Shown here: positions 1 through 37,585 of the stretch, in pieces | Position numbering within the stretch: the stretch's first letter is position 1 | Layout: each line of letters begins with the position of its first letter | Source of the DNA: a virus | Taxonomy: Duplodnaviria > Heunggongvirae > Uroviricota > Caudoviricetes | Strand: one strand, 5' to 3' | DNA: 37,585 bases | IMG/VR virus record: IMGVR_UViG_2541047802_000015 | Translations under genes and position numbers: made by a program | Notes under the pieces: model-generated | Database searches by the model: none | Seen by the model: only the letters and a program-made list of their open reading frames with translations | What the model was told of the DNA's origin: nothing

Positions 1-564
1 TTATCCCCACCGGTCCCATCTCACCAGGTTGTTGATGATAATTTTATTACTAAATTTGCAGGGCGGCCTGGTTTTGTAATCCCGGCTCAGTCCTCTGAAG
101 GCATTGATCTCCCCCCGCTCAAACAGCTCATCCTTATTCTGGTGCAGTTGTTTAAATGTGCTCAGAATGTTCGCTTCGCTGATTTCCGGAAAATTATCAT
201 ATTCCAGTGACCTGAACCCTGTATCACGTGCCTGTGCATCCATTAAGGAAAACATCCCGGAACGCTGCATCAGGTTACGCCAGATTTCGCGCTCAAGATT
301 CCGGGTAATGGCTTTCATTGCTGTTTCTGGTTTCTCCATCATCCAGCAACCACAGCGAAAATTCTGTTTCATCGCCCAGTCCGGGGCGGCTTTACCGCCA
401 ATATTTTCCGTCAGTGCTGAGATTTCTGTCAGTTGCCGGATAAGCGTGTCGATTTGCAGTAGTGTACTCTTTCGTACAGCCAGGATGTGTCTGATACTTG
501 TGGAACAGATAACGGCTGTATGCCCGTTGACCGCGTTCGGGTGGGGGATTGTGATATCTGACAT
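1..564 (-). CDS. hypothetical protein (187 aa), last gene of the island segment
   Basis: Complete ORF with stop at window edge; AAGGA-like RBS upstream of ATG at 564; no family recognised. Confidence 0.45.
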   Translation of the reverse strand: MSDITIPHPNAVNGHTAVICSTSIRHILAVRKSTLLQIDTLIRQLTEISALTENIGGKAAPDWAMKQNFRCGCWMMEKPETAMKAITRNLEREIWRNLMQRSGMFSLMDAQARDTGFRSLEYDNFPEISEANILSTFKQLHQNKDELFERGEINAFRGLSRDYKTRPPCKFSNKIIINNLVRWDRWG

Positions 565-584
565 TATGAGGTTTCCTTTCTGTT

Positions 585-619
585 TATAAACGAAAACGCC
601 AGCCCTGTTCAGGCTGGCG
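585..619 (-). terminator. putative intrinsic terminator after the cbtA-cluster operon
   Basis: 8-bp GC-rich stem (597-604 pairs with 612-619), 7-nt loop, followed on the minus-strand RNA by UUUUCGUUUAUA; lies just downstream of the ORF ending at 649. Confidence 0.55.
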
Positions 620-648
620 TCAGGAGAATGGAGTCTGGTGAGTGAGAT

Positions 649-1071
649 TCACCGGTTCTGGTGCATAAGTTGCAGTTGGTGCAGGGTACGGATATCCTCC
701 CTGGCCTGTTCAATACAGGGCAGCAGTGCTGCCGAATCCGTTTTATCCTCATCGTTGTCGAAAATAATTCCGGACCCGCAGTCGATATTGTCCTGCAGCC
801 ACGCAATGAGGATATCCAGCGCTGTTTCAGTGGTTAATGGCATCACGCTCTGTATCACTGTATTGTCTTCCGGCAACTGATGAGGGCTGGCATAAGTTGC
901 CGGTGTTTCGGTAGAGTCACGGTCATCCACCACGCGGAGTGAATCACCGTTTTCAGCGGCCTTATTAATCAGTTCAGCGAGATTAACACCATCAATGTCA
1001 ACGACAATTCGCCCCATATTCAGTGCCTGTACGTTAACGCTGTCGGCTTCCGGCGTCAGGGAAAGTTTCAT
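649..1071 (-). CDS. hypothetical protein downstream of cbtA (YeeW-position, acidic)
   Basis: 140-aa ORF; ATGA overlap with the cbtA-like stop suggests translational coupling; family not recognised. Confidence 0.5.
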   Translation of the reverse strand: MKLSLTPEADSVNVQALNMGRIVVDIDGVNLAELINKAAENGDSLRVVDDRDSTETPATYASPHQLPEDNTVIQSVMPLTTETALDILIAWLQDNIDCGSGIIFDNDEDKTDSAALLPCIEQAREDIRTLHQLQLMHQNR

Positions 1072-1445
1072 TGTTTCACCTCCGGGTGCTTACCCAGGAT
1101 AATATTATTTACCGTTCTGTAATTGTCGCGGGTCATCAGGCCGGTCGCCCTGCGAGCCCGGAGGATATCAATACTGTTTATTAACTGAGAACGGGTACAG
1201 GCGCTGAATCCCGGCTGGTCGGTACGTACCAGTGCGTATTTTTCAACGAGAAAGTTCACCGCATCGCACAGTGAAATGCCTGCCTCAATATGCTGCTCAA
1301 TCACACGTTCATCAGCGAACGGTGTGTCATTCAGCGTAAGGCCGTAGTGCTGATCCAGCAGTCGGGTGAGCAGTGTCTGCCAGATTTCAACCGGAGACGG
1401 GCGTGAACTGGCCGCCTGCCCGGGTAATACAGGTAATGTTTTCAT
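1068..1445 (-). CDS. cbtA: CbtA/YeeV-family type IV toxin (cytoskeleton-targeting)
   Basis: 125-aa protein beginning MKTLPVLPGQAASSRPSPVEIWQ, matching my memory of E. coli YeeV/YkfI/YpjF; sits directly downstream of its antitoxin. Confidence 0.8.
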   Translation of the reverse strand: MKTLPVLPGQAASSRPSPVEIWQTLLTRLLDQHYGLTLNDTPFADERVIEQHIEAGISLCDAVNFLVEKYALVRTDQPGFSACTRSQLINSIDILRARRATGLMTRDNYRTVNNIILGKHPEVKQ

Positions 1446-1533
1446 ACTGAAGATTTTCCTGATATGCAGAGATGAAAAATGGAAAAGTGGCGTGGTGAAA
1501 GCACCAGGCCGAGCAGAAGGTTATTCTGGAGAG

Positions 1534-1902
1534 TTACTTTTTCGTTTCGGGCGTCGGATAAACAGCCATATAAACGTAGCCACAACTGCCGAGGGTGTCG
1601 GCTTCGCAGGTCAGCCCTTTTGCATACAGCGTGACGGTATGCTGATGGCGGGGATTCAGTTCACCGCTGGTGAGCATGAGTTCCAGTTGTTTCATCAGCA
1701 GCGGAAAGGCCTGGTCCAGGTGGTACGAATCCGCGTCGCTGAACCGCCCTCTGATACCGGCGCGGTCGGCAAGGTAATGCAACCGGTTGCCTTCCTGTAC
1801 CAGACGGGCACCAAAACAGGGCGTCACGGTGCAGGGCAGTCCCCACCAGGTACGGTCGTTATTGTCGTCGGGAAGCGTTGTCCCGGGGAGTGTGTCTGAC
1901 AC
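1534..1902 (-). CDS. cbeA: CbeA/YeeU-family type IV antitoxin
   Basis: 122-aa protein beginning MSDTLPGTTLPDDN...WWGLPCTVTPCFGARLVQEGNRLHYLADRAG, matching the remembered YeeU/YfjZ family; paired with cbtA. Confidence 0.8.
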   Translation of the reverse strand: MSDTLPGTTLPDDNNDRTWWGLPCTVTPCFGARLVQEGNRLHYLADRAGIRGRFSDADSYHLDQAFPLLMKQLELMLTSGELNPRHQHTVTLYAKGLTCEADTLGSCGYVYMAVYPTPETKK

Positions 1903-1981
1903 GATAAAATCCTCACAGAAAATTGGTTAAGAATGGTCCGGTGGTGGCGATAATTCTGCTCTTCTGAATGCCCTTCCAGAC

Positions 1982-2203
1982 TCAGTTCAGGGTGACGCTC
2001 ATCAGCCGGACATACGGACCAAAACTGTCCTTCCGGCGTTCTGCAAACACGGCCAGCACACAGGGAATATCCTGTACTTCACGGCCGGTATATGTATCCG
2101 TGCTACCGTGCCAGCGGTATTTACCGGTACAGAACGGAAAAAGACGGGATGCAGGATGCTGACGGTGAATACGCATGGCTTCACCACGGGTGATGATTTT
2201 CAT
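1982..2203 (-). CDS. DUF987 (YeeT/YkfH-like) protein
   Basis: 73-aa protein MKIITRGEAMRIHRQHPASRLFPFCTGKYRWHG... typical of the small gene between radC-like and cbeA in CP4-type islands. Confidence 0.75.
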   Translation of the reverse strand: MKIITRGEAMRIHRQHPASRLFPFCTGKYRWHGSTDTYTGREVQDIPCVLAVFAERRKDSFGPYVRLMSVTLN

Positions 2204-2289
2204 GAGAATAGTCCTCCTGAATGTGAAAGTAAGAAACAGCTGAGAAAGAGAAACTGAAGTGATATGAAGGTGATTGTGACGGTGACGGG

Positions 2290-2766
2290 TTAAAGCAGAC
2301 CGTGTTCCGCAAAGGAGAAAACCTGGCTGCCACCGACTATCAGATGGTCCGGCACCCGGATATCCACCAGGCCCAGTGCCTGTACCAGACGTTCCGTGAT
2401 AAGGCGGTCTGCCTTGCTGGGTGTGACTTCACCGGACGGGTGATTGTGTGCCAGCACCACAGCAGCGGCATTGTGATACAGGGCGCGTTTAATCACTTCC
2501 CGGGGATGGACTTCCGTGCGGTTGATGGTGCCGGTGAAGAGGGTTTCACCGGCAATCAGCTGATTCTGGTTGTTCAGATACAGCACCCGGAACTCTTCCC
2601 GCTCCAGTCCCGCCATGTTCAGAATCAGCCATTCTCGTGCCGCACGGGTGGAGGTGAAGGCCACGCCGGGTTCATGAAGATGGCGGTCCAGGGTTTTCAG
2701 GGCCCGTTGAATGAGGCTGCGCTCACCGGGCGTCATTTCTCCGGGCAGAAAGGAAATCTGTTGCAT
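2290..2766 (-). CDS. RadC-like JAB-domain protein (YeeS/YkfG/YfjY family)
   Basis: 158 aa with the JAB metalloprotease motif HNHPSG and a conserved RadC-like C-terminal region. Confidence 0.8.
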   Translation of the reverse strand: MQQISFLPGEMTPGERSLIQRALKTLDRHLHEPGVAFTSTRAAREWLILNMAGLEREEFRVLYLNNQNQLIAGETLFTGTINRTEVHPREVIKRALYHNAAAVVLAHNHPSGEVTPSKADRLITERLVQALGLVDIRVPDHLIVGGSQVFSFAEHGLL

Positions 2767-2780
2767 TGTTCCGGCCCCTT

Positions 2781-3260
2781 TCAGTCAATGATGCGCATAA
2801 TGGCGCTGCATTCCGGATGCTGCAGGGCGTAATCCCGCAGCCGGTAATAATGGACCGTCATGGCATAACATTCCGTACGACAGGCATGATGGCTGTACGT
2901 CATCAGACAGGCGGCAATACCGGCAGCTTCCGGACTCATTTCAGCGCGGTTACCGTTCATGGCATTGAACAGTACCCATGTTTCGTCATCATCGTCATCC
3001 GGTTCAGGTGCCATAAATGCGCCACCGTTGTTCAGGGTGTACAGATTCCAGATGCCCCCGCAGTAGTCTTCGCACAGACGGTCCATCCAGCCGAAGACAC
3101 GGGGCTCCAGGGTCACCCACTGTGGAATGAGGCCAAAATGCTGCGGCCAGAAGCTGATACGTTGTTCATCAGGGACGGGAGTAGCAACCAGTTGGGGCTG
3201 GTTATTCCCTGGTGCTGTGGCTGAAGAAAGAGCAGTTGTGTTCTGAGAAACGATTTTCAT
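2781..3260 (-). CDS. antirestriction protein (KlcA/ArdB family)
   Basis: Acidic DDDDDE stretch and family-like core; start refined to the internal Met at 3260 (MKIVSQ...) preceded by AAGGA; the track ORF runs to 3317. Confidence 0.75.
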   Translation of the reverse strand: MKIVSQNTTALSSATAPGNNQPQLVATPVPDEQRISFWPQHFGLIPQWVTLEPRVFGWMDRLCEDYCGGIWNLYTLNNGGAFMAPEPDDDDDETWVLFNAMNGNRAEMSPEAAGIAACLMTYSHHACRTECYAMTVHYYRLRDYALQHPECSAIMRIID

Positions 3261-3312
3261 GAGTGAAATCCTTACAATGTGTATAAATGAGAGGAAATAA
3301 AGGCCGGGGGCT

Positions 3313-3359
3313 GACATGATCAGACATGAGATAAATGAAGGGGGATCCGTGAGATAAAT
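3313..3359. repeat. short direct repeats upstream of the klcA-like gene
   Basis: GACATGA at 3313 and 3323; TGAGATAAAT at 3327 and 3350; non-coding stretch between island genes and prophage genes. Confidence 0.4.
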
Positions 3360-3512
3360 AACGAATTGGAGTGGGTTAACATGGGTTCTGGTGAACAGAA
3401 CTGAAATTCTTTTCCGCTATACGATAGATAAGTCGGGCATTGAAATCATCCTTCCTGGCAACTTAGAATCGAGTTTGCTGAAACATGACCCGCAACAAAA
3501 AGGATGATTCCA

Positions 3513-3674
3513 ATGACTACTCAAAACAATAAGCATGATAGCCTGGATTACTCAGAAAAGCCCAAAAGCAAGCACATCGTGACGTTCGAGCGCGATTCCG
3601 GTAGAAAAGGAGAATCGTCTTCCTCTGCCAATAAAACCACTATGCCGGCAGCCCCTGCCCCAGGGAAAAAATAA
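3513..3674 (+). CDS. small hydrophilic ORF (53 aa), not in the ORF track
   Basis: ATG at 3513 preceded by AAGGA 8 nt upstream; in-frame to TAA at 3672-3674; below the track length cut-off; low-complexity Ser/Pro/Lys-rich product. Confidence 0.2.
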   Translation: MTTQNNKHDSLDYSEKPKSKHIVTFERDSGRKGESSSSANKTTMPAAPAPGKK

Positions 3675-3677
3675 ACA

Positions 3678-4310
3678 TCATTCATCGTTCGTTGCACGAA
3701 CGCGCCTGATCTCCACTCTGGCAATCTGATCTGCTGGAATATAGGTTGCCAGAGCTCCCCAGTACTTATCAACCACGCCTTTATACTCTTCCCATTCGTT
3801 ACTGCCTGAAGGGCTGCTGTGCGTGACGTAAAGAACCATATCGCCTTTATTCCCCAGGGTAAACGGACCGTTAGGCCACTCTTCAAAGTTCCCTGGCAGC
3901 CGTGACATCATACCGGAACCATCGCGAAGAATCACTCTGACCTCGGTAACGCTGAAGCCTGTTTGATCAAACATTGCCTGCCATGCTGAGCTGGTATCGT
4001 CAGACCATGAAATATCATTATTCCACAGTAATCTGTACATCCATTTGCGACCGTACCTGCGCCACCACGCACCGCATGTAACGGCACACAGAAGTGCTGG
4101 TGGTGTTGCCAGCCAGGCATTCAGACCTGCCCACATAACAGCCTGGTAAGCCATCATTGCTGTCAGGCCAAAAATCAGCGAAGAAAAAGTCACCTCAATG
4201 GGCTTGTGGTGATCCTTCAGTCCCACATTCGCAATAAAATACCCAATATAGCCACTGGTCAGGGTCACCAGTGTTGCCCATGGCAGATTTAACAACGAAA
4301 CGTCAAACAT
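3678..4310 (-). CDS. membrane protein of unknown function (3 predicted N-terminal TM helices plus soluble C-terminal domain)
   Basis: Start refined to the Met at 4310 (MFDVSLLNLPW...) with GGGAG RBS; hydrophobic N-terminal third; terminal gene of the leftward phage arm. Confidence 0.5.
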   Translation of the reverse strand: MFDVSLLNLPWATLVTLTSGYIGYFIANVGLKDHHKPIEVTFSSLIFGLTAMMAYQAVMWAGLNAWLATPPALLCAVTCGAWWRRYGRKWMYRLLWNNDISWSDDTSSAWQAMFDQTGFSVTEVRVILRDGSGMMSRLPGNFEEWPNGPFTLGNKGDMVLYVTHSSPSGSNEWEEYKGVVDKYWGALATYIPADQIARVEIRRVRATNDE

Positions 4311-4424
4311 ATTTTCTCCCTGCATCCTGAATACTAAAGAGAGAGCATAAAAAAAGCACGGTAAGGGGTCTACCGTGCTTTTATACAATAAGGAGATTTT
4401 TGAAAGGACTTTAACAAGCAGGAA

Positions 4425-4823
4425 TTATCTGGATTTGTTAACGTCTTTCGTCTCCTCTGGCAGATCTTCATCAAACAACCTGCCCTGCATCCGATCCAGT
4501 TCTTCTTTTCTGACCCGCTTAACCACGCTGTAGACCCACTGAAGCGAAACACCAAACTTGCGGGCCAGTTCGTGGTGGTTGCGTCCGTTAAACTCCCTGA
4601 AGATTTCCCGGTCGCGCTGACTGACCTTCCATACCATGCCCATCGGGAAATAAACGTTTTGCCCGCCCCAGACCTGCATCATTCGGTTCGCGACGGCCTG
4701 ACCAATCTGGTCGGCAATTGCGGGCTCAATATCAATAATCTCGCGAACGGTCTCAGAGGTATGCTGTGCCAGCTCCACCAGGAGTTCCGGCCCTTTACTT
4801 CGAAACTGATTCAGGTCGCTCAT
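4425..4823 (-). CDS. Mor/C-family transcriptional activator (candidate late-gene activator)
   Basis: 132 aa; C-terminal HTH region with DREIFREFNGRNHHELARKFGVSLQWVYSVV resembling the Mu Mor/C family. Confidence 0.65.
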   Translation of the reverse strand: MSDLNQFRSKGPELLVELAQHTSETVREIIDIEPAIADQIGQAVANRMMQVWGGQNVYFPMGMVWKVSQRDREIFREFNGRNHHELARKFGVSLQWVYSVVKRVRKEELDRMQGRLFDEDLPEETKDVNKSR

Positions 4824-5247
4824 GTTTTACTCCCGCAGCTCTGTGCTGCCACTTCTTCAGTTTCTCAATAACACTGCTTGCCTGTTCAGTATTGAGCCAG
4901 CGCAGGGCGCTGATGCCCGTTTCCCGCTTGATCCACCGCGCTAATGCATTTTCTGAACGGTCACGAACAATGCCGGCAGCAGCCATTTCAAGCCATAGCG
5001 CACGGATTTTCCTGGACTGCGGATGGTTATCCAGCGGTAAACCGGAGCTGGCTTTTCCGGCAGGCTTAACGCGAAAGCCTTTCCTTTTCATGGATTCCAG
5101 CACGCAGTTTAGTTGTGTGGTATCCATTCCTTTGGTTGAGGCTTTACCGGTCAGCCCCTGTAACATCTGGCGATAGGTGTCTTCATCCATACCCAGTTCA
5201 TTACGGGCAATATGAATGAGCTGGATAAGACGTTGTTTAGTCATCAT
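4795..5247 (-). CDS. Mu gp16/GemA-like protein (DUF1018-like)
   Basis: Start refined to 5247 (MMTKQRLIQLIHIARNELGMDEDTYRQ...) with AAGGAG RBS; similarity is from memory of the GemA family. Confidence 0.55.
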   Translation of the reverse strand: MMTKQRLIQLIHIARNELGMDEDTYRQMLQGLTGKASTKGMDTTQLNCVLESMKRKGFRVKPAGKASSGLPLDNHPQSRKIRALWLEMAAAGIVRDRSENALARWIKRETGISALRWLNTEQASSVIEKLKKWQHRAAGVKHERPESVSK

Positions 5248-5452
5248 CGTTGCTCCTTTTACCTGCGCCACCGATATAATCGACATATAAAGGAAGCGCC
5301 ACAGGCCAGCACAGGAACATCACCGACCAGCTAATCCAGTAGCCGGCACCACTGTAACGTGAATAAAACCCTGAACGGCGGTGCAGTTCAGCAGTACACC
5401 AACCGACAAAACAATACCAGAACAGGGCACATACAACAGATTCAGCCGTCAT
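5237..5452 (-). CDS. small membrane protein (about 71 aa, two hydrophobic segments)
   Basis: Internal Met at 5452 in track ORF 5237..5608; hydrophobic composition; weak RBS. Confidence 0.3.
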   Translation of the reverse strand: MTAESVVCALFWYCFVGWCTAELHRRSGFYSRYSGAGYWISWSVMFLCWPVALPLYVDYIGGAGKRSNDDD

Positions 5453-5672
5453 TCTGAATATCCCCCCAACTGATATGAATATTACGGGCAGCAATGACAG
5501 GGTCGTTATTCCACCATGCACCTGACATGTATTTTTCAACCTGTTCGCGTCCGGCAATAACACCAATTGTGATCCCCGGCCTGACGTTCTTAAAAAAGGC
5601 GCGGGCAAAAAGGTATCTGGCAGATATTCGGCAGGCTTTTAATTTCCGGCTGTTACCTGATAGCGTAATCAT
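5442..5672 (-). CDS. hypothetical small protein (76 aa)
   Basis: Start overlaps the stop of the upstream gene (ATGA arrangement at 5669-5672), suggesting coupling. Confidence 0.3.
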   Translation of the reverse strand: MITLSGNSRKLKACRISARYLFARAFFKNVRPGITIGVIAGREQVEKYMSGAWWNNDPVIAARNIHISWGDIQNDG

Positions 5673-6352
5673 CTGGCCTCCAGTTTCTGTTGTTCCTGCC
5701 CACTGACCGGGCGGTGCAGTCTGACGTTCTGCCCTTCACGAAACCCCGCATAGCGCGAGGCGTCGCCATTGCGGCTTCTTCCCGGTTTACGCGCCCTGGT
5801 GGTTTGCGTCTGCGGGTATTTATGTTCCAGCCACTGCTGCATCAGTTCACGCTCATCATCGGTCAGGGCAAAGGACTGTATTTCACTGATAACGGCCAGC
5901 ACCCAGCCTTCGGCAAACTGGTCTCCACGGCTGGTGCGGGTGGCGGTTTTTATTCTTTTGTTCTGTGCACTGATATACTGCTGACGCGCCTTTTTCAGCT
6001 GACGGGCCAGCACTTCCCAGGTGTATGCAGCCAGTGCCGCACGTTCCCGGTTGCCGTAGAACCCCACAGACGGATGCGTGCCGGGGTGAATGATGGAGTT
6101 AACACCAAATACCTCGCGGATGATGTTCATCAGGCCTGGCATGTAGCGCGGTGGACGGAGACTGCCTGTCGGCCAGTAGTGACTGATGGTTTCATCAATA
6201 TCACTCATAGCAATGTCGGAATGTGTGATGCCGTGAACATCCATCAGTTTACGGGCTCGGCGCAGTGCCAGAGCGGCCTCGTGCGGGTTGCCGGATGCGG
6301 CCAGCGCCAGCAACTTTTTCAGTTTCTCAATGTGTTTATTCTGGTCTGTCAT
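5669..6352 (-). CDS. phage protein, DUF2786-like N-terminal domain
   Basis: Start refined to 6352 (MTDQNKHIEKLKKLLALAASGNPHEAALALRRARKLM...); ATGA overlap with the upstream ORF stop. Confidence 0.5.
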   Translation of the reverse strand: MTDQNKHIEKLKKLLALAASGNPHEAALALRRARKLMDVHGITHSDIAMSDIDETISHYWPTGSLRPPRYMPGLMNIIREVFGVNSIIHPGTHPSVGFYGNRERAALAAYTWEVLARQLKKARQQYISAQNKRIKTATRTSRGDQFAEGWVLAVISEIQSFALTDDERELMQQWLEHKYPQTQTTRARKPGRSRNGDASRYAGFREGQNVRLHRPVSGQEQQKLEAR

Positions 6353-6564
6353 TGTTCTGTATCTCCGGTATTTTTCTGCCGTTTCCATGCCCGGACAGCG
6401 TCGGACAGCTCTTTCAGGCTGTATGCTGCTTTAAGCTTTTCCCATAACCACTGTGTTGTTATGTGCATCAGCAGGGCAGCCAGGGCTGCCCCCGCACTGA
6501 GGCATGTCGCCAGGCCAGTAAGAATCAGTATCCATGCGGTGATTTCCCTGAGTATGTCAGCCAT
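6349..6564 (-). CDS. small membrane protein (71 aa)
   Basis: One strongly hydrophobic segment (WILILTGLATCLSAGAALAALLM); translationally coupled to the next gene. Confidence 0.4.
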   Translation of the reverse strand: MADILREITAWILILTGLATCLSAGAALAALLMHITTQWLWEKLKAAYSLKELSDAVRAWKRQKNTGDTEQ

Positions 6565-6578
6565 TGAATGCCTCCCGG

Positions 6579-6875
6579 TTACTCGTTCGTGTAAATCACG
6601 CCCAGTCGTGCAGCCAGACGTTCCAGTTTTTTCTGTTTGTGGAAGTCAATCAGCCGGTCCATCCCCTGAAGGCGCAATTGCTCTGTCATGATTTCCACGT
6701 CTGCCAGCTCTGCCGCGAGGTCGCTTTCGCTGCCCTGTCCGTTCAGATTGCGGGCAGCACTGGCCGCCAGTTCAGCGGCCTCTTCTGTCAGTTTCAGGGC
6801 CTGTGCGTCCGGCCCGAAACGCTGCAGGGCCAGACGGTAGAGGGCGGTGCGGGTGAGTATGGTGTTCCGTGTCAT
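6579..6875 (-). CDS. MazG-like nucleotide pyrophosphohydrolase domain protein
   Basis: 98 aa, all-alpha; KLTEEAAELAAS and ELADVEIMTEQL resemble MazG-family EExxE/D motifs (from memory). Confidence 0.45.
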   Translation of the reverse strand: MTRNTILTRTALYRLALQRFGPDAQALKLTEEAAELAASAARNLNGQGSESDLAAELADVEIMTEQLRLQGMDRLIDFHKQKKLERLAARLGVIYTNE

Positions 6876-6884
6876 GCCGCGCCC

Positions 6885-7157
6885 TCAGTGCTTCCGGCTG
6901 ACGGTGATGTGCAGGCCGCCTTCTGCAGTGGTTTCCATCCGGTACGGCACCTCATGCTCTGCCGTGTGGGTGAGTGTGTTCATCAGTACCTGCAGGGCAG
7001 CCGCCTTTCCGTTGGTTGCCACAATGGCCTGTGTGGTCATGCTGATTAGCGCCGTCAGGACGTGCTTCACATCGGTGAGGTCGCGGCATTCACACTCGTT
7101 GACATAGTGTTCAACAAGGGTTCGGGTGCGCTGTCGTGCTTCCTGTGGGGTAATCAT
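6885..7157 (-). CDS. hypothetical protein (90 aa)
   Basis: ORF in the early operon frame series; overlaps neighbours by 4 nt. Confidence 0.4.
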   Translation of the reverse strand: MITPQEARQRTRTLVEHYVNECECRDLTDVKHVLTALISMTTQAIVATNGKAAALQVLMNTLTHTAEHEVPYRMETTAEGGLHITVSRKH

Positions 7158-7348
7158 TGCGAGTCCTCCCTGTCAGGGCGGGAGAATTCCATGACGGGCA
7201 CGTCTGCCGAAAAATGCTGGCTGCAGTACGGGCAGACCAGGGTGACGCGTACCGCAGGGATGTGGTATTTACCGGACATCACGGCGATGGCGCTGTGAAA
7301 ACGCAGGGCTGTTATATCCCTCTCGCACTGAATACATTTAAATATCAT
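7154..7348 (-). CDS. zinc-ribbon-like small protein (CxxC...CxxC)
   Basis: 64 aa with CIQC and CPYC pairs; GAGGAG RBS upstream. Confidence 0.45.
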   Translation of the reverse strand: MIFKCIQCERDITALRFHSAIAVMSGKYHIPAVRVTLVCPYCSQHFSADVPVMEFSRPDREDSQ

Positions 7349-7445
7349 GATTTAATTCTCCTCTGTTTCCGGCGTGCAGAAGCCCGCGGCGCTGACGCCG
7401 GAATAAAAAAGAAAATGTTTTTATTAAATAATTAACGTGGTGTGT

Positions 7446-7976
7446 TTACTGCACATCCTGCTCAAAAGGAATTATTGAAAAATCCTCAATGTCGCTTTTA
7501 ATGGAAATACCGGGAATATTTTTCACGGCCTCTTTTTCATTCAGGATAGCGTCTTTATTTATTTCCTCTTTTACACGAATAAAGCGCTCAAGCCCCAGAC
7601 GTCTCAGTAATTCAATAACATTATCCGCCCCACGGATACTGACTGATGGCGGACGGTTTCGCCACTGCACCTCGCCGGTGGTAAGGTTAGCGAACTTCAC
7701 CTTCCCGTTGCCGGTCAGTTCATCACGGTGCGCCTCACACCATGTCTGGATACCGGACTGCAGTTCGGCCATGCGTTTTTTCAGGCTCTCGGTGAGCGGG
7801 GCATAACGTGCGGTGATATCGCCAATGGCGTCATTCATTTCTGTTTCAGCCCTGACCAGTTCACGTTGTGCGTCACCGAGTAGTCTGATTCCCTCAATGA
7901 CCTCTTCGCGTGTCCCTGGTACCCAGAGTGCCGCTGCGGCCTTGATACGTTTTGCCCCTTTTGTACTTTTTGCCAT
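7446..7976 (-). CDS. gam: Gam-like host-nuclease inhibitor (Mu Gam family)
   Basis: 176 aa; the ETEMNDAIGDITARYAP and KSDIEDFSIIPFEQ regions closely resemble my memory of Mu Gam. Confidence 0.8.
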   Translation of the reverse strand: MAKSTKGAKRIKAAAALWVPGTREEVIEGIRLLGDAQRELVRAETEMNDAIGDITARYAPLTESLKKRMAELQSGIQTWCEAHRDELTGNGKVKFANLTTGEVQWRNRPPSVSIRGADNVIELLRRLGLERFIRVKEEINKDAILNEKEAVKNIPGISIKSDIEDFSIIPFEQDVQ

Positions 7977-8003
7977 ATTTTATGATTTCTCCGGTTGTGC
8001 TGA

Positions 8004-8273
8004 TTACCACAAAGATTCCGGCCACACGACGCGACAGCCGTGCAGTTCGAAAACGCCCTGACGGAAATATCCCCTGTGGTCATGTCCGGTATACAGATAA
8101 CAGGCCTTTCCCTGCTCAAGCATGCGCATGCAATGCGCACTCCGGGAAACGCGGATGACAGGTTTGTTACCCCTGATGGTGATGCTTTGTACATCCGTGT
8201 TCGTCGCCTTAAGCGCCATAATGGCTGACTGCACTTTGCTGATTTGCTGGTTGATACCTGTGGTGGATTTCAT
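8004..8273 (-). CDS. hypothetical protein between B and gam (Kil-position)
   Basis: 89-aa ORF; position is analogous to kil in Mu, with no sequence-level support. Confidence 0.4.
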   Translation of the reverse strand: MKSTTGINQQISKVQSAIMALKATNTDVQSITIRGNKPVIRVSRSAHCMRMLEQGKACYLYTGHDHRGYFRQGVFELHGCRVVWPESLW

Positions 8274-8275
8274 TA

Positions 8276-9442
8276 TTAAACTCCTTTGACAACGTCAGCG
8301 TTGACCTGTGGAACCCCGATTTCAGCGGCCAGATTCATGGCGGCTATTACCAGGTTACTGACGGCCAGCGGATACAGCAGGCTGACCATATTTTTACGAT
8401 GACTTCCCGGATTGCTCAGGCGGGCACGTATGGCATCCACTGCGCTGGCGTCCATAATGTCCGTCAGTTGTTTACCGGCCCGTTGCAGTTTGAACGTCAG
8501 AAATTCTTCAAGGTTATTGTCCAGAGGCAGAAGTTCGACCACCTCACAGCGCTGAACGACTTCACGGACTTCCATATTGCGTTCAGACAGTTTTGTCGCC
8601 AGTTCCGGCTGGCCAATCAGCACGATGGACAGCAGTTTTTTGAAACCGGACTCCAGCTCAAAAAAGCGTTTGAGGTGTTTCAGTGTCGGAATGGGCAGAC
8701 TGTGGGCCTCCTCAATCACCAGAACGTGGCTGAACCCCGCCTGGCTGCTGTCTTTCAGGACGCGATGCAACTGGCGAAAGCGGGCGTCCTGACTGCGTCT
8801 GATGCTTTCCAGTGGTGCGATGGTACTGATAATGGCTTCGGCAATAGCTGCTGCCTTCAGGGTTTTCCCTTTCACATCGTTGTCTTCCATAGCGATGATG
8901 TATGGCTCGATAACAATTACCGGCGCATTCTCGCGGTTAATACGTTCAGTCAGGTCGCGGCGCAGCGTGGATTTACCCGCACCGGACTCACCGATGACGG
9001 CCATAAACCCACCATGACGGGCTGTCTGGTACAGCGCCTCACGCACGTAGCGAATGTCCGGGGTGGTGAACACATCATCAGAACCCTGCATGGCTTCATC
9101 GGCGAACGGGTCACGGAAAAGACCAAACGCTTTTTTGGTTGCTGGAAATAACACCTGTTTTTTGAGTAACATATTCTCTTCCTCACTGAGGCTCGTTTTA
9201 TCTGTGGTACCCGCTGTACGGGGCGTGGCCGCGCCCTGTACAGCATCAAAACTCTTCGTTGTATCAATCCCCTGACTTTCCAGCCAGGACGCAAGACGCC
9301 GGCGCACTTCTCCGGGGCTGGTGCGGGGCCACGCGTTATGATTCACAATCTGGGCCAGCGTGGCCTCAGAAACATCGACAGCTCTCGCCGCCACCGCCTG
9401 TGGAATACGGGCCTCTTTCAGTTGCTGCTTCAGTACCAGCAT
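8276..9442 (-). CDS. transposition ATPase B-like protein (HTH plus P-loop)
   Basis: Walker A GESGAGKST and Walker B-like HVLVIEEAH; start refined to ATG at 9442 with GGAGG RBS; directly downstream of the transposase. Confidence 0.75.
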   Translation of the reverse strand: MLVLKQQLKEARIPQAVAARAVDVSEATLAQIVNHNAWPRTSPGEVRRRLASWLESQGIDTTKSFDAVQGAATPRTAGTTDKTSLSEEENMLLKKQVLFPATKKAFGLFRDPFADEAMQGSDDVFTTPDIRYVREALYQTARHGGFMAVIGESGAGKSTLRRDLTERINRENAPVIVIEPYIIAMEDNDVKGKTLKAAAIAEAIISTIAPLESIRRSQDARFRQLHRVLKDSSQAGFSHVLVIEEAHSLPIPTLKHLKRFFELESGFKKLLSIVLIGQPELATKLSERNMEVREVVQRCEVVELLPLDNNLEEFLTFKLQRAGKQLTDIMDASAVDAIRARLSNPGSHRKNMVSLLYPLAVSNLVIAAMNLAAEIGVPQVNADVVKGV

Positions 9443-9452
9443 GTTTCCCTCC

Positions 9453-11222
9453 TCAGTTGCCGTTAACAATGCTGATAACGCTGCTGCGGGCCGGCGTGGT
9501 CAGCGTGGCCATGACTTCATCCAGTGCGGCTTCCGGTACGCCGTCCGGGTACTGTGCTGTTAACTGGCGGTAATGTTCCGGCGTCCAGGTCAGGCCGTCG
9601 GCGCTGAACTTATCGCGCAGGGCTTTCGCGGCCTCCACATGAGTCATGGGACGCTGTTCAGTGCGCGGTCCGCGTACGTCAGAGGCCTGACCACGCTTCG
9701 GTATACAGGCCGGAAGTGTGGCGTCATCAATATGTTTATACGGGTCAAGCCGCCCGCCGAACGGCAGCGCCTTCGCCTTGCGTGCGGCAGCTGCATCTGC
9801 GGCGTTGTCTGTACCGGTGACCAGCGCTTCGGTTTCTTTTGCCGCCATCTGCGCCGGGGTTTCCGGCAGGGCTTTGTAACTTTCGCCAAATACCGCCGCG
9901 CCTTCAGCAAAGCCAAACTCGTTCTTTCTGACCTCTTCGACCAGGAAGAACGTCTCGTGGCCGTCCTCACCGGTCAGAACCACCTGTGCCACATCGCTGC
10001 GCCACGGGTTACGGGTAATCATCAGTTTTTCACCGACCAGTACGCCCGGTACCGTTGATACGTCAAATTCAGTGCCCCGGAACGAGACACGAAGTTTTGG
10101 CGTGACTTTGCGGAGTTCTGGTGCCGCCACAGCCAGTTCACGACATACCTCAACGGAAGGCGCTTTTTTCAGCTGCTCAGCAGTAATCTTCAGCCAGATA
10201 TCCGTGCGGGTTTTACCGTGGCGGCTGTGAACAGCCGTGGCGTTAAAGTGGCTGCGCCATTTCGCGGCCAGCGCGTTGAGTTCTTCCAGACTGTGAACCG
10301 GCCGGAACTTCAGACCCGGCTCCAGCTTGCGTTCGATAATGTCACGCGCCTTTTCCACCTGTCCGGTGGCGCGGGCGTTATGCGGCTTGTGCGCTATCAG
10401 GTCGATGCCCAGTGAGCGGCACATGTTTTTCGTCATACCCGCGGTGTTTGCCGAGCCGGGGTCGAGATAGAGTATTTTTGGCACGCCGTGCAGCACGTCT
10501 GCGCCGCCACGCTCCTGCATGGCGTTGATAAGCACAGAACACAGGTTCTCACCGGATTCCGCACCCGTCACATACTCAACGTAAATCCAGCCGCTGGCAT
10601 GGTCGGTAATCTCGTAACTCCACACGCGGTCACTGGCGATACGGGCAAGGTTAGCGGGCTTGTTTTTGTAGAATTTCGCGCTGTCCATCACCTGCAGCCC
10701 TTTATGTCCATTGCTCAGGTAGTAAAGCGTGCAGAGTGAGGCGTCAATCTGCCAGACATGATTGGGGTGCAGACTGGCCACTTCGGTATGCGGTGCAGGG
10801 GCATCCAGTTGTTCCGGGTGCAGGCCATAGTTACGCAGGGCACGACTGATGGCATCTTCGGACAACGGGAAAAACTCACCGGTGGTTTCATCTGTTCTGC
10901 CTGCGGAGATAAAGCCGTTAGCCCGCAGGGTTTCCACTGCATCCGCGATGGAATAGAGACGCTTACCGTTCTTGCGGGTGGCCTCACGTAGTGTGGCAGA
11001 TATCAGCGCGGCTTCGTCGCGGGTCAGGGTGCTGCGTCCGGCATCGGCGCGTTTTTTGCGTTTATCAGTCACAGAGACCTCCTTCAGCCTGCGCAGCAGA
11101 GTGGCGCGGGACATGCCAAGTTCAGCACAGGCAGCGTCGTATATTGCACCGCGTTTACCATGCCCCGCATTACGTGCCGCGCGGGCTGTTTCAACAAGTT
11201 TTTCAGTCAGTGCCGGGGTCAT
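9453..11222 (-). CDS. Mu-type DDE transposase (A protein, integrase catalytic core)
   Basis: 589 aa; N-terminal HTH; candidate DDE residues in VWQIDAS, LYLDPGSANT and ATGQVEKARD. Confidence 0.85.
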   Translation of the reverse strand: MTPALTEKLVETARAARNAGHGKRGAIYDAACAELGMSRATLLRRLKEVSVTDKRKKRADAGRSTLTRDEAALISATLREATRKNGKRLYSIADAVETLRANGFISAGRTDETTGEFFPLSEDAISRALRNYGLHPEQLDAPAPHTEVASLHPNHVWQIDASLCTLYYLSNGHKGLQVMDSAKFYKNKPANLARIASDRVWSYEITDHASGWIYVEYVTGAESGENLCSVLINAMQERGGADVLHGVPKILYLDPGSANTAGMTKNMCRSLGIDLIAHKPHNARATGQVEKARDIIERKLEPGLKFRPVHSLEELNALAAKWRSHFNATAVHSRHGKTRTDIWLKITAEQLKKAPSVEVCRELAVAAPELRKVTPKLRVSFRGTEFDVSTVPGVLVGEKLMITRNPWRSDVAQVVLTGEDGHETFFLVEEVRKNEFGFAEGAAVFGESYKALPETPAQMAAKETEALVTGTDNAADAAAARKAKALPFGGRLDPYKHIDDATLPACIPKRGQASDVRGPRTEQRPMTHVEAAKALRDKFSADGLTWTPEHYRQLTAQYPDGVPEAALDEVMATLTTPARSSVISIVNGN

Positions 11223-11237
11223 AGCTTGTCTTCCCTG

Positions 11238-11555
11238 TTATCCGATTCTGGCGGCAATTTTTCTGGCACGGTCGCGCAGGGTTTCGCCATCGCAGGTTTT
11301 CACCACGTTATTTACCGGTTGCGGCGCAACTGCCGGGCGCAATGCTGACTGATGCTGCAGACGTCTTATCTGCTGCATCAGCATCACTTCCATCGTCAGT
11401 ACAAACGGATGCGCCTCCTGTGCGGGTACGCAGATTTCACCGGAAGGTGTCACCACGCGGAAACCCTGCACCATCTCCGGCAGCAGATTACACAGTGCGT
11501 GCCCCAGTGCCTCCGGGCTGTCCATCAGGATATTTTGTGTGTTATCCGTGTTCAT
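11238..11555 (-). CDS. hypothetical protein (105 aa)
   Basis: ORF immediately upstream of the transposase in the same orientation. Confidence 0.4.
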   Translation of the reverse strand: MNTDNTQNILMDSPEALGHALCNLLPEMVQGFRVVTPSGEICVPAQEAHPFVLTMEVMLMQQIRRLQHQSALRPAVAPQPVNNVVKTCDGETLRDRARKIAARIG

Positions 11556-12472
11556 TACTGCATGCCCTCCGGTCGGTTGATTTCAGGCTCCGGTTCGGTC
11601 AGCCATGCGGGGACATCGTTACCCGATGGTGCGGCATCAAGGTCGAACGTCTCACGCAATGCATGAACACTGCGTTCAATCTGGCAGACCAGACCGGCCA
11701 TGAAATCTCTGGGGGTATCAATCATGTTTTTACTGCAGTATTCACACAGGGTTTCAAAGGCACCGGAGAGCCGGACGGCGATGGCAGATTCCGCCTCAAC
11801 CGCTAATGCGGTCACTTCCGCCCGCAGCTTCTTCACCTCTTCATCAGGCTCAGGCGGTTGAATACGGGATTTCTTCTCCAGTTTTGTGGCCAGTTCGTTG
11901 ATTTTTTCGTCCTTTCCGGCAAGCACCTGTTGCTGAGCTGCGTTAGTTTCGCGCGCTTCACGCAGGGCCTGGCGAAGTTCACGTACTGACATGCGATCAA
12001 CATCATCAAGCGTCAGGCCGGCAACTGTGCCGCCGTCGGCCAGTTCGGCAAGGTCTTCATCGTCTTCAGCAACAAGTTCAAATAATTTTGCCTTACCCAA
12101 AAGCGACAACGTTGTCGCTTTTGGCTCTAGTTTTGGTGAAAGGTATTTCAAAGATGCTTTCATCATTCGTTGTGCTGCGCGCACGTGCAAACCAAGTTGT
12201 TCTTCTACAATTCCAACAAAGTCCCCGTGTGGCTCATTTTCTTTTAAGATGATCAGCCGTTTACCCGCTTCCAGCATAGATTCAGCACTCTGCGCCATAT
12301 AAAAACGTGCTTCGTGAACGATGCGATCACGTTCATAAGGCAGTCCATCACCAAACTGCTGCATGATCTCCATGCGATGCTGTGTCATGGCATTCAGGCT
12401 GACGTTGAGATCATCCGACAGCGGTACCTCGGCGTTCAGTTCAGTGTTAACCGGTGATTTGGTGCGTCCCAT
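11555..12472 (-). CDS. phage early protein with coiled-coil region (possibly DUF3102-like)
   Basis: 305 aa; Glu/Ala-rich central coiled coil; family assignment is tentative. Confidence 0.45.
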   Translation of the reverse strand: MGRTKSPVNTELNAEVPLSDDLNVSLNAMTQHRMEIMQQFGDGLPYERDRIVHEARFYMAQSAESMLEAGKRLIILKENEPHGDFVGIVEEQLGLHVRAAQRMMKASLKYLSPKLEPKATTLSLLGKAKLFELVAEDDEDLAELADGGTVAGLTLDDVDRMSVRELRQALREARETNAAQQQVLAGKDEKINELATKLEKKSRIQPPEPDEEVKKLRAEVTALAVEAESAIAVRLSGAFETLCEYCSKNMIDTPRDFMAGLVCQIERSVHALRETFDLDAAPSGNDVPAWLTEPEPEINRPEGMQ

Positions 12473-12482
12473 TGATTACTCC

Positions 12483-12797
12483 TTACAAACGACTACCTGA
12501 AATGACACGTTGGTTGATTTCGTTAATGCGATCCTGTGCACGTGCCATCTCGTTACTGTGGGCCATGGCGATCTGCAGCAACTGGATGCCCGGTGCGAAA
12601 CGCCCGTTTTCCAGTTTCAGGGCCAGTCCTTCTTCAATGAGGGTGTTGAGTGCCCGGTTGATGTTTGCCGGTGACTCGTGCAGTGCTGCCGCCAGTTCAC
12701 CATTGGAAATACCGTTCAGGGCATGACCGCGCAGCGCTTTGAGTACCCGGAGGATGCGACTGCCGGAGCTTGAAACATTCGTCTTACTCATCTGCAT
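12483..12797 (-). CDS. winged-helix DNA-binding protein
   Basis: 104 aa; ILRVLKALRGHALNGISNGELAAAL...INRALNTLIEEGL resembles a MarR/IclR-type wHTH. Confidence 0.45.
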   Translation of the reverse strand: MQMSKTNVSSSGSRILRVLKALRGHALNGISNGELAAALHESPANINRALNTLIEEGLALKLENGRFAPGIQLLQIAMAHSNEMARAQDRINEINQRVISGSRL

Positions 12798-12843
12798 ACC
12801 TCTTTTGCGATATGTGATAACCTTTTACAAAGAATCAAAATAT

Positions 12844-13032
12844 TCAGGCTGCCTGAGCTGTTGATTTCAGCCCCAGTTTCACGGCGATTTCATGGGATTT
12901 ACCGTAACGTGCTTTGCTCTGCCCATTGAGAACGCGGTATACCTCATTGCGGTTGTAGCCGTTTTCTTCTGCCCAGCGGGTGAAAGTGATCCCGCGCTGG
13001 CGGAAGAGAGCTTTGACTTGTTCTGCAGTCAT
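12844..13032 (-). CDS. Ner-like DNA-binding protein (first gene of the early operon)
   Basis: 62 aa; RYGKSHEIAVKLGLK parallels the Ner/Nlp WPKGE-IIA-ALG motif; strong AAGGAGA RBS; divergent from the repressor gene. Confidence 0.6.
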   Translation of the reverse strand: MTAEQVKALFRQRGITFTRWAEENGYNRNEVYRVLNGQSKARYGKSHEIAVKLGLKSTAQAA

Positions 13033-13132
13033 CGTTGTCTCCTTTGTTGATGCAATGATGTTTGCCTTATGTGTGATAGATTATGGTGCAGATTATCTCA
13101 CCAGTCAACTTAAAGAGTGCAGAAAAACTCAC
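13033..13132. promoter_or_regulatory. divergent early/repressor control region with candidate operator
   Basis: 100-bp gap between divergent Ner-like and HTH genes; imperfect inverted repeat GTGATAGAT...ATCTCAC at 13073-13101 with two AGATTAT copies. Confidence 0.4.
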
Positions 13133-13471
13133 ATGATCGGGTTACGTATTAAAGAAGAAAGAGAGCGTCTATCTCTTACACAGCAAGGGTTGGCTGATGC
13201 TATCGGTGTGGCAAAGAGAACTTTTATTGATTGGGAAAAAGATCGCACTTCTCCTACTGCAGTGCAGTTATCTGCACTATCAGAAATCGGTGTAGATGTT
13301 TTGTATGTAGTTACTGGGGTGCGGAGTCAGCCTGTTGTTGCACCTTATATGTCACAAGAAAAGAAAGAGTTAATGGATGCATTCGACGAGATGAGCCCCG
13401 AACAACGGAGGGCAATTCTTGAGGTCGGCAAAGTCTTCATTCAACCCAAACCAAGCAAACTCGCAGGCTGA
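13133..13471 (+). CDS. XRE/Cro-CI-type HTH repressor
   Basis: Start refined to ATG at 13133; LSLTQQGLADAIGVAKRTFIDWEKDRTSP is a canonical XRE helix-turn-helix; 112 aa with no peptidase domain. Confidence 0.6.
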   Translation: MIGLRIKEERERLSLTQQGLADAIGVAKRTFIDWEKDRTSPTAVQLSALSEIGVDVLYVVTGVRSQPVVAPYMSQEKKELMDAFDEMSPEQRRAILEVGKVFIQPKPSKLAG

Positions 13472-13557
13472 TTCTGACCTGGACAGAAAGGACAGGTGGT
13501 TGATCTGGATGCTTTCAGAAAACGCCGTCAGTAGCATGGCAGAAATCGGCGGGCTTA

Positions 13558-13591
13558 CCGGAAAGCACTGTACTTTCCGGTTATGGCTTTT
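13558..13591 (+). terminator. putative intrinsic terminator between convergent repressor and dam genes
   Basis: CCGGAAAG/CTTTCCGG 8-bp stem with 7-nt loop, followed by TTATGGCTTTT on the plus strand. Confidence 0.45.
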
Positions 13592-14354
13592 AGAAATTGC
13601 AGATCACCAGCTCACGGCGTGGAGTTGATTTGCCTGCCAGACTGTAGTTGATGTTCACTGTCTGTATGTTCAGTCCAGTGAACACCTCGCGCATCTGCGG
13701 GATGTCGTTCACCGAAATTATCATCTTTCCTCTGATGCACCGGGCCAGCTCTGCCAGCCGCGAGTAGTTCCCTTCAGGAAAATCCACACCATAGCCTTCT
13801 GTACCCAGATACGGCGGGTCACAGTAGAACAGCGTGTGCGGACGGTCATAGCGCTCAATGCACTGTTGCCAGTCCATGTGTTCTATCACCGTTCTGGAAA
13901 GCCGCAGGTGTGCCGCTGACAGTTCTTCCTCGATACGCAGCAGGTTGAAGCGTGGCGGGGATGTGGTGGAGGTGCCGAAGCTGTGCTCTGCCACCTTGCC
14001 GCCAAACGCCTGCTTCTGGAGGTAGTAGAACCGTGCTGCACGCTGGATATCCGTCAGTGTTTCTGTCGGGGTGATCTGCAGCCATTTGTAGATCTGCCGG
14101 CTGACCAGCGCCCATTTGAACTGGCGGACAAATTCTTCCAGATGATGTTTTACCACCCGATACAGATTTACCAGTTCACCATTGATATCGTTAATGACTT
14201 CGAGCTTACCAGGTGTCTTAAGAAAATAGAGCGCTGCTGCGCCGCAGAACGGCTCCACGTAACATTCATGCGCCGGAAACAGCGGCAGGATGTGTTTTGC
14301 CAGGCGACGTTTGCCACCAATCCATGGAACGATGGGTAATGTCTGCATTTTCAT
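13590..14354 (-). CDS. dam: DNA adenine methyltransferase (Dam family, N6-adenine, D12 class)
   Basis: 254 aa; catalytic DPPY motif and N-terminal FxGxK-type AdoMet-binding region; no restriction endonuclease partner in the window. Confidence 0.85.
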   Translation of the reverse strand: MKMQTLPIVPWIGGKRRLAKHILPLFPAHECYVEPFCGAAALYFLKTPGKLEVINDINGELVNLYRVVKHHLEEFVRQFKWALVSRQIYKWLQITPTETLTDIQRAARFYYLQKQAFGGKVAEHSFGTSTTSPPRFNLLRIEEELSAAHLRLSRTVIEHMDWQQCIERYDRPHTLFYCDPPYLGTEGYGVDFPEGNYSRLAELARCIRGKMIISVNDIPQMREVFTGLNIQTVNINYSLAGKSTPRRELVICNF

Positions 14355-14459
14355 AATCTGTAAGCCTTTTACAATTATTAAAAATATGGCAGGCTAGTCT
14401 GGTCTCGCGAGACTGACTGAACCCCGGTCGGCTCACAGCGCATTCCTGTGGGACGATGG

Positions 14460-14500
14460 CCAGCCCGGTGGGTCCGAAGCACCGGGCTGGTCGTTCTTTC
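14460..14500 (+). terminator. GC-rich hairpin with downstream T-tract (plus-strand terminator-like) upstream of dam
   Basis: 11-bp stem (14460-14470 pairs with 14480-14490), 9-nt loop, then TCGTTCTTTC; no annotated plus-strand gene ends here. Confidence 0.35.
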
Positions 14501-14546
14501 ATGATGCGGCAGGGATGAAGTGATTTCTGTTAATGTGGTTTAGGGA

Positions 14547-14762
14547 TTATCCGGGGCGATTTTCTGACCTTATCTGGTCCAGGGCATAAGTGATCCCTTC
14601 TGCAAAAACAGAAGTATCAAACTGCTTTTGTATTTCCTGAAAATGAACAGTGGCACGACAGACACTCAGTTCTCCGCGATGTAACCGGATAATATCTTCC
14701 AGAACATTGTTCACTGCTTCGGCACGGCGCTGATGTTCTGTTAACGTTAATCGGGGATTCAT
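14547..14762 (-). CDS. hypothetical protein (71 aa)
   Basis: ATG at 14762 preceded by AAGGAG with 6-nt spacer; no family recognised. Confidence 0.4.
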   Translation of the reverse strand: MNPRLTLTEHQRRAEAVNNVLEDIIRLHRGELSVCRATVHFQEIQKQFDTSVFAEGITYALDQIRSENRPG

Positions 14763-15139
14763 GATGCACTCCTTAAATGATGATTTTTATGTACTCACCG
14801 GCAAAATATTCTGCCGATTACTGAACACGCATCCGGCTCCTCAGGTTTTGATTTATTCTGGTTTTTTCGATATCCCGGACCAGGTTGATCACGACAGAAA
14901 AAGTGCCGGTATTTTATTGATACGCTGATATGGCTTCGGGATAACAGCTATATTCGTTACTCTCAGTTGCTGGCTGTGGGAGCGGCTGATGTCGTCCTCA
15001 CGGAAAAAACGCTCTGTCTGCTCAATGCCATGCCGACCTTTCTGCAGCCCCGGCCCGTACCATTTAAAGAGTCACTTCTGGATGCAGTAAAAACCGGTGA
15101 AAATGCAGTCATCGCTGAATGCGTATCCCGGATTATGCG

Positions 15140-15688
15140 TTACGTGTTTAATGAACGTAAGTGAGGTTTATCCGCTGTCTGCATAATCCCGATAGCCAGT
15201 GCGAGGGGAAGCAATTCCGGGGAAACTCTTTCAAACAGCGATTCCCATTCTCCTCTCGCCATCACTCTGTCCAGCCCGCCCTCCAGCTGCATTTCAGCAA
15301 TCTTCCTGATTTCCCGGAACAACGCCGCTTTGATCTCTTCATGCTCAGCTTTATTTTCCGGTGTCAGAATGTATTCGTCGAAGAACCGGGGAGGCTGGTT
15401 AACGGGGGGCATGTTCACCGGGATGTGTTCCTGTATCCCGTACTCCGGGGCTGAAAAACATTTTGTTGTCTGACCGGTGAGTTTGCGTAACACCTTCATG
15501 AGTTGCTCCTGAAGCAGCTCATTCGTCCGACAGATACGCTCGTCGTCCACAACTGCGGCATCGACAATGACGCTTTTTCCAAATTCCTTTTTCACCATCT
15601 CTTTTATACGCGTCAGAACGTAACTTTTACCGCTGCCTACAGGCCCGGACACTCTGACGGTGATGGTCGGCTTCGGTGTGACTGTCAT
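15140..15688 (-). CDS. small P-loop NTPase/kinase-like protein (182 aa)
   Basis: Start refined to the Met at 15688 with AAGGAG RBS; Walker A GPVGSGKS near the N-terminus and Walker B-like VIVDAAVVDDE. Confidence 0.5.
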   Translation of the reverse strand: MTVTPKPTITVRVSGPVGSGKSYVLTRIKEMVKKEFGKSVIVDAAVVDDERICRTNELLQEQLMKVLRKLTGQTTKCFSAPEYGIQEHIPVNMPPVNQPPRFFDEYILTPENKAEHEEIKAALFREIRKIAEMQLEGGLDRVMARGEWESLFERVSPELLPLALAIGIMQTADKPHLRSLNT

Positions 15689-15747
15689 TCTGTATCTCCT
15701 TTGTGAGTGATCCAGCGTGTATTCTGCATACCCCGAACACGCCTCTC

Positions 15748-15792
15748 TCTTAACGCGCTTTAAAATCCTCCGCGCCACGCTTTTGCCATGCT
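15748..15792 (+). promoter_or_regulatory. putative late promoter upstream of the lysis cassette
   Basis: Conserved block TCTTAACGCGCTTTAAAATC, 19-nt spacer, then CATGCT; same architecture recurs at 23148, 29058 and 35148. Confidence 0.5.
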
Positions 15793-15819
15793 GTCTCCAC
15801 ACAACAAGGAGACATTTTC

Positions 15820-16170
15820 ATGAAACCATTCACTTCCCTTATCGTTGACGTACAAAAAACCCGCCTGCGTGGATGGCTTGTTGCGGCCGTGCTGCTGCTC
15901 CTCATCATCGCGCTGGTCTCACCCCAGCAGTTGCCGGTGGTGGTGTACAAGCTCTCTCTCATCTCCCTCGCCGCCGTGCTCGGCTACTGGCTGGACCGCT
16001 CACTCTTCCCGAAGGCCCGTCCGGGGCAGTACCTGAAGCATGACGAGCGCCTCATGGCTGAGGGGCGCTGGCCCGTACAGACCGGCCTTCACCTGGTGTT
16101 TTCTGCTGCGTTAATCCGCCGTGCACTGATTGTTGCAGCTGTCTGTCTGGCTGTTGCGATGGGGCTTTAA
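15820..16170 (+). CDS. putative holin / lysis membrane protein (first gene of the late arm)
   Basis: 116 aa with 2-3 hydrophobic helices; AAGGAGA RBS; immediately precedes the transglycosylase. Confidence 0.45.
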   Translation: MKPFTSLIVDVQKTRLRGWLVAAVLLLLIIALVSPQQLPVVVYKLSLISLAAVLGYWLDRSLFPKARPGQYLKHDERLMAEGRWPVQTGLHLVFSAALIRRALIVAAVCLAVAMGL

Positions 16171-16172
16171 TC

Positions 16173-16907
16173 ATGAACTGGCCACAGAGCACCTGGATTG
16201 TATGCATGTCCCTGAAACTGGCTTTCGAAGCCTTTCTGGTCTTCATCAGAACCGAACGCCTGTCAGTCCGTGTCGGGACCTTTCTGGTTCATATGGCATG
16301 GGTATTCTTTGTCGCAATGTTGCTCTGGTGTGGCGGCTTCTTCAGTCAGGCCCGCGCAGCGCAGCCTCCGCAGGCTGCGCTGCAGTATCGCGATGATGTG
16401 ATCCGTAATGCCCGGCTTGAATGGGGGCTGTCTGCGCCGGTGGCCGATTTCGCCGCGCAACTGCATCAGGAAAGCGGCTGGCGGACTGATGCGGTCTCGC
16501 CGGTGGGCGCTCAGGGGCTGGCGCAGTTTATGCCCGCCACCGCTGACTGGATAAGCCAGTTGATGCCGGCGTTGAGCAGTCGTGAGCCGTTTAATCCGGC
16601 ATGGGCCATCCGGGCGCTGGTCAGCTATGACCGCTGGCTGTGGCAGCGCATCAGCGCCGCCAGTGACTGCGAGCGTATGGCCATGACACTGTCGGGCTAT
16701 AACGGTGGTCTGGGTTGGGTACAACGGGACAGGCGGCTCGCATCACAGAAAGGTCTGGACAGCACCCGCTGGTTCGGACATGTCGCCACGGTGAATGCCG
16801 GACGCAATGCTGCCAGCTGGCGGGAGAACCGCCATTATCCGCAGCGCATCCTGCACGAACTGGCCCCCCGTTATCTGACATGGGGGGGCGGCAGCTGTGT
16901 GGACTAA
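16173..16907 (+). CDS. lytic transglycosylase endolysin (SLT domain) with N-terminal signal/SAR-like segment
   Basis: SLT motif region ESGWRTDAVSPVGAQGLAQFMP; hydrophobic WVFFVAMLLWCGGFF followed by ARA-AQ; true start may be the internal Met at about 16293. Confidence 0.75.
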   Translation: MNWPQSTWIVCMSLKLAFEAFLVFIRTERLSVRVGTFLVHMAWVFFVAMLLWCGGFFSQARAAQPPQAALQYRDDVIRNARLEWGLSAPVADFAAQLHQESGWRTDAVSPVGAQGLAQFMPATADWISQLMPALSSREPFNPAWAIRALVSYDRWLWQRISAASDCERMAMTLSGYNGGLGWVQRDRRLASQKGLDSTRWFGHVATVNAGRNAASWRENRHYPQRILHELAPRYLTWGGGSCVD

Positions 16908-17550
16908 CCTGCTAAAAAATCTGCCGTGGCGCAGTCTGCTGCTGGCAGTGCTCATAAATGCTTTTCTGATTGGACTTTATTACCTGGGCTACAAAAGCGG
17001 GCATGAAAACGCCACGCGCGACGGCGATAAGGCGATCAGTGAGTTGCAGTCAGCATTCGACACATACAAAACGGAGCAGGCAATGCTTGAGAACGCTGCA
17101 TTGCGAGCATGGGCAAAACGGTATCAGGAGCAGGTGGCCGCTGGGCAGCAGGCTGAGGCCGGTTATCTTGAGCAGATTGCTCAACTGGAGAGTCAGAACA
17201 AACAACTACAGGGGCAAATTAACGATGTCACACAGCGCTGGATTGATGAAAAAGGTAAGAGCCATCCCATTGAGTGCGTGTTTACTCGCGGTTTCGTGCG
17301 CCAGTACAACGCCGCACTCGGGTATGACAACGCATCCGTCGACACCGGTCATTCAGACTCAGTTGCCGCCACTGGCACCCGCTCTGGCACAGCGACCGGG
17401 CAACCTGAAACCACTGACACCCGGTTACGCGATTCGGGTGTCTCCCAGCGTGACGTTCTCGCCAACATCATCGACAACGCAGGACAATGTCGTCGCTGGC
17501 GGAACCAGATAAACGCGTTGCTGGATGAACGGGAAGGATTACAGAAATGA
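16897..17550 (+). CDS. i-spanin (Rz-like)
   Basis: 217 aa; N-terminal TM helix, then coiled-coil periplasmic domain; directly follows the endolysin and contains an embedded lipoprotein ORF. Confidence 0.6.
   Translation: MWTNLLKNLPWRSLLLAVLINAFLIGLYYLGYKSGHENATRDGDKAISELQSAFDTYKTEQAMLENAALRAWAKRYQEQVAAGQQAEAGYLEQIAQLESQNKQLQGQINDVTQRWIDEKGKSHPIECVFTRGFVRQYNAALGYDNASVDTGHSDSVAATGTRSGTATGQPETTDTRLRDSGVSQRDVLANIIDNAGQCRRWRNQINALLDEREGLQK
17246..17512 (+). CDS. o-spanin (Rz1-like lipoprotein) embedded in the +1 frame of the i-spanin gene
   Basis: 88 aa; signal peptide MKKVRAIPLSACLLAVSC with lipobox-like AVSC, then Pro-rich mature region. Confidence 0.6.
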   Translation: MKKVRAIPLSACLLAVSCASTTPHSGMTTHPSTPVIQTQLPPLAPALAQRPGNLKPLTPGYAIRVSPSVTFSPTSSTTQDNVVAGGTR

Positions 17551-17873
17551 CACTGCAGGTTGAATTCTGGACGGTGGTGGGCTTTCTCATCACCTTCATG
17601 AGCTTTGTTGGCGGTATGGCCAAATGGCTGTTCAGTAAAGCGGAGGAACGTCAGGCTGCACGTTTTGCCTCTCTTGAGCAGTCACTGCAGCAGTCCGCCT
17701 CCAGTTGGGGCGAGCTGGAAAAAGAATTGATGCGATTTAAAGCGGATTTACCGCTGAATTATGTCCGTCGCGAGGATTATATCCGTGGCCAGACAGTCAT
17801 CGAGGCCAAACTGGACGCGCTTTACAACAAACTGGAAGTGGTACAGCAGTACCGCAATACCGGAGGTCAATAA
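17547..17873 (+). CDS. membrane-anchored protein (Mu gp25-position)
   Basis: 108 aa with N-terminal TM helix; translationally coupled to the spanin gene. Confidence 0.4.
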   Translation: MTLQVEFWTVVGFLITFMSFVGGMAKWLFSKAEERQAARFASLEQSLQQSASSWGELEKELMRFKADLPLNYVRREDYIRGQTVIEAKLDALYNKLEVVQQYRNTGGQ

Positions 17874-18184
17874 TGGTCGATATTACCCGGGTACGCCGTG
17901 AATCCCTGCGCTGGAGTCTGCTGGTTGCCCTTAACAAAACCCGCCCTTACACCGCCAGCGAGACGCTGCTGCTGGAAGTGTCCCGCGCCATCTACCCGGA
18001 CACCACGCAACTGGAACTGCGCCGTGAGCTTGATTACCTGGCAGATCGCAAAATGGTGGAACTGGAGAGGAGACCGTCCGGTGACTGGTTTGCCGATCTG
18101 AGTCGCCTTGGTGTGGATATTGTGGAATACACCGTGGAATGCGGCCCCGGTATTGCCCGCCCGGAAAAATACTGGAGTGAGTGA
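17873..18184 (+). CDS. hypothetical protein (Mu gp26-position)
   Basis: 103-aa ORF coupled to neighbours. Confidence 0.4.
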   Translation: MVDITRVRRESLRWSLLVALNKTRPYTASETLLLEVSRAIYPDTTQLELRRELDYLADRKMVELERRPSGDWFADLSRLGVDIVEYTVECGPGIARPEKYWSE

Positions 18185-18729
18185 TTATGGGACGTCGCAG
18201 CAGCATTGATTCTCTGCCGAAGGAGGTCCGTCGCTGGCTTGAGCGGGCACTGACGGAGAATAATTTCACCGGCTATGCAGAGCTTGAAAGTCTGTTGAAG
18301 GAAAAGGGGTACAGCATCACCCGCTCTTCCCTGCAGCGGTTTGGCTACAAAATGGAGCAGCAACTGGCCCGTGTGCGGGCGGCAACCGAGGCAGCGCGTC
18401 TGCTTGCCCGGGAGGCCGGAGACGATCCTGATGACCGTTCAGCCGGACTGATAACCCTCGTCCAGACCGAAATGACGGATATCCTGATGCGCCTGCAGGA
18501 GTCGCGGGAAAACGACGATCCCTTCGCCCGGGCAAAACTGCTGGCAACGGCTTCAAAAAATATCGCCACACTGACCCGCGCCTCGGTCAACCTCAAGCGC
18601 TATCAGGCAGAAGTCAGAGAGAGGGTTGAACGTGCTGCCGCTGCCGCCGAGAAAATTGCCCGTAAGGGCGGGCTCTCTGCGGAAGCCGTACAGGCACTGC
18701 GCCGGGAAATTCTGGGGGTGGCGTCATGA
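18181..18729 (+). CDS. putative terminase small subunit (Mu gp27-like)
   Basis: 182 aa, helical and basic, immediately upstream of and overlapping the large terminase gene. Confidence 0.5.
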   Translation: MIMGRRSSIDSLPKEVRRWLERALTENNFTGYAELESLLKEKGYSITRSSLQRFGYKMEQQLARVRAATEAARLLAREAGDDPDDRSAGLITLVQTEMTDILMRLQESRENDDPFARAKLLATASKNIATLTRASVNLKRYQAEVRERVERAAAAAEKIARKGGLSAEAVQALRREILGVAS

Positions 18730-20249
18730 CGGAGCTGCCGCCGCACATTCCTGACACCGCGAGTTATGAGACACCGCCGGTTCTGTTGCCTTACCAGCAG
18801 CGCTGGGTGGCAGATACCTCTCCGCTTAAGGTGATGGAAAAGAGCCGTCGTACCGGTATTACATGGGCTGAGGCATCCGATAACGTACTGACCGCAGCCT
18901 CTTCTGCGCCTGCAGGCGGGATGAATGTGTATTACATCGCCTATAACCAGGATATGACCGTCGAATACATTCAGGCGTGTGCGATGTGGGCGCGGGCATT
19001 CAACTATGCGGCCAGTGAAATTGAAGAAGGATTCTGGGAGGAGGACGACGACGATAAACACATCAGGACTTACACCATCAAATTTCCTGACTCCGGCTTT
19101 CGCATTGTCGCGCTCTCCAGCCGCCCGTCTAACCTGCGTGGCCGTCAGGGTATTATTGTTATCGACGAAGCGGCGTTCCATGAGCAACTGGACGAACTGC
19201 TGAAAGCGGCGCTGGCGATGCTTATCTGGGGGGGCAAGGTACGCGTTATCTCCACCCATGACGGTGACGACAATCCATTCAGTACGCTTATCGGAGATAT
19301 CCGTGCCGGACGTCAGGGAGGCAGCGTACATCGCATCACTTTCCGGGAAGCCGTATCTGAGGGGCTGTTCCAGCGCGTTTGTCTGCGCACCGGGAAGGAA
19401 TGGTCGGAGGCATCCGAGCTGGCCTGGATGGCGTCGGTGTACAAATTCTACGGTGCCGGCGCATCCGAAGAGCTTGACTGTATTCCGGCCAACGGTGGCG
19501 GTGCCTGGCTGTCCCGTGCCCTGATAGAGTCCCGAATGTCCGCTGATACGCCAGTATTGCGTCTGACCTGCAAGGAAGGTTATGAACTGCTGTCTGATGA
19601 GGTTCGCTTCCACGAGACACAGGACTGGCTTGATGAGCATCTGAAACCCTTGCTGGAGGCACTCCCCACTGATGCCCGCTCTTTCCTGGGGCGCGACTTT
19701 GGTCGCAGCGGTGATTTGTCGGTGGACTATCCCCTGCTGCAGGAGAAGAACCTGGTACGACGCGTGCCATTCGTACTGGAGCTGCGTAACGTGCCGTTCA
19801 GACAGCAGGAGCAAATCACCTGGTATCTGATGGATGGCCTGCCCGGTCTGCTGGGTGCAGCATTTGATGCCCGTGGTAATGGTGCCTATCTGGCTGAATA
19901 CGCCATGCAGCGCTACGGCTCCAGCCGGGTTCAGCAGGTGATGCCAACCGAAGGCTGGTACCGGGAGCATATGCCTCCGGTCAAAGCTGCACTGGAAGAC
20001 GGTAACCTGCTGGACTTACCAAAAGATGAAGACACACTGGATGACCTGCGGGCCGTTCAGGTGGTGAACGGTGTCCCCCGCGTGCCGGAACAACGCTCAA
20101 AAGCAAAGGCTGATGGTGGTAAACGCCACGGGGATTCAGCCATCGCACTGGCGCTGGCGTATTTCGCCAGCCGTGAAATTAACAAAGGGCCGGTGAAGGC
20201 AAGCTCACGACGTCGTCGTCAGGCGGCCCGTATGCTGGAGGGATTCTGA
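18726..20249 (+). CDS. terminase large subunit (Mu gp28-like)
   Basis: 507 aa; ATPase-like N-terminus and nuclease-like C-terminus with acidic residues (IVIDEAAFH); position before the portal. Confidence 0.8.
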   Translation: MTELPPHIPDTASYETPPVLLPYQQRWVADTSPLKVMEKSRRTGITWAEASDNVLTAASSAPAGGMNVYYIAYNQDMTVEYIQACAMWARAFNYAASEIEEGFWEEDDDDKHIRTYTIKFPDSGFRIVALSSRPSNLRGRQGIIVIDEAAFHEQLDELLKAALAMLIWGGKVRVISTHDGDDNPFSTLIGDIRAGRQGGSVHRITFREAVSEGLFQRVCLRTGKEWSEASELAWMASVYKFYGAGASEELDCIPANGGGAWLSRALIESRMSADTPVLRLTCKEGYELLSDEVRFHETQDWLDEHLKPLLEALPTDARSFLGRDFGRSGDLSVDYPLLQEKNLVRRVPFVLELRNVPFRQQEQITWYLMDGLPGLLGAAFDARGNGAYLAEYAMQRYGSSRVQQVMPTEGWYREHMPPVKAALEDGNLLDLPKDEDTLDDLRAVQVVNGVPRVPEQRSKAKADGGKRHGDSAIALALAYFASREINKGPVKASSRRRRQAARMLEGF

Positions 20250-21745
20250 TGGCAAAAGGTATCTGGGTTTCACCCGATGAGTTCGTGGCGTTTGCCGAAC
20301 CCAAAAAGTCACTGACCGCGCAGATTGCCTCCCGCAGCCGCGCCATCGACTTTTACGCTCTGGGAATGTACCTGCCCAACCCTGATCCCATTCTCAAGGC
20401 TCAGGGACGGGATATCCGTATCTACCGCGAACTGCGCACCGACCCGCTGGTCGGGGGCTGTATCCGCAGACGTAAAGCAGCGGTCAAATCGCTGGAACGT
20501 GGACTGGAGCGCGGTCACGCTTCTGCCCGGGTCTTCCGTTTCATCCGCGACATGCTCGACGATCTGGATCTGTCCCGCATCATCGGTGAGATGAGCGATG
20601 CCGTGCTCTACGGGTATCAGCCCTGTGAAATCATGTGGGGCCGTTCGGTCAGGGCGTGGGCGGTGACGGATATTGTCGGCAAACCGCCTGAGTGGTTTCA
20701 GTTTGATACGGACAACTGCCTGCGCTTCCGGGCTCGTGATGCGGGTGTGGAGGGTGAGCTGCTGTCACCGTCAAAATTCGTGGTGCCGGCACAGGATGCC
20801 TCGTATGACAATCCTTACGGTTTCCCGGACCTGTCCATGTGCTTCTGGCCGGTCGCCTTCAAGAAAGGCGGGATGAAATTCTGGCTCCGCTTTGCCGAAA
20901 AGTTTGGCTCCCCCTGGGTCATCGGTAAGCACCCGAGGGGTGCAAATGATGCAGAGATTGAAAAACTGCTGGACTCCATGGAGCAGATGGTGGAGGACGC
21001 GGTGGCCGCCATCCCTGATGACAGCAGCATCGAACTCAAAGCAGCGGATGGCAAGGCGGACAGCAGCGAGGTATTCCGCGAGCTGATCACACTGTCACGC
21101 AGTGAGATCTCCATTGCATTACTCGGTCAGAATCAGACCACGGAAGCGAACAGTAACAAGGCCTCTGCACAGGCCGGGCTGGAGGTGACGGCTGATATCC
21201 GCGATGCGGATGCGGACATCATTCAGGCGGCAGTGAATCAGGTCATAAGAACGGTGGTCACCCTGAACTTCGGCGATGTGCCGTGTCCGGTCTGGGCCAT
21301 GTGGGAACAGGAGGCCATTGATGACACCCGTGCCACCCGCGATGAAAAACTCACCCGGGCGGGTCTGCGTCTGACCCCGCAATACTTCAAGCGTGAGTAC
21401 CAGCTGCAGGACGGCGATATTGACGAGACACCACCGTCAGAATGCGAGAAGAACATGCTGCCGCTGTCATTTGCCGAGGCGATTGATGCCGATATTCAGG
21501 CTCAGCAGCAGCTTGACGACGCGCTGGACATTCTGATGAACGGAGGTGTGTTAAATGGCACGCTGGAACCCGTCCTGGCACCTCTGTTCAGACGGGTCGA
21601 AAACGGGGTTAACCCGACTGAGCTGCTGGGCGAACTGGCGGAGCTCTACCCTCAGATGAACACGGACGATCTGCAGGAGCGGCTGGCCCGTATTCTCTTT
21701 GTGGCAAATATCTGGGGGCATCTGCATGAGCGTGACAACGGCTGA
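20249..21745 (+). CDS. portal protein (Mu gp29-like)
   Basis: 498 aa; position and size between terminase and F-like gene; family-like core. Confidence 0.8.
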   Translation: MAKGIWVSPDEFVAFAEPKKSLTAQIASRSRAIDFYALGMYLPNPDPILKAQGRDIRIYRELRTDPLVGGCIRRRKAAVKSLERGLERGHASARVFRFIRDMLDDLDLSRIIGEMSDAVLYGYQPCEIMWGRSVRAWAVTDIVGKPPEWFQFDTDNCLRFRARDAGVEGELLSPSKFVVPAQDASYDNPYGFPDLSMCFWPVAFKKGGMKFWLRFAEKFGSPWVIGKHPRGANDAEIEKLLDSMEQMVEDAVAAIPDDSSIELKAADGKADSSEVFRELITLSRSEISIALLGQNQTTEANSNKASAQAGLEVTADIRDADADIIQAAVNQVIRTVVTLNFGDVPCPVWAMWEQEAIDDTRATRDEKLTRAGLRLTPQYFKREYQLQDGDIDETPPSECEKNMLPLSFAEAIDADIQAQQQLDDALDILMNGGVLNGTLEPVLAPLFRRVENGVNPTELLGELAELYPQMNTDDLQERLARILFVANIWGHLHERDNG

Positions 21746-22547
21746 ACTGGCGTACTGCATGACGCTTCCCCCGAAGCGGGCAGTCAGCTACCTGAAGTCC
21801 AAAGGGTATCAGATTACCTGGGACCAGGAAGAAATGTGGCAGGACGCCCATGCCCGCGCCTTTACCGTCGCTAAAGTGACCCGCCTGGATATTCTGGAAG
21901 ATATTCGCGGGACACTGCAGCAGGCTGTTGATGAAGGAAAAACCGATCGCTGGTTCCGGCAGGAGCTGGAGCCGGCGCTGAAGCGCAGGGGATGGTGGGG
22001 ACCGCGTGACACGACTGACCCGGTAACGGGTGAGCCGGTCACCATTCAGCAGGGCAGTCCGTGGCGGCTCGATACCATCTTTCGCACCAATATGTCCGTA
22101 CTCTACAGCGCCGGTCGTTGGGCGGAGCAGATGGAAAACGTCGACGACAGGCCGTACTGGATGTATACCGGCATCAACGACAGCCATACCCGCAGGAGCC
22201 ATCTGGCGCTGCATGGTCTGGTGCTGCGCTGGGATGACCCGTTCTGGCAGGCATTTTACCCGCCGAACGGCTGGCGCTGCCGCTGTAGTGTGATTGCCCT
22301 GAGTGCGGCGGATGTACGTGCCCGTGGCCTGAAGGTTATCAGCTCCGGCTCTGCCATGGGCCAGGAACTGAAACTGGTCTCAGAGAAAACCGGCGAAATG
22401 TGGAACGTGGCCACCTTTAATACCGGCACCACGAAGGTGACCACCGACGTCGGCTGGTCTTATGCACCGGGGGCAGCATACCGTCCCGACCTGGCCCGCT
22501 ATCAGGGTACGCTTCAGCCACTGGCACAACAGGAACTGAGAGGATAA
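21726..22547 (+). CDS. head morphogenesis protein (Mu F/gp30-like)
   Basis: Resembles the Mu F family; start taken at the internal Met at 21726 (track ORF starts 21699) to limit overlap with the portal. Confidence 0.7.
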   Translation: MSVTTAELAYCMTLPPKRAVSYLKSKGYQITWDQEEMWQDAHARAFTVAKVTRLDILEDIRGTLQQAVDEGKTDRWFRQELEPALKRRGWWGPRDTTDPVTGEPVTIQQGSPWRLDTIFRTNMSVLYSAGRWAEQMENVDDRPYWMYTGINDSHTRRSHLALHGLVLRWDDPFWQAFYPPNGWRCRCSVIALSAADVRARGLKVISSGSAMGQELKLVSEKTGEMWNVATFNTGTTKVTTDVGWSYAPGAAYRPDLARYQGTLQPLAQQELRG

Positions 22548-22549
22548 CA

Positions 22550-23008
22550 ATGGCTTCCGATAACCTGGTCAGTGTCACCATTAATGATAAATCCCTGCGC
22601 CGGAGCCTCCGTGCGCTGGATCTGGCTGCCACAGACATGGAGCCTGCGATGCGCAAAATCGCCGGAACCCTGCTGGCGGAAACACAGTTTAACTTTCTTG
22701 ATGAGGGGCGTCCGGGGTGGATGCCCTCGCTGGCAGCGGAAGAACGTAACGGACAGACACTGCAGGATACCGGGCGTCTGATGGGGTCAGTATCAACCGA
22801 GCATGACGACCGGCAGGCTGTTGTGGGGACCAACGTTGTTTACGGTGCCATTCACCAGTTCGGGGGTAAAACGGGGCGTAATGAGTCTGTTGAACTTCCG
22901 GCCCGCCCGTTCCTGCCGGTGACGGAGGATGGAGAGCTACAGCCTGAAGTGGTAGTCCCCATCCTCGATACCATTGTCCGCCATCTTGAAGCAGCGGCCC
23001 GTCGCTGA
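22550..23008 (+). CDS. virion morphogenesis protein (Mu G-like)
   Basis: 152 aa; position after the F-like gene; resembles the Mu G family. Confidence 0.65.
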   Translation: MASDNLVSVTINDKSLRRSLRALDLAATDMEPAMRKIAGTLLAETQFNFLDEGRPGWMPSLAAEERNGQTLQDTGRLMGSVSTEHDDRQAVVGTNVVYGAIHQFGGKTGRNESVELPARPFLPVTEDGELQPEVVVPILDTIVRHLEAAARR

Positions 23009-23054
23009 GTTTTCTCTCTTCAGGCGGGTGATTTATCATTGCCAGCGAATGAGG

Positions 23055-23097
23055 GGCTGTATTACCTTTATAAAGGCTTTACAGCCTCTGTTTTATA
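23055..23097 (+). terminator. large imperfect palindrome with T-tract after the G-like gene
   Basis: GGCTGTA...TACAGCC arms enclose the perfect palindrome CCTTTATAAAGG (23065-23076), followed by TCTGTTTTATA. Confidence 0.4.
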
Positions 23098-23147
23098 ACT
23101 GCCTCCGGTTCACCACATTGCTTTCCCTGTCCTTCTCCCCTGATGTT

Positions 23148-23192
23148 TTCTAAAGCAGATTAAAATCGCCGGGCCCGCATTTCTCACAAACT
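23148..23192 (+). promoter_or_regulatory. putative late promoter upstream of the I-like gene
   Basis: Block TTCTAAAGCAGATTAAAATC, 19-nt spacer, then CAAACT followed by GTCTCC; matches the element upstream of the lysis cassette. Confidence 0.45.
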
Positions 23193-23222
23193 GTCTCCGA
23201 CAACATAACGCGGGACAGCAAA

Positions 23223-24338
23223 ATGTCAGCCATTCACATTTTTAAAGCCGGTACTCATACCGATATGCACGGCAAAAAACTGCCGTTCACGCCAGACGAT
23301 CTTGCCGCCTGCGTGAAAGCCTATGACCCGTCCGTCCATGAAGCACCACTCGTGATTGGTCATCCCAGAACGGAAGACCCGGCGTGGGGCTGGGTGAAAG
23401 CCCTGTCGCTCAGCGGCGTCGATCTGATGGCAGAGCCTGCCCAGCTGGACCCGCAGTTTGCTGAGATGGTCACCGACGGACGATTCAAAAAAGTGTCTGC
23501 CTCTTTCTACCTCCCGGATTCACCGTCCAATCCGAAGCCCGGCGTGCTCTACCTGCGCCATGTGGGCTTTCTTGGGGCACAGCCACCTTCCGTCAAAGGA
23601 CTGAAACAGGTGTCCTTCAGTGAGCAGGAAGAAGGTGTGGTGGAGTTCGCCGACTGGCAGGCCATCACGAATGCCTCACTGTGGGGAAAGCTGCGCGATT
23701 TTCTGATCGCCCGCTTCAGTCTGGACGAAGCAGAAAAAGTTCTGCCGGAATGGCAGCTCAACAGTCTGCGCGAAGAGGCGTACCGCGACACACCGTCGCA
23801 GGATGCAGCAGGTGCGCAATTCAGTGAGACAGGCCAGGTGCCGTCTTCCGCAAGTAACGAGGAATCATCGATGACAAAAGAAGAGATTGAAGCCCTTCAG
23901 GCGGAGAACCGCCGCCTGAAGCAGCAGGCTGCTGATCGCGATGCGCGTGATGCACAGGTCAGACAGGAGCAACTGCATAAGGACAATGTGGCCTTTGCAG
24001 AAAAACTGGTCGCAGAGGGCCGTCTGGCTCCCCGCGCCTCCTCCGTGGTGGTTGCCCTGCTGGATTCCGTCGCCGGTGGCGACAAGCCGGTGGAGTTTGC
24101 TGAGGGGGAAAGCCGCACACCGCTGGCCACCGCCTTCCGTTCGCTGCTCTCCGACGGGGAGCCGGTGATGAACTTCGCCGAACAGGCCACGAAGGAGCGT
24201 GTCGGCGACACGGTGAAAGTGGATGTGACGGAGTTTGCAGAAGCCGACCCTGACCGTCTGGCACTGCACCAGAAGGCTGTGGAACTGTCGAAAAAAGAAG
24301 GCATCAGCTATGAGGCTGCTGTCACACGCTGCCTGTAA
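23223..24338 (+). CDS. head protease/scaffold protein (Mu I-like)
   Basis: 371 aa; N-terminal region resembling the Mu I family and an acidic/coiled-coil C-terminal scaffold-like region. Confidence 0.75.
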   Translation: MSAIHIFKAGTHTDMHGKKLPFTPDDLAACVKAYDPSVHEAPLVIGHPRTEDPAWGWVKALSLSGVDLMAEPAQLDPQFAEMVTDGRFKKVSASFYLPDSPSNPKPGVLYLRHVGFLGAQPPSVKGLKQVSFSEQEEGVVEFADWQAITNASLWGKLRDFLIARFSLDEAEKVLPEWQLNSLREEAYRDTPSQDAAGAQFSETGQVPSSASNEESSMTKEEIEALQAENRRLKQQAADRDARDAQVRQEQLHKDNVAFAEKLVAEGRLAPRASSVVVALLDSVAGGDKPVEFAEGESRTPLATAFRSLLSDGEPVMNFAEQATKERVGDTVKVDVTEFAEADPDRLALHQKAVELSKKEGISYEAAVTRCL

Positions 24339-24347
24339 GGAGAAAGC

Positions 24348-25301
24348 ATGTCTGATTACTTAAAAAATAAACGCGTTGTTGATCCTGTTATGACCAGCAT
24401 CGCGCGTGGCTACAGGAATGCAGCCTTCATCGGAGAACATATATTTCCGGTTGTGTATACGGACAGAGAAGCGGTAACGGTCCCCGTTTTCGGGAGATCA
24501 GCGTTTGTGGAAGTTGATACCGTCCGTGCTGTGGGGGCAGACAGTAATGTTCTGATCAGGGAAAAGAGCAGTACGCTGGATCTGGTGTTGCATGAGCACG
24601 ATCTTGCTGCACCTGTGGACTACCGTGAACAGACGGAGTCAATGTTCAACGAAGAGGCCAAGGCAATCCGGCGGGTGACAAATGGCATTCATCTTCGCCG
24701 TGAGCTTATTGCTGCCCGTCTTGCGCAGGACAAAAAAGTGTACCCGGCATCTTCGGTAAAGACGATGACGTCTGTTGAACGCTGGGAAGGAGGCCATGGT
24801 GATCCTGTTGAGGTCATTGAGGGAGGCATTGAAGCTGTGCGAAGTAAGATCGGGGTCAGACCCAATCTGATGGTCATGGGAGCCAGTGTGATGCCCCTGC
24901 TGAGATATCATCCAGCCATCACCACTGCTCTGGGACTTAATGAGAGAAAACGGATCACCCCGCAAATCCTCAGGGAGCTTTTTGGTCTGGACAAGGTCAT
25001 TGTGGGTGAGCCTGTTTCCATGGCATCCATGACTGATGCAGGCAACCGGAACAAATATCCGGTGGACATCTGGGGAGATAATCTCATGCTCTTCTATGTC
25101 ACTCCACCGCGAGAAGGTGCCGAAAGTGCCGACGAAAATGAACCATCGTTCGGGTATACCCTGCGACGTAAGGGGATGCCGGTGGCAGATAAATACGATG
25201 GAGTGGGCGGAAAGGTGAAGTACTGCCGTTATACCGACATCTATAAGGTGGCGGTCGTGGGCGGGGATGCCGGTTATCTCGTTACAAATATAGTGAAGTA
25301 A
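24348..25301 (+). CDS. major capsid protein (Mu T-like)
   Basis: 317 aa; strong RBS; position after protease/scaffold. Confidence 0.8.
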   Translation: MSDYLKNKRVVDPVMTSIARGYRNAAFIGEHIFPVVYTDREAVTVPVFGRSAFVEVDTVRAVGADSNVLIREKSSTLDLVLHEHDLAAPVDYREQTESMFNEEAKAIRRVTNGIHLRRELIAARLAQDKKVYPASSVKTMTSVERWEGGHGDPVEVIEGGIEAVRSKIGVRPNLMVMGASVMPLLRYHPAITTALGLNERKRITPQILRELFGLDKVIVGEPVSMASMTDAGNRNKYPVDIWGDNLMLFYVTPPREGAESADENEPSFGYTLRRKGMPVADKYDGVGGKVKYCRYTDIYKVAVVGGDAGYLVTNIVK

Positions 25302-25311
25302 GGAGAAGTCT

Positions 25312-25647
25312 ATGACTACACAGCAGGTCACTCTGACCATGACAGTCACAGCCAGTACTGCACTTACTCAGCAGAGGTTTGTGGGAGCAGATAACGGCGC
25401 ATGTAAGCAGGGTGCCGTTGCCGTCGGTGTCGCCCAGGTGGATGCCCGTGCAGGTGATCTGACCCCGGTGAGTGTGACCGGGATCCTTGCAGTTGAAACG
25501 GGAGCGGCAGTTTCCAGAGGGGCACTGGTACAGTCTGATGCCAAATCAAGGGCTGTTCCTCAGGCTGACAGTGGTAAATCCTGTGGCATTGCACTGGATG
25601 AGGCAAAGGCCGAAGGCGACATCATCCGTATCCTGCGCGGGGTGTGA
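25312..25647 (+). CDS. small head-associated protein (possibly DUF2190-like)
   Basis: 111 aa, Ala/Val/Thr-rich; directly downstream of the major capsid gene. Confidence 0.45.
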   Translation: MTTQQVTLTMTVTASTALTQQRFVGADNGACKQGAVAVGVAQVDARAGDLTPVSVTGILAVETGAAVSRGALVQSDAKSRAVPQADSGKSCGIALDEAKAEGDIIRILRGV

Positions 25648-25648
25648 G

Positions 25649-26095
25649 ATGTACTGCACCCTGGAGGATTTGCTTGCGCAGGTGCCGGAACGAACGCTGA
25701 TCGAGCTCACCAGTGAAGATATGGACTTCGACTCGCCTGCAACAGTGAATACCCGTGTGGTGGACAGCTGTATCCGCTATGCCGACGAGCTGATTGATGC
25801 CCATCTGCGCGGACGCTATATCCTGCCGCTGGCGGAGATACCGACCGTTCTGCGGGACATTGCCATCACGCTGGTCCGTTACCGGCTCTACGCCCGCCGC
25901 CCGGAAGGTGACCTCCCGGATACGGTGAAGGATGACCACAAAGAAGCGCTGCGGCAACTCAGGGAGTTACGTGATAACAGGCTCACGCTGGGGCTGCCGT
26001 CCACTCAGAAAGATGTGCCTGAGCCAGGAGAGTTTCGTGTACGCAGTCGCCCGGCCACTTTCGGCGGTCGTGACGGTTTACTGGAGAAATACTGA
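25649..26095 (+). CDS. head completion protein (Mu gp36-like, DUF1320-like)
   Basis: Start refined to the ATG at 25649, one nt after the upstream stop; the track's longer ORF (25487) overlaps the previous gene out of frame. Confidence 0.55.
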   Translation: MYCTLEDLLAQVPERTLIELTSEDMDFDSPATVNTRVVDSCIRYADELIDAHLRGRYILPLAEIPTVLRDIAITLVRYRLYARRPEGDLPDTVKDDHKEALRQLRELRDNRLTLGLPSTQKDVPEPGEFRVRSRPATFGGRDGLLEKY

Positions 26096-26559
26096 TGAAC
26101 GTTCTGCCCGTCCTTGATGCGGTACTGGCCCGGTTACGCGAGAACCTGCCGCAACTGCAGGTGGAGTACTTCCCGGAGAAACCGGCTGAATATCGCCTGA
26201 ACCATCCGGTTGGCGCGTTGCTGCTGAGCTATGCCGGTTCGCGCTTTGACAGGCCGGATGATACCGGTGCGGTGATCCAGCCTCAGACTATCCAGCTCTG
26301 CGTCACGGTGGTCTTCCGCCAGCTCAACGGTAAAAAAGGGGCGATTAATGTCCTGGATGCTGTCCGCCGCATTCTCGGTGGCTACACCCCGCCCGGCTGC
26401 CGCCGTCGTATCTGGCTGACCCGCGAGGTGTTTATCGGTGAAGTCAGGGGGCTGTGGCAATACGCCCTCGACTTCGCGACTGAAAGCGTCTTTATCGAAG
26501 ACAGCGATTTACCGTCCGGCCCGCTGTTAACCGAAGTGAACTATGAGGAAAGCGAGTGA
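26095..26559 (+). CDS. head-tail joining protein (Mu gp37-like, DUF1834-like)
   Basis: 154 aa; ATGA-coupled to upstream gene. Confidence 0.5.
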   Translation: MNVLPVLDAVLARLRENLPQLQVEYFPEKPAEYRLNHPVGALLLSYAGSRFDRPDDTGAVIQPQTIQLCVTVVFRQLNGKKGAINVLDAVRRILGGYTPPGCRRRIWLTREVFIGEVRGLWQYALDFATESVFIEDSDLPSGPLLTEVNYEESE

Positions 26560-26810
26560 TGAAAGCATACCGCTATTCCGGCCCGGCCAGCGGCGTCACG
26601 CTGTCGGACGGAACCGAAATCCTGCTCTGGCCGGGGAAGACGTTTTCCCTGCCGGAGGAGCATGACTACGTGAAGGTACTGGTGGCGCTGAAACATCTGA
26701 CGCCGGTACCTGAAGAGACTAAACTCGCCGGCACACCGGCTGTGCAGTCACCAAAGCGCAGAAGCAGCAGTGACAGCGAAGTGAAAACGGAGGACACCCA
26801 TGGCAGCTAA
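26556..26810 (+). CDS. hypothetical small protein (84 aa) preceding the sheath gene
   Basis: Coupled ORF in the structural operon. Confidence 0.4.
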   Translation: MMKAYRYSGPASGVTLSDGTEILLWPGKTFSLPEEHDYVKVLVALKHLTPVPEETKLAGTPAVQSPKRRSSSDSEVKTEDTHGS

Positions 26811-28227
26811 CTATCTGCATGGTCCCGAAACCATTGAGGTGGAAAACGGTGCCCGCCCGGTTAAAACGGTGAAATCTGCCGTTATTGGCCTGATTGGTAC
26901 CGCCCCGATGGGGGACGTCAATACGCTGGTACAGTGCCTGTCTGAGAAAGACGCAGCGGCATTTGGCAGCCAGTTCACCGGCTTTACCATTCCGCAGGCG
27001 CTGGATGCGATTTATGACCATGGTGCAGGCACCGTTCTGGTCATTAACGTCCTCGACCCGGCGAAACATAAAACGGCGATCCAGGGTGAAGTGGTTACCT
27101 TTGACAAATCGACAGGGCAGGCCAGACTTGCGCATCCGGTTGTCGCTAATGTGGTGGTGAAAAACAGTGAAGGCAGCACCACCCACACGGCGAACACGGA
27201 CTACCGTGTTGATGCGCAGGCGGGTGTGCTCACGAACCTGGGCAAGGCTATTGAGGCCGGTGGCAGCGTGAAGGTGAGCTATGAGTACGCGGACCCGTCG
27301 AAGGTGACTGCGGCGGACATCATCGGCGGGGTGAACAGCGCCGGAAACCGAACCGGCATGAAGCTGCTTAACGACAGCTTCAACCTGTACGGCTATTTTG
27401 CCAAAATTCTGATTGCGCCGGTGTTCTGCACCCAGAAGAGTGTAGCAGTTGAGCTTATCGCCATGACAGAGAAGCTGGGCGCGGTAACCTACATTGATGC
27501 GCCTGTCGGTACCACCTTTGCACAGGCTCTGGCAGGTCGTGGCCCGGAAGGCACCATTAACTTCAATACCAGCTCCGACCGCGTCCGTCTGTGCTATCCG
27601 CATGTGAAGGTATATGACCCGGTGACAAACACGGAGCGTCTGGAGCCGCTCAGCCAGCGTGCAGCAGGTCTGCGTGCCAGAGTCGATCTGGACAAGGGCT
27701 ACTGGTGGTCATCCTCCAATCAGGAGATTCTGGGGATCACCGGCGTGGAGCGCCAGCTGTCCGCGATGATTGATGACCCGCAGAGTGAGGTGAACCTGCT
27801 TAACGAACAGGGGATCACCACGGTATTCAGCAGTTACGGCAGCGGCCTTCGTCTGTGGGGTAACCGGACGGCAGCATGGCCAACGGTCACCCATATGCGT
27901 AACTTTGAGAACGTTCGCCGCACCGGTGATGTGATCAACGAGTCCATTCGTTATTTCAGCCAGCAGTACATCGACATGCCGATTACTCAGGCGCTGATTG
28001 ATGCACTGACGGAGTCGGTCAACGCCTACGGTCGCAAAATGACTGGTGATGGTGCGGTACTGGGCTTCCGTTGCTGGTTTGATCCGGCCCGCAATCCGGA
28101 GACGGAGCTGGCCGCCGGGCACCTGTTGCTGAGCTACAAATATACGCCACCACCGCCGCTGGAGCGACTGACGTTTGAGACTGAGATCACCTCGGAATAC
28201 CTGTTAACCCTGAAAGGGGGCAACTGA
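26800..28227 (+). CDS. tail sheath protein
   Basis: 475 aa; size and position before the tube gene; family-like N-terminus. Confidence 0.8.
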   Translation: MAANYLHGPETIEVENGARPVKTVKSAVIGLIGTAPMGDVNTLVQCLSEKDAAAFGSQFTGFTIPQALDAIYDHGAGTVLVINVLDPAKHKTAIQGEVVTFDKSTGQARLAHPVVANVVVKNSEGSTTHTANTDYRVDAQAGVLTNLGKAIEAGGSVKVSYEYADPSKVTAADIIGGVNSAGNRTGMKLLNDSFNLYGYFAKILIAPVFCTQKSVAVELIAMTEKLGAVTYIDAPVGTTFAQALAGRGPEGTINFNTSSDRVRLCYPHVKVYDPVTNTERLEPLSQRAAGLRARVDLDKGYWWSSSNQEILGITGVERQLSAMIDDPQSEVNLLNEQGITTVFSSYGSGLRLWGNRTAAWPTVTHMRNFENVRRTGDVINESIRYFSQQYIDMPITQALIDALTESVNAYGRKMTGDGAVLGFRCWFDPARNPETELAAGHLLLSYKYTPPPPLERLTFETEITSEYLLTLKGGN

Positions 28228-28748
28228 TGTCAAAGATTGAGATAAACCGCATCACGAATGCCAACATCTATCTGGATGGTACTAACCTGCTGGGACGGGC
28301 TGAGGAAGTTAAACTCCCCGATGTCTCCATGATTATGCAGGAACACAAGGCGCTGGGGATGGTGGGTAAGGTGGAACTCCCGGCTGGTTTTGACAAACTG
28401 GAAGGCGAAATCAAATGGAACAGCTTTTACCGCGATGCGATGCTGTCTGCCGCGAACCCGTACAGGTCGCTGGCACTGCAGTGTCGTTCCAGCGTCCAGC
28501 GCTACAGCTCGCAGGGGCTGATTGACGAAATCCCGCTGGTCACCTTCCTGACGATTATGTTCAAGAAGAACCCGCTGGGGACGTTCAAACAGCACGAGAA
28601 CGCCGAGTTCTCCAGTAGCTTCACATGCACGTATATCAGACAGGTACTGGATGGTGAAGAGCTGCTGCAACTGGACTATCTGGCCAACATCTTCCGGGTC
28701 GGCGGTGTTGATCAACTGACTGACTACCGTATCAATATCGGGGGCTGA
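28227..28748 (+). CDS. tail tube protein
   Basis: 173 aa; immediately after the sheath gene with overlapping start/stop. Confidence 0.75.
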   Translation: MSKIEINRITNANIYLDGTNLLGRAEEVKLPDVSMIMQEHKALGMVGKVELPAGFDKLEGEIKWNSFYRDAMLSAANPYRSLALQCRSSVQRYSSQGLIDEIPLVTFLTIMFKKNPLGTFKQHENAEFSSSFTCTYIRQVLDGEELLQLDYLANIFRVGGVDQLTDYRINIGG

Positions 28749-28750
28749 CG

Positions 28751-29032
28751 GTGAGTGTTGAACTGACGGATAAAGGAGGACGATGTGCGGCACTGGGCAT
28801 GTCAAATGGTACGTGGTTTACCCTCCTTGATATTCCGGGGGTGGAAACCCTTTTTAATACCCGTAAAACCAATGACCCGATTGACTGCACACGTTCAAAG
28901 GCCCGCAGACTGGCGGATTTGATTGAAGCATGGGAGCCTCCCGACCACTGGTTCTCCGGCACCGGCAAATCTGAGGGAAAGACGCTTCTCATCGCTTTCC
29001 TGCGTAACTGCAAGGGGTTTCGCACTTGCTGA
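28751..29032 (+). CDS. hypothetical small protein between tube and chaperone genes
   Basis: 93-codon ORF with a GTG start, followed by a hairpin; could be non-coding. Confidence 0.3.
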   Translation: MSVELTDKGGRCAALGMSNGTWFTLLDIPGVETLFNTRKTNDPIDCTRSKARRLADLIEAWEPPDHWFSGTGKSEGKTLLIAFLRNCKGFRTC

Positions 29033-29038
29033 CATCAC

Positions 29039-29060
29039 AGGGGCTCCGGCCCCTTCTTCT
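29039..29060 (+). terminator. short GC hairpin with T-rich tail inside the tail operon
   Basis: 6-bp stem (AGGGGC pairs with GCCCCT) with TCCG loop, then TCTTCTT; overlaps the start of a putative late-promoter block. Confidence 0.3.
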
Positions 29061-29102
29061 TAATCTCCTTTAATATCCGTCACGCGCTTCTCCCGACATA
29101 CT
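29058..29102 (+). promoter_or_regulatory. putative internal late promoter upstream of the tail chaperone gene
   Basis: Block TCTTAATCTCCTTTAATATC, 19-nt spacer, then CATACT followed by GCCC; about 27 nt leader to ATG 29130 with AGGAG RBS. Confidence 0.45.
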
Positions 29103-29129
29103 GCCCTGAACTTACACAGGAGCACAATC

Positions 29130-29465
29130 ATGTCACAGACCCCATCCGATACTTTTAAATTGTCTTATCCCTTCACCACTGCTGCAGGCACCAGAATTGA
29201 GCTGGTTGAACTGAAACGCCTGACGGTAAAAGACCTGAAGCAGGTGCGCAAAATCAGCAAAAACCCGGCAGACTGGGACGAACCGCTGATTGCCCGCAGT
29301 ACTGGTCTTCTCCCGGAAGATCTCGACAATATGGATCTGGCTGATTACCTGCAGTTACAGAAACGATTTCAGCTCATCACGGGGATGGGTGAGAGCGACA
29401 AAGGCGCTGACGCAGGCGCAGGGGCTGCTGGCGAGATGGTTCCGGTTTCAGCCGGGGGAGATTGA
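29130..29465 (+). CDS. tail assembly chaperone
   Basis: 111 aa, acidic; position between tube and tape-measure genes; AGGAG RBS; overlapped by a second-frame ORF. Confidence 0.6.
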   Translation: MSQTPSDTFKLSYPFTTAAGTRIELVELKRLTVKDLKQVRKISKNPADWDEPLIARSTGLLPEDLDNMDLADYLQLQKRFQLITGMGESDKGADAGAGAAGEMVPVSAGGD

Positions 29466-29547
29466 TGCCCTCGATACTGACGATCTGGAGATGTGGCTGG
29501 AGCAGGCTGAAGAGCAAATAAAAAGCGAGTACGGCGACAAATCATAG
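29290..29547 (+). CDS. overlapping +1-frame ORF, candidate frameshift extension of the tail chaperone
   Basis: +1 frame is open through the chaperone 3' end and continues 82 nt past its stop; only the distal about 28 codons are likely to be translated as a fusion. Confidence 0.3.
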   Translation: MPAVLVFSRKISTIWIWLITCSYRNDFSSSRGWVRATKALTQAQGLLARWFRFQPGEIDALDTDDLEMWLEQAEEQIKSEYGDKS

Positions 29548-29552
29548 TACAG

Positions 29553-29573
29553 ACAGCCGCCAGTAGCGGCTGT
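29553..29573 (+). other. hairpin between chaperone region and tape-measure gene
   Basis: ACAGCCGC/GCGGCTGT 8-bp stem with 5-nt loop; weak T-tract after it. Confidence 0.3.
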
Positions 29574-29622
29574 TCTGCGTTATCCCCTCACGTCTTTTCA
29601 CCTTCCCCGGAGGTTAACCACT

Positions 29623-32313
29623 ATGTCGGGACAGTTTTCAGTCGGCGTTGTTATCGGCGGGATGATTGGCAGCACATTCCGTTCTGCAATGAGCGGTACC
29701 CGCCGTGCGCTTGATTCCCTGAGCGATACCTCACGCCGCCTGCAGGAACGTCAGAACGCTTTAACCCGTGCAACAGAACGTTATGGTCAACTGGGCTCTT
29801 CCCGGATGCAGCATCTCAACAGCGAGCTGCTGCGGGTAAGCCGCACCATGGAGCAAATTGAGCGCCAGCAGCGCCGTCTGTCAGCGGCATCAGCCACCAG
29901 TGATGCGCTGAAAGCTAACCGCATGGCGCTGTATGGTCAGGGGATTGAAGCGTATGGCATGGCACAGACTGTTTATCATACGGTTTCCCCTGCCGTTCAG
30001 CAGTCCATGTCTTTTCAGGACAAAATGATTGATATGTCGATCACCGCAAAATATGACAATAAAACGCGGGATGCACTTGCCGGACAGATAAAAGGCTGGG
30101 CGCAAAAATACAATCAGTATCAGGATGAACTGCAGGAGGCGGTGGGTTCGCTCATCAGCGACAATATTGATAACTTGTCAGATATCGGTTTTCTGATGCC
30201 GGATATTGCCCGCGCGGCAACGGCAACACGCACGTCATCTCAGGACTGGGCAAAAGTGGCCGCAGTCTGGCAAAACTCCCTGAAAGGTGCGGCCAGAGAT
30301 TTTAGTGCCGTCCAGAATATTATGGCTTATGCCGGTGACCAGGGGTCATTTGAAATCCCGGATCAGGTCAAGTGGATGCAGTCCCTGGCCCCAATGATGG
30401 CGGGTATTGCCAGTGGAAAAGAGGCTGTTGCTGAAATCGGGGCCAGTCTCCAGATAGCAAAAATCGGTGCGGGCTCCACCGACGAAGCAGCCAATAATTT
30501 TAAAAACTTTCTTACCAAAATTTTTGCCCGCGATACTCAGAAACAGTTTGCTGATCTGGGTATTGATTTGCAGGGTTCTGTTGCGAGTTATAAGGCTGCG
30601 GGGATCTCTCCGATTGAAGGGATGTTGAGTGTTATAGAACGTTACCTCAATGCCAAAAGCCCCGAAGCGCTGGCCGGCTTCAAATCCGCCATGAAAATAA
30701 AGAATGATACGGCAAGAGATGAGGCACTTCAGGCTCTGGCGAAAAACTTTGGTCTGGGCGATATGTTCGCGGATATGCAGGTCATGGCATTTATCCGCCC
30801 GATGCTGGCCAACATGGACAGATATCGCGAGATCCGTGCCGGTGCTCTCAGGGCTGCGGATAACGATTTGCTTGCCAGTGCTTACGATCAGCGGCTGAAA
30901 TCTCCCCTTGAAGCCACTAAAGCGCTTATGGTCAGCAGTCGCGATCTGGCTATTACGCTGGGCGATCAGCTCGCCCCCTCTTTTATTTCTCTGACTCAGG
31001 AGCTGATCCCACTCATTCAGGGGGCAAAACACTGGGTGGCGACTCACCCGCAATTTGTCAGTGGGGCTTTTAAGCTCATCAGTGCGCTCCTTGCGATTAA
31101 GATAGCGACTGTTGGTCTCAAACTGGGGCTGAATCTCCTTATTTCCCCCTTTGTGAACGTCTGGAAAACTGCTGTTTTACTCCGGACCAACTGGCATCGA
31201 CTGACTACCGCACTAGGAGAAGGTGGCAAATTACGCTGGCTTGTCACTGGATTTAGCCGACTGACCAGCGGAGGACTGAAACTCAGCAAAGTTCTGGCGG
31301 GCAGCCTCGTTCGCGGTTTTATGAGCGCTGCACGTGCCGTTCTCTGGATTGGGCGAGCGCTGATGATGAATCCCATCGGTCTCGTTATCACCGCTGTCGC
31401 GGCAGCAGCTTACCTTATCTACCGCAACTGGGGGACAGTCAGTGGCTGGTTTAAACAGCGCTGGGCTGACATTCAGGAAGCCTTTAACGGCGGTATCGCG
31501 GGAACTGGTAAGCTGCTGATTAACTGGTCGCCGGCAGGGCTGCTCTATAAAGCCTTTGCGGCTGCGCTGAAATATTTCGGCGTTGCTCTGCCGGCAAAGT
31601 TCACCGACTTCGGTGGCCATCTTGTCGACGGTCTGATTAACGGTATCAAAAACAAATGGGGGTCGCTCAAATCCAGTGTAACCGGAATGGGTGACAGCAT
31701 CAGTGGCTGGTTCAGTGAAAAGCTGGGTATTCATTCGCCGAGCCGCGTGTTTATGGGCTTTGGTGACAATATCGCGCAGGGGGCCGCCATTGGCCTGCAG
31801 CGGAGCACTCCGATTGCAGCTCTGGCCGGGCAGCGAATGGCCAGTGAACTGCTCCCCAGAATGCCCGTGAGCATTCAGGGGCCAGAAATACGGGATAACA
31901 CTTCAGGTGTTCGCTTCAGTATGCCGTTGCCCGATATCAACGGGTTTATGTCGTCTGCTAAAAATGCGATCGGATCCGTAATCAATAGTTTGTCTTCCAT
32001 GCCCGCTATTCCGATCTCCACCCGGGCATCGACTTTACCAGGTCAACGTCTGGCAAATGAGATGACACCGGATGTTCCCCGTATCCCCTCGCCTGAAATC
32101 CTGGCTGCCGGATATTCAGGCCGTGGTGCAGCTGCAACCGGCGGTGGAACGTCTGGTGGTATCCAGGTCAGCTTTAATCCTCAGTTTTTCCTCAATGGCA
32201 GGGAAACCACAGCGCCTGCAGGACTGACTGGTGCCCTGAATATGAGTCTGCATGAGCTGGAAAAAATGCTGGAGCGTCTGCTGGCTCAGAAACAACGTAA
32301 GGAGTACCGCTGA
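29623..32313 (+). CDS. tail tape measure protein
   Basis: 896 aa; Ala/Gly-rich with helical N-terminal half and hydrophobic central segments; canonical position after the chaperone. Confidence 0.85.
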   Translation: MSGQFSVGVVIGGMIGSTFRSAMSGTRRALDSLSDTSRRLQERQNALTRATERYGQLGSSRMQHLNSELLRVSRTMEQIERQQRRLSAASATSDALKANRMALYGQGIEAYGMAQTVYHTVSPAVQQSMSFQDKMIDMSITAKYDNKTRDALAGQIKGWAQKYNQYQDELQEAVGSLISDNIDNLSDIGFLMPDIARAATATRTSSQDWAKVAAVWQNSLKGAARDFSAVQNIMAYAGDQGSFEIPDQVKWMQSLAPMMAGIASGKEAVAEIGASLQIAKIGAGSTDEAANNFKNFLTKIFARDTQKQFADLGIDLQGSVASYKAAGISPIEGMLSVIERYLNAKSPEALAGFKSAMKIKNDTARDEALQALAKNFGLGDMFADMQVMAFIRPMLANMDRYREIRAGALRAADNDLLASAYDQRLKSPLEATKALMVSSRDLAITLGDQLAPSFISLTQELIPLIQGAKHWVATHPQFVSGAFKLISALLAIKIATVGLKLGLNLLISPFVNVWKTAVLLRTNWHRLTTALGEGGKLRWLVTGFSRLTSGGLKLSKVLAGSLVRGFMSAARAVLWIGRALMMNPIGLVITAVAAAAYLIYRNWGTVSGWFKQRWADIQEAFNGGIAGTGKLLINWSPAGLLYKAFAAALKYFGVALPAKFTDFGGHLVDGLINGIKNKWGSLKSSVTGMGDSISGWFSEKLGIHSPSRVFMGFGDNIAQGAAIGLQRSTPIAALAGQRMASELLPRMPVSIQGPEIRDNTSGVRFSMPLPDINGFMSSAKNAIGSVINSLSSMPAIPISTRASTLPGQRLANEMTPDVPRIPSPEILAAGYSGRGAAATGGGTSGGIQVSFNPQFFLNGRETTAPAGLTGALNMSLHELEKMLERLLAQKQRKEYR

Positions 32314-33197
32314 TGTTTGCCGTACTGGGTGATATTGAGTTTGATCTGATTACCTACTGGGACGGCTTCGAGGCCACGTTCGGCGTCGATTATGCGGAGC
32401 ATGCCCGCATCGGGGGTAAGCCTGGCCTGCAGTTCGTCGGCGACAGGCTGGACGAAATCCAGATAAGTCTGGTCTTCCATCAGCATTATTGTGCACCCGA
32501 TGTGGAGCTGGCGAGACTGCGAACAACCATGAAAGCCCATCAGGCACTGGCGCTGGTCTTCGGCAACGGTGACTATCGTGGCTGGTTCGTGATTACCGAT
32601 GTGACCGCAACCAGCGAGCAGACAGACAGCACCGGTAACGTGCTGGCTGTCAGTGCCACCGTGTCTCTCCGGGAATACACCGGTGATCCGAAAAATCCTC
32701 TGCAACCACCGGCAATACGCACGAAGCTCCCGGGTGTCGGGGCGGTCTCCGGTGCCATTCCTTCACCTTCAGGGGTGGCGCAGTTCATCCGCAACGGCGT
32801 CAACTATGCGAAACAGGCGCAGTCTGTACTCCAGACCACTATCAGCGCCGTTCGGGTGACACAGAAAATGAAGGATAACCCCGTTGTCGCACTGACCCGT
32901 GTGCCGGGGCTGATGAGCGGACTGGGTAATATCTCCGGGGCTCTGGGGAAAAGTGTTCCGGCGTTTAACGCACTCTCTGAATCCATGCCCGATGCCATCA
33001 GTCTGGCCAGAACAGCCAGCGAAGCAGCCACGTATGTACAGCAGGCACAGTCTGCGCTGAGTGGTGTGGACAAAAGAAATATTGCAGGTGCTCTGGATAC
33101 CGTTTCCGGGCAGCTTAACGCCGCCAGCACAGCATTCAACCGCATGTCTCCGGGATTAAGTGCAATGGCCGCCAGAATACTGACGAGGAGTGTGTGA
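32313..33197 (+). CDS. tail protein (Mu N / DNA-circularisation N-terminal-domain-like, P2 gpU-like)
   Basis: 294 aa; N-terminus MFAVLGDIEFDL... resembles the gpU/DNA_circ_N family; position after the tape measure. Confidence 0.6.
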   Translation: MFAVLGDIEFDLITYWDGFEATFGVDYAEHARIGGKPGLQFVGDRLDEIQISLVFHQHYCAPDVELARLRTTMKAHQALALVFGNGDYRGWFVITDVTATSEQTDSTGNVLAVSATVSLREYTGDPKNPLQPPAIRTKLPGVGAVSGAIPSPSGVAQFIRNGVNYAKQAQSVLQTTISAVRVTQKMKDNPVVALTRVPGLMSGLGNISGALGKSVPAFNALSESMPDAISLARTASEAATYVQQAQSALSGVDKRNIAGALDTVSGQLNAASTAFNRMSPGLSAMAARILTRSV

Positions 33198-33409
33198 TGT
33201 TTCTTGAACATGTTACCCGTGACGGAGAGCGCTGGGATTCGCTGGCATGGCAGTACTACGGTGACCCGCTGGGCTATCCCCGGATTATTGCCGCCAATCC
33301 GCACGTGGCCATCACGCCGGTGCTGCCCTCCGGGCTGTTGTTACTGATCCCGGTGATTGAGGCTGAAGAAGCCCGTACAGAAGAGGATATTGCCCCATGG
33401 CTGAGATAA
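33194..33409 (+). CDS. tail protein X-like (small LysM-like tail protein)
   Basis: 71 aa; ATGA-coupled; position and size like P2 gpX. Confidence 0.55.
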   Translation: MMFLEHVTRDGERWDSLAWQYYGDPLGYPRIIAANPHVAITPVLPSGLLLLIPVIEAEEARTEEDIAPWLR

Positions 33410-34551
33410 ACAGCACTGCGCAAGTCACATCAGCGTTAACCAGCGTCAGCGATGTGCTGACACCGGTGTTCACTCTGTGGTATCTGCAGAAAAACATCAC
33501 CTCTGATATCGCGCCTTATGTCACCCGTGTGACCTGGAGCGATAACATCAAAAATGAGTCCGATACCATTGAGGTGGAGCTGGACGACACCGATGGCCGC
33601 TGGCTGGATAAGTGGTATCCGGGCAAGGGTGACACGCTGACGCTGAAAATGGGCTATCAGGGCGAGAAGCTGCTGTCCTGCGGTACGTTCTCTATAGACG
33701 AGATCGAAGTGAGTTCGCCCGCTTCCGTTGTTTCTATCCGTGGGGTGGCCACCTCGGTTAACAGTGCTCTGCGGACTAAAACCAGTCGTGGTTTTGAGAA
33801 CACCACGCTGGCAGCTGTTGCGGGGCGGATTGCCAGAAAGCACCGACTGAAACTGGTGGGCAGCATTGAGTCCATCAGAATCGACCGGGTGACCCAGTAT
33901 GCTGAAACCGACGTGGGTTTTCTGCGCCGGCTGGCCAGCGAGTATGGTTATGCAGTGAAAGTGGTCAGTGACCAGCTGATTTTTTCTCATCTGGCCACAC
34001 TGCGCAGTCAGGAGCCGGTCAGGCAGTTAAAACCGCAGGATGTGGCCCGCTTTTCCCTGCGTGACACCATCAACCGGGTCTATAAATCTGCAAAGGTAAA
34101 ACACCAGAAAAGCAGCAGTAAAAAACTGATCGTCTACGAAGCTGATGGTGGTACCCGTGAAAGCGACAAAAAGCTCAAAGGTGGTAAGGTTACCAGCGCT
34201 GACTCACTTAAAGTTAACAGCCGCGTCAGCGACCCGGACAGTGCCCGGATTAAAGCGGATTCAGCACTGGCCAGACATAACGAATACCAGCAGAACGGCT
34301 CCCTGACGCTGACGGGAACACCTCAACTGACAGCAGGCAACAAAATTGAACTGGTGGGTTTTGGGCAGTTATCCGGGCCATGGCTCATAACCACTGCCCG
34401 CCATGCGTTTGACCGTAACAGCGGCTACACCACAGAGCTGGAAGTGGCACGGGGGCCAGTCACAAGAGGGAAAAAACAAAAAACTCAGAAACTCACGGTT
34501 TATCACCCGGATGGCAGTACATCGACGGTGATTAAGGAGAAGAAAAAATGA
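33397..34551 (+). CDS. baseplate hub / late control gene D-like protein (Mu P-like)
   Basis: 384 aa; position and size typical of gpD/Mu P. Confidence 0.75.
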   Translation: MAEINSTAQVTSALTSVSDVLTPVFTLWYLQKNITSDIAPYVTRVTWSDNIKNESDTIEVELDDTDGRWLDKWYPGKGDTLTLKMGYQGEKLLSCGTFSIDEIEVSSPASVVSIRGVATSVNSALRTKTSRGFENTTLAAVAGRIARKHRLKLVGSIESIRIDRVTQYAETDVGFLRRLASEYGYAVKVVSDQLIFSHLATLRSQEPVRQLKPQDVARFSLRDTINRVYKSAKVKHQKSSSKKLIVYEADGGTRESDKKLKGGKVTSADSLKVNSRVSDPDSARIKADSALARHNEYQQNGSLTLTGTPQLTAGNKIELVGFGQLSGPWLITTARHAFDRNSGYTTELEVARGPVTRGKKQKTQKLTVYHPDGSTSTVIKEKKK

Positions 34552-35144
34552 CTGGTGTCACTCGTCAGGTCGGTACGGTCAGTGCCGTTGATGCCGACAG
34601 GGTTCAGGCCCGCGTTCGTCTGCCTGAATGCGATAACCTGCGCACAAACTGGCTTAACGTGCTGCAGCGCAATACCCAGGATAACAAAGATTACTGGCTC
34701 CCTGACGTGGGGGAGCAGGTTGAGGTGCTGCTCGATGCCAACGGCGAGGATGGTGTTATTCTGGGCGCGGTGTATTCAGACGTCGATAAACCACCGTTCA
34801 GTGACAAAAATATCCGGGGAACCCGGTTTGCTGATGGTGCAGAGTACAGCTACAACCGGAAGACGCACACTCTGACCATCCGGGGCGGCATTGAGCATAT
34901 TGTCATTGAGTGTGGTGCTGATGTGGTATTGAAAACACAGAAAGCCACGATTGACGCACCGGAAACCGAACTTACCGGAGATCTGCGTGTCAGGGGAAAG
35001 CTGATTTACGAAGGAGGCATGGCGGGTTCTGGTGGTAAAGGTGTTACCGCGACCATCCATGGCAATATCGAGATTAAAGGGAATGCCCATGCCACGGGCA
35101 GTATGCTGTCTGATGGCGAAAACTCCAGCCACCACTCCCACTGA
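34548..35144 (+). CDS. baseplate spike protein (gpV-like)
   Basis: 198 aa; Gly-rich C-terminus, His-rich end; position before the gpW-like gene. Confidence 0.7.
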   Translation: MTGVTRQVGTVSAVDADRVQARVRLPECDNLRTNWLNVLQRNTQDNKDYWLPDVGEQVEVLLDANGEDGVILGAVYSDVDKPPFSDKNIRGTRFADGAEYSYNRKTHTLTIRGGIEHIVIECGADVVLKTQKATIDAPETELTGDLRVRGKLIYEGGMAGSGGKGVTATIHGNIEIKGNAHATGSMLSDGENSSHHSH

Positions 35145-35147
35145 GCT

Positions 35148-35192
35148 TCTTAAACGCCTTTAATATCAGCGTTCCCGCACGGGGGCAATACT
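35148..35192 (+). promoter_or_regulatory. putative internal late promoter or RNA element upstream of the gpW-like gene
   Basis: Block TCTTAAACGCCTTTAATATC, 19-nt spacer, then AATACT followed by GCCC; only 6 nt before ATG 35199 and inside hairpin 35181-35198. Confidence 0.4.
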
Positions 35193-35198
35193 GCCCCC

Positions 35199-35546
35199 AT
35201 GAAAACGACCTCAGTATTCTGGCAACCAGCCCTGCAGGCTCCCGGCGAAATTGTCCGGGGGCTGGATGATATCCGGCAGGCGATTCAAATTATCCTGCGG
35301 ACTCCCCGCGGCAGCGACCCGCATCGCCCGGAGTTCGGCAGCAATCTGCATCTTTATATCGACTGGCCTGTAGACCGGGCCATTCCGCATGTGGTGCGCG
35401 AATCCGTCGATGCCATCCGGCGCTGGGAGCCCCGCTGCCAGCTTATGTCAGTTAAACCCGCCGTCGACGGCGAACATCTTACGCTCCGGGTGAGCTGGAA
35501 AGGCTCAGACGGACAGACCCGGACTCAGGAGCTGCTATGGCGCTGA
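35199..35546 (+). CDS. baseplate wedge protein (gpW / gp25-like)
   Basis: 115 aa; size and position typical of GPW; start may be leaderless or misplaced. Confidence 0.6.
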   Translation: MKTTSVFWQPALQAPGEIVRGLDDIRQAIQIILRTPRGSDPHRPEFGSNLHLYIDWPVDRAIPHVVRESVDAIRRWEPRCQLMSVKPAVDGEHLTLRVSWKGSDGQTRTQELLWR

Positions 35547-36640
35547 CAGAACCCGATTTTATTGAACGCGATGCCGACAAAATCACGGCAGAAATGATTG
35601 CGAAGTATGAAGCGGATACCGGCAAAACGCTGTACCCGGCACAGGCAGAACGTCTGCTGATTGATCTGTGGGCCTATCGCGAAATGCTGGTCAGGGTTGC
35701 GGTACAGGAGGCAGCAAAGCAGAATCTGGTCGCCTTTGCCCGTGAGCCGATGATTGATTACCTCGGTGAACTGGTCGGTGTATACCGTCTTGCCGCGCAG
35801 CCTGCCACCACCACGCTCCAGTTCTCCGTAGATGAGGCACTGGCCATTGATGTGCTGATCCCGGCAGGCACCCGCGTCAGCGCTTCCGACAGCGTTATTT
35901 TTGCCACCGATACAGATGTGGTACTGAAGCCCGGATTGCTGCTGGTCAATGTCACGTCCACCTGTACCGAACCCGGTACCGCTGGTAACGGCTGGCAACC
36001 TGCGCAGGTCAGTCAGTTACTCGATGAGATTGATAACGTCGACCTGCTGGTGAGCAATCTGACGGCCAGTTCCGGCGGTTCAGAACAGGAAGACGATGAC
36101 AGGCTCCGGGAGCGTATCAGGCTGGCCCCGGAGTCATTCACCAATGCCGGAAGCCGTGGCGCATACCGCTTTCATGCCATGCAGGCCCATCCCAACATTG
36201 TCGATGTTGCTGTGCTTTCCCCGGTTCCCGGGACCGTAGATCTGTATCCGCTGCTCAGTACCGGTCTGCCGGACGGCGGTGTTCTCACGCTGGTAGAGAG
36301 TTTCTGCTCTGATGAGAAAGTCAGGCCACTCACTGATACAGTGCGGGCTAAAACACCAGTGAAGGTGGATTACACCATTGAAGCCAGGATTACGATCTAT
36401 CGTGATCAGGATGCCAGGTCTGTAAAAGATGCCGCTAACAGCGCCATACAGAACTGGGTGGCATCACGTGCCGCCACGCTGGGGCGTGATATTGTCCCCA
36501 GCCAGATTATCAGTGCATTGTCCGTTTCCGGGGTGTACCAGGTTGAACTGGTGACACCGGCACTGCGGGTGGTGGCAGAAAACGAATGGGCAAACTGTAC
36601 GGCAATCACTCTTAACATGAGTGGAGTGTCTGATGACTGA
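35537..36640 (+). CDS. baseplate protein J-like (Mu gp47-like)
   Basis: 367 aa; position and size typical of gpJ. Confidence 0.75.
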   Translation: MALTEPDFIERDADKITAEMIAKYEADTGKTLYPAQAERLLIDLWAYREMLVRVAVQEAAKQNLVAFAREPMIDYLGELVGVYRLAAQPATTTLQFSVDEALAIDVLIPAGTRVSASDSVIFATDTDVVLKPGLLLVNVTSTCTEPGTAGNGWQPAQVSQLLDEIDNVDLLVSNLTASSGGSEQEDDDRLRERIRLAPESFTNAGSRGAYRFHAMQAHPNIVDVAVLSPVPGTVDLYPLLSTGLPDGGVLTLVESFCSDEKVRPLTDTVRAKTPVKVDYTIEARITIYRDQDARSVKDAANSAIQNWVASRAATLGRDIVPSQIISALSVSGVYQVELVTPALRVVAENEWANCTAITLNMSGVSDD

Positions 36641-37211
36641 GCCATTACAACTCCCGCCACCGCTTGAGGGTGATATCAGTCTCAGGACGCTGGGAAGACT
36701 GGCAGGACGGCTGGATAACATCGACCTGAGCGTACTGATGGTCTTTCTCGTCGATATCGTCGACAGTTCCGCGCTGCCATGGCTGGGCGAGCAGTTCTCA
36801 CTGTCTGGCGATGGCTGGGAGCTGGCGGAATCGGACGATGTTCGCCGCATGCTTATAAAAGCAGCCATCGAACTGCACCGGTATAAAGGGACGCCGTGGT
36901 CAATCCGGGAAGTTATCCGCCGTTTTGGCTTTGGTGAAGTGGATCTGATTGAAGGCACAGGTCGTCTCAGTTACGACGGCAATCGCAGCTATAACGGACT
37001 GTTTGTTCATGGAGATGCAGCCGCCTGGGCAGTTTATCGCGTTATTCTGAAACAGCCCATTACTAACGATCAGGCCGCGATGCTGCGTCAGACGCTGGCT
37101 GCATTTGCACCGGCCCGCTGCCATCTGGCCAGCCTGGAGTATCAGTCTGTGGCCATTCGCTATAACAATACCGCCATCCATGATGGCAGTTATAACCACG
37201 GGAGCAGTTGA
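36621..37211 (+). CDS. baseplate/tail protein (P2 gpI-like, Mu gp48-like)
   Basis: 196 aa; follows the J-like gene and precedes the tail fibre. Confidence 0.6.
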   Translation: MECLMTEPLQLPPPLEGDISLRTLGRLAGRLDNIDLSVLMVFLVDIVDSSALPWLGEQFSLSGDGWELAESDDVRRMLIKAAIELHRYKGTPWSIREVIRRFGFGEVDLIEGTGRLSYDGNRSYNGLFVHGDAAAWAVYRVILKQPITNDQAAMLRQTLAAFAPARCHLASLEYQSVAIRYNNTAIHDGSYNHGSS

Positions 37212-37213
37212 TT

Positions 37214-37585
37214 ATGGGAAACCTGAATGAAACAGAAAAGTGGGAAGAAAATATCTATCAACTGGAGACATCAGATCCGGTTCTGGGTGGTGCAGACGGG
37301 ATATCAAATCGAGCCCCCCGGCAACTGGCAAACAGGACGAAATGGCTGAAGAAGAAAACGGAGGAAGCCGCACAGTCACTGGCTGAACACGTACGTTCCC
37401 GTAACCACCCGGACGCGACACTGACAGCTAAGGGGTTCACCCAACTGAGCAGTGCCACCAACAGCACCTCTGAAACGCTGGCCGCCACACCAAAAGCGGT
37501 CAAGGCTGCATACGACCTGGCAGCCGGCAAGGCGCCTGCCAGCCACACTCACCCGTGGAGTCAGATAACGGGAGTGCCTGCGGCT
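37214..37585 (+). CDS. tail fibre protein, N-terminal fragment (truncated by window end)
   Basis: ATG at 37214 open to the window end (124 codons); contains LTAKGFTQLSSATNSTSETLAATPKAVKAAYDLA, the repeat typical of P2 H-type fibres; not in the track because it has no stop. Confidence 0.75.
   Translation, partial: MGNLNETEKWEENIYQLETSDPVLGGADGISNRAPRQLANRTKWLKKKTEEAAQSLAEHVRSRNHPDATLTAKGFTQLSSATNSTSETLAATPKAVKAAYDLAAGKAPASHTHPWSQITGVPAA

What the first reader, a model, noticed from the sequence alone, without database searches (positions are those of the whole stretch)
3261..3677. Candidate prophage-host junction with short direct repeats
Phage-type genes stop at 3678 and the island-type klcA-like gene starts at 3260. 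The 417 bp between are essentially non-coding and contain GACATGA x2 (3313, 3323), TGAGATAAAT x2 (3327, 3350), and TGAAAT-containing near-repeats around 3405-3450. For a transposable phage the left end should lie here, with transposase-binding repeats inside it. The exact end cannot be called because the right end is outside the window.
Basis: partly seen in the sequence, partly recalled or inferred. Interest (0 to 1): 0.45.

Follow-up and report, generated by a model that had tools for sequence, protein, structure and literature searches.

The report
Left end of BcepMu-like transposable prophage
The 417-bp gap holds the exact left tip (base 3317) of a Mu-style "jumping" prophage of the BcepMu family, which has landed 56 bp upstream of an antirestriction gene; this is an ordinary, well-understood kind of junction, now mapped to the base.

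Summary
Comparison with 5,426 complete E. coli genomes puts the prophage/host junction at 3316|3317. The phage starts 5'-TGATCAG... at 3317. The same, up to 100% identical, end sits next to dozens of unrelated host genes. Twelve of 12 loci carrying the same antirestriction allele have the uninterrupted site ...GGCTGACA|ACATCACG....

Four complete sister prophages end ...GCGCATCA-3' and each has a perfect 6-bp target duplication, not the 5 bp of Mu. The copy expected here is CTGACA (3311-3316).

The two TGAGATAAAT words (3327, 3350) are the cores of two tandem 23-bp units. The same boxes occur, inverted, at the same offsets in the right end, in both ends of Burkholderia phage BcepMu, and in 10 diverged tip variants whose spacers vary. 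They are therefore very probably the transposase-binding sites.

GACATGA x2 and the TGAAAT words are chance; the first GACATGA straddles the junction. The gap is not all non-coding: a conserved 53-aa ORF lies at 3513-3674.

The transposase is 68% identical to BcepMu gp09 (rve, Tn552-like), not to MuA. This is a known kind of element and of low novelty. The right end of this particular copy lies about 3.2 kb beyond the window and could not be retrieved.

The parts
2781..3260 (-). Host island gene: antirestriction protein (KlcA/ArdB-like), the first gene to the left of the junction
   Evidence: Pfam Antirestrict E=2e-37; annotated 'antirestriction protein' in empty-site genomes
3261..3316 (.). 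56 bp of host (CP4-type island) DNA: the leader/upstream region of the antirestriction gene, cut off from the rest of its 265-bp intergenic region by the insertion
   Evidence: 100% identical to the empty sites up to 3316; beyond that the empty sites continue ACATCACGTTC...
3311..3316 (+). CTGACA: the left copy of the predicted 6-bp target-site duplication
   Evidence: Four of 4 complete sister prophages have perfect 6-bp duplications directly outside TG...CA. The second copy in this genome lies outside the window and was not seen
3317..3339 (+). Phage left tip (5'-TG) and terminal 23-bp unit L1, TGATCAGACATGAGATAAATGAA; core box at 3327-3336
   Evidence: Alignments to sister prophages in many different host genes start at 3317. 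Positions 1-20 are invariant in 10 diverged tip variants, apart from positions 5 and 10. The same box sits at the same offset in the right end and in BcepMu
3340..3362 (+). Second 23-bp unit L2, GGGGGATCCGTGAGATAAATAAC; core box GTGAGATAAAT at 3349-3359
   Evidence: GYGMGATAWWT occurs in the 46-kb locus L001 and in the 36.7-kb BcepMu genome only at the ends, in inverted orientation at the right end
3384..3402 (+). Weak hairpin followed by a T-rich run (terminator-like, reading inward); function doubtful
   Evidence: z=-1.7; not conserved in the DEF10 variant
3440..3469 (+). Promoter-like site TTGAAA-18-TAGAAT upstream of the small ORF
   Evidence: 10 of 12 matches. The sequence is invariant in all 5 aligned copies, including the plasmid relic. 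Function not tested
3438..3515 (+). Inverted repeat (arms 3438-3453 and 3500-3515) that could pair the Shine-Dalgarno sequence and AUG of the small ORF in transcripts entering from the left
   Evidence: 16 nt, 94% complementary; MFE -22.9 kcal/mol, z=-2.5. Both arms are invariant, so no covariation is available
3513..3674 (+). Small ORF, 53 aa, hydrophilic, unknown function (phrog_15726); part of variant-specific cargo
3678..4310 (-). 210-aa predicted membrane protein of unknown function (phrog_12870); cargo gene downstream of the Mor terminator
   Evidence: It is absent from BcepMu and from the tip variants whose tip lies only 161 bp from Mor
4352..4382 (-). Intrinsic-terminator-like hairpin (13-bp stem plus T-run) just after Mor
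4425..4823 (-). Mor-family transcription activator, the last core gene of the leftward early/middle operon (equivalent to BcepMu gp01)
   Evidence: Pfam Mor E=1e-43; BcepMu gene order
8276..9469 (-). ExeA-like AAA+ transposition partner (equivalent to BcepMu gp08)
   Evidence: Pfam AAA_22; phrog_296 'DNA transposition protein'; 59% identity to BcepMu gp08
9453..11222 (-). DDE (rve) transposase of the BcepMu/Tn552-IS1604 lineage, the enzyme presumed to act on the end at 3317
   Evidence: Pfam rve; phrog_310 transposase E=8e-147; 68% identity over 581 aa to BcepMu gp09

Best explanation
Bases 3317-3362 are the left transposition end (attL) of an intact-looking BcepMu-family (Bcepmuvirus) transposable prophage of about 37.7 kb. 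It has inserted by DDE transposition into the intergenic region between a DUF932 gene and the antirestriction gene of a CP4-type island, 56 bp upstream of the antirestriction start codon. Shown: the junction is at 3316|3317. The element begins 5'-TG, and in sister copies it ends CA-3' and is flanked by a 6-bp target duplication. Each end carries two tandem 23-bp units with a conserved RYGMGATAWWT core 10-20 and 33-43 nt from the tip, inverted between the two ends. Inferred: the phage's rve transposase (9453-11222) binds these four units through an N-terminal DNA-binding domain, helped by the ExeA-like ATPase (8276-9469). It then pairs the ends, nicks 3' of the terminal CA on each strand, and joins the two 3'-OH ends to target phosphates staggered by 6 bp. 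Repair of the gaps produces the CTGACA duplication. The rest of the interval (3363-3677) is not end machinery. It is the start of a roughly 1-kb, lower-GC cargo segment specific to this phage variant, made up of a small ORF and a membrane-protein gene.
For: Junction: megablast of 2600-4500 gives phage-side alignments that begin at window 3317 in dozens of genomes, next to unrelated genes such as ptsP, fadM, kefF, yodD, clbG, tdh and rstB. 118 of 5,426 complete genomes carry the full-length end. Twelve of 12 loci with the identical antirestriction allele read GGCCGGGGGCTGACA-ACATCACGTTCATC without interruption. Ends and duplication: L001-L004 all read flank|TGATCAG...GCGCATCA|flank, with duplications ACAAAT, TCCTGT, CGCTGT and GCTTTC. 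Binding-site architecture: left and right ends match at 27 of the first 46 positions, concentrated in TGAT and the two GATAAAT boxes, against 25 of the next 94. BcepMu ends (TGAAG...) carry G[TC]G[AC]GATA[TA][TA]T at identical offsets. The motif occurs nowhere else in L001 or BcepMu (0 of 100 shuffles reach the count). In 38 IMG/VR prophage ends there are 10 tip variants and 32 different flanks; tip positions 1-20 and 33-40 are conserved while 21-32 and everything beyond 44 vary. Family: transposase 68% and ExeA-like protein 59% identical to BcepMu gp09 and gp08. Gene order is the same as BcepMu, with Mor, GemA ... ExeA and the transposase on the bottom strand, and lysis, head and P2-like tail genes on the top strand. 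The nearest named phage, PhiKM, is classified as Bcepmuvirus. PMC2771037 and PMC2628397 describe the TG..CA termini and the Tn552/IS1604-type transposase of this family. Intactness: window 3317-37585 is 99.98% identical and colinear with complete prophages inserted in kefF and next to tdh.
Against: The right end and the second CTGACA copy of this particular insertion are outside the window. Exact-match scans for the predicted right junction and for the left junction found nothing in genome contigs, viral contigs or metagenome contigs, so the source genome is not available. No protein-DNA binding was or could be tested. The box consensus was derived from the same ends on which it is then counted. 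The IMG/VR tips were found with a pattern that fixes TG and both GATAWWT boxes, so only the other positions count as independent conservation. On word statistics alone the 10-mer repeat is not significant (P=0.14).
Confidence: 0.92

Rival explanations
1. It is a classical Mu-type (MuA) attL. On this reading MuA-like L1-L3 sites lie in the interval, a 5-bp duplication flanks the element, and the GACATGA, TGAGATAAAT and TGAAAT words together form the binding-site set.
For: The element uses transposition, has TG tips, and carries Mor, GemA and Gam homologues as Mu does.
Against: The transposase hits only Pfam rve and none of the Mu-specific transposase domains, and it is 68% identical to BcepMu gp09. 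The duplication is 6 bp in 4 of 4 copies. The early genes run towards the left end rather than away from it. GACATGA copy 1 spans the junction. There are two adjacent units per end, not three spaced sites.
Confidence: 0.02
2. The left end is genuine, but this copy is a dead or rearranged remnant. Its right end would be missing, or it would be separated from the DUF932 side of the island by a later rearrangement, so there is no matching duplication and no mobility.
For: The right end cannot be seen. Solo relics of a related left end do exist on more than 100 E. coli plasmid records. No public record with this junction was found.
Against: 34.3 kb of the prophage inside the window is colinear with, and 99.98% identical to, complete TSD-flanked copies. 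All ORFs are open, and the only difference is an in-frame 261-bp length change in the tape-measure gene. The tip sequence is 100% identical to those of the complete copies.
Confidence: 0.06
3. The junction is a site-specific integration attL made by an integrase, and the short repeats are arm-type or core sites.
For: A serine 'recombinase family protein' gene lies near the right end of sister prophages.
Against: Insertion sites differ in nearly every genome and there are 32 different flanks in 38 IMG/VR loci. The duplications differ in sequence. The recombinase sits beside inverted tail-fibre segments, as a Gin-type invertase does. No tyrosine integrase is present.
Confidence: 0.01
4. TGAGATAAAT x2 are real conserved sites, but for some other protein (repressor, Mor or a host factor) rather than the transposase.
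For: No binding data exist. A-tract-like GATAAAT could suit a nucleoid protein.
Against: The boxes are inverted between the two ends, at fixed offsets from the cleaved TG/CA. They co-vary with the transposase lineage: GATAAAT in E. coli and mostly GATATTT in BcepMu. They are absent from the regulatory region around 12.8-15.8 kb.
Confidence: 0.04

Closest known systems
Burkholderia phage BcepMu (AY539836; genus Bcepmuvirus), left end
   Same: Tips are 5'-TG...CA-3'. Each end has two tandem 23-bp units with a G-Y-G-M-GATAWWT core at nt 10-20 and 33-43, inverted between the ends. A bottom-strand early operon ends with GemA and Mor next to the left tip. The element has an rve transposase (68% identical) and an ExeA-like ATPase (59%), a Mu-like head and a P2-like tail.
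   Different: The host is E. coli. The tip reads TGATCAG, against TGAAGAG in BcepMu, and the boxes are GATAAAT rather than mostly GATATTT. About 1 kb of extra cargo (a 53-aa ORF and a 210-aa membrane protein) lies between Mor and the tip, so Mor is 1,108 bp from the tip here against 364 bp in BcepMu. Sister copies carry a Gin-like invertase and invertible tail-fibre region at the right end; PMC2771037 states BcepMu has no tail-fibre inversion system.
Escherichia phage PhiKM (PQ738613, Bcepmuvirus, partial genome) and the unnamed prophages of E. coli ABU 83972, ST131, MS1494 and F1022
   Same: This is the same phage species. Identity is 96.5% to PhiKM over the early region and 99.98% to the MS1494 and F1022 prophages. 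The tips are identical.
   Different: The PhiKM record lacks both ends and the cargo region; its match starts at window 4465. The chromosomal insertion site in this window, upstream of an antirestriction gene, occurs in none of the 5,426 complete genomes.
Bacteriophage Mu attL
   Same: It is the transposition end of a temperate phage, with TG/CA termini, near-random insertion, a short target duplication, and multiple transposase-binding repeats inside each end.
   Different: Mu uses the MuA transposase family. From general knowledge of Mu, it has three sites per end with unequal spacing and a 5-bp duplication, and its early genes are transcribed inward from the left end. Here the transposase is Tn552-like rve, there are two adjacent units per end, the duplication is 6 bp, and the early operon runs outward to the left tip.
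Tn552 (staphylococcal beta-lactamase transposon) ends
   Same: The transposase lineage is the same according to PMC2771037 and the BcepMu annotation 'Tn552/IS1604 rve transposase'. From my own recollection of the Tn552 literature (Rowland et al. 1995; not checked here), Tn552 also has two adjacent, directly repeated 23-bp transposase-binding motifs in each terminal inverted repeat and makes 6-7 bp duplications. That would match what is measured here.
   Different: Tn552 is not a phage and is far smaller.

Membership tests
BcepMu-like transposable phage (Bcepmuvirus): left end | rve-type transposase of the BcepMu gp09 / Tn552-IS1604 lineage | tested here: met
   Pfam rve above the gathering score; 68% identity over 581 aa to BcepMu gp09
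BcepMu-like transposable phage (Bcepmuvirus): left end | ExeA-like AAA+ gene immediately downstream of the transposase | tested here: met
   8276-9469, Pfam AAA_22; 59% identity to BcepMu gp08
BcepMu-like transposable phage (Bcepmuvirus): left end | Inverted left arm: early genes on the bottom strand ending with GemA and Mor next to the left tip, late genes on the top strand | tested here: met
   ORF map, annotation of sister prophages and of BcepMu; described in PMC2771037
BcepMu-like transposable phage (Bcepmuvirus): left end | 5'-TG ... CA-3' termini | tested here: met
   TG at 3317-3318. CA was seen at the right tip of four sister copies. The right tip of this copy is outside the window
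BcepMu-like transposable phage (Bcepmuvirus): left end | Many unrelated insertion sites (transposition, not site-specific integration) | tested here: met
   (32 distinct flanks in 38 loci)
BcepMu-like transposable phage (Bcepmuvirus): left end | Target-site duplication flanking this insertion | not testable with these tools
   The right junction is about 3.2 kb beyond the window, and the source genome is absent from all searchable collections. In 4 of 4 sister insertions the duplication is 6 bp
BcepMu-like transposable phage (Bcepmuvirus): left end | Terminal repeats matching those of BcepMu in position and core sequence | tested here: met
BcepMu-like transposable phage (Bcepmuvirus): left end | The transposase actually binds and cleaves at these repeats | not testable with these tools
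   Needs footprinting or in vitro transposition
Mu-type (MuA) attL | MuA-family transposase (Mu-specific DNA-binding and C-terminal domains) | tested here: not met
   Only rve and a sub-threshold HTH_8 hit were found in Pfam
Mu-type (MuA) attL | 5-bp target duplication | tested here: not met
   6 bp in 4 of 4 copies
Site-specific prophage att site | A constant attB core and an integrase next to the att site | tested here: not met
   The flanks differ between genomes, and there is no integrase next to the left end

The most novel reading that the evidence does not exclude
The part of the interval that is not end machinery (3363-3677, continuing to 4350) may be a self-contained, recently acquired cargo module. 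In it, the conserved 53-aa ORF would be expressed only from its own promoter, because transcripts entering from the host flank would fold the 3438-3453/3500-3515 repeat over its ribosome-binding site. That would be a fold-back protection like the one described for IS10. The module, or read-through from it across the tip, might also re-wire expression of the downstream antirestriction-RadC-CbtA/CbeA operon. Separately, this phage family shows a weak symmetric 6-bp target preference, N-Y-Y-R-R-N, which I did not find described.
Probability: 0.15. Interest if true: 0.35.

Novelty: new member of a known kind. Interest (0 to 1): 0.2.

Why it matters
The main value is for annotation. It fixes the boundary of a 37.7-kb prophage to the base and shows that the 34 kb to its right is one mobile unit. 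It also identifies a strain-specific and therefore recent transposition event into a CP4-type island, which probably separates an antirestriction-RadC-toxin/antitoxin gene string from its upstream transcription.

It also provides a usable end signature for locating BcepMu-like prophage boundaries in enterobacterial genomes, where automatic annotation leaves the ends unmarked: TGATYAGACNTGAGATAAAT, then 12 nt, then GTRAGATAWWT, with a 6-bp duplication. It does not open a new biological question.

Tried and rejected
(1) I scanned for the predicted right junction (GCGGCGCATCA+CTGACAACATCAC) in genome contigs, viral contigs and metagenome contigs. I also scanned for the left junction in viral contigs, and for the bare left tip in genome contigs.

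(2) I looked up the junction-spanning 178-aa ORF (2781-3317); it is not on record. The 159-aa antirestriction protein returned only empty sites.

(3) I tried to read the original BcepMu paper (PMID 15184022); it is not held. A search for Tn552 end architecture found nothing usable, so the Tn552 comparison rests on memory.

(4) I looked for a third binding unit. CGATAGATAAGT at 3423-3436 resembles the box but is not conserved in the DEF10 variant and has no counterpart in the right end, so I rejected it.

(5) The CTGAAAT..TTCTTTT similarity between the left and right sub-terminal regions lies over the stop codon of the recombinase gene at the right end. I judged it coincidental.

(6) Rfam and PADLOC gave nothing for the interval or the two cargo proteins.

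(7) The hairpin at 3384-3402 as an inward terminator is weak (z=-1.7) and not conserved.

(8) A promoter scan of the empty-site intergenic region found no sigma-70-like site. Whether the insertion removes the antirestriction gene's promoter therefore remains open.

Full report
THE OBSERVATION. The interval 3261-3677 lies between the start codon (3260, minus strand) of a gene with a Pfam Antirestrict domain and the stop (3678) of the last ORF on the phage side. Judged by word statistics alone none of them stands out. In 2,000 dinucleotide-preserving shuffles of the 417 bp, an exact repeat of 10 nt or more appears in 13.5%, and the number of repeated 7-mers (12) is ordinary (mean 8.6, P=0.20). 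Whether any of them means something had to be settled by comparison with other sequences.

WHAT SURROUNDS IT. To the left is the distal part of a CP4-type island, all on the minus strand: antirestriction, RadC/JAB, DUF987, CbeA-type antitoxin, CbtA-type toxin and DUF4942.

To the right is a complete-looking transposable phage with a split layout. A minus-strand block (12.8 kb down to 3.7 kb) encodes small DNA-binding proteins, a DUF3102 protein and a 589-aa rve transposase (9453-11222). It continues with an ExeA-like AAA+ protein (8276-9469), Gam, small ORFs, a DUF2786 protein, GemA and Mor (4425-4823). From about 15.8 kb, a plus-strand block encodes lysis functions, a Mu-like terminase, portal and head, and a P2-like contractile tail.

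This is the BcepMu organisation (PMC2771037). In it the early arm is inverted relative to Mu, so that Mor, not the repressor, is next to the left tip. The transposase is 68% identical to BcepMu gp09 and the ATPase 59% identical to gp08. The nearest named phage, Escherichia phage PhiKM (96.5% identity), is filed under Bcepmuvirus.

WHERE THE JUNCTION IS. A megablast of 2600-4500 against 5,426 complete E. coli genomes found no record spanning the whole query. It found dozens in which the alignment starts at window 3317 (occasionally 3316 or 3310 by chance extension). These lie next to unrelated genes: ptsP, fadM, kefF, yodD, clbG, tdh, rstB and others. In all, 118 genomes carry the full-length left end.

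Conversely, the host side up to 3316 is 100% identical in hundreds of genomes. In two inspected empty sites (ATCC 11775 and M217) and ten further loci fetched through the antirestriction protein, the sequence reads ...GGCCGGGGGCTGACA-ACATCACGTTCATC... with no phage. It lies 56 bp upstream of the antirestriction start codon, in the 265-bp spacer that normally separates that gene from a DUF932 gene.

THE ENDS AND THE DUPLICATION. I fetched four complete sister prophages, inserted in rstB, in kefF, between yodD and dsrB, and between kbl and tdh. All read flank|TGATCAGAC...GCGCGGCGCATCA|flank. Each has a perfect 6-bp direct duplication directly outside the tips: ACAAAT, TCCTGT, CGCTGT and GCTTTC. 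The bases just outside TG and CA differ from copy to copy, so the tips are unambiguous and the duplication is 6 bp, not Mu's 5. If the true length were 5 bp, four coincidental sixth-base matches would have a probability of about 0.4%.

For this window the left copy is CTGACA (3311-3316). The window's prophage is 99.98% identical to, and colinear with, the kefF and tdh copies from 3317 to the last base of the window. That places its right tip about 3.2 kb beyond the window. It also shows that near-identical phages sit at different loci, which is a signature of recent transposition.

WHICH REPEATS MATTER. I wrote the left end and the reverse complement of the right end in 23-nt blocks:

Left: TGATCAGACATGAGATAAATGAA | GGGGGATCCGTGAGATAAATAAC
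Right: TGATGCGCCGCGCGATAAATGCA | CTCTATCTTGTGCGATAAATGGC

The two share TGAT and two GATAAAT boxes at identical offsets. That is 27 matches in the first 46 positions against 25 in the next 94. BcepMu's own ends share no general DNA similarity with this phage, yet they have the same layout: TGAAG..., with G[TC]G[AC]GATA[TA][TA]T at nt 10-20 and 33-43 on both ends. The consensus GYGMGATAWWT occurs in the 46-kb ABU 83972 locus and in the 36.7-kb BcepMu genome only at these terminal positions, on the plus strand at the left and the minus strand at the right (0 of 100 shuffles reach the counts). In the window it matches L2, while L1 differs at one position, reading ATG for GYG.

For an independent footprint I used 80 IMG/VR loci with Mor relatives. 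Of these, 38 contain a tip, falling into 10 sequence variants and 32 different host flanks. The search pattern fixed TG and the two GATAWWT boxes. Outside those forced positions, nt 3-13 (ATyAGACnTGA) and 33-36 (GTrA) are conserved, while nt 21-32 and everything beyond 44 vary freely.

Given their inversion between the ends and their fixed distance from the cleaved dinucleotide, they are very probably the transposase-binding sites. The other words are not significant. The first GACATGA is half host and half phage. The second lies within the conserved tip, but its middle base is the variable position 10. The TGAAAT words are a 6-mer coincidence; one of them is the -35-like hexamer of a promoter-like site.

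THE REST OF THE INTERVAL. Bases 3363-3677 are not end machinery. In most relatives Mor's stop codon is only 161 bp from the tip. In some it is about 470-490 bp, and only in the window type and one related variant is it 1,087-1,108 bp; in BcepMu it is 364 bp. The extra kilobase has a lower GC content, 47.6% against 55-58%. It begins after a strong terminator-like hairpin downstream of Mor (4382-4352). It holds a 210-aa membrane protein (3678-4310, minus strand; phrog_12870) and, convergent with it, a 53-aa hydrophilic ORF (3513-3674; phrog_15726). Neither has a Pfam or PADLOC match.

Several lines suggest the small ORF is a real gene. It has a Shine-Dalgarno sequence, and PGAP annotates it in every sister copy. 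It remains open in a copy whose left end is 85% identical (H95/DEF10) and in a still more diverged copy. Codon changes are 13 synonymous to 6 non-synonymous. A promoter-like TTGAAA-18-TAGAAT (3440-3469) precedes it and is invariant in all copies. A 16-nt inverted repeat (3438-3453/3500-3515) could occlude its ribosome-binding site in transcripts coming from the left (z=-2.5), but both arms are invariant, so covariation cannot test this. 'Essentially non-coding' is thus too strong.

MECHANISM. The following are shown: the position of the tip, TG/CA termini, the 6-bp duplication, two conserved units per end, near-random target choice, and an rve transposase with an AAA+ partner of the BcepMu lineage. 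The rest is inferred from the established chemistry of DDE transposases. The transposase would bind L1/L2 and R1/R2, synapse the ends, expose the 3'-OH after the terminal CA on each strand, and attack the target with a 6-bp stagger. Gap repair then gives the CTGACA duplication. The ExeA-like ATPase presumably plays the target-capture role that MuB plays in Mu. The flanks of 32 independent insertions hint at a weak symmetric preference, N-Y-Y-R-R-N, with G absent at position 3. The window's own site (CTGACA) fits this only partly.

CONSEQUENCE FOR THE HOST LOCUS (INFERENCE). The empty-site spacer has no sigma-70-like promoter or terminator, so the antirestriction gene is probably co-transcribed with the upstream DUF932 gene. 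On that reading the insertion would be polar on the antirestriction-RadC-CbeA/CbtA string, unless transcription reads out of the phage's leftmost minus-strand gene. No terminator-like site was found on that strand between 3678 and 3260.

COMPARISON AND NOVELTY. This is a member of the BcepMu family, and every defining feature that could be tested was met. It is not a MuA-type end: the transposase domains, the duplication length and the gene orientation all fail that test. The match to Tn552's end architecture (two 23-bp sites per end, 6-7-bp duplication) is from memory only. The element itself is common, being present in 118 of 5,426 complete E. coli genomes including ABU 83972 and ST131 strains. 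Only the insertion site is new. The source genome could not be found, so the second copy of the duplication remains a prediction.

VERDICT. The feature is ordinary and of a known kind.

Noticed in passing
window 3326-3470; e.g. L009 6001-6144 (plasmid pSA186_2, NZ_CP022731.1 25680-25823): About 140 E. coli records carry an unannotated 145-bp solo fragment that is 89.7% identical to the phage left end. It includes both GAGATAAAT boxes and the promoter-like site. There are 105 such places on plasmids, mostly plasmids of roughly 150-300 kb and often from poultry isolates. The fragment sits next to a LysR gene and IS debris. At the expected tip offset it reads GG rather than TG. It looks like a relic of a truncated related prophage.
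   Followed up: partly
window 3438-3515 and 3513-3674: A conserved 53-aa ORF (phrog_15726) has its own promoter-like site. A 16-nt inverted repeat could hide its Shine-Dalgarno sequence and AUG in transcripts entering from outside the phage (MFE -22.9 kcal/mol, z=-2.5). This resembles fold-back protection in IS elements. No covariation is available.
   Followed up: partly
window 3363-4390: A lower-GC (47.6%) cargo segment of about 1 kb lies between Mor's terminator-like hairpin (4382-4352) and the terminal repeats. It carries a 210-aa membrane protein of unknown function (phrog_12870; no Pfam or PADLOC hit). In related prophages the Mor-to-tip distance is 161, about 480 or about 1,100 bp, so this spot appears to be a cargo hot spot.
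   Followed up: partly
window 31421-31712 (tape-measure gene 29623-32313): The tape-measure ORF is 261 bp (87 aa) shorter, in frame, than in the otherwise 99.98% identical MS1494 and F1022 prophages (896 aa against 983 aa). The BLAST segments overlap across a dispersed internal repeat, and Tandem Repeats Finder reports nothing there.
   Followed up: partly
IMG/VR loci L023-L102 (left flanks of 38 tips): The 6 bases outside the left tip in 32 independent insertions show a weak symmetric bias, N-Y-Y-R-R-N. G is absent at position 3 (0 of 32).
   Followed up: partly
L001 38518-39623, L002 36878-38648 (right ends of sister prophages, outside the window): A serine recombinase gene lies next to oppositely oriented tail-fibre and tail-fibre-assembly genes, whose order and orientation differ between copies. 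This suggests a Gin-type invertible host-range segment, which BcepMu is reported to lack.
   Followed up: no
window 1-3260: The host side is the distal end of a CP4-type island carrying a CbtA/CbeA type IV toxin-antitoxin pair, RadC/JAB, DUF987 and a truncated DUF4942 gene. The same antirestriction allele occurs in islands at several chromosomal locations, next to cadC, yghD, capsule genes or a type III secretion (T3SS) locus.
   Followed up: no

Follow-up and report, generated by a model that had tools for sequence, protein, structure and literature searches.

The membrane-protein gene at positions 3678-4310 of the window, as we call the whole analysed stretch of 37,585 nucleotides, forms one half of a conserved two-gene module, whereas the initial annotation had treated it as a single gene. 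The other half is a convergent gene for a small, proline-rich microprotein. The best explanation of the data is that this autonomous cassette of two genes (approximately 3357-4424) was acquired between the Mor gene and the left end of a BcepMu-like prophage. A prophage moron is an element of a known kind; the conserved module of membrane protein and microprotein, and its link to DUF6338, are new.

Position of the gene in the prophage

The gene is located on the minus strand and encodes a 210-aa protein of a DUF6338-related family (PHROG 12870). The ORF is a real one: it starts with ATG, a GGGAG sequence stands 5 nt upstream (4320-4316) in the leader, which was read from the sequence at 4311-4351 (minus strand), and RefSeq calls the same ORF, with an identical protein listed as "hypothetical protein" (WP_000460689.1). 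As had been noticed, a Mor-like gene is its immediate upstream neighbour. This gene (4425-4823, minus strand) encodes a late activator of the Mor family (PF08765, E 1e-43), is the last gene of the early operon and lies outside the cassette. GemA precedes Mor, and further upstream are the genes for Gam, a B-like ATPase and a transposase that shares 68% identity with the BcepMu enzyme.

The left end of the BcepMu-like prophage (3317-3356) starts with 5'-TG and bears two direct copies of TGAGATAAAT, at 3327-3336 and 3350-3359, which are probable transposase-binding sites. The same prophage DNA was found in 114 complete E. coli genomes with differing flanking host genes. Because the similarity always begins at 3317, whatever the chromosomal flank, this position was taken as the left boundary of the prophage, which is transposable and BcepMu-like. 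The DNA to the left of it is that of a host island and encodes antirestriction, RadC, DUF987 and CbeA/CbtA proteins. The membrane-protein gene is about 360 bp inside this end, in agreement with its presumed placement near the prophage terminus. Its description as the last gene needs a correction: a convergent 53-aa ORF (3513-3674, plus strand) stands between it and the end.

Accessory status

The reading of the gene as a moron, proposed from position and topology, is well supported by its patchy presence in close relatives, its low GC content, a conserved terminator and homologues at moron positions. BcepMu lacks the membrane-protein gene, and its last gene is Mor, which lies 365 bp from the end. 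The cassette is also missing from the E. coli AR_0104 prophage, in which Mor/GemA are 96% identical and 163 bp separate the end of Mor from that of the prophage, and from Escherichia phage PhiKM, whose transposase is 98.8% identical to that of the window. At the left end, only the terminal 40 bp (82.5%) are common to the window, the cassette-less prophages and PhiKM. The recombination junction with the cassette-less prophages falls in the last ~13 codons of Mor, and homology resumes at 4465. Among 5426 complete E. coli genomes, Mor/GemA were present in 640 and the cassette in 132; most E. coli prophages whose Mor/GemA are 95-99% identical lack the gene, and about 80% of the near-identical prophages end ~160 bp after Mor, without the gene. 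The GC content of the cassette (3357-4424) is 0.468, as compared with 0.543 for the early arm and 0.562 for the late arm. Close relatives have no such gene at the corresponding site, and its GC content is lower than that of the prophage, so that it answers to the comparative definition of a moron. Clear homology to a structural or lysis protein had been named as evidence against that proposal; no homology to proteins of these kinds was found, and most relatives lack the gene.

A 114-aa ORF that follows Mor in the PhiKM record was considered as an alternative cargo and rejected. The record is partial and end-joined, and since the alignment of the ends puts this ORF outside the phage, PhiKM is simply cassette-less.

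Structure, topology and family of the membrane protein

The AlphaFold2 model of the membrane protein, built with 37 homologues (mean pLDDT 86), has helices at residues 11-27, 37-60 and 65-97 and a C-terminal domain (109-205) composed of a short helix followed by five strands. The three N-terminal transmembrane (TM) helices and soluble C-terminal domain that had been recognized from the sequence are thus matched by the model. The TM helices are moderately hydrophobic, and a long extension of TM3 bears the C-terminal domain. This domain is modelled with confidence as an SH3-like small beta-barrel of the Sm/LSm fold, with the N-terminal helix and the strongly bent, five-stranded antiparallel sheet by which that fold is defined. 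It differs from Sm, LSm and Hfq barrels in being membrane-tethered and in a 20-residue insertion (approximately 167-188), and it has neither a Pfam LSM match nor sequence similarity to the Sm motifs.

Over the 37 homologues, the mean number of lysines and arginines is 0.3 at the N-terminus, 1.8 in loop 1 and 0.1 in loop 2, and rises to 5.5 in the 17 residues after TM3. According to the positive-inside rule, these counts indicate an N-out/C-in topology with a cytoplasmic barrel. In MscS, an Sm-like beta domain comes after three TM helices, and lambda S105 is a class I holin with three TM helices and N-out/C-in topology. The window protein shares TM number and topology with both, and with MscS also the small barrel directly after TM3. 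An MscS-like MS_channel domain was not found in it. Nor does it qualify as a CBASS effector of the Cap15 type, no cyclase gene being present in any neighbourhood examined.

The protein matches the PHROG 12870 profile over its full length (E 6.3e-134, residues 1-210 to profile positions 1-210). With the query itself, no Pfam match was obtained at E <= 1, and NCBIfam and PADLOC were likewise empty. DUF6338 (PF19865) was matched weakly by 20 of the 38 homologues (best E 1.4e-6), and precomputed PF19865 matches, graded as faint, exist for homologues P0050-52, P0054 and P0060. From these profile matches, the family is best described as a divergent relative, or sister group, of DUF6338. When 1.84 billion representative proteins were searched with a profile, 521 clusters at 50% identity were obtained, nearly all of 196-260 aa, and about 20 positions are invariant in the family, such as S101, D104, D157, Y161, T163, H164 and R202. 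A PDB sequence search with the family profile gave nothing below E 0.6. Matches to Cpta_toxin (E 0.037, 3 of 38 homologues) and Cap15_TM (E 0.32, 1 of 38) were judged to be noise caused by TM composition.

The convergent microprotein

The convergent ORF encodes the 53-aa microprotein MTTQNNKHDSLDYSEKPKSKHIVTFERDSGRKGESSSSANKTTMPAAPAPGKK (RefSeq CDS WP_001571575.1). Its stop codon is 3 bases from that of the membrane-protein gene on the opposite strand, so that the two genes are arranged tail-to-tail. The microprotein is hydrophilic and has a proline-rich tail that ends in lysines (...MPAAPAPGKK). AlphaFold2 gave no secondary structure (pTM 0.16), and it is predicted to be disordered.

Matches to the microprotein were found by tblastn in diverged Mu-like loci. 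For every homologue of the membrane protein that was retrieved, the downstream DNA was inspected. A convergent, proline-rich ORF of 33-66 aa was present in 25 distinct contexts, with the two stops within ~20 nt of each other. These include prophages of Citrobacter, Serratia, Salmonella and Symbiopectobacterium, loci in Afipia, Bradyrhizobium, Devosia, Rhizobiaceae and the sphingomonad Allosphingosinicella, and several IMG/VR phage contigs. The partners end in tails such as PPPSPKKK, PPAPKKK, PPPPKK and PPPPAPSRK. Even in the cyanophage Ssp-JY41, whose membrane-protein homologue is only 29% identical, a partner ending in ...VAPPPPKR is found; it lies at the opposite end of the linear record, which is the expected place if the record is circular. 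When a tail was defined by at least 3 prolines among the 12 C-terminal residues, together with a K or R among the final 4, it was present in 21 of the 25 partners, as against 4.2% of 3413 background ORFs, a contrast to be read in the light of a definition chosen after seeing the data and of 25 loci that are not fully independent. The partner ORFs are also called by independent gene callers.

Apart from composition and tail, the microproteins are poorly conserved in sequence. A joint alignment revealed a K-x-[FY]-x-x-x-T core in which K18 and T24 are near-invariant. HMMs built from a single clade were not significant across clades (alphaproteobacterial against the window, enterobacterial against alphaproteobacterial; best E 0.015), and the case for cross-clade homology consequently draws on the position, size and composition of the partners, their tail motif and the joint alignment, from which such homology is likely but not proven. 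The partner is absent beside intact membrane-protein genes in the Arsenophonus/Symbiopectobacterium/Pantoea persica lineage and at one P2-like locus (L009, L010, L044 and L049). Since apparently intact membrane-protein genes occur without it, the microprotein is not indispensable. Fusions of the two proteins were looked for among the longer family members; none was found, and the extensions are unrelated.

Transcription signals

On the plus strand, a terminator-like hairpin that faces inward (3384-3402), called by consensus scan only, may block read-through from the host DNA. It is followed by a promoter-like sequence of the sigma-70 type for the microprotein gene, TTGAAA-18-TAGAAT (3440-3469, within 3438-3515), which has 10 of 12 matches in the consensus scan. 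Both hexamers are conserved in the Citrobacter, Serratia, Symbiopectobacterium and Salmonella loci. The site lies within an inverted repeat of 16 nt (3438-3453 / 3500-3515), which pairs the -35 segment with the Shine-Dalgarno sequence and the ATG, and this fold-back is kept by compensatory changes, as exemplified by TTGTAA/TTACAA in locus L050.

Another hairpin, G+C-rich and flanked by an A-run and a T-run, lies after Mor at 4352-4382 (terminator scan, 13 pairs and T-run). A hairpin is found at this place, about 40 nt from the start codon, in 11 diverged loci, with compensatory, two-sided changes in 5 of 7 pairs. Such a conserved terminator hairpin would insulate the early (Mor) operon from the cassette, and because of the A-run on its other flank it could also stop transcripts of the plus strand. 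A scan found no terminator between the microprotein and membrane-protein genes; the microprotein transcript is therefore expected to be antisense to the entire membrane-protein gene and to extend to 4352-4382, where the hairpin probably ends it.

The membrane-protein gene has a candidate -10 box, TATGCT (4349-4344), separated by a 17-nt spacer from a candidate -35 box, TAGACC (4372-4367), which sits in the hairpin loop. A promoter was not called here by the consensus scan. TAT[TG]CT just after the T-run recurs in loci with differing hairpins, and we infer a weak promoter of the form TAGACC-17-TATGCT.

Two further candidate signals were discarded. The hairpin was considered as a Mor site, but its dyad GCACGGTA-N6-TACCGTGC matches only at 23267, with 3 mismatches, and 13 of 100 shuffles did equally well. 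A 9-mer common to the gene leader and the late promoter region, CTCTCTCTT, is not conserved in other loci. A search of 3200-4500 against Rfam gave only sub-threshold chance matches, on the terminator.

Distribution and mobility of the cassette

In the Enterobacterales, the cassette always follows Mor at the ends of Mu-like prophages, a rule that holds down to 32-38% identity of Mor, and an extra small gene is sometimes found between the two. The identity of the cassette proteins within this order (57-87%) is similar to that of backbone genes, and the synteny with Mor is stable, which would also be compatible with a function in the life cycle of the phage itself. Elsewhere, the cassette lies in unrelated prophages, flanked either by head-completion genes or by tape-measure and tail genes, and is also found in a P2-like prophage and beside serine recombinases in islands of Afipia and Bradyrhizobium. 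In Ssp-JY41 it neighbours a gene for a type IIG restriction-modification enzyme and what is likely, from its sequence, a BrnT-type toxin gene; in Allosphingosinicella its neighbours are a pair of genes for a DUF4411 protein and an M78 peptidase. Neighbourhoods of this sort, which are few in number, are suggestive of accessory or defence functions. Judged by this range of sequence contexts, the module is mobile.

DUF6338 and the microproteins of Pseudomonas stutzeri

In the literature searched, DUF6338 is named only in one proteomics study (PMC10433244). Using a digest-free approach, its authors detected three unannotated microproteins of P. stutzeri encoded directly after the DUF6338 gene Pstu14405_RS12030, with 44-114 peptide-spectrum matches and coverage of up to 100% (PMC10433244). 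The sequences of two of the three are MVSSPGSGVQTNGANPPAPANVRPAMAPTAPPPPKK and ...PSAPPPPPKKGG. The microproteins were regarded as restricted to P. stutzeri, and it was pointed out that DUF6338 is encountered in biosynthetic gene clusters as well and that proline-rich peptides can be antimicrobial (PMC10433244).

The likeness to the window cassette consists in a membrane protein of ~200 aa with N-terminal TM helices and in neighbouring small, proline-rich proteins that end in PPPPKK or PPxPKK. The microprotein genes of P. stutzeri are, however, co-directional and triplicated, whereas the window has a single convergent gene. As the small genes there share the orientation of the DUF6338 gene, an antisense overlap is not universal to the pairing. 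The comparison supplies a family name rather than a functional explanation, and gives independent support to the view that microproteins similar to the window partner are real, translated proteins.

Proposed function and alternatives

The cassette occupies moron positions in many kinds of temperate phages, so that exclusion or abortive infection would be the most likely benefit. We favour, with a probability of about 40%, a membrane module of this type that is expressed in the lysogen and regulated by the microprotein. In the lysogen, the membrane protein would be present at a low level and restrained by the microprotein, whose proline-rich, basic tail might dock on the small barrel; convergent antisense transcription could constitute a second level of control. 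If this control were perturbed, for instance by an infecting phage, the barrel domains would oligomerise, and the TM bundles of the oligomer might then form a lesion or a block in the inner membrane by which the infection is excluded or aborted. Docking and control through oligomerisation are proposed because the binding of proline-rich peptides or ring assembly is common among small beta-barrels of the SH3 and Sm types. The tail of the window microprotein, PAAPAPGKK, departs from the strict PxxPx[KR] pattern of SH3 ligands. No homology to characterised exclusion, abortive-infection, defence or toxin proteins was detected (PADLOC for both genes, Pfam, NCBIfam and PDB). A broader proposal, that DUF6338-type proteins and "PPxPKK" microproteins constitute a widespread, hitherto undescribed two-component anti-phage system of temperate phages and islands, in which the disordered microprotein gates a membrane-anchored barrel oligomer that kills or seals the cell when a phage attacks, is considered rather unlikely at present.

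The same two genes could constitute a toxin-antitoxin-like or addiction module that stabilises its carrier element, with a membrane toxin and, from the convergent gene, an antisense RNA and/or a microprotein antidote. The transcripts of tail-to-tail genes with no terminator between them must overlap, the promoter of the small gene looks much stronger than that of the membrane-protein gene, and the pair travels as a compact unit among mobile elements; the weak Cpta_toxin matches (3 of 38 homologues, E 0.037) would point the same way, although TM composition is their likely source. The convergent type I toxin-antitoxin loci txpA/RatA and bsrG/SR4, which have a 3' overlap, resemble the cassette in that a membrane-protein gene is faced by a strongly promoted convergent transcript without a terminator in between. 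The putative toxin of the window is nevertheless a folded protein of 210 aa, unlike type I toxins, and has no likeness to known toxins, and the convergent gene codes for a protein and is conserved at that level. Moreover, the membrane-protein gene is intact without a partner in several genomes, and antisense control is not general, as the small genes of P. stutzeri share the strand of the DUF6338 gene. We consider an addiction module rather unlikely. A peptide-carrier pair, in which the microprotein would be the active product (antimicrobial-like or signalling) and an oligomer of the 3-TM protein would export it, anchor it or confer immunity, as a lysogenic conversion unrelated to exclusion, appears distinctly unlikely: the cassette is without a leader or signal sequence and without modification or processing genes, the barrel domain is cytoplasmic, and sequence conservation is poor beyond composition and tail. 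What recommends it is that the association of DUF6338 with microproteins spans very distant taxa, that the microproteins are abundant in P. stutzeri, where the tandem triplicate of peptide genes resembles product amplification, and that DUF6338 is found in biosynthetic gene clusters and proline-rich peptides can be antimicrobial (PMC10433244). The P. stutzeri microproteins were, on the other hand, detected in the cell material analysed, membrane fractions being outside that analysis.

A membrane function in the lytic cycle (holin-like, antiholin or lysis timing), served by read-through from the early operon or by a Mor-dependent promoter, is very improbable. In Mu, the middle operon of Pm and C comes directly after Mor, an arrangement mirrored by the position of the gene here, and Mor synteny is stable across the Enterobacterales. 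The 3-TM, N-out/C-in topology is that of class I holins, and the TM part weakly matched viral holins in Foldseek (E ~0.04). The protein is nonetheless not a holin by the usual marks (fewer than 150 aa, a place beside the endolysin, a holin-family match), as it has 210 aa with a folded domain and no Pfam holin match. A complete lysis cassette is found elsewhere, at 15820-17550, with a Holin_2-3 holin (PF13272, E 1.7e-41) and an SLT endolysin (both within 15820-16907); an adjacent ORF has only a sub-threshold OmpH match and lies at the expected position of a spanin. The gene is also absent from about 80% of the sister prophages, from BcepMu and from the isolated phage PhiKM, between Mor and the gene stands a conserved terminator, the late promoter has no second copy of the hairpin dyad, and the same cassette is found in non-phage islands.

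Comparison with known exclusion systems and significance

HK97 gp15, P22 SieA and T4 Imm are membrane exclusion proteins encoded by classical phage morons. The window cassette resembles these systems in being a patchy addition of atypical GC content with putative transcription signals of its own, an inner-membrane product and temperate carriers. It differs from them in that there is no relationship in sequence or fold, and in that those are single small genes whose products have neither a barrel nor a microprotein partner.

Hundreds of sequenced E. coli strains harbour this prophage, some having the ~1-kb cassette and others lacking it, so that direct comparisons of phage resistance, prophage stability and lysis are possible between them. 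If no phenotype were associated with it, the cassette would be an ordinary uncharacterised moron. If the pairing is functional, it would offer a first handle on DUF6338, a family of more than 500 clusters at 50% identity, and also on proline-rich microproteins that one proteomics study judged to be species-specific. An exclusion or abortive-infection module would represent a new family, unusual in combining a microprotein with a membrane-tethered Sm/SH3-like barrel. Should the broader DUF6338/"PPxPKK" system prove true, it would be a new family of anti-phage defence and would give a function to microproteins that have so far only been detected by mass spectrometry.

Host island and additional probable cargo genes

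The first 3316 nt of the window are host DNA and belong to a CP4-type island. This island encodes a DUF4942 protein (1-564), a DUF5983 protein (649-1071), the CbtA toxin (1068-1445), the CbeA antitoxin (1534-1902), a DUF987 protein (1982-2203), RadC (2290-2766) and an antirestriction protein (2781-3317), the likely start of which, MKIVSQ, lies near 3258. The insertion point of the Mu-like prophage lies about 60 bp 5' of the antirestriction gene, which may have been separated from its promoter by this event.

Within the prophage, two more genes (13590-14354 and 15140-15802, both on the minus strand), in the stretch that separates the immunity region from the late operon, are likely cargo. One of them encodes a D12-class N6-adenine DNA methyltransferase (PF02086, E 1e-28), and the other a 220-aa P-loop protein whose AAA-type Pfam matches are all weak and below threshold (best E 3.5e-4).

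Variants of the cassette and related neighbourhoods

Variant cassettes in Escherichia coli SCU-105 (L066, 2461-3436) and in Serratia marcescens (L070, 6690-7805) contain an extra ORF of 78-95 aa, which separates the membrane-protein gene from Mor. The partner microprotein of E. coli SCU-105 is not annotated in RefSeq, and its tail is acidic (…DDAPPPRD) rather than basic. In the Mu-like prophages of four insect symbionts (L009, L010, L018 and L044; Pantoea persica, Arsenophonus, Phlomobacter and Symbiopectobacterium), no partner ORF lies beside the membrane-protein gene. The latter is intact in three of these genomes and pseudogenised in Phlomobacter, and two of the three intact copies bear a 5-aa deletion after the third TM helix.

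In the "partial genome" record of Escherichia phage PhiKM (L003, PQ738613.1), a phage that lacks the cassette, the tail-fibre end directly abuts the left end. The PhiKM ORF named "Fe2+ ABC transporter permease protein 2" (L003 4201-4617) falls beyond the left end, where it overlaps the gene for the tail fibre, and is probably an annotation artefact.

Genes with the annotations SNF2 helicase/PLD and DUF1156, a combination typical of DISARM-type defence loci, occur in the Pseudomonas stutzeri genome CP036186.1. They are about 14 kb away from the three microproteins and their neighbouring gene of DUF6338, the Pfam family distantly related to the membrane protein; the whole region spans about 2649363-2667116 (PMC10433244, supplement).

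Transcription and translation signals of the cassette

The terminator located 3' of Mor is a hairpin (4352-4382) that has an A-run on one flank and a T-run on the other, and termination in both directions is therefore possible. Such a bidirectional terminator could bracket the plus-strand transcript of the cassette.

At the start of the microprotein gene (3513-3674, plus strand), a 16-nt inverted repeat (3438-3515, plus strand) pairs the -35 hexamer segment of the promoter with the SD and ATG. The repeat is retained in other genera (L005, L006, L008, L011 and L050), where compensatory changes such as TTGTAA/TTACAA are observed. In transcripts coming from beyond the prophage, the ribosome binding site of the microprotein would be sequestered, while it would be free in those initiated at its own promoter. 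This arrangement is similar to the "fold-back inhibition" of the IS10 transposase.

Follow-up and report, generated by a model that had tools for sequence, protein, structure and literature searches.

The orphan Dam methylases of phages (P1 Dam/Dmt, T4 Dam and those of Stx and other prophages; PF02086) lie in phage accessory regions, have no partner nuclease and are under strong purifying selection. The com-mom operon of the transposable phage Mu consists of DNA-modification genes that are late and C-activated. Between the repressor and the holin of BcepMu lies the gp18-gp20 slot which, like the moron loci of temperate phages, varies in content among related phages.

The window analysed here (the whole stretch of 37,585 nucleotides) is an Escherichia coli BcepMu-like (Mu-like) transposable prophage, and the block found between its own repressor and holin genes recalls each of these systems. 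The Dam encoded there has the domain, the DPPY motif and the size of the phage orphan Dams, as well as their accessory location, their lack of a nuclease and their strong constraint; however, its identity to the Dam of E. coli and to DpnM is only approximately 22–25%, and the GATC-contact residues of EcoDam differ in the alignment. With com-mom, it shares a DNA-modification function, a transposable phage and a place bordering the late genes and, if our reading of the control region holds, a probable Mor/C-type activator site centred approximately 42 bp upstream of a promoter without −35 element. In contrast to Mu, m6A methylation rather than the Mom-type adenine modification is expected here, location and orientation are different, and the zinc-finger protein Com has no counterpart, the 71-aa protein of the block having a single Cys. 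Finally, gp18-gp20 of BcepMu share the slot but lie on the opposite strand, bear no sequence relation to the block genes of the window and include no Dam.

Our explanation of the block is that of a variable cargo slot holding an orphan Dam and a partly decayed cassette, in which the 182-aa gene does not encode a kinase and for which late expression is inferred; we assign to this explanation as a whole a probability of roughly 55%.

A variable slot between repressor and holin

The block is a variable cargo slot, with the repressor gene on one side and the lysis/late operon on the other (table 1). A prophage copy in E. coli LH10-b-1 is 100% identical across positions 13400–16200 of the window, and its gene order is the BcepMu layout. 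The block is 90% identical to that of Bcepmuvirus PhiKM, and related blocks were retrieved from 636 of the 5,426 complete E. coli genomes (approx. 12%). In KP12, the same slot is occupied by a DUF2441 gene, and prophages of Serratia, Citrobacter and other E. coli display differing gene combinations there. This varying content bears out the original prediction of an accessory slot at the repressor/late boundary, and the three leftward open reading frames that it listed (254, 71 and 182 aa, the last at 15140–15688) are all present. Its three-gene anatomy was wrong, though, as a gene on the + strand had been overlooked and its stretch taken as spacer; the block comprises four genes (Dam, 71-aa, 134-aa on the + strand and 182-aa), of which the fourth is easily missed.

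AREA_487, PhiKM, L016 and LH50-c each carry an annotated, intact version of this additional gene, and the intact 134-aa homologues match phrog_2266 with an E-value of 3e-44. In the window, a 1-nt deletion splits it into open reading frames of 55 and 65 aa. On the repressor side of the block, the hairpin at 13557–13581 is likely the terminator of the repressor transcript, and on the other side the holin of homologous loci matches PF13272 (Holin_2-3). A search for Rfam RNAs across 12500–16500 gave no match, and the literature on BcepMu/Bcepmuvirus, the methyltransferase, DUF2513 and the protein accessions contained nothing bearing on the block genes.

Table 1. Features of the block and its borders, in window coordinates.
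Feature	Position	Strand	Basis or remark
HTH repressor gene, convergent with Dam	13133-13471	+	PGAP 'helix-turn-helix domain-containing protein' in LH10-b-1; ORF list
Hairpin and T-run on + strand	13557-13581	+	no U-tract after hairpin on − strand
Orphan Dam-family (D12 class) N6-adenine DNA methyltransferase, 254 aa, DPPY	13590-14354	-	PF02086, TIGR00571, phrog_56
Dam/71-aa intergenic region	14355-14546	-	11-bp hairpin 14460-14490, T-run only on + strand
71-aa protein, phrog_4490	14547-14762	-	E 5e-51, profile positions 1-71 of 71
phrog_2266 gene, 134 aa when intact, pseudogene here	14761-15164	+	loss of one C at 14894/14895
C-terminal module, approx. residues 100-182 of 182-aa protein	15140-15391	-	D-x-V-x-x-R-x-x-W motif
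Linker with two in-frame deletion junctions	15392-15535	-	alignment to 242-247-aa family form
Remnant (residues 1-51) of 75-aa N-terminal mini P-loop module, phrog_3787	15536-15688	-	Walker A, E50 kept
Divergent control region	15689-15819	.	dyad TTAACGCGCTTTAA (15750-15763) and two -10-like hexamers
Holin, first gene of lysis/late operon	15820-16170	+	ORF list, PGAP

An orphan Dam methylase

Dam matches PF02086 (E 1e-28; 101 bits for a cut-off of 22), phrog_56 (E 4e-100) and the PADLOC model MTase_II (E 1e-112), and passes TIGR00571 marginally (116.8 bits for a cut-off of 114.85). The catalytic DPPY is found in its translation (FYCDPPYLGTEGYG) and aligns with the DPPY of DpnM and EcoDam. Between lineages, dN/dS is 0.03–0.09 at a dS of 0.27–0.48. 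Judged by its sequence, Dam is thus a real, strongly constrained methylase of the D12/Dam family.

No nuclease partner is named among the PGAP products of the LH10-b-1 copy, several of which are only given as 'hypothetical protein', and the slot neighbours of Dam gave no nuclease-family match in Pfam, PHROGs or PADLOC. The original prediction of a Dam with DPPY and without cognate nuclease is confirmed by these searches. Residues K9, N120, L122, R124 and P134 of EcoDam are replaced by P, G, K, A and S, respectively, in a phmmer alignment that is uncertain in the loop, and GATC specificity is accordingly not assured. The closest phage relatives, those of Burkholderia vB_E438 (65%) and Pseudomonas Bise (62%), are both uncharacterised.

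Dam is the sole part of the block with an assignable activity, the predicted adenine methylation of phage (and host) DNA. The block is ordinary and its Dam an ordinary orphan methylase, which could add an m6A motif to the approximately 12% of complete E. coli genomes carrying related blocks.

Control of the leftward genes

The dyad that separates the block from the holin gene is flanked by two −10-like hexamers, each 30.5 nt from its centre (leftward CAGAAT, 15726–15721; rightward CATGCT, 15787–15792). Six matches to the dyad motif were obtained against 0.59 expected, one of them upstream of the baseplate genes; a third dyad-like site (4399–4414), which precedes a terminator, is at odds with the spacing. 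The dyad is conserved across genera, and its exact pattern is present in 17 of the 20 loci fetched; wherever the annotation of a locus was inspected, the match immediately precedes the holin gene. A similar element precedes the holin gene of BcepMu, and a leftward cAnGAT hexamer at a fixed distance is conserved across genera. In Citrobacter, a second dyad occurs upstream of Dam, where the promoter spacing is not matched.

These features suggest late, activator-dependent expression, and the dyad is probably the site of the Mor-type activator of the prophage (4425–4823). The leftward genes would then be read from an activator-dependent promoter mirroring the late lysis promoter across the shared dyad, with transcripts expected to start near 15714. 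No −35 match was seen, and between 15140 and 14355 no terminator-like site was detected on the − strand. With such a late promoter, Dam would be made late, and progeny DNA would be modified ahead of packaging, so that its role could be Mom-like or P1-Dam-like, either anti-restriction or regulatory, and the small proteins may be late-expressed factors of host interaction. The conserved dyad gives an experimentally accessible entry point to the control of late genes in enterobacterial BcepMu-like phages.

A different timing would follow if the block were expressed from the repressed prophage as a lysogenic-conversion or superinfection-exclusion cassette comparable to lambda rexAB and sieB or to P2 old/tin, with small proteins that shield the lysogen from other phages and a Dam that alters host methylation. 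The position beside the immunity region is indeed typical of morons, the content is highly variable and exchanged in a cassette-like manner, and E. coli genomes often carry the block. However, a simple scan upstream of the leftward genes detected neither a sigma-70-like promoter nor a −35 match, and the sole conserved element there, the dyad, also belongs to the late promoter. Moreover, searches for homologues among known defence proteins gave none, and the 134-aa gene is frameshifted in 12 complete genomes that are otherwise 100% identical to the window over the 2.8-kb block. We regard expression from the repressed prophage as unlikely.

A travelling cassette and a doubly deleted protein

Together with the C-terminal module of the 182-aa protein (−), the 71-aa (−) and 134-aa (+) genes form a compact cassette of approximately 0.9 kb, packed head-to-head and tail-to-tail. 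Over positions 14500–15400 of the window, identity reaches 96–100% between prophages whose flanks are 70–90% identical, and dS inside the cassette is 0.01–0.09; the cassette travels between prophages as a unit. The window carries a small, partly decayed version of it, with the frameshifted 134-aa gene.

The 182-aa protein matches phrog_3787 (242 positions; E 6e-89) in two stretches, with two internal segments missing, whereas a 247-aa relative covers positions 1–242 of the same profile (E 4e-164); a relative of this length is WP_000194949. On the alignment, two deletions separate the 182-aa protein from the full form of a mosaic phage protein of 242–247 aa: 36 aa of the family form are missing after codon 51 (15536/15535) and 29 aa after codon 59 (15512/15511). 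The open reading frame uses an ATG inside a 220-aa GTG open reading frame, and its homologues start at the same MT.T. The 220-aa GTG-start version, which would leave 17 nt before the holin start codon, was rejected, as the internal Met is the start in every homologue.

One could regard everything in the block except Dam as decaying, functionless cargo in this window. This would be in line with the frameshift of the 134-aa gene, with the two internal deletions, which take out conserved residues of the P-loop module, and with the rise of dN/dS over the remnant of this module from 0.14 to approximately 0.5, a value based on small counts. Yet the deletions are in frame, and the 182-aa reading frame is kept in two diverged lineages, the second of which (84% identical) has the same two deletions and also retains Walker A. 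Furthermore, the C-terminal module, which is the conserved part of the protein and stands alone in Serratia prophages as an 89-aa protein (48% identical), is constrained (dN/dS 0.06–0.19), and the 71-aa gene is intact with a dN/dS of 0.1–0.4. Complete loss of function outside Dam hence seems distinctly improbable. Since the deletions and Walker A are common to the second lineage and dN/dS is approximately 0.5, the short form is no recent wreck, and even the P-loop remnant may still be doing something.

The P-loop remnant

An exhaustive profile search of the phrog_3787 family (68 representative proteins) indicated that only residues 1–75 are shared, always at the N-terminus and sometimes as stand-alone proteins of 73–90 aa. 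This module consists of a strand, GPxGxGKS, a helix, a strand, a conserved E, a conserved W and a hhhLEE strand. Both motifs reported in the original prediction, GPVGSGKS (residues 15–22; 15623–15646) and VVDDE (residues 46–50), are present in the 182-aa protein, and the former is nearly invariant in the family. The latter falls, in the alignment, within a loop of which E50 alone is conserved, and its designation as Walker B-like does not hold: the window copy keeps only residues 1–51 of the module, so that the true hhhLEE strand (approx. residues 66–75 in 247-aa relatives) and W61 are absent. Because the module is cut to 51 residues, with the conserved Trp and the hhhLEE strand lost, nucleotide hydrolysis by the window copy is unlikely.

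In PDB sequence and profile searches, only Walker-A similarity was recovered. The nearest structures (6c2u, 9jix) are those of ABC ATPases, whose Walker-A segment gives the best match, and of designed minimal phosphate-loop proteins: the 75-aa module aligns to the strand/P-loop/helix/strand segment of the ABC nucleotide-binding domains (E 2e-5) and to the designed proteins (E approx. 1e-3). Unlike the cores of ABC and other NTPases, it has no Q-loop, no signature motif and no remaining core, and its size is approximately one-third of a P-loop NTPase domain. The AlphaFold model of the 247-aa relative (pLDDT 59) is confident for residues 11–70 only, and that of the 134-aa protein has a pLDDT of 57; outside residues 11–70, both are too poor for any fold claim. 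As a long shot, the module could represent a minimal phosphate-loop domain that is natural and autonomous, acting as a sensor that binds nucleotide or phosphate or as a decoy for a host ATPase, and the fused 0.9-kb cassette a late-expressed unit of host interaction (counter-defence). On such a reading, the module would work outside the canonical NTPase fold, either stand-alone or at the N-terminus of shuffled mosaic proteins. The genomic context of distant mini-P-loop proteins in viral contigs yielded nothing or, in one case (L014), a false positive (helicase). Biochemical work on this curious module might be rewarding, although the window copy is truncated.

The interpretation originally put forward was that of a small nucleotide or small-molecule kinase which, together with Dam and the 71-aa product, makes up a cassette for anti-restriction, defence or anti-defence. 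Walker A is intact and conserved, UreG, guanylate kinase and AAA-type families give weak sub-threshold matches, and the slot resembles arms-race loci in its variability and recombination. However, all P-loop matches in Pfam and NCBIfam fall below the curated cut-offs and are confined to approximately 30–60 residues around Walker A, no kinase or NTPase family, housekeeping kinases included, passes threshold in these databases, and neither a lid nor a substrate-binding domain is detectable. The family module itself spans only 75 aa, and the window copy is devoid of its last third, including the acidic strand. As for defence, no model of PADLOC-DB v2 beyond methyltransferases matches above noise: the best matches of the non-methylase proteins (SngB, E 4e-4; Csx3, E 3e-3) involve Walker A only, the 71-, 134-, 126-, 89- and 73-aa proteins have none, and these searches gave no positive evidence for a defence or anti-defence cassette. 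More broadly, the slot proteins and their distant relatives matched no functional family beyond Dam in Pfam, PHROGs, NCBIfam or PADLOC, and the profile and structure searches of the small proteins led to no assignable function, as had been anticipated. We consider the original interpretation very unlikely, and the label 'P-loop NTPase / small kinase' should not be propagated, the annotation being corrected here. In one genome, PGAP names the protein 'P-loop NTPase family protein'.

The 71-aa and 134-aa genes

The ATG of the 71-aa gene is preceded, at a distance of 7 nt, by AAGGAG, in agreement with the strong ribosome-binding site noted previously, but the statement that this protein has no recognisable family must be revised in favour of phrog_4490, a family without known function. 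The start codon of the 71-aa gene overlaps that of the + strand gene back-to-back (CATGATG), and the 3′ end of the latter overlaps the 182-aa gene by 25 nt. Serratia prophages have homologues of both proteins in the same position, one of 73 aa (35% identical to the 71-aa protein) and one of the 134-aa protein (53% identical, in the same orientation). In other lineages, the gap between Dam and the 71-aa gene holds a 126-aa paralogue of phrog_2266. The 134-aa family had no match in PDB sequence and profile searches. An antisense-controlled module of toxin–antitoxin or switch type, in which the 134-aa gene, lying within the leftward transcript and overlapping the 71-aa gene at its 5′ end, would allow one strand to silence the other, has little chance of being correct: the head-to-head starts and the convergent 3′ overlap are kept from E. 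coli to Serratia, DNA conservation is extreme on both strands and toxin genes are commonly inactivated by frameshift, as one partner is here, but no similarity to toxin or antitoxin families, no Rfam RNA and no + strand promoter inside the 71-aa gene was found, and paralogues of the 134-aa gene occur without partners.

Two further candidates were set aside: the 'DUF2513' label given by UniRef to a Serratia homologue of the 134-aa protein, which is not reproduced by Pfam, and an invertible segment around the 134-aa gene, for which no flanking inverted repeats were found. Short direct repeats flank the 71-aa gene (D2, D17) and are likely owing to chance.

Prophage setting of the accessory block

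As prophage cargo slots go, the accessory block is ordinary. The 2.8-kb stretch around it shares 90% identity with Escherichia phage PhiKM (genus Bcepmuvirus), and related block sequence occurs in 636 of the 5,426 complete E. coli genomes, with 100% identity over the block in 12 of them and 99.6-99.7% in 3 more. The prophage copy of LH10-b-1, 100% identical over the block, has a BcepMu-type layout in its PGAP annotation (table), and the block thus lies between the immunity region and the late genes, as originally predicted. This related copy is inserted in tnaB instead of a CP4-type island, as expected for a transposable phage; its tape-measure gene differs in length from that of the window, which is therefore not the LH10-b-1 prophage. 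The content of the slot is variable: KP12 has a DUF2441 gene there, Citrobacter has unrelated genes of 93 and 113 aa, and BcepMu has gp18-20, which are unrelated to the genes of the window.

Features of the window and gene order of the related LH10-b-1 copy
Feature	Location	Strand	Remarks
Host DNA, left flank	1-3322		E. coli CP4-type island, 99.9% identical to many strains; antirestriction protein, JAB-domain protein, CbtA/YeeU toxin-antitoxin, DUF4942
Prophage left end	~3323-3340		
Separate gene	3678-4310	-	between mor terminator hairpin and prophage end
Strong hairpin with T-run	4349-4382	-	immediately 3' of mor; likely early-operon terminator
Dyad, weaker third copy	4399-4414	-	after mor; spacing does not fit
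GATC-free gap	5575-11994		6.4 kb, spanning transposase A/B genes
Repressor gene	13133-13471	+	
Dam gene	13590-14354	-	
Hairpin	14460-14490		T-run on + strand; in intergenic 14355-14546
71-aa gene	14547-14762	-	AAGGAG 7 nt upstream of ATG
134-aa gene	14761-15164	+	one C lost at 14894/14895 (GACCAG to GACAG)
182-aa gene	15140-15688	-	
Dyad TTAACGCGCTTTAA	15750-15763		in 131-nt region between 182-aa and holin genes
Holin gene	15820-16170	+	
Tape-measure gene	29623-32313		2,691 nt, 261 nt shorter than in LH10-b-1 (2,952 nt)
Dyad occurrence	35150-35163		upstream of baseplate genes
Leftward early operon	LH10-b-1 copy	-	Ner-like and IclR-like regulators, DDE transposase, MuB-like ATPase, Gam, gp16, Mor
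Repressor gene	LH10-b-1 copy	+	followed by the block
Lysis and late operon	LH10-b-1 copy	+	holin, SLT transglycosylase, Mu gp27-like protein, terminase, portal, head and tail genes

The three leftward ORFs of the original prediction are all present, including a 71-aa ORF with the strong RBS ascribed to it. What is new here is a missed and frameshifted fourth gene, a deleted form of the P-loop protein, a 75-aa mini P-loop module, a travelling cassette and a conserved dyad.

A frameshifted fourth gene

The apparent 377-nt ‘spacer’ that separates the 71-aa and 182-aa genes turns out to be a gene on the + strand, which encodes a 134-aa protein in AREA_487, PhiKM, LH50-c and another E. coli lineage (locus L016). 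This protein is a member of phrog_2266 (E 3e-44), and Serratia prophages carry a 53% identical homologue at the same position and in the same orientation. Its AlphaFold model was too poor for classification. In the window, the 1-nt deletion divides the gene into ORFs of 55 and 65 aa. The frameshift is both real and recent: the same lesion is common to twelve 100%-identical genomes from different hosts, yet the gene is intact in LH50-c, which is 99.7% identical and has Dam, 71-aa and 182-aa proteins identical to those of the window. The genes are tightly packed: the start codons of the 134-aa and 71-aa genes overlap back-to-back (CATGATG) and the 3' ends of the 134-aa and 182-aa genes overlap by 25 nt, both arrangements recurring in Serratia. 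Some E. coli lineages have a 126-aa phrog_2266 paralogue (E 1e-35) between the 71-aa gene and Dam (L016 4893-5273; L017 4220-4600), a position occupied in the window only by a hairpin.

A deleted P-loop protein

The 182-aa protein starts at the ATG at 15688, and all homologues begin at the same MT.T; a GTG at 15802 was rejected, as it would leave just 17 nt before the holin start codon. It belongs to phrog_3787, whose 242-position profile it matches in two stretches. Aligned with relatives of 242-247 aa, it displays two in-frame internal deletions: residue 51 is followed by a gap of 36 aa, and residue 59 by one of 29 aa. Among the 68 relatives retrieved by an exhaustive profile search of 1.84 billion representative proteins, only the first ~75 residues are common, always N-terminal, the remainder being mosaics of short modules; several of these relatives are stand-alone proteins of 73-90 aa. 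The module consists, in order, of a strand, GPxGxGKS, a helix, a strand, conserved E50, conserved W61 and a strand hhhLEE. Both motifs initially noticed, Walker A (GPVGSGKS) and VVDDE (46-50), are present. However, the window copy ends at module residue 51, keeping Walker A and E50 and lacking W61 and the acidic strand; VVDDE is therefore not the Walker-B-like element of the family, which is missing here.

Pfam and NCBIfam P-loop matches (AAA_35, AAA_30, KAP, PhoH, UreG, guanylate kinase, ABC) were all under cut-off and confined to the Walker A region. With the module cut at residue 51, the proposal of a small nucleotide or small-molecule kinase finds no support, and nucleotide hydrolysis by this copy is unlikely. 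A PDB search with the module profile gave matches to ABC transporter ATPases in their Walker-A segment (E 2e-5) and to designed ‘phosphate-loop’ mini-proteins. On a speculative reading, the mini-module would be a natural minimal phosphate-loop domain that serves phages as a sensor or decoy; the window copy is truncated. Still, the short form is not a fresh wreck: both deletions, again with Walker A kept, recur in a second lineage that is 84% identical. The dN/dS ratio is ~0.5 over the 51-codon remnant versus 0.14 between two long forms, from small counts. For the identical protein, PGAP uses ‘P-loop NTPase family protein’ in E. coli NR301 (L005 3241-3789) and ‘hypothetical protein’ in other genomes; the former label derives solely from the Walker A motif.

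A cassette probably exchanged as a unit

Within the 182-aa protein, it is the C-terminal ~80 residues that are conserved (dN/dS 0.06-0.19). At the same position, Serratia BcepMu-like prophages encode an 89-aa protein, 48% identical to this C-terminal module and free of the P-loop part, flanked by homologues of the 134-aa and 71-aa genes and by Dam. Wherever the module is absent among the loci examined (L017, an E. coli lineage, and L019, Citrobacter braakii ATCC 51113), so is the 134-aa/71-aa pair. Between E. coli prophages, positions 14500-15400 are 96-100% identical versus 70-90% for the flanks, with dS of 0.01-0.09 versus 0.27-0.48 in Dam, which points either to recent cassette exchange or to constraint on both strands. 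The shared absence of module and pair, together with this contrast with the flanks, suggests that a ~0.9-kb cassette, made up of the C-terminal module and the 71-aa and 134-aa genes, is exchanged as a unit.

An orphan Dam and its predicted late expression

The Dam assignment is confirmed by a PF02086 match (E 1e-28) and the DPPY motif, with a narrow pass of the NCBIfam Dam-family cut-off (116.8 versus 114.85 bits). Its orphan status also stands: no nuclease occurs among the named products of the related copy annotated by PGAP, several of which are only ‘hypothetical protein’. Dam is under strong purifying selection (dN/dS 0.03-0.09). Its relatives are uncharacterised Dam genes of Burkholderia, Pseudomonas and Stenotrophomonas phages (52-65% identity), DpnM and EcoDam being only distant (E 1e-17 to 1e-14). 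In a phmmer alignment, the GATC-reading residues of EcoDam (K9, N120, L122, R124) are not kept, so GATC specificity should not be assumed. GATC itself is rarer than expected in the window (1-37585), with 97 sites versus 153 +/- 10.6 in shuffles.

As for the non-methylase genes, profile, structure and context searches yielded no function, in keeping with the initial view that none could be assigned. PADLOC defence models gave nothing above Walker-A noise for these proteins, leaving the defence/anti-defence idea unsupported.

Upstream of the holin gene lies a conserved dyad. When as many as 3 mismatches are tolerated, its pattern has 6 occurrences in the window versus 0.59 expected. Of the 20 loci fetched, 17 contain TTAANGCNCTTTAA exactly, those of Serratia and Citrobacter among them, and wherever the annotation was inspected this match immediately precedes the holin gene. 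BcepMu (L012 11485-11520) has a similar, degenerate dyad with a downstream CATGC.GTC box before its holin gene. Hexamers resembling -10 elements flank the dyad, each 30.5 nt from its centre (CATGCT right, CAGAAT left), the leftward one being kept as cAnGAT across genera, and no -35 was detected on either side. Mu promoters activated by Mor/C-type proteins have this architecture, and PGAP annotates one Mor-family protein in the prophage. The dyad is probably a Mor-type late activator site. No - strand terminator-like site was detected from the 182-aa gene to Dam. Most likely, then, Dam and the other leftward genes are read late with the lysis genes. Late Dam would then methylate progeny DNA before packaging, in a Mom-like or P1-Dam-like role.

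In Citrobacter braakii ATCC 51113, a second exact dyad (L019 5051-5064), whose spacing fits either neighbouring gene poorly, lies between the 113-aa gene and Dam, ~190 nt upstream of the latter.

What the first reader, a model, noticed from the sequence alone, without database searches (positions are those of the whole stretch)
14396..14500. Perfect 12-bp palindrome and a plus-strand terminator-like hairpin in the dam upstream region
GTCTCGCGAGAC (14402-14413) is a perfect palindrome with partly symmetric flanks, placed about 50 bp upstream of the dam start. About 45 bp further on is an 11-bp GC stem followed by TCGTTCTTTC on the plus strand, although all neighbouring genes are on the minus strand. 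Together with the plus-strand terminator at 13558-13591 this could indicate antisense transcription across dam or a small RNA; the palindrome could be an operator.
Basis: partly seen in the sequence, partly recalled or inferred. Interest (0 to 1): 0.4.

Follow-up and report, generated by a model that had tools for sequence, protein, structure and literature searches.

The report
Structured antisense RNA beside phage dam
The palindrome and the hairpin are two parts of one conserved, folded RNA of about 115 bases, encoded opposite the leader of a phage DNA-methylase (dam) gene in many phages, matching no catalogued RNA family and probably controlling when the methylase is made.

Summary
Both features exist at the stated coordinates. 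Alone they say little: the window holds ten perfect 12-bp palindromes, as many as shuffled sequence.

Comparison with about 100 related loci shows they belong to one conserved block, window 14386-14501. It reads as a plus-strand RNA:
- HP1, a hairpin whose tip is the palindrome.
- P0, a closing helix (GAAC 14419-22 with GUUC 14493-96).
- A short U/C tail.

On 56 close relatives 98.6% of pair cells are standard pairs and 14 pairs show changes on both sides. On 53 diverse relatives the figures are 92.6% and 29 of 33 pairs. G·U pairs outnumber A·C, and folding energies favour the strand opposite dam.

The block travels with dam. It lies next to dam in BcepMu-like enterobacterial prophages and between Rz and dam in Burkholderia phages phiE125 and phi1026b. 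No Rfam family matches.

The dam ribosome-binding region copies one arm of HP2 and changes with it across relatives.

Best reading: a self-contained antisense small RNA over the dam mRNA leader, controlling dam after transcription. Its promoter, the direction of control, and why the HP1 tip is always a loop-less palindrome remain open. The terminator at 13557-13591 simply ends the plus-strand repressor gene.

The parts
14386..14501 (+). Conserved structured RNA, the 'dam-leader antisense RNA'. The covariance-model match is 14386-14503. The true 5' end is unknown; about 14382-14392 is inferred.
   Evidence: Model R1 scores 120 bits here. Homology in about 75 loci runs 14349-14501 and stops after the tail. 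Pair statistics.
14396..14418 (+). HP1 hairpin. Outer stem AGTC 14396-99 with GACT 14415-18; inner stem and tip are the palindrome.
   Evidence: Four outer pairs all show changes on both sides. There are 31 distinct cores in relatives.
14402..14413 (.). Perfect 12-bp palindrome GTCTCGCGAGAC, the tip of HP1.
   Evidence: Palindromic to the centre in 28 of 31 distinct versions with unrelated sequences. Non-Watson-Crick positions are 15 G.U against 2 A.C.
14419..14422 (+). P0 helix, 5' strand (GAAC). It pairs with 14493-14496.
   Evidence: Swaps to GAGC:GCUC, GGGC:GCCC, ACAGC:GCUGU and CAGGGC:GCCCUG in relatives. 98-100% of cells paired.
14427..14457 (+). HP2 extended hairpin. Core arms CTCACAG 14432-38 and CTGTGGG 14446-52, loop 14439-45, basal helix GTCG 14427-30 with CGAT 14454-57.
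   Evidence: Arms change together in relatives (UUCACUG/CAGUGGA, CUUGCAG/CUGCGGG). One-base indels in the loop rule out a reading frame.
14430..14438 (+). GGCTCACAG, the 5' arm of HP2 and a near copy of the dam ribosome-binding region. Its complement on the minus strand (CUGUGAGCC) is a possible anti-TIR in the dam leader.
   Evidence: The best TIR:leader duplex falls here in 39 of 52 loci. TIR and arm covary in at least 8 sequence types.
14458..14492 (+). 13-bp stem 14458-70 with 14480-92; perfect 11 bp at 14460-70 with 14480-90.
   Evidence: Seven of 11 pairs show changes on both sides. Paths C:G to U.G to U:A occur at two pairs.
14493..14501 (+). P0 3' strand (GTTC 14493-96) followed by the short pyrimidine tail TTTCA. 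P0 and HP3 together with the tail look like an intrinsic terminator.
   Evidence: The tail is a long U run in AT-richer relatives (L220, L236, L195). Homology ends here.
14348..14375 (+). Candidate promoter of the RNA, TTTTCA-16-TACAAT. The -35 overlaps the dam start codon.
   Evidence: Weak in the window (8.9 against 6.0 +/- 2.5 in shuffles). The -10 is not kept in most enteric relatives. TTGCCA-16-TAAACT sits at the same relative position in the phiE125 clade (10.7 against about 3.2 +/- 2.4).
14358..14366 (-). dam translation-initiation region GGCUUACAG (SD GG plus spacer), conserved far beyond a normal SD.
13590..14354 (-). dam, a D12-class N6-adenine DNA methyltransferase of 254 aa. It is the gene the element travels with.
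   Evidence: Pfam PF02086, E=1e-28. Co-occurrence.
13133..13471 (+). c-like repressor gene (HTH_3), convergent with dam.
   Evidence: RefSeq annotation and Pfam.
13557..13591 (+). Intrinsic terminator of the repressor gene. Not part of the RNA element.
   Evidence: It lies 86 nt after the repressor stop codon.
14501..14540 (.). Degenerate copy of the late-promoter box (TTAATGTGGTTTAG 14526-39) and a minus-strand -10-like CATCAT (14506-14501). A relic of the ancestral junction between the element and the late promoter.
   Evidence: In most relatives the element ends about 105 nt upstream of the holin ATG.

Best explanation
Window 14386-14501 encodes a self-contained small RNA of about 115 nt on the plus strand, opposite the 5' leader of the phage dam gene.

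Shown: it folds into HP1 (tipped by the palindrome) followed by a three-way junction. In that junction helix P0 closes HP2 and HP3. P0 and HP3 stack into a long stem followed by a short U/C tail, which resembles an intrinsic terminator.

Inferred: the RNA starts at a sigma-70-type promoter whose -35 overlaps the dam start codon. The dam mRNA comes from a late promoter further upstream. In this window that is probably the operon 183-aa ORF, 71-aa ORF, dam, read leftward from the holin promoter region. That mRNA therefore carries the exact complement of the RNA. Pairing of the two controls Dam synthesis after transcription.

Shown: the dam ribosome-binding region (GGCUUACAG) is a near copy of the HP2 5' arm. 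It can therefore pair with the leader's own copy of that arm's complement, or with the small RNA's HP2 3' arm.

My best guess, inferred only, is a safety lock. It would keep this potentially harmful DNA-modification enzyme silent in the lysogen and let it be made only when late transcription is strong. That would parallel the multi-layer control of Mu mom and the toxin mRNAs of type I toxin-antitoxin pairs. The direction of control is not settled.
For: 1. One conserved block. Homology in about 75 loci spans 14349-14501 and stops right after the tail, while the flanks differ.

2. RNA structure.
- On 56 unique sequences aligned by MAFFT, 98.6% of cells pair (93.3% in shuffles, 30-54% when partners are slid) and 14 pairs change on both sides.
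- On 53 diverse sequences, 92.6% pair against 72.2%, 29 of 33 pairs change on both sides, and the covariation score is 0.566 against 0.209 (this alignment was fitted to the model).
- P0 covaries richly.

3. Strand.
- G.U against A.C is 60:10 in HP3, 25:6 in HP1 and 3:0 in P0.
- It is 15:2 inside the HP1 cores.
- The strand opposite dam folds better in 38 of 52 sequences, by 6.3 kcal/mol on average, Wilcoxon p=6e-6.
- The U/C tail always lies on that strand and is a long U run in AT-richer relatives.

4. Linkage to dam.
- In 80 holin-anchored genome loci, dam and element co-occur in 24 (23 by the blastn count; L096 carries the element by cmsearch only), the element is alone in 1, and 55 have neither.
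- In 80 dam-anchored viral contigs the element sits about 30 nt upstream of dam (further where a com ORF intervenes), opposite strand, in about 60 loci, down to 65% Dam identity.

5. Own gene. In phiE125 the RNA lies between Rz and dam, with no gene on its strand on either side. It is therefore not the leader or trailer of another gene. That clade has a good promoter, TTGCCA-16-TAAACT, at the matching position and none on the dam strand between HP1 and the ATG.

6. Link to translation. The best TIR:leader duplex hits the HP2-arm complement in 39 of 52 loci. The best TIR:small-RNA duplex hits the HP2 3' arm in 37 of 49. TIR and arm change together in at least 8 sequence types.

7. One-base indels in the loops exclude a coding frame.

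8. No Rfam family matches.
Against: - No transcript data exist. The RNA's existence, its ends and its promoter are all inferred.
- The window's promoter match is weak (8.9 against 6.0 +/- 2.5). Its -10 is TGCAAT, without the key A, in most enteric relatives.
- The tail has only three or four U in the window, so termination may be inefficient.
- In one GC-rich clade the two strands fold about equally well.
- If the RNA starts near 14385 it does not cover the dam SD or start codon, so simple occlusion by the overlap is not available.
- The TIR complementarity fits a purely cis-acting leader equally well.
- The sequences are phylogenetically related, so cell counts overstate the number of independent events.
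Confidence: 0.6

Rival explanations
1. The functional molecule is only the dam mRNA leader on the minus strand. It would be a cis-acting 5' UTR whose segment CUGUGAGCC sequesters the ribosome-binding region, a translation-inhibition structure like that of Mu mom. No antisense transcript would matter.
For: - The TIR is complementary to the leader's HP2-arm complement, with covariation, in 39 of 52 loci.
- The position directly upstream of dam is fixed.
- Some relatives carry a Com zinc-ribbon ORF (PF10122, E=1e-14) between element and dam, as in Mu com-mom.
- The leader folds with z=-2.7.
Against: - On the minus strand the frequent G.U pairs become A.C mismatches. This affects 14 of 56 sequences in the middle of HP3 and 21 of 56 at its second pair.
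- The opposite strand is more stable by 10-19 kcal/mol in the enteric group.
- The U-rich tail and the good promoter in the phiE125 clade are on the other strand.
- This reading can hold together with the antisense RNA; the two do not exclude each other.
Confidence: 0.2
2. The palindrome is an operator for a dimeric regulator of dam or of the neighbouring late promoter. The hairpin is merely a plus-strand terminator that shields the late (lysis) operon from transcription coming from the repressor side.
For: - HP1 tips are palindromic to the very centre in 28 of 31 versions.
- In BcepMu-like relatives the tail ends about 35-45 nt before the conserved late-promoter box, and dam-less relatives such as L102 carry an unrelated terminator-like hairpin at that place.
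- A plus-strand repressor operon points this way.
Against: - It does not explain P0 and HP2 or their covariation.
- The element travels with dam, not with the late promoter. In phiE125 it lies between Rz and dam, where there is nothing to shield.
- The palindrome sequence is unrelated between clades, yet identical in enteric phages whose repressors differ.
- No second copy exists in the window.
- Asymmetries are G.U on one strand, 15:2.
Confidence: 0.1
3. The RNA is mainly a trans-acting small RNA with host or other phage targets. Its position next to dam would be a matter of co-inheritance.
For: The structure is stable and compact with a terminator-like 3' end. The 5' stretch A(U/C)GG(C/U)AGGCU is conserved and unpaired.
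Against: Linkage to dam is very tight and the spacing is fixed across unrelated phage types. The TIR-HP2 covariation ties it to dam itself. No target search was done.
Confidence: 0.1

Closest known systems
Divergent antisense small RNAs over toxin mRNA leaders in type I toxin-antitoxin pairs (tisB/IstR-1, zorO/OrzO, shoB/OhsC). From my own knowledge.
   Same: The small RNA gene faces away from the protein gene and overlaps its 5' UTR well upstream of the ribosome-binding site. The target mRNA leader appears able to mask its own translation start. The product is harmful if made at the wrong time.
   Different: The target is a DNA methyltransferase, not a small toxic peptide. The RNA is a larger four-helix fold with a three-way junction. 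No sequence or Rfam relationship was found. Neither leader processing nor an effect on translation has been shown.
Mu com-mom control of a late DNA-modification gene. From my own knowledge; com-methylase pairs in Burkholderia P2-like phages are listed in PMC3091744.
   Same: The DNA-modification gene is placed under late transcription. A possible translation-inhibition structure lies at the start site. Some relatives (L203, L191, L195) have a Com zinc-ribbon ORF between element and dam.
   Different: The window has no com gene. The enzyme is a D12 Dam-type methylase, not Mom. No antisense RNA partner comes to mind for mom. There are no GATC/OxyR sites in the element.
Phage cis-antisense RNAs: P22 sar (against ant) and lambda OOP (against cII). 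From my own knowledge.
   Same: Short, terminator-ended transcripts made from the opposite strand of a regulated phage gene.
   Different: Those RNAs overlap the ribosome-binding site or the 3' end of the coding region. This one overlaps only the upstream leader and carries a mimic of the ribosome-binding region inside a stem.
P1/P7 C4 antisense RNA family and the other Rfam phage RNA motifs.
   Same: Structured phage-borne regulatory RNAs found by comparative analysis.
   Different: No match to any of 4227 Rfam families in the window or in 8 diverse loci.
Intrinsic (Rho-independent) terminators.
   Same: A GC-rich stem followed by a U-rich tail at the end of the conserved block.
   Different: The first four bases after HP3 are the 3' strand of another helix (P0), so the stem is branched. 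The U run proper is only UUU(C) in the window.

Membership tests
Intrinsic terminator | Stable GC-rich hairpin | tested here: met
   13-bp stem 14458-70 with 14480-92, conserved with compensatory changes.
Intrinsic terminator | Run of U directly after the stem | tested here: inconclusive
   The tail after HP3 is UCGUUCUUUC. GUUC is paired in P0, which leaves UUUCA. Relatives have long U runs in L220, L236 and L195 but only UUUCU in the phiE125 clade.
Intrinsic terminator | Transcripts end there | not testable with these tools
   Needs 3' end mapping.
cis-encoded antisense small RNA | Conserved structure on the strand opposite the target gene | tested here: met
cis-encoded antisense small RNA | Own promoter on that strand | tested here: inconclusive
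   Window: TTTTCA-16-TACAAT scores 8.9 against 6.0 +/- 2.5. phiE125 clade: TTGCCA-16-TAAACT scores 10.7 against 3.2 +/- 2.4. The -10 is poor in most enteric relatives.
cis-encoded antisense small RNA | Target mRNA overlaps the RNA | tested here: inconclusive
   No dam-strand promoter between HP1 and the ATG in the phiE125 clade. Co-directional genes lie upstream. No start site has been mapped.
cis-encoded antisense small RNA | Changes expression of the target | not testable with these tools
   Needs genetics.
Any Rfam family (C4, radC, Mu-gpT-DE, hammerhead and others) | Score at or above the family's gathering threshold | tested here: not met
   0 matches in the window and in 8 diverse loci. 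The only sub-threshold hits are microRNA models with E of 0.5 or more.
Repressor or activator operator | Dyad symmetry | tested here: met
   Perfect 12-bp palindrome here. 28 of 31 versions are palindromic to the centre.
Repressor or activator operator | Sequence tracks the cognate regulator, or is repeated at other regulated promoters | tested here: not met
   No other copy with 3 or fewer mismatches near any promoter in the window. The same palindrome occurs in phages with different repressors. It differs from the late-promoter box TTAACGCNNTTTAA.
Mu com-mom type translational control | Com zinc-ribbon gene upstream of the modification gene | tested here: not met
   Absent in the window (the 71-aa ORF has no Pfam hit). 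Present only in relatives L203, L216, L191 and L195.
Mu com-mom type translational control | Structure that sequesters the translation start | tested here: inconclusive
   9-bp complementarity between TIR 14366-58 and leader 14438-30, with covariation. The energy z-scores against shuffled TIRs are modest (mean -1).
boxA / nut-type antitermination site | Single-stranded boxA (CGCUCUUUA-like) in a leader that reads into downstream genes | tested here: not met
   CGCUCUUUU in some relatives resembles boxA. But it is the 3' strand of helix P0 and changes to GCCCUG and GCUGU with its partner. In phiE125 no gene lies downstream on that strand.

The most novel reading that the evidence does not exclude
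The element may be a dual-coded switch of a kind not described for bacterial antisense RNAs. The small RNA would carry, inside HP2, a mimic of the dam ribosome-binding region. By pairing with the leader it would displace the leader's anti-TIR and so turn Dam translation on rather than off. The always loop-less palindromic tip of HP1 would act as a self-complementary kissing site (RNA dimerisation) or, at the same time, as a DNA dyad site for a protein.
Probability: 0.2. Interest if true: 0.75.

Novelty: new variant of a known kind. Interest (0 to 1): 0.6.

Why it matters
Phage-borne orphan Dam methylases are very common. This one sits in 556 of 5426 complete E. coli genomes. They alter host epigenetics, mutation rate and resistance to restriction, yet how their expression is confined to lytic growth is mostly unknown.

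A conserved RNA module attached to dam in unrelated phage types, Mu-like myoviruses of Enterobacterales and phiE125-like siphoviruses of Burkholderia, would give a concrete and testable control mechanism. It would also add a well-supported candidate family to the catalogue of structured bacterial and phage RNAs. For annotators, it explains a 150-190-nt 'empty' gap that PGAP and phage annotators leave blank or cover by extending the dam ORF, as in PhiKM.

Tried and rejected
- Lambda PR'-tR'-like or put/nut-like leader of the late operon. Rejected: the late-promoter box lies downstream of the tail, and in phiE125 nothing lies downstream on that strand.
- boxA resemblance of CGCUCUUU. Rejected: it is a paired, covarying strand of P0.
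- Palindrome as a Mor-binding site. Rejected: it differs from the conserved box TTAACGCNNTTTAA upstream of holin, and the element also occurs in phiE125-type phages, whose layout is not Mu-like; the sampled 5-kb stretch shows no Mor gene.
- C-box of restriction-modification controller proteins (GACT/AGTC). The outer arms are not conserved in relatives.
- Hidden ORFs (78-aa minus-strand ORF 14266-14502, 35-aa plus-strand ORF). One-base indels in the loops break them.
- SD sequestration by AGCCU 14363-67 with AGGCU 14391-95. The PhiKM type has AGUCU, so the pairing is not kept.
- Hammerhead or other ribozymes, tRNA-like RNAs, C4. No Rfam hits.
- GATC/OxyR-type control as in mom. The element contains no GATC.
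- Literature searches found no description of this RNA: BcepMu with small RNA; Mu-like prophage with sRNA; phiE125 with methyltransferase; B. thailandensis sRNAs; phage dam with antisense RNA.
- The phiE125 paper (J Bacteriol 2002) could not be fetched. My recollection that its methylase acts on phage DNA but not on lysogen DNA is therefore unverified and is not used.

Full report
**1. Context**

The window is an E. coli chromosome segment, 100% identical to strain Ec1117. It carries a BcepMu-like transposable prophage inserted next to inaA-nrdAB.

Genes around the finding, in window coordinates:
- The early operon runs on the minus strand. It goes from a small HTH gene (12844-13032) through the transposase to a Mor-family activator (4425-4823; Pfam Mor, E=1e-43).
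- A c-like HTH_3 repressor gene lies on the plus strand (13133-13471).
- dam (13590-14354, minus) is a D12-class N6-adenine methyltransferase (PF02086, E=1e-28).
- A 192-nt gap follows (14355-14546), then two minus-strand ORFs (14547-14762 and 15140-15688).
- The late operon runs on the plus strand and starts with the holin (15820-16170).

**2. The observation**

The palindrome GTCTCGCGAGAC is at 14402-14413. The perfect 11-bp GC stem is at 14460-14470 with 14480-14490 and has a 9-nt loop. TCGTTCTTTC follows at 14491-14500.

The palindrome alone is not remarkable. The window holds ten perfect 12-bp palindromes against 10.0 in shuffles. Perfect stems of at least 11 bp are rare, at 4 places against 0.15 expected.

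The statement that all neighbours are on the minus strand is therefore wrong.

**3. One conserved block**

- BLAST finds the region in 556 of 5426 complete E. coli genomes and in phages PhiKM and KP12.
- Alignments show that 14349-14501 is better conserved than the dam coding sequence beside it. Homology stops right after the tail, and what follows differs between relatives.
- In most relatives the block ends about 105 nt upstream of the holin ATG. It is followed after 35-45 nt by a conserved box, CT.TTAACGC..TTTAAAATCC, that is present upstream of holin in all relatives.
- In the window two minus-strand ORFs have been inserted after the block, leaving a degenerate copy of that box at 14526-14539.

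**4. The block is a structured RNA**

I collected 72 viral contigs by the palindrome pattern and 80 genome loci by the holin protein.

From the 56 unique sequences (MAFFT alignment A3), RNAalifold predicts the following:
- HP1: outer stem 14396-99 with 14415-18; the palindrome is its inner stem and tip.
- P0: a long-range helix, 14419-22 with 14493-96.
- HP2, inside P0: 14427-57.
- HP3, inside P0: 14458-92.

On A3, 98.6% of pair cells are standard pairs. Shuffles give 93.3% and slid partners give 30-54%. Fourteen pairs have changes on both sides.

A covariance model (R1) then found the element in far more distant sequences. On 53 distinct diverse members (A4):
- 92.6% of cells pair, against 72.2% in shuffles.
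- 29 of 33 pairs change on both sides.
- The covariation score is 0.566 against 0.209.

A4 is fitted to the model, which favours the structure. The raw sequences nevertheless show the swaps plainly. P0 reads GAAC:GUUC, GAGC:GCUC, GGGC:GCCC, ACAGC:GCUGU and CAGGGC:GCCCUG.

P0 and HP3 share one continuous 3' strand and stack into a long branched stem. A short pyrimidine tail follows: UUUCA here, and UUUUUUUU, UCUUUUUUU or UUUCU elsewhere.

One-base indels in the loops exclude a protein-coding frame.

**5. Which strand**

- On the strand-neutral alignment A3, G.U pairs (acceptable only on the plus strand) outnumber A.C pairs (acceptable only on the minus strand). The counts are 60:10 in HP3, 25:6 in HP1 and 3:0 in P0.
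- At two HP3 pairs the path C:G to U.G to U:A is visible.
- Without any alignment, the strand opposite dam folds more stably in 38 of 52 diverse sequences. The mean difference is -6.3 kcal/mol, with 10-19 kcal/mol in the enteric group. Wilcoxon p=6e-6, though the sequences are not independent.
- One GC-rich clade shows no preference.
- The U-rich tail is always on that strand.

I conclude that the selected structure is that of an RNA read on the window's plus strand, opposite dam.

**6. The RNA belongs to dam, not to the late promoter**

- Among the 80 holin-anchored loci, dam and the element co-occur in 24. The blastn count gives 23; L096 carries the element by cmsearch only. The element occurs alone in 1 locus and 55 have neither.
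- Among 80 viral contigs found through the Dam protein, about 60 carry the element on the opposite strand. Its 5' side lies about 30 nt from the dam start, or further out where a com ORF intervenes. This holds down to 65% Dam identity.
- These include Burkholderia siphophages phiE125, phi1026b and KS9. There the element lies between the Rz spanin gene and dam. Both genes are on the other strand, and the RNA's 3' end is 3 nt from the Rz stop.
- With no gene on its own strand on either side, the RNA cannot be the leader or trailer of another gene. This removes my earlier idea of a lambda PR'-tR'-like or put/nut-like leader of the late operon.
- The resemblance of CGCUCUUU to boxA also fails, because that stretch is a paired, covarying strand.

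**7. Promoters (inferred)**

- The consensus scan finds TTTTCA-16-TACAAT at 14348-14375 on the plus strand, with the -35 over the dam start codon.
- A position-weight scan gives 8.9 against 6.0 +/- 2.5 for shuffles. That is weak, and the -10 is TGCAAT in most enteric relatives.
- The phiE125 clade has TTGCCA-16-TAAACT at the same relative position. It scores 10.7 against about 3.2 +/- 2.4, while the best site on the other strand scores 2.5. There is no dam-strand promoter between HP1 and the ATG.
- In that clade the dam mRNA must therefore come from upstream, from the lysis operon, and must contain the complement of the RNA.
- In BcepMu-like phages, -10-like hexamers lie about 30 nt on either side of the dyad TTAACGC|..TTTAA. 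They are GATGCT or CATGCT toward holin. Toward dam or the 183-aa ORF they are CATGAT, CATCAT, CAGTAT, CAGGAT or CAGAAT. This suggests a two-way late promoter, presumably Mor-dependent. I have not tested this.

**8. A link to dam translation**

- The dam translation-initiation region is conserved far beyond a Shine-Dalgarno sequence: AAAGGCUUACAG before the AUG.
- GGCUUACAG (14366-14358, minus strand) is a near copy of the RNA's HP2 5' arm, GGCUCACAG (14430-14438).
- The two change together across relatives:

| Group | TIR (ribosome-binding region) | HP2 5' arm |
|---|---|---|
| L177 | GGCUUGCAG | GACUUGCAG |
| L220 | GGCUCACGA | GGCUCACGG |
| L205 | GGUUUGCAG | GGCUCGCAG |
| phiE125 clade | GGCUUUCAC | GAUUCACUG |
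| L226 | GAGAUCGUG | GAGACCGUG |
| L203 (TIR of com) | CUUGCAG | GGCUUGCAG |

- The best duplex between the TIR and the sense leader falls on the complement of that arm in 39 of 52 loci. By my rough estimate about 20% would do so by chance. The mean energy is -13.5 kcal/mol.
- By symmetry the TIR can equally pair with the small RNA's HP2 3' arm, in 37 of 49 loci at a mean of -13.0 kcal/mol.
- Sequence alone therefore cannot distinguish three cases. The leader may mask its own start site, as the translation-inhibition structure of Mu mom does. The small RNA may mask it. Or the small RNA may free it by capturing the leader's anti-TIR.
- In L203, L216, L191 and L195 a Com zinc-ribbon ORF (PF10122, E=1e-14) sits between the element and dam. 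This is the Mu com-mom layout. Com-methylase pairs in Burkholderia P2-like phages are on record (PMC3091744).

**9. The palindrome itself**

- Relatives show 31 distinct HP1 cores with unrelated sequences. Their central hexamers include TCGCGA, CTCGAG, ATCGAT, GTGCAC, ACCGGT, TACGTA, GGTACC, TGGCCA, GTCGAC and GACGTC.
- 28 of the 31 are palindromic through the very centre. An RNA hairpin has no need for a self-complementary loop.
- Positions inside the cores that are not Watson-Crick are G.U on the plus strand 15 times and A.C twice. That is an RNA-level signature.
- As an operator it fails two tests. There is no second copy in the window. The same palindrome also occurs in phages whose repressors differ.
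- The full symmetry remains unexplained. A DNA dyad site, an RNA kissing-dimer site, or the fact that sense and antisense hairpins become identical are all possible.

**10. Comparison and novelty**

- No Rfam family matches the window or eight diverse loci.
- Five literature searches found no description of this RNA.
- In architecture it is closest to the divergent small RNAs that overlap toxin mRNA leaders in type I toxin-antitoxin pairs. In biology it is closest to the multi-layer control of Mu mom. Both comparisons rest on my own knowledge.
- I file it as a new variant of a known kind: a cis-antisense RNA with an unusual fold, a built-in mimic of the target's ribosome-binding region and a loop-less palindromic hairpin.

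**11. Verdict**

| Claim | Confidence |
|---|---|
| The block is a plus-strand structured RNA | about 0.85 |
| It acts on dam expression as an antisense partner of the leader | about 0.6 |
| Direction of control, promoter and ends | open |

Everything about transcription is inferred from sequence. Stranded RNA-seq or a Northern blot would settle it.

Noticed in passing
window 15750-15768, with relic at 14526-14539: A conserved dyad box TTAACGCGCTTTAA(AATCC) lies upstream of holin in all relatives and occurs once in the window. -10-like hexamers sit about 30 nt to each side: CATGCT toward holin, and CAGAAT toward the 183-aa ORF 15140-15688 on the minus strand. It may be a two-way, Mor-dependent late promoter, which would make dam a late gene. 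A degenerate second copy follows the RNA element.
   Followed up: partly
window 13557-13591: The plus-strand hairpin with T-run is the terminator of the plus-strand HTH_3 repressor gene (13133-13471), which converges on dam.
   Followed up: yes
L203 about 2318-2500; also L216, L191, L195: A Com-like zinc-ribbon ORF (PF10122) lies between the RNA element and dam, as in Mu com-mom. In L203 it appears to read in frame into dam with no stop codon.
   Followed up: partly
L004 5001-5159 (same sequence as L079 and L054): dam is deleted except for about the first 55 nt, yet the whole RNA element is kept at 91% identity. The complement of the dam SD is mutated there (AAGCC to AACCC).
   Followed up: partly
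L094, L096 and L171 (Photorhabdus), HP1 region: The palindromic tip of HP1 is replaced by a tandem duplication ATCAATA-ATCAATA, while the rest of the RNA is intact. This is a natural variant without the palindrome.
   Followed up: no
L083, L087 and L090, about 3765-3900: A degenerate copy of the element's 3' half (CTGTGG... GTCGTTCTTTCAAAG) lies directly upstream of the late-promoter box. A full copy sits about 1 kb further upstream in L083 and L087, and about 3.7 kb upstream in L090. This is a trace of gene insertion by recombination inside the element.
   Followed up: partly
window 4352-4382, 12097-12124, 16356-16383: Three other perfect hairpins with stems of at least 11 bp. The first lies just beyond the end of the Mor gene, the last gene of the early operon, and may be its terminator.
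   Followed up: no
HP3 tip in most relatives (A4 alignment): The motif GUGUU-NNN-GCAC is conserved at the top of HP3 across enteric and Burkholderia versions. The window instead has GGUG-GGUCCGAAG-CACC.
   Followed up: no
L002 (phage PhiKM) 3251-4105: The deposited annotation extends the dam ORF 90 nt upstream across part of the RNA element. This is probably an over-extended start.
   Followed up: no
L085 1643-2933: In a relative, two plus-strand genes (297 aa and a 153-aa membrane protein) follow the repressor gene and converge on dam. The region between the repressor gene and dam is a variable cargo site.
   Followed up: no

Follow-up and report, generated by a model that had tools for sequence, protein, structure and literature searches.

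Four copies of a ~45-bp element lie in front of late genes in this prophage, and the question they raise is whether they are late promoters and, if so, which activator they answer to. The window (the whole stretch of 37,585 nucleotides analysed here) is E. coli DNA. Its bases 1-3322 belong to a CP4-like island with cbtA/yeeU and the remainder is a BcepMu-like transposable prophage, with relatives in 622 of the 5,426 complete E. coli genomes. Over the 1.8 kb compared (14400-16200), E. coli Ec1117 (NZ_CP126602) matches the window at 100%. The early genes of the prophage are on the minus strand, with the mor gene last, and the late genes are on the plus strand from 15820 onwards. The island, which many E. 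coli genomes share at 99.9% identity, carries antirestriction and JAB genes together with the cbtA/yeeU toxin-antitoxin pair. Past base 3322 comes the prophage end, and an open reading frame (3678-4388, minus strand; phrog_12870, function unknown), preceded by TATAAA, is situated between mor and that end.

On re-reading of the DNA, the coordinates of the four copies (15748-15792, 23148-23192, 29058-29102, and 35148-35192), their sequences, the 19-nt gap and the four hexamers given in the original prediction were all exact. Each copy consists of a 20-bp block followed by exactly 19 nt and then by CATGCT, CAAACT, CATACT, or AATACT, respectively. The consensus proposed for the block (TCTTAA-N4-CTTTAAWATC) matched three copies without mismatch but did not describe the copy upstream of the I-type protease gene (23148), which departs from it at 4 positions. 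The block of this I copy, TTCTAAAGCAGATTAAAATC, was missed when up to 3 mismatches to the consensus were allowed; it retains the core TAA-N6-TTAA-A-ATC. The strings said to be shared downstream were present, with CTGTCTCC in the lysis and I copies and ATACTGCCC in both tail copies.

All four elements can be written as a 16-bp dyad, YTTAA-N6-TTAAW (with the left arm TCTAA in the I copy), in which the second TTAA is exactly 23 nt from a -10-like hexamer of the form nAnnCT. We refer to the four plus-strand elements as P_lys, P_I, P_TAC, and P_W. The predicted Mor box of P_lys is CTTAA-CGCGCT-TTAAA (15749-15764), a dyad conserved in relatives, and is followed by CATGCT (15787-15792) with a TG two nucleotides upstream. 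The predicted box of P_I is TCTAA-AGCAGA-TTAAA (23149-23164), with CAAACT at 23187-23192. For P_TAC the predicted box is CTTAA-TCTCCT-TTAAT (29059-29074) and the hexamer CATACT (29097-29102), and for P_W they are CTTAA-ACGCCT-TTAAT (35149-35164) and AATACT (35187-35192), with the gpW ATG at 35199 following 6 nt later. All four boxes are supported by the dyad, by a position weight matrix (PWM), and by a composite pattern. The PWM built from the four sites gave them scores of 39-45 bits, while the next best position in the window scored 9 bits. The composite pattern TAA-N6-TTAA-N24-A-N3-T matched the window 6 times where shuffled sequence gave an expectation of 0.05, and 0 of 100 shuffles had as many as 6 matches. 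The six are the four elements, the lysis dyad read in reverse, and a site at 14542 on the minus strand, all of them outside genes taken as real, so the motif is not as frequent in coding or unrelated DNA as in front of the late units. A string at 4416 on the minus strand, immediately past mor, weakly resembles the box and was dropped for its wrong spacing.

The genes downstream of the elements bore out the functions assigned to them. They encode a holin and an SLT endolysin (holin ATG at 15820), a Mu-I-type head protease (ATG at 23223), a tail assembly chaperone (ATG at 29130), and gpW/gp25 (gpW ATG at 35199). All four elements are on the strand of the late genes and point to the genes downstream, with P_lys directly upstream of the holin gene. 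The late region is packed, with four gaps longer than 40 nt, three of which hold an element (23009-23222, 29033-29129, and 35145-35198); the remaining one, 157 nt after the tail chaperone gene (29466-29622), is without an element. A terminator-like hairpin, AGGGGCTCCGGCCCCT, occupies 29039-29054 on the plus strand and its T-rich tail enters the Mor box of P_TAC (29039-29058), an arrangement found likewise in KP12, BcepMu, and phiE255. Terminator-like hairpins were also observed upstream of P_I, at 22992-23007 and 23074-23087. The hairpins by P_TAC and P_I recall Mu Pm, where an early terminator and the Mor site overlap. An Rfam scan of the whole window gave no matches.

As core promoters the elements are incomplete. 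The hexamers have the key A2 and T6 of a -10 and are weak, with 3-4 of 6 matches to TATAAT. At a 17-bp spacing, 0-2 of the 6 positions match TTGACA at the four elements, which leaves them without a -35. A sigma-70 scan that required both hexamers reported none of the four, a result that fits the absent -35 and yet is not positive evidence. No A/T-rich proximal UP subsite is present upstream of the dyads, where the flanks are T/C-rich (ctctc, gatgtt, ccttct, and gagct). Such an A/T-rich upstream subsite is an accessory feature of Mu Pm and does not define the class.

We compared the window with KP12, PhiKM, Phi06_2974B, BcepMu, phiE255, and Ralstonia phage YO107_2, and with 15 prophage loci of other species that were collected with the major head protein as query. 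The motif scan of the window and these relatives showed that the element recurs at the equivalent late-gene places with the same 23-nt spacing. In KP12, PhiKM, and Ralstonia phage YO107_2, the dyad and an nAnnnT hexamer exactly 23 nt further on precede the holin, protease, chaperone, and gpW genes. The partial records (Phi06_2974B and 13 enterobacterial species, among them Symbiopectobacterium, Erwinia, Pantoea, Mixta, and Photorhabdus) carry the element at every such place that is present, from two to four of them per record. No site was found at the Enterobacter asburiae locus, the record of which is without these upstream regions. A Neisseriaceae bacterium has the element upstream of the holin, protease, and chaperone genes, three of the four places, and no gpW homologue was found at that locus. 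In BcepMu and phiE255 the holin and protease sites are clear, and at each of the tail promoters of these phages one half-site is degenerate while the 23-nt spacing and the hexamers (GACAAT and CAACAT) are kept.

The box is also present at all four places in the Mu-like, colinear Pasteurella phage AFS-2018a (9611, 16821, 22252, and 28204). The boxes before the chaperone (22252) and gpW (28204) genes of this phage are the perfect 16-bp palindrome TTTAAAGCGCTTTAAA, and its hexamers are near-consensus (TATACT, TATTCT, TAAACT, and TAATAT). Further box-like repeats were seen in the same genome at 16724 and within the spacer of the 22252 site. The sequence between dyad and hexamer is unconstrained, as at P_TAC, where CGTCACGCGCTTCTCCCGA, TGCCAGTCCCACCACCAGA, and TCTTCCTGTCTTCATTCGA occur among relatives. 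Its length is held constant: among 165 dyad-only matches in 585 kb of relatives, 82 had nAnnnT at offset 23, and the counts at other offsets were at most 17, except for 33 at offset 25 from the same sites. Conserved coding sequence accounts for a PWM match within the KP12 invertase gene and for a comparable match in Mu gin, and both were set aside.

This geometry is the one known from phage Mu. The composite pattern derived from the window had two matches in the Mu genome, one of which is the annotated middle promoter Pm (9175-9216). Pm reads AGTAA-AGCCGG-TTAAT (preceded by C), 22 nt, and TATCCT, and its TTAA is exactly 23 nt from the hexamer, as in the window. The Mor site consists of two 5-bp inverted repeats with a G/C-rich hexanucleotide between them and is bound by a Mor dimer; it is a 16-bp element centred at -43.5, in place of a -35 (Ma and Howe, PMC4390567). 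It lies at -51 to -36, and Pm has a -10 and no -35 (Mo and Howe, PMC4287176). We mapped the Mu +1 to 9224 and checked this mapping with the published bases -57G and -54A, which places TATCCT at -13 to -8 and the start 51 nt beyond the base with which the 16-mer begins. The dyads of the window have the same 5-N6-5 form, with G/C-rich 6-bp spacers (CGCGCT, AGCAGA, TCTCCT, and ACGCCT). The distance from dyad to hexamer equals that of Pm and is invariant in relatives, and from it a centring at -43.5 is predicted here.

The likeness to Pm thus extends to the 16-bp dyad with its TAA...TTAA core (the P_lys box of BcepMu is CTAAAGCCGATTAAA), the 23 nt to the hexamer, the lack of a -35, the terminator hairpin adjoining the box, and the position of the activator gene at the end of the early operon. 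The two systems differ in deployment. Mu has one such promoter, which drives a middle operon encoding C, whereas the window phage has at least four, which would directly drive the late morphogenesis and lysis operons. The window sites also differ from Pm in having no A/T-rich alpha-CTD subsite upstream.

The original prediction had drawn an analogy with the four C-dependent late promoters of Mu (Plys, PI, PP, and Pmom). In function this analogy held, since late operons and a Mor/C-type activator are found in both. Mu also has four late promoters with a -10 and without a -35, and a Mor/C-family activator bound just upstream of the -35 position, as is predicted for the window (PMC4461284). In both phages the lysis and protease I operons are headed by such promoters and pairs of promoters share extra sequence. 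In sequence the analogy failed: the TTAA-N6-TTAA boxes of the window do not match the Mu C box (CCATAAcCCC; TTAT-N6-ATAA at Pmom). The other two C promoters of Mu are at P and mom, while those of the window are at the tail chaperone and gpW genes. By sequence and geometry, the elements are of the Pm/Mor type and not of the C-box type. A resemblance of layout was also noted to phages P2 and 186, which have four late promoters with a conserved dyad before a weak core promoter and share P2-type tail genes. The late promoters of P2 and 186 are activated by Ogr/B, a zinc-finger activator, through an Ogr box (TGT-N12-ACA) centred near -55; box and activator are unrelated to those considered here, neither such a box nor such a protein was seen, and the promoters lie elsewhere among the tail genes.

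The window encodes one candidate for the activator, at 4425-4823 on the minus strand (132 aa; Pfam Mor PF08765, 1.1e-43; phrog_532, late activator). In tblastn searches with this protein, gp01 of BcepMu, and both Mor and C of Mu as queries, the window and the complete BcepMu genome each yielded a single Mor/C gene. Mu has a separate C protein, whereas none was found for the window phage by tblastn within the window. The single protein is ~31% identical to Mu Mor and 35% identical to C, and its recognition helix is unlike both; because of this low identity and the differing helix, we took its specificity from the co-occurrence of helix and box. The TAA-N6-TTAA box goes together with a putative recognition helix VS[LM]QW[IV]Y in the window phage, BcepMu, and the Pasteurella phage. 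In Pseudomonas phage JBD25 the sequence at the helix position is LTPSSIY; the TAA-N6-TTAA box was sought in this genome and was absent, and the repeated box found there is a different one, C-TTCCAAAAGAC. By these sequences JBD25 is a second specificity class among single-Mor transposable phages, and across the phages compared the type of box follows the type of Mor helix. In JBD25 the box lies upstream of 13443, 21792, and 27322, at lysis-side, I, and tape-measure genes.

The elements could also be late promoters whose dyad is bound by another phage DNA-binding protein or a host factor, with Mor acting elsewhere. The window encodes several further helix-turn-helix proteins, with an IclR-like one at 12483-12797 and a GemA-like protein as the candidate binders, and the recognition helix of the window Mor is, as noted, unlike that of Mu Mor. 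We nevertheless consider this unlikely, as the form of the dyad, its TAA/TTA core, and its distance to the -10 are those of the footprinted Mor site of Mu Pm, and the box tracks the Mor helix from phage to phage. Moreover, no late activators other than Mor/C proteins are known in Mu-like phages (PMC4287176). According to a cryo-EM preprint, Mor and C bind as tetramers to an imperfect dyad immediately upstream of the -35 region and touch alpha-CTD, the beta flap, and sigma region 4 (10.1101/2025.05.02.651988); this is the mechanism assumed for the window elements.

The gpW ATG follows the hexamer by 6-7 nt, without a Shine-Dalgarno sequence, in all relatives from which the region was recovered (11 and the Pasteurella phage); the arrangement occupies 35187-35201 in the window, 30811-30825 in locus L003, and 28240-28255 in the Pasteurella phage, and is found in others. 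The predicted start of P_W coincides with the gpW start codon, and the gpW mRNA of the window is probably leaderless. The protease ATG likewise lies 6-7 nt after the hexamer in BcepMu, phiE255, the Ralstonia phage, and the Neisseriaceae locus, which suggests that their protease mRNAs are candidates for leaderless messages.

RNA that reads through any of the four window promoters is predicted to fold, with z-scores of -2.6 to -3.6. In each of the fold-back inverted repeats found by folding prediction (15780-15825, 23180-23228, 29090-29135, and 35175-35204), the sequence immediately before the predicted start pairs with the Shine-Dalgarno sequence or the start region. A transcript begun at the predicted +1 would be without the 5' arm, and its 5' end is predicted to be unstructured. 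As the arm is absent from native starts and present in read-through, RNA that enters from elsewhere (e.g., from the repressor side) is predicted to be translationally silent. In Photorhabdus the arms differ and still pair. Formal counting of pairs in the P_I hairpin was given up, since the Photorhabdus sequence pairs in another register than the others. Fold-back inhibition of this kind is familiar from IS10 and IS50, where the 5' arm precedes the start site used by the element itself and only external transcripts sequester the ribosome-binding site. There it is the transposase that is protected, whereas here it would be phage late genes, and the arrangement is a prediction from folding.

These inverted repeats across the hexamer and start region of all four elements, and the terminator-like hairpins that adjoin two of them, could be taken to mean that the elements are not promoters at all and serve instead as terminators or processing sites at operon boundaries, as sites for the transposase or a nucleoid protein, or as translational operators. 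We regard this as highly improbable: the A/T arms of the dyad are too weak for an RNA hairpin, the strict 23-nt coupling of dyad and nAnnnT across a free spacer is the signature of a promoter, the identical architecture in Mu is a mapped promoter, and all sites face downstream genes. Least credible of all is a reading in which an alternative host sigma factor uses the elements as promoters without any phage activator, with TTTAAWATC as an unusual -35-like and nAnnCT as a -10 element. In its favour are the 3' half of the block, which is asymmetric (A-ATC) and strongly conserved, and GCCGATTAA of BcepMu, which loosely resembles the sigma-28 -10 consensus GCCGATAA; against it, this resemblance is limited to the Burkholderia group, the sigma-28 -35 element is absent, the upstream half-site is equally conserved, the perfect palindrome of the Pasteurella phage speaks for a symmetric oligomer and not a sigma factor, and no starts were recorded at these sites in the uninduced J2315 lysogen.

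That lysogen is B. cenocepacia J2315, which carries BcepMu, and its dRNA-seq list of starts in the uninduced state (PMC4603805, file 3) was the one set of transcript data found. In that list one start falls 21 nt upstream of the neighbouring gp20, and the four predicted BcepMu late promoters have no entry for this uninduced culture. The silence fits dependence on an activator but is weak evidence, because a lysogen would keep late genes silent whichever prophage it carried. The literature searched, which did not cover the J Mol Biol 2004 description of BcepMu, held nothing specific on the late promoters of BcepMu, and we found no description in it of late regulation in this prophage family.

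We therefore return to the Mor-family protein. Each element is, very probably, a sigma-70 promoter without a -35 that depends on the phage's own Mor-family activator. The original proposal of an activator site plus core promoter for a single Mor/C protein found support in silico, as a prediction, in the missing -35, the Pm geometry, the conserved spacing, and the single gene. Mor binding, activator dependence, and the start sites at the four elements are what we infer from this comparison. As the last gene of the early operon, mor would be expressed so that its product accumulates late in early transcription. A Mor dimer or tetramer would then bind the 16-bp dyad at about -51 to -36 (centre -43.5), by homology with Pm, where it would replace the -35 and recruit RNA polymerase through alpha-CTD and sigma region 4. 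The polymerase would use the nAnnCT hexamer at -13 to -8 and start ~7-8 nt downstream, which by analogy with Pm puts the predicted starts at 15799-15801, 23199-23200, 29109-29110, and 35199-35200. A purine lies 7 nt after every hexamer (A15799, G23199, A29109, and A35199). The four late units would run from lysis through packaging to the early head genes, from the head protease to the tail tube, from the tail chaperone to gpV, and from gpW to the tail fibres. With Pm-type boxes and a single activator, the middle tier of Mu would be skipped, giving a cascade of two tiers (early, Mor, late) against the three of Mu.

Four is probably a minimum for the number of such promoters, given the reverse-read lysis dyad and a box before the dam leader. 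The reverse-read P_lys dyad has a candidate divergent hexamer, CAGAAT (15721-15726, minus strand), at exactly 23 nt (15721-15764), and the lysis site may be a bidirectional Mor-dependent promoter. CAGAAT is followed by a Shine-Dalgarno sequence and then by the ATG at 15697 of an open reading frame (15140-15697, minus strand; phrog_3787) that contains GSGKS. CAGAAT, CAGGAT, or CATGAT was observed at the same offset in five different, unrelated upstream contexts of relatives.

The candidate fifth site (14501-14544, minus strand; 20.5 bits) consists of the box CCTAA-ACCACA-TTAAC (14544-14529), 23 nt, and CATCAT. On the dam side, box and hexamer are 23 nt apart in the window and PhiKM, 23-24 nt if the lysis dyad serves in reverse, and 30 nt in the KP12 group; with this variation among relatives the box was not established as a regular fifth promoter and stays a candidate. 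Downstream of the site come a leader, conserved and structured, and then the gene of a D12 Dam methylase (13590-14354, minus strand). The leader is ~140 nt long (about 14355-14494, minus strand) and opens with a strong hairpin, CCAGCCCGGTG...CACCGGGCTGG, with a variable loop. The stem shows compensatory changes in relatives (CCAGCCCGG/CCGGGCTGG vs CCAGTCCGG/CCGGACTGG), and a second hairpin, GTCTCGCGAGAC, comes after it. The leader had no Rfam match, and the 78-aa open reading frame that overlaps it (14266-14502, minus strand) is probably spurious. By analogy, dam may be a late DNA-modification gene comparable to mom; methylases replacing mom have been described in other Mu-like prophages (PMC3299994).

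The mechanism class proposed here is already well understood from Mu, so the core result is expected and the side observations are more original. Joined into one reading (an interlock on late proteins, a leaderless gpW mRNA, a bidirectional lysis dyad that brings in Dam, and an ancestral circuit with one activator), these observations make a tentative picture that we would not favour as a whole, its joint truth being possible and rather doubtful. If it were true, late proteins would be made only from Mor-initiated transcripts, the 5' end of the gpW mRNA would be set by its promoter, the lysis dyad would fire both ways, and the Dam methylase, as the counterpart of mom, would come under the same activator. 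On this reading, these features together with the Pm-type box shared by beta- and gamma-proteobacterial phages would make the one-activator, two-tier circuit ancestral, and the Mor and C of Mu would be the products of a later duplication.

Apart from that joint reading, the comparison across phage genomes shows the Mor box of Mu Pm, as a sequence element, to be an old and widely shared operator, and suggests that the three-tier cascade of Mu is the derived state. For this prophage family, which occurs also in many other Enterobacterales and in Burkholderia and Ralstonia, the analysis offers a map with one activator and at least four promoters, with starts predicted to within 1-2 nt. For annotation, the box offers a marker of late operons in Mu-like prophages, and expression of mor should suffice to switch on the lysis and virion genes.

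Follow-up and report, generated by a model that had tools for sequence, protein, structure and literature searches.

What a short non-coding gap between two head genes of a transposable prophage does, and in particular what the palindrome within it is for, is the question raised by this locus. The gap lies in a 37,585-nt stretch of viral DNA (IMG/VR record IMGVR_UViG_2541047802_000015), which was analysed as a whole and is called the window here. On its left ends a G-like virion morphogenesis gene (22550..23008, plus strand; PF05069, E 5e-23), the last gene of the upstream late block, and on its right begins an I-like head maturation protease/scaffold gene (23223..24338, plus strand), the first gene of the downstream block. 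The preferred answer, to which a probability of about 65 % is given, is that the gap holds a terminator followed by a Mor-type promoter and would form the boundary of two late transcription units.

The window holds a transposable prophage of E. coli that is BcepMu-like. The assignment to the Mu-like transposable phages was made from the protein families encoded in the window. The minus strand carries the genes for a Mor activator, GemA, Gam, a DDE transposase (9453-11222) and an AAA+ protein, and the plus strand carries the holin, SLT endolysin, terminase, Mu-type portal, Mu F, G-like, I-like and capsid genes. The activator gene (4425..4823, minus strand) matches PF08765 with an E-value of 1e-43 and is the only Mor/C-family gene found in the window. 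The counterpart of the G-like gene in phage PhiKM is annotated as Mup31/G, and a tblastn search with the I-like gene matched head maturation protease or scaffold genes of BcepMu, B3 and RcapMu. Escherichia phage PhiKM, which is classified as Bcepmuvirus, shares 96.8 % identity with the window region, and the region was found in 637 of 5,426 complete E. coli genomes. The prophage ends were located by comparing the window with a second copy that lies inside a P2-like prophage of strain AR_0085. The left end thereby falls at window position 3317 (TGATCAGACATGAGATAAAT...), and the prophage length comes to 37,595 bp, with the right end about 3.3 kb past the window. The first 3.3 kb of the window belong to a host island with CbtA/CbeA, RadC and an antirestriction gene. 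A scan for the I protein in the genome collection yielded 7 loci, and the diversity underlying the comparisons comes mostly from IMG/VR and GenBank phages.

The ends of the flanking open reading frames, at 23008 and 23223, delimit a gap of 214 bp (23009-23222). A first-pass annotation, made from the letters alone, had given the gap this length and had placed in it a 32-bp imperfect palindrome enclosing a perfect one, a tail behind it and a copy of a late-promoter element, and all of these features are present. The imperfect palindrome (23055-23086; GGCTGTATTACCTTTATAAAGGCTTTACAGCC) has 7-bp outer arms and a 3x3 mismatch flanking the 12-bp perfect palindrome CCTTTATAAAGG (23065-23076), which has no other exact copy in the window. 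The tail TCTGTTTTATA follows at 23087-23097, and the promoter copy at 23148-23192 is one of four copies in the same register. If A-T, G-C and G.T pairs are counted, the palindrome grows to 38 bp (23052-23089), and a repeat finder reported 19-nt arms that are 79 % complementary.

At the RNA level, this segment forms a composite two-tier hairpin on the plus strand (23052..23089): an outer stem of 10 bp, in which six of the ten pairs are G-C, leads through a 3x3 internal loop to an inner stem of 4 bp that is capped by a UAUA loop. Directly 3' of the stem lies a U-rich tail (23090..23098, plus strand; GTTTTATAA / GUUUUAUAA) with U at five of its first eight bases. The side opposite the tail has no T run, and the signal is therefore unidirectional. 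The predicted fold of the 56-nt segment has a free energy of -20.0 kcal/mol compared with -9.7 +/- 2.7 for shuffled sequences (z -3.85), and none of 200 shuffles was equally stable. Both components of an intrinsic terminator, a stable stem-loop and an adjacent 3' U-rich tract, are thus found in the gap. A search with Rfam covariance models over 22500-23700 on both strands gave no match with E <= 1.

In the lineage of the window itself, termination at this hairpin is likely. It may be only partial because the apex is AU-rich and the stem is interrupted by the 3x3 internal loop. A consensus scan also flagged a small hairpin further upstream (22992..23022, plus strand; CAGCGGCCCGTCGCTG then AGTTTTCTCTCTT), which overlaps the G stop codon. 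As a first terminator, this hairpin is a weak candidate; coding constrains its sequence, and no covariation was seen for it in alignment A1, which comprises 15 diverged G-I gaps from enterobacterial relatives. A small open reading frame in the gap (22974-23153; KP12_270 in phage KP12) was rejected as a gene, as the region is highly variable and indels break the frame. Another junction of the window supports the proposed logic. A canonical, GC-rich terminator hairpin (29039-29054) abuts the third late promoter copy (29061-29103), both on the plus strand, and this segment (29039..29103) is predicted to be a second terminate-and-restart junction.

The late promoter can be described by the pattern TAA-N6-TTAAWATC-N20-A-NN-CTG, which was derived from the copies themselves, found by direct reading of the intergenic regions. 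The pattern occurs four times in the window, always on the plus strand (15751, 23151, 29061 and 35151), where shuffled sequences give an expectation of zero; a generic repeat search of the window did not pick up these copies. Each 43-nt element consists of TAA-N6-TTAAWATC, 19 variable bases, a weak -10 and then G, with the -10 hexamers of the four copies being CATGCT, CAAACT, CATACT and AATACT. Every copy lies directly 5' of a late gene block, these being the blocks for lysis, head protease/capsid, tail assembly and baseplate, with the first copy (15751..15793, plus strand) 5' of the holin and lysis genes and the fourth (35151..35193, plus strand) 5' of the baseplate genes. As an independent check, a position matrix was built from the four BcepMu sites alone. 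With this matrix, the same four positions are the best plus-strand hits in the window, with scores of 22.2, 21.4, 18.7 and 14.9, and the next hit scores 9.8.

The copy in the gap consists of a Mor box (23148..23167, plus strand; TTCTAAAGCAGATTAAAATC) at about -51 to -34, which overlaps the -35 region, and the -10 hexamer CAAACT (23187..23192, plus strand), separated by a 19-nt spacer (23168-23186). At the 17-bp position, where a -35 hexamer would be expected, AATCGC matches TTGACA at none of six bases, and a sigma-70 scan of the gap found no plus-strand promoter. Alignment A1 shows conservation of the box (TTCTAAAGCAGATTAAAA) as well as the -10 region (CA.ACTGTC), and a variable spacer. From the distance to the -10 and the published numbering of the Mu Pm promoter (PMC4287176), transcription is predicted to start near 23200 (23199..23202, plus strand), leaving a leader of about 22-24 nt to the ATG at 23223.

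The activator of the window has 56 % identity to BcepMu gp01, 31 % to Mu Mor and 35 % to Mu C, and its helix-turn-helix region is nearly identical to that of gp01. The hallmarks of Mor/C promoters are found together here, namely a phage-encoded activator, a dyad box at a fixed distance from the -10 and the lack of a usable -35. The Mor dyad of Mu Pm is located at -51 to -36 (PMC4287176), and Mor/C activators bind as dimer or tetramer just 5' of the -35, where they touch sigma region 4 and the alpha C-terminal domain (PMC4287176; bioRxiv 10.1101/2025.05.02.651988). The same recruitment mechanism would, by analogy, apply to this phage. The prediction that 23148-23192 is a Mor-type activator-dependent promoter is strongly supported by these features, and its dependence on Mor is suggested by homology. 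The gene at 4425..4823 is presumed to be the activator of all four promoters, so that the late operons are probably all driven by one activator of the Mor type via boxes like that of Pm.

Taken together, the following course of events is proposed. Transcripts from the first late promoter (15751) would cross the lysis, terminase, portal, F and G genes. Beyond the G stop codon, a fraction of the polymerases would terminate at the hairpin (23052-23089) and its U-rich tail by an intrinsic, Rho-independent mechanism. About 60 bp downstream, the single Mor-family activator would occupy the imperfect dyad box over the missing -35 region and bring the sigma-70 RNA polymerase of the host to CAAACT, the weak -10. 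Transcription would then restart near 23200 and proceed into the head protease/scaffold and capsid genes. The layout would be that of the Mu G-I gap, but with promoters of the Mor/Pm type. As an interpretation, terminate-and-restart is ordinary and, by comparison with Mu, well grounded.

The comparison of relatives supports the terminator in some lineages and limits it in others. In BcepMu and phiE255, the outer arms have changed and yet still pair (CCCGTAAAG / CTTTACGGG); counting G.U pairs, the helix is 13 bp long and is followed by a UUUGGUU tail. Due to several G.U pairs, the plus-strand RNA of these two phages is more stable than the minus-strand RNA (-16.0 vs -12.5 in BcepMu and -11.9 vs -5.4 in phiE255). 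The outer stem of the relative L140 is a perfect one of 11 bp, with UUUU behind it. The U-rich tail is kept in the E. coli type, L140 and BcepMu but is missing in Komp_PAO1_1 and in a close lineage (group A), in which the hairpin is intact and the U tract has given way to CGCTTCGC. Group B has the 3' arm of a different hairpin where the left arm would be, and in group C, the Ralstonia phage and B3 there is little or no stem; groups B and C and these two phages all retain the core palindrome. Over 13 lineages, the comparison of plus- and minus-strand RNA stability gave a mixed result. These differences indicate that termination is not constant across the wider family. The terminator proposed in the first-pass annotation is plausible in view of its stable hairpin, its U tract and its Mu-like fold, but the loss of the U tract or the stem in several lineages leaves the comparative evidence mixed.

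The lineages without a U tract also bear on a different function of the hairpin at the RNA level. It could act as a 3'-end protector or processing site, stabilising the upstream mRNA after cleavage or Rho-dependent termination. The hairpin of group A, retained without a U tract, and the G.U pairs of the Burkholderia phages, which favour the plus-strand RNA, are consistent with such a role. However, a U tract is present in the window, in L140 and in BcepMu, and a protector would leave the stemless lineages unexplained. This function is considered highly improbable, and a partial terminator is still preferred for the lineage of the window.

The stem and the tail are not the most conserved parts of the locus. 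The deeply conserved core is the 16-nt sequence TTTATAAAGGCTTTAC (23067..23082), which includes the hairpin apex TTTATAAA(GGCTTTAC). No change is seen in the inner palindrome CCTTTATAAAGG in any of the 15 gaps of alignment A1, where both flanks have diverged past alignment. When IMG/VR was scanned for exact matches, the 16-mer turned up in the G-I gap of many BcepMu-like contigs, at I-protein identities of 49-100 %, and also as chance matches in AT-rich phages. The shorter TTTATAAA also occurs in the G-I gap of phiE255, the Ralstonia phage, Komp_PAO1_1 (AGCTTTATAAAGCT) and siphovirus B3 (GTTTATAAAC), and the hairpin apex is kept in relatives down to about 36 % I-protein identity. In the whole 63%-GC genomes of BcepMu, B3 and Ralstonia YO107_2, TTTATAAA is present as a single copy, with about 0.05 copies expected. 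Likewise, TTATAA is confined to that spot in BcepMu, B3 and the Ralstonia phage. Relative to genome length, TTTATAAA is located at 0.51 in BcepMu, 0.514 in B3, 0.486 in Ralstonia YO107_2 and 0.522 in the E. coli prophage. A literature search for the 12-mer and the 16-mer found no occurrence, and neither the phage records examined nor the searched literature describe these elements of the BcepMu family or the conserved palindrome.

This pattern indicates that selection keeps the AT-rich palindrome and not the stem or the U tract. Since the flanking stem and the U tract are often lost while the palindrome is kept, a function at the DNA level is suggested, and the apex, whose conservation far exceeds the demands of a terminator, may have an additional DNA-level role at the genome centre. 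Several known types of site were considered for the palindrome and rejected. A sigma-70 -10 (TATAAA) was dismissed by inspection, as no conserved -35 is found on either strand in any lineage. For an IHF site (WATCAANNNNTTR), TATAAAGGCTTTA matches at eight of nine positions without the key C, and the flanks are not kept in B3 and Komp_PAO1_1. With a transposase-binding end repeat (GAGATAAAT), the palindrome has only the low-complexity TTTAT in common. The motif GATAAAT is not enriched, with 6 copies compared with about 4.6 expected.

A further possibility is that the palindrome is the site of a phage regulator, either Mor or another helix-turn-helix protein, which would either tune PI from a distance of about 130 bp upstream or stop read-through. 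That the inner palindrome might be a protein-binding site had been offered as an alternative in the first-pass annotation, and this idea gains weight from the finding that the palindrome, and not the stem, is invariant. A perfect 12-bp palindrome that is unchanged across lineages would suit a bound protein. In addition, the ancestral-looking form GTAAAGCC-TTTATAAA-GGCTTTAC shows the Mor box's left half-site on either strand, GTAAAGCC is limited to the PI box and the palindrome in BcepMu, and the Mor site of Mu Pm is itself a terminator-like dyad. Nevertheless, the palindrome is unlike a Mor box. With Mor-box matrices, the best score around 23052-23089 is negative and ranks at about 200-400 of 75,126 positions, and this scoring rules the palindrome out as a Mor box. 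B3 keeps TTTATAAA, yet no TAA-N6-TTAA box is seen by eye in its G-I gap or 5' of its holin gene, and elsewhere in the window, the operator region for instance, the palindrome does not recur. A regulator site is therefore regarded as improbable.

The central position raises a different explanation, which would make the palindrome mainly a DNA-level element and the counterpart of the SGS, the strong site for gyrase in Mu, with termination being secondary or limited to some lineages. Its TTTATAAA core, being flexible and perhaps sharply bent or extruded into a cruciform, would mark the place of gyrase action or the tip of a supercoiled loop, and such a central element would pair the prophage ends for replicative transposition. 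In the Mu record, the gyrase cut site lies in the same G-I gap, and the gyrase site of FluMu has also been placed there (PMC2628397). The strong site of Mu works only when it is central (PMC3820752, PMC10052514). The unique and nearly central TTTATAAA of BcepMu, B3 and Ralstonia YO107_2 and the survival of this core after the loss of stem and U tract are in line with an element of this kind. Near the site, A/T periodicity of about 10-11 bp reaches the 93rd-99th percentile in the window as well as in B3 and the Ralstonia phage, and the same measure gives the 92nd-99th percentile on the right-hand arm of Mu's SGS, an acceptable positive control. Gyrase has also been seen bound to a short AT-rich palindrome with a TBP-like bend (PMC13284261).

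Several observations speak against the gyrase site. No part of the sequence can be aligned with the Mu SGS, and in published tests the Mu SGS could be replaced only by the site of a close Mu relative (PMC10052514). The periodicity signal is lacking in BcepMu, and AT-rich patches confound the measure. The central position follows from the conserved gene order and is not independent evidence. A score of strong and weak bases derived from the published 133-bp gyrase consensus ranked the Mu SGS itself only about 27th (z ~3.2), so that the control failed and the score was discarded; a published gyrase Topo-seq matrix is available as Supplementary Table DS10 of PMC6379681. Other lineages have different palindromes in the gap, namely CGCGTTATAACGCG and, in Ab30, two copies of GGCACAWTGTGCC. 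Palindromes that differ by lineage fit lineage-specific proteins better than a conserved host enzyme. In phage KS10, a search for an equivalent central site found nothing (PMC2628397), and for Ab30 a central gyrase site has only been proposed, in an area that was free of transposon insertions in vivo (PMC5977238). A gyrase-type element as the main function of the palindrome is hence regarded as doubtful. A similarly tentative suggestion concerns the family as a whole: TTTATAAA(GGCTTTAC) might be an undescribed central cis element of BcepMu-like and B3-like phages, serving as a counterpart of the gyrase site or as a pin of the loop tip, and in some lineages it would also have been recruited as a terminator loop. 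In the search for a central gyrase or topological site beyond the closest relatives of Mu, the motif provides a precise experimental target of 8-16 bp.

The preferred reading of the gap as a terminator followed by a Mor-type promoter places a textbook feature of Mu in another branch of transposable phages, one that is common in E. coli. Its main use would lie in annotating the transcription units of BcepMu-like prophages.

The closest known system is the G-I junction of Mu, in which the same homologues, G (PF05069) and I (head protease/scaffold), flank a gap of 196 bp, compared with 214 bp here. The gap is near the genome midpoint in both phages, at 48.7 % in Mu and 52.2 % in the prophage. The Mu record places in it the gyrase cut site (17879/17880), a predicted terminator (17908-17953) and the late promoter PI. 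The Mu terminator folds with a 9-bp outer stem and a 4-bp inner stem at -19.8 kcal/mol and is followed by a UUUUAUCUU tail. The 3' end of the Mu lys transcript was reportedly mapped to this gap by Zha, Zhao and Howe in 1994. Mu and the window thus have in common a two-tier hairpin with an energy near -20 kcal/mol and UUUUAU after it, and an activator-dependent promoter without a -35 immediately 5' of I. In contrast, there is no alignable nucleotide similarity between the gaps except in the -10 region, and TTTATAAA is missing from the Mu gap. The likening of the locus to a terminate-and-restart arrangement such as P_I of Mu was apt with regard to this layout but not with regard to the promoter type. 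The C-dependent late promoters of Mu, including PI, are activated through a box of the type CCATAACCCC, whereas the boxes of the window resemble that of the Mor-dependent Pm.

Mu Pm has the same 43-nt architecture (TAA-AGCCGG-TTAAT...ATCCTG) in the register shared by the copies of the window. Its box GTAAAGCCGGTTAATC, to which the published Mor dyad would correspond, aligns with CTAAAGCAGATTAAAA here and with the BcepMu box GTAAAGCCGATTAAAA. The imperfect dyad reads GTAAAGCC|GGTTAATC in Mu Pm and CTAAAGCA|GATTAAAA in the window. Both have a weak -10 of the form NANNCT (TATCCT in Pm), no -35 and an activator of the family PF08765. The two systems differ in use, as Pm drives the middle operon of Mu including C, and here a Pm-type promoter serves the late genes four times. 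Furthermore, the dyad of Mu Pm is also a terminator-like hairpin, whereas the hairpin in the window is separate and lies about 60 bp upstream.

In Ab30, a D3112-like Pseudomonas phage, a palindromic intergenic segment directly follows the G-like gene at the genome midpoint, as it does here, but its two GGCACAWTGTGCC palindromes are unrelated in sequence to the palindrome of the window. BcepMu is nearer. It has the same genome plan with inverted early genes and carries four promoter sites at the same four junctions, although it differs from the window in host and GC content (63% GC) and its I protein is 50% identical. The predicted PI transcript of BcepMu is nearly leaderless. At the junction that matches 29039-29103, the terminator-promoter layout is the same with another stem sequence. 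In the G-I gap, the outer stem likewise differs from that of the window, and the 16-nt core TTTATAAAGGCTTTAC is identical. The junction itself is therefore the BcepMu-family version of the Mu G-I junction, and what is new here is the deeply conserved central palindrome.

Two of the four Mor-type late promoters in the window, copies 1 and 2, are followed by a sequence complementary to the first downstream gene's ribosome-binding region. Here, CTGTCTCC lies directly after the -10 element (15791-15815 for copy 1 and 23191-23218 for copy 2), and the complementarity consists of TGTCTCC/GGAGACA at copy 1 and of CTGTCTCCG/CGCGGGACAG at copy 2, which lies in the gap between the G-like and I-like genes. 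CTGTCTCC is conserved, and in relatives the pairing with the ribosome-binding region survives substitutions through G.U or G-C pairs. At both copies, the left arm of the hairpin is located upstream of the predicted transcription start. A hairpin masking the ribosome-binding site could form in read-through transcripts only and, by hiding the site in these transcripts, may provide insulation.

At copy 3, a canonical terminator hairpin, AGGGGC-TCCG-GCCCCT with a T-rich tail, abuts the promoter (29039-29103), and its tail runs into the Mor box, the predicted activator site. At the equivalent place, BcepMu carries GGCCCGC-TTCG-GCGGGCC, so that the structure is conserved while the sequence has changed. 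At copy 4, the ATG of the baseplate gene starts exactly 7 nt past the -10 element (35187-35201), and a leaderless mRNA is predicted for this reason. The equivalent BcepMu site has the same leaderless layout (30775-30823), and the BcepMu promoter before the I gene, PI, is nearly so arranged (18813-18866). Judging from this near-leaderless layout, the start annotated for BcepMu gene 32 (18850) looks too far upstream.

On the minus strand (4340-4425), directly past the stop codon of the activator gene Mor, a Mor-box-like TAAAGTCCTTTCAAAAATC is followed by TATAAAA and then a strong terminator, AAAGCACGGTA...TACCGTGCTTTTTTT. This arrangement could be one more site responding to Mor, the fifth, or could give rise to a very short transcript at the left end. 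A 32-nt repeat is present in two copies with 75% identity (12812-12843 and 14356-14387), immediately upstream of the minus-strand genes for an HTH protein (12483-12797) and a Dam-type methylase (13590-14354); in minus-strand orientation, the repeat spans their ribosome-binding regions (TTGTAAAAGG...). A consensus scan also reported a sigma-70-like site, CTGACA-16-TATGTT, antisense over the I start codon (23202-23229). This is probably a chance match, since only 4 promoter-like matches were observed in this region compared to 9.8 expected by chance.

The prophage left end (3317-3370) begins TGATCAGACATGAGATAAATGAAGG...GTGAGATAAATA and contains repeated GAGATAAAT motifs, presumably transposase-binding sites. 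The final ~3.3 kb of the prophage are absent from the window, and the right end, which begins TGATGCGCCGCGCGATAAATG, was read from a second, near-identical copy in E. coli AR_0085 (L195, NZ_CP029741, 549-38143). Identity between the two copies is about 92-99.7%, varying by segment. The second copy is inserted within a P2-like prophage and that of the window adjoins a CbtA/CbeA-RadC island, differing insertion sites being expected of a transposable phage. BcepMu and B3 have phage ends with related repeats.

Klebsiella phage KP12 (L068, OM835952) is classed as Vequintavirinae in its record, and its portal-to-capsid stretch is collinear with the window's BcepMu-like prophage at 82.6% identity, a value for the matched stretch only. 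The taxonomy line looks wrong, and KP12_270, a 41-aa ORF annotated within the KP12 G-I gap, is probably spurious.

Perfect palindromes unrelated to that of the window are located directly past the G-like gene in other transposable-phage lineages (locus L194 and the G-I gaps of L048, L049 and L065). Pseudomonas phage Ab30 carries two GGCACAWTGTGCC palindromes near a published insertion-free segment (L194, 739-800), and Xanthomonadales-type contigs carry CGCGTTATAACGCG past the G-like gene. The presence of a palindrome past the G gene thus looks general in the wider transposable-phage group.

Follow-up and report, generated by a model that had tools for sequence, protein, structure and literature searches.

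What purpose might be served by a sequence block that stands twice inside the tail genes of a phage, once in the T-rich tail of a hairpin and once directly in front of a gpW-like baseplate gene? A sequence-only reading took the two copies for internal late promoters. Both are present in the tail genes as it described: the block CTTCTTAAnnnCCTTTAATATC lies at 29056-29077 and 35146-35167 of the window (the whole stretch of DNA analyzed, 37,585 nt), and as an exact 22-mer with a 3-nt gap it has two matches there and none in shuffled sequences. On sequence grounds the element is a BcepMu-like (Bcepmuvirus) transposable prophage of a kind common in E. coli. It is 98.8% identical to PhiKM, a phage classified in Bcepmuvirus, and has the same gene order as BcepMu; its V-W junction is carried by 636 of 5426 complete E. 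coli genomes, with related elements in Enterobacterales, Burkholderia, Pseudomonas, and Salmonella.

With a looser pattern, YTAA-N6-TTAAWAKC-N19-NANNNT, the window yields four matches, compared with none in 100 shuffles (Table 1). All four are gapless, intergenic, and on the plus strand, and they lie 5′ of the lysis, head, tail-chaperone, and gpW operons; the core TTAA-N6-TTAA occurs just three times in the 37.6 kb. The associated hexamers all have A in the second position and T in the sixth, but are weak as -10 elements (4/6 positions match), and at none of the four sites did a sigma-70 scan find a -35/-10 pair. The dyad lies at -49 to -36 of the predicted start, with its center at -42.5, within a conserved block from -52 to -32. 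BcepMu has the motif at the same four junctions, 5′ of gp21, gp32, gp41, and gp49. The annotated start of BcepMu gp32 falls within the predicted -10. At P1, which precedes a holin gene (PF13272), transcription predicted to begin near 15799 would give a 21-nt leader with the Shine-Dalgarno (SD) sequence AAGGAG before ATG 15820; upstream of P4 there is a strong hairpin with a T-run (23052-23099).

Table 1. Positions of the promoters, hairpins, and genes considered here, in window coordinates.
Feature	Position	Strand	Remarks
Mor/C-family transcription activator	4425..4823	-	Pfam PF08765 Mor, E 1e-43
P1 (predicted), 5′ of holin/lysis operon	15748..15798	+	site TCTTAACGCGCTTTAAAATC, 19 nt, CATGCT 15787-15792
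P4 (predicted), 5′ of head protease/scaffold-like gene (ATG 23223)	23148..23198	+	site TTCTAAAGCAGATTAAAATC, 19 nt, CAAACT 23187-23192
Terminator-like hairpin AGGGGC-TCCG-GCCCCT	29039..29054	+	dG -12.8 kcal/mol, z -3.0; in terminator scan
P2 activator site (predicted) TCTTAATCTCCTTTAATATC	29058..29077	+	dyad TTAA-N6-TTAA at 29060-29073
P2 -10-like hexamer CATACT	29097..29102	+	19-nt spacing from site kept in relatives
Tail assembly chaperone gene	29130..29465	+	Pfam PF10109 Phage_TAC_7, E 5e-21
Baseplate spike gene (gpV-like)	34548..35144	+	Pfam PF04717, PF18715
P3 activator site (predicted) TCTTAAACGCCTTTAATATC	35148..35167	+	dyad TTAA-N6-TTAA at 35150-35163, -49 to -36 of A35199
7-bp hairpin GGGGGCA-ATAC-TGCCCCC	35181..35198	+	stems 35181-35187/35192-35198, loop ATAC
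P3 -10-like hexamer AATACT	35187..35192	+	-12 to -7 if A of ATG 35199 = +1
gpW/gp25-like baseplate wedge gene	35199..35546	+	Pfam PF04965

This arrangement resembles that of the late promoters of phage Mu. In Mu, the dyad recognized by C and Mor is imperfect, 16 bp long, and centered at -43.5, and the promoters have a -10 but lack a -35 (PMC2582627; PMC4287176); Plys requires the region from -52 to -34, and the Mor dyad extends from -51 to -36 (PMC2582627; PMC4287176). The prophage encodes an activator of the same family (PF08765), with 56% identity to BcepMu gp01, 31% to Mu Mor, and 35% to Mu C; tblastn found no second Mor/C-family homologue in the window, making this the sole copy there. By analogy with Mu, it is presumed to activate all four late promoters. 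As at Mu Pm, Plys, PI, PP, and Pmom, a -10 without a -35 is combined with an imperfect dyad over the -35 region, centered near -43; Mu likewise has four late promoters, among them promoters for the lysis genes and for a head gene (I in Mu) and others inside the tail and baseplate genes. The Mu Mor-E18 intergenic region, which holds the Mor-dependent Pm, matches the relaxed pattern TAA-N6-TTAA-N23-NANNNT, and there too a terminator-like hairpin, with a T7 run, overlaps the Pm site. The prophage site, TTAAA-N4-TTTAA, is nearer to Pm than to the C sites (TTAT-N6-ATAA in Pmom). Unlike Mu, where Mor and then C act in a cascade, the prophage has one activator, and its internal tail promoters stand before the chaperone and W genes rather than before P; in Mu, gp45 and gp46 overlap and lack an intervening promoter.

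With four copies that share one spacing from a -10-like hexamer, a single Mor/C activator, and a Mu-like geometry, the proposal of internal late promoters is supported, and the same architecture is suggested for all four sites; the evidence is comparative, which leaves it short of proof. The late genes would then be read from four sigma-70 promoters dependent on the one activator. In each, the imperfect dyad TnTTAAA-N4-TTTAAnA, with TTAA-N6-TTAA as its core, would occupy about -49 to -36; a -35 is lacking, and the site is followed after exactly 19 nt by a weak -10 (cAtaCT) and then by a G+C-rich discriminator. By analogy with Mu, a dimer of the activator would bind the dyad and recruit or remodel the host RNA polymerase. 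The block could instead be unrelated to transcription, serving as a site for some other phage or host protein (a nucleoid, transposition, or packaging factor) or being a short mobile repeat; it is A+T-rich and partly palindromic, as are many sites for architectural proteins. We find this scarcely credible for four co-oriented intergenic copies lying directly 5′ of late operons, each exactly 19 nt from its -10-like box, with counterparts at the same four BcepMu junctions and with the block staying joined to the downstream gene where morons have been inserted.

At promoter P2, the hairpin follows a 93-aa ORF that is itself downstream of the tail tube gene. The overlap of the block with the T-rich hairpin tail, as originally noticed, is borne out: the tail TTCTTCTTAAT (29055-29065) continues into the activator site. 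The U-tail, UUCUUCUUAAU, is interrupted by a C, so termination may be weak. Among 72 relatives bearing the promoter pattern, 60 have a hairpin at the same position with different stem sequences, and BcepMu has a canonical GGCCCGCTTCGGCGGGCC-TTTTTTAAT there, with a T6 tail. In Salmonella-type relatives the equivalent hairpin has no T-run, and no promoter stands between it and the chaperone gene, so it cannot be a full terminator in that clade. In the Enterobacterales, Pseudomonas, and CACGAT clades the promoter site itself is preserved 5′ of the chaperone gene; in the BcepMu clade it is degenerate. The suggestion that termination and re-initiation are coupled here finds support in a weaker form, as a terminator-like hairpin regularly placed before the left half-site. 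The hairpin may close the head/sheath/tube unit, by partial termination at 29039-29063, with the T-rich left arm of the activator site doubling as its U-tail, and P2 (29058-29108) would restart transcription for the chaperone, tape-measure, and baseplate genes. A predicted start near 29109 would give the chaperone gene, first in a unit running through the tape measure and on through baseplate V, a 21-nt leader with the SD AGGAG before ATG 29130.

The second copy presents a different layout. The gpV-like stop codon is 1 nt before the P3 block, the V-W gap is 54 nt, and neither the sequence nor the terminator scan has a terminator between V and W in this window. As had been reported, AATACT ends 6 nt before ATG 35199. 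The gpW ORF, whose frame opens only ~45 nt upstream and so leaves no room for a second start, has this ATG as its sole in-frame start; the PGAP and GenBank annotators call it identically. No GGAG, GAGG, or AGGA occurs within 20 nt of it, the only G-run being 13-18 nt upstream, inside a stem. Alone among the tail genes, gpW is neither SD-led nor tightly coupled to the preceding gene; the gpJ-like gene (35537) overlaps its end by 10 nt. P3 (35148-35198) is predicted to start transcription at, or 1-2 bases from, the A of ATG 35199, from which a leaderless gpW mRNA would follow: the message for gpW and the translationally coupled J-I-H genes would begin with the start codon and be translated by the leaderless route.

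Conservation argues for this layout. Upstream regions of gpW were compared from Enterobacterales, Burkholderia, Pseudomonas, and Salmonella-type elements, with gpW identity down to ~51%. In an unfiltered scan, 99 of 104 distinct regions have, in order, the dyad, 19-20 nt, the -10, 5-8 nt, and an in-frame ATG; the gap from -10 to ATG is 6 nt in 96 of these 99, and the start codon is ATG in every one. GUG and UUG function poorly as starts without a leader, and the chaperone gene starts with GTG in several of the phages whose gpW starts with ATG. Counting the A of ATG as +1, A at -11 and T at -7 are invariant in 92 aligned regions, these being the 92 of 100 distinct regions that were selected for A and T at those hexamer positions. 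The Salmonella-type clade has a gtrABC moron inserted between V and W, and related loci of this type have a strong terminator directly upstream of the motif, so that W there needs a promoter of its own. From the kept order and spacing, the lack of an SD, the constant ATG, the -11 and -7 bases, and the moron and terminator upstream in some clades, a leaderless gpW mRNA is the best reading and is predicted here. Of the two options first offered for gpW, no leader or a start elsewhere, the former is favored, there being no other in-frame start. A point against it is that E. coli translates leaderless messages inefficiently, whereas W and its coupled genes encode structural proteins.

The -10 of P3 is also enclosed by a hairpin (35181-35198) whose last base immediately precedes the ATG. 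Its predicted stability is about -14 kcal/mol alone and about -18 kcal/mol in a 41-nt context (z -3.7). The hairpin that had been pointed out is real, but AATACT does not lie wholly in its loop: only the middle ATAC does, the first A and last T being in the stem. Across the enteric clade, z for the hairpin at this -10 is -3 to -4.8; it is not significant in the Burkholderia and Pseudomonas clades. Changes in the inner six pairs are all G.U-compatible, and the terminal pair is GC, AU, or a mismatch. By this model only RNA reading through from upstream promoters would contain the hairpin, which could conceivably then serve as a translational insulator that silences gpW on such RNA, so that in the BcepMu-like lineage the wedge/tail-fiber operon would be expressed only as leaderless mRNA; we offer this as a speculation and think it rather doubtful. 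Were it true, the amounts of wedge and fiber would be set solely by promoter firing and leaderless (70S-type) initiation.

The converse can also be imagined, with P3 a real promoter but gpW made mainly from P2/P4 read-through RNA at an internal AUG without an SD; the leaderless transcript would then contribute little, and the ATG would stand so near the promoter simply because the latter had been packed into a 54-nt gap. The lack of a terminator between V and W would permit this, leaderless translation is generally weak in E. coli, and internal starts without an SD do exist. On the read-through RNA, however, the AUG would be at the foot of a 7-bp G+C-rich stem, its U and G paired in the predicted fold; the 6-nt gap and unchanging ATG exceed what mere packing demands; and read-through cannot supply W in clades with a terminator directly upstream. 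We consider such an origin for gpW unlikely.

A start farther upstream would give gpW a short leader, and the sequence does permit one about 26 nt before the ATG, since the right half-site is -10-like: TAATAT and TAAAAT match the sigma-70 -10 at 4-5 of 6 positions, including A2 and T6, better than AATACT does. Were these the true -10s, transcription would begin ~7 nt after them, near 35173 and 29083, with leaders of 26 and 47 nt; cAtaCT would be a leader element, and the P3 hairpin would acquire a role in the transcript as a 5′-proximal stabilizing or regulatory stem-loop. Such promoters would have no -35, no TG extension, and nothing conserved upstream of -52 for an activator, and the left half-site would fall inside the promoter spacer. 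The right half of the matching Mu Pm sequence, TTAATC, does not resemble a -10, and the published Mor site (-51 to -36, PMC4287176) with a separate -10 fits the present spacing if the Pm -10 is TATCCT, which is our own reading of the Mu sequence. The downstream box has its invariant bases, A-11 and T-7, at the most critical -10 positions, and a 26-nt leader would still lack an SD. On this evidence a start at the half-sites is very improbable.

Leaderless initiation as predicted for P3 has partial precedents. Few leaderless mRNAs have been verified in E. coli and its phages; the classic case is lambda cI mRNA from PRM, which has AUG at its very 5′ end, lacks an SD, and comes from an activator-dependent promoter that adjoins the start codon. 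The cI gene, however, is a regulatory gene expressed in the lysogen, whereas gpW is a structural late gene heading a translationally coupled operon. We know of no Mu late gene reported to be leaderless. Closer in gene content is phage P2, whose tail genes V, W, J, I, and H are homologous to those of the prophage: PV is likewise an activator-dependent late promoter heading the baseplate/tail-fiber operon (V-W-J-I-H-G), and the GenBank record has transcription of the V operon begin at base 1 of the V coding sequence. In phage P2 it is V that is leaderless, and in the prophage W is predicted to be so; the phage P2 activator is a zinc-finger Ogr/Delta protein acting on TGT-N12-ACA near -55, rather than a Mor/C protein; and no hairpin encloses the -10 of PV, as one does at P3. 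If the hairpin does insulate gpW, P2-type baseplate operons would have gained a leaderless head twice independently, at gene V in phage P2 and at W in the prophage.

A literature search on this phage group found no transcript 5′ ends, activator binding, or N-terminal protein data; a dRNA-seq set covering BcepMu, from an uninduced lysogen of strain J2315 and so uninformative for late promoters, has no late-promoter starts. Taken as a whole, an explanation by four activator-dependent promoters, a restart at P2 behind a hairpin, and a leaderless gpW message from P3 seems to us probable.

The strategies involved are already known, and the prophage is a tidy and strongly conserved example of them rather than a new kind of system: current concepts are unchanged, and the Mu and phage P2 paradigms are extended to another phage group. 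The promoter consensus allows late operons to be delimited, morons that escape late control to be predicted, and start-codon calls to be corrected, as for BcepMu gp32. As a structural late gene with a leaderless layout in ~100 distinct sequences, gpW would suit as a natural model of leaderless translation, and it would raise the question of why baseplate operons under two unrelated regulators, Ogr in phage P2 and Mor in BcepMu, should begin in this manner.

The DNA from 28000 to 36000 is 98.8% identical to that of the Bcepmuvirus Escherichia phage PhiKM, and the gene order of the window is the same as that of Burkholderia phage BcepMu. Early genes, including those for a transposase, GemA, and a Mor-family activator, are on the minus strand; late genes are on the plus strand from 15820 onward, in the order holin, terminase, portal, head genes, sheath, tube, chaperone, tape measure, V (gpV-like spike), W (the gpW/gp25-like baseplate wedge gene, here gpW), and gpJ-like. 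The prophage is present in 636 of 5426 complete E. coli genomes. The first ~3 kb of the window are host or island DNA with a CbtA toxin gene; nucleotides 1–3300 are non-phage, and the left end of the prophage is between ~3.9 and 4.4 kb. The CbtA and DUF5983 genes at the left end of the window are typical of a CP4-44-like island. Two small ORFs were also seen in the tail region. The first (93 aa, GTG start), between the tail tube gene and a terminator-like hairpin, matches DUF7739 weakly, with a score short of the Pfam threshold, and BcepMu has no gene at this position. The second (85 aa) shares the 3′ part of the chaperone gene in a different frame and extends toward the tape measure gene, the usual layout of a programmed-frameshift chaperone pair.

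Features of the prophage and its flank, in window coordinates
Feature	Position (nt)	Strand	Remarks
DUF5983 gene	649-1071		window left end, beside CbtA gene
CbtA-family toxin gene	1068-1445	-	PF06755, E 4e-59
Mor-family activator	4425-4823	-	early gene; Pfam PF08765, E 1e-43
GemA	4795-5286	-	early gene
Transposase	9453-11222	-	early gene
Promoter-like copy before holin gene	15748-15798	+	hexamer CATGCT
Hairpin before head promoter	23052-23099
Promoter-like copy before head protease/scaffold-like gene	23148-23198	+	hexamer CAAACT
93-aa ORF	28751-29032
Hairpin before chaperone promoter	29039-29054
Block, chaperone site	29056-29077	+	hexamer CATACT
Tail assembly chaperone	29130 (start)	+	late gene
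85-aa ORF	29290-29547
gpV-like spike	34548-35144	+	late gene
Block, gpW site	35146-35167	+	hexamer AATACT
Stem at gpW promoter	35181-35198
gpW/gp25-like wedge	35199-35546	+	late gene
gpJ-like	35537 (start)	+	late gene

The sequence-only reading had proposed internal late promoters at 29058 and 35148, within the tail genes, and all the elements that it named are in place at the coordinates given. Both sites carry the block CTTCTTAA-N3-CCTTTAATATC, which is found nowhere else in the window with up to three mismatches allowed, nor in shuffled sequences. In a gapless alignment, the likeness between them extends beyond this 22-mer: a -10-like hexamer begins exactly 19 nt 3′ of each block, and G+C-rich sequence comes after it. 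Exactly four matches to YTAA-N6-TTAAWAKC-N19-NANNNT occur in the window, all on the plus strand and all intergenic, and none in 100 shuffles; the additional two precede the holin and head genes, and a T-rich left arm is common to all four. With +1 predicted at 7 nt after the hexamer, the leaders would be 21 nt (holin), ~23 nt (head gene), and 21 nt (chaperone), with a good SD in the first and last and a weak one in the head-gene leader. At the fourth copy, the predicted +1 falls on the A of the gpW ATG at 35199. At the holin promoter, GTCTCC (15793–15798) is complementary to GGAGAC (15811–15816), which contains the holin SD; since the 5′ arm is just upstream of the predicted +1 (15799), this pairing would form only in transcripts starting further upstream. 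No Rfam family was found in 22900–35600.

No late-promoter consensus or leaderless gene for BcepMu-like phages was found in the searchable literature, a search that did not extend to the original BcepMu paper (Summer et al., 2004, J Mol Biol); papers on KS10 and Burkholderia prophages do not treat promoters of this kind. Differential RNA-seq (dRNA-seq) tables for B. cenocepacia J2315 list no starts at the BcepMu late promoters, which counts neither for nor against them, because the prophage was uninduced there; BcepMu genes do respond to oxidative stress in Burkholderia (PMC2830190).

The gpW start was compared across loci drawn from one-genome-per-species contigs, IMG/VR, and phage records, with protein identities down to ~51%; these cover Enterobacterales, Serratia, Pseudomonas, Burkholderia (BcepMu and phiE255 types), Ralstonia-like groups, and a Salmonella STM4203-type remnant. 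The order dyad, 19–20 nt, -10-like hexamer, 5–8 nt, in-frame ATG is kept in 99 of 104 distinct upstream regions. All of these start with ATG, and 96 have 6 nt between the -10 and the ATG; two have 7 nt, and one has 5 nt. Four other regions have a decayed right half-site and retain GAAAAT, 6 nt, and the ATG; the last is a pET vector construct. This entry (IMGVR_UViG_3300050189_000002, 1–472), in which a T7 promoter, lac operator, and pET ribosome-binding site are fused to a Salmonella-type gpW coding sequence, is a “viral contig” that is in fact a laboratory expression construct within IMG/VR. The hexamer differs by clade (AATACT, CAACAT, CACGAT, CACCAT, GAAAAT, CAATAT, CATGAT), and A at -11 and T at -7, counted from the A of the ATG, are invariant in the 92 aligned regions (of 100 distinct ones), a set chosen for having these two bases. 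These are the two most important bases of the sigma-70 -10 element.

Within the window, AATACT is at 35187–35192 and ends 6 nt before the ATG, as had been noted. The gpW reading frame opens just ~45 nt upstream in every lineage, so no start earlier than this ATG is available; a conserved HWQPAL motif follows 7–14 residues after it, and GenBank and PGAP annotations give the same start. No SD precedes gpW, which is the sole tail gene in the window neither led by an SD nor abutting the preceding stop codon (in a table leaving out eight PhiKM gene starts unmapped by an exact 25-mer). The near-constant spacing, the uniform ATG, and the lack of an SD or an earlier start all favor the suggestion that gpW may be leaderless, and the comparative evidence likewise supports reading both tail sites as promoters. 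That the block is something other than a promoter element seems very improbable: the near-constant 6-nt gap, the uniform ATG start, and the invariant A-11 and T-7 argue against this, and, weighed jointly, against two further alternatives, translation of gpW from a polycistronic RNA and a -10 located in the right half-site.

The first of these two, in which gpW is translated mainly from polycistronic RNA, is unlikely, in part since some clades have terminators upstream. The Salmonella-type remnant has a gtrABC glucosylation cassette separating V from W, and several related loci have a strong terminator (e.g., CCCGCC-ATTCA-GGCGGG followed by TTTTCTTTTTT) ending ~15 nt before the motif; other clades have different DNA inserted at this junction. 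In all clades with such insertions the motif stays attached to the gpW ATG. W could therefore not be supplied by read-through in these phages, and the predicted promoter would leave room for a leader of at most 0–2 nt. One example is a head-less BcepMu-like prophage remnant in Salmonella Infantis SARB27 (STM4199-4219 region, 15938–20345), which retains the Mor-family gene and tail genes and has its gtrA/gtrB/gtrC O-antigen glucosylation cassette exactly between gpV and gpW, with the promoter-ATG unit intact downstream of it. Several clades appear to have a hotspot for moron insertion at the V-W junction.

A leaderless first gene has a precedent in P2. No literature text describing P2 gene V as a leaderless mRNA was found; the point was settled by the reference GenBank record, in which the V-W-J-I-H-G operon is annotated as transcribed from the first nucleotide of the V coding sequence, with an Ogr-type activator site upstream. 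It is thus established that a P2-type baseplate operon can begin with a leaderless gene, although in P2 this gene is V, whereas in the window it would be W, one gene further down, under a different activator family. In BcepMu (NC_005882, 18813–18865), the head protease gene gp32 is annotated as starting at ATG 18850, inside the predicted -10, GATGAT (18849–18854), of the late promoter copy before it; the third ATG (18862) is 7 nt after this hexamer, and gp32 may start there, leaderless or nearly so.

The 7-bp stem that ends at the base before the gpW ATG is real (approximately -14 kcal/mol alone; -18 kcal/mol, z -3.7, in its 41-nt context) and is specific to this promoter, with no comparable fold at the other three in the window. 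Its significance is high in the enteric clade (z -3 to -4.8), where the six inner pairs change only in G.U-compatible ways and the closing pair varies among GC, AU, and mismatch. In other clades the register often shifts and another stem forms (GCGGC/GCCGC, GGGGT/ACCCC, GCCCA/TGGGC); among the G+C-rich sequences of Burkholderia and Pseudomonas such stems do not exceed shuffles, and some members have none. A conserved RNA structure across the whole lineage was considered and is not claimed, because of these differences and because enteric covariation is weak, with compensatory GC/AU changes in one pair and a score reached by 14 of 500 shuffles. A transcript beginning at 35199 would lack the stem. 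In read-through RNA it would abut the AUG, whose U and G are also paired in the predicted fold. The most economical idea, a speculative one, is that the stem would suppress initiation on such RNA.

The chaperone promoter is preceded by a hairpin (-12.8 kcal/mol, z -3.0) with the T-rich tail TTCTTCTTAAT, and here coupled termination and re-initiation had been proposed. Among 100 distinct chaperone-gene upstream regions, 72 have the strict promoter pattern with 19-nt spacing, and 60 of these 72 have a stable hairpin (-8 kcal/mol or lower) ending 0–10 nt before the left half-site. The stems vary by clade (GGGGCTYCGGCCCC, GGGGGCCGYAAGGCTCCC, GGGGCCTGGTGGCCCC, GAAGCCCCGC...GCGGGGCTTC, GGCCCACTTCGGTGGGCC); BcepMu has a canonical GGCCCGCTTCGGCGGGCC-TTTTTTAAT running into a degenerate motif copy, then CAATGT. 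That position is kept as sequence changes argues for a functional hairpin, and the T-rich left arm of the predicted activator site can double as a U-tract. The proposal stands in part: a C breaks up the tail in the window, and Salmonella-type relatives keep the hairpin with neither T-run nor following promoter, so it cannot be a full terminator there. We take 29058 to be an operon boundary, where transcription would stop at least in part and is predicted to restart under the activator. A further, strong hairpin, GGGGCTGTA...TACAGCCTC followed by TGTTTTAT (approximately -20 kcal/mol, z -3.1), separates the head-operon promoter from the G-like gene; its BcepMu counterpart, in the same position, differs in sequence. 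Both phages have terminator-like hairpins ahead of the head and chaperone promoters and none ahead of the gpW promoter.

Mu C binds a 16-bp imperfect dyad centered at -43.5, with bases -52 to -34 required (PMC2582627); at the middle promoter Pm, the dyad bound by Mor covers -51 to -36 (PMC4287176). The Mu promoters that C and Mor serve have a -10 and lack a -35. In the profile of gpW upstream regions, counting the A of the ATG as +1, the conserved block spans -52 to -32, with a dyad TnTTAAA-N4-TTTAAnA centered at -42.5. The Mor-E18 intergenic region of Mu (NC_000929, 9175–9216), site of the Mor-dependent Pm, matches the relaxed pattern TAA-N6-TTAA-N23-NANNNT, and thus has the same spacing as the BcepMu-type late promoters; the match is to the Mu genome sequence, independent of published Pm numbering. 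A perfect terminator-like hairpin, AAAGCCGG-TTAAT-CCGGCTTT-TTTTTTT, overlaps this site as well. The remaining alternative, that the -10-like right half-site is the true -10, giving gpW a 26-nt leader, is improbable: there is no conserved sequence upstream of -52, and the right half of Mu Pm is not -10-like. The spacing shared with Mu Pm suggests that the single BcepMu-type activator has a Mor-like rather than a C-like site preference. The activator, the only Mor/C homologue in the window, shares 56% identity with BcepMu gp01 and is roughly as far from Mor (31% identity) as from C (35%).

By its sequence, then, the feature belongs to known kinds, Mu-type Mor/C promoters and the P2-like leaderless head of a baseplate operon. 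Its significance is that of an unusually clean and conserved, predicted leaderless layout in a widespread prophage.
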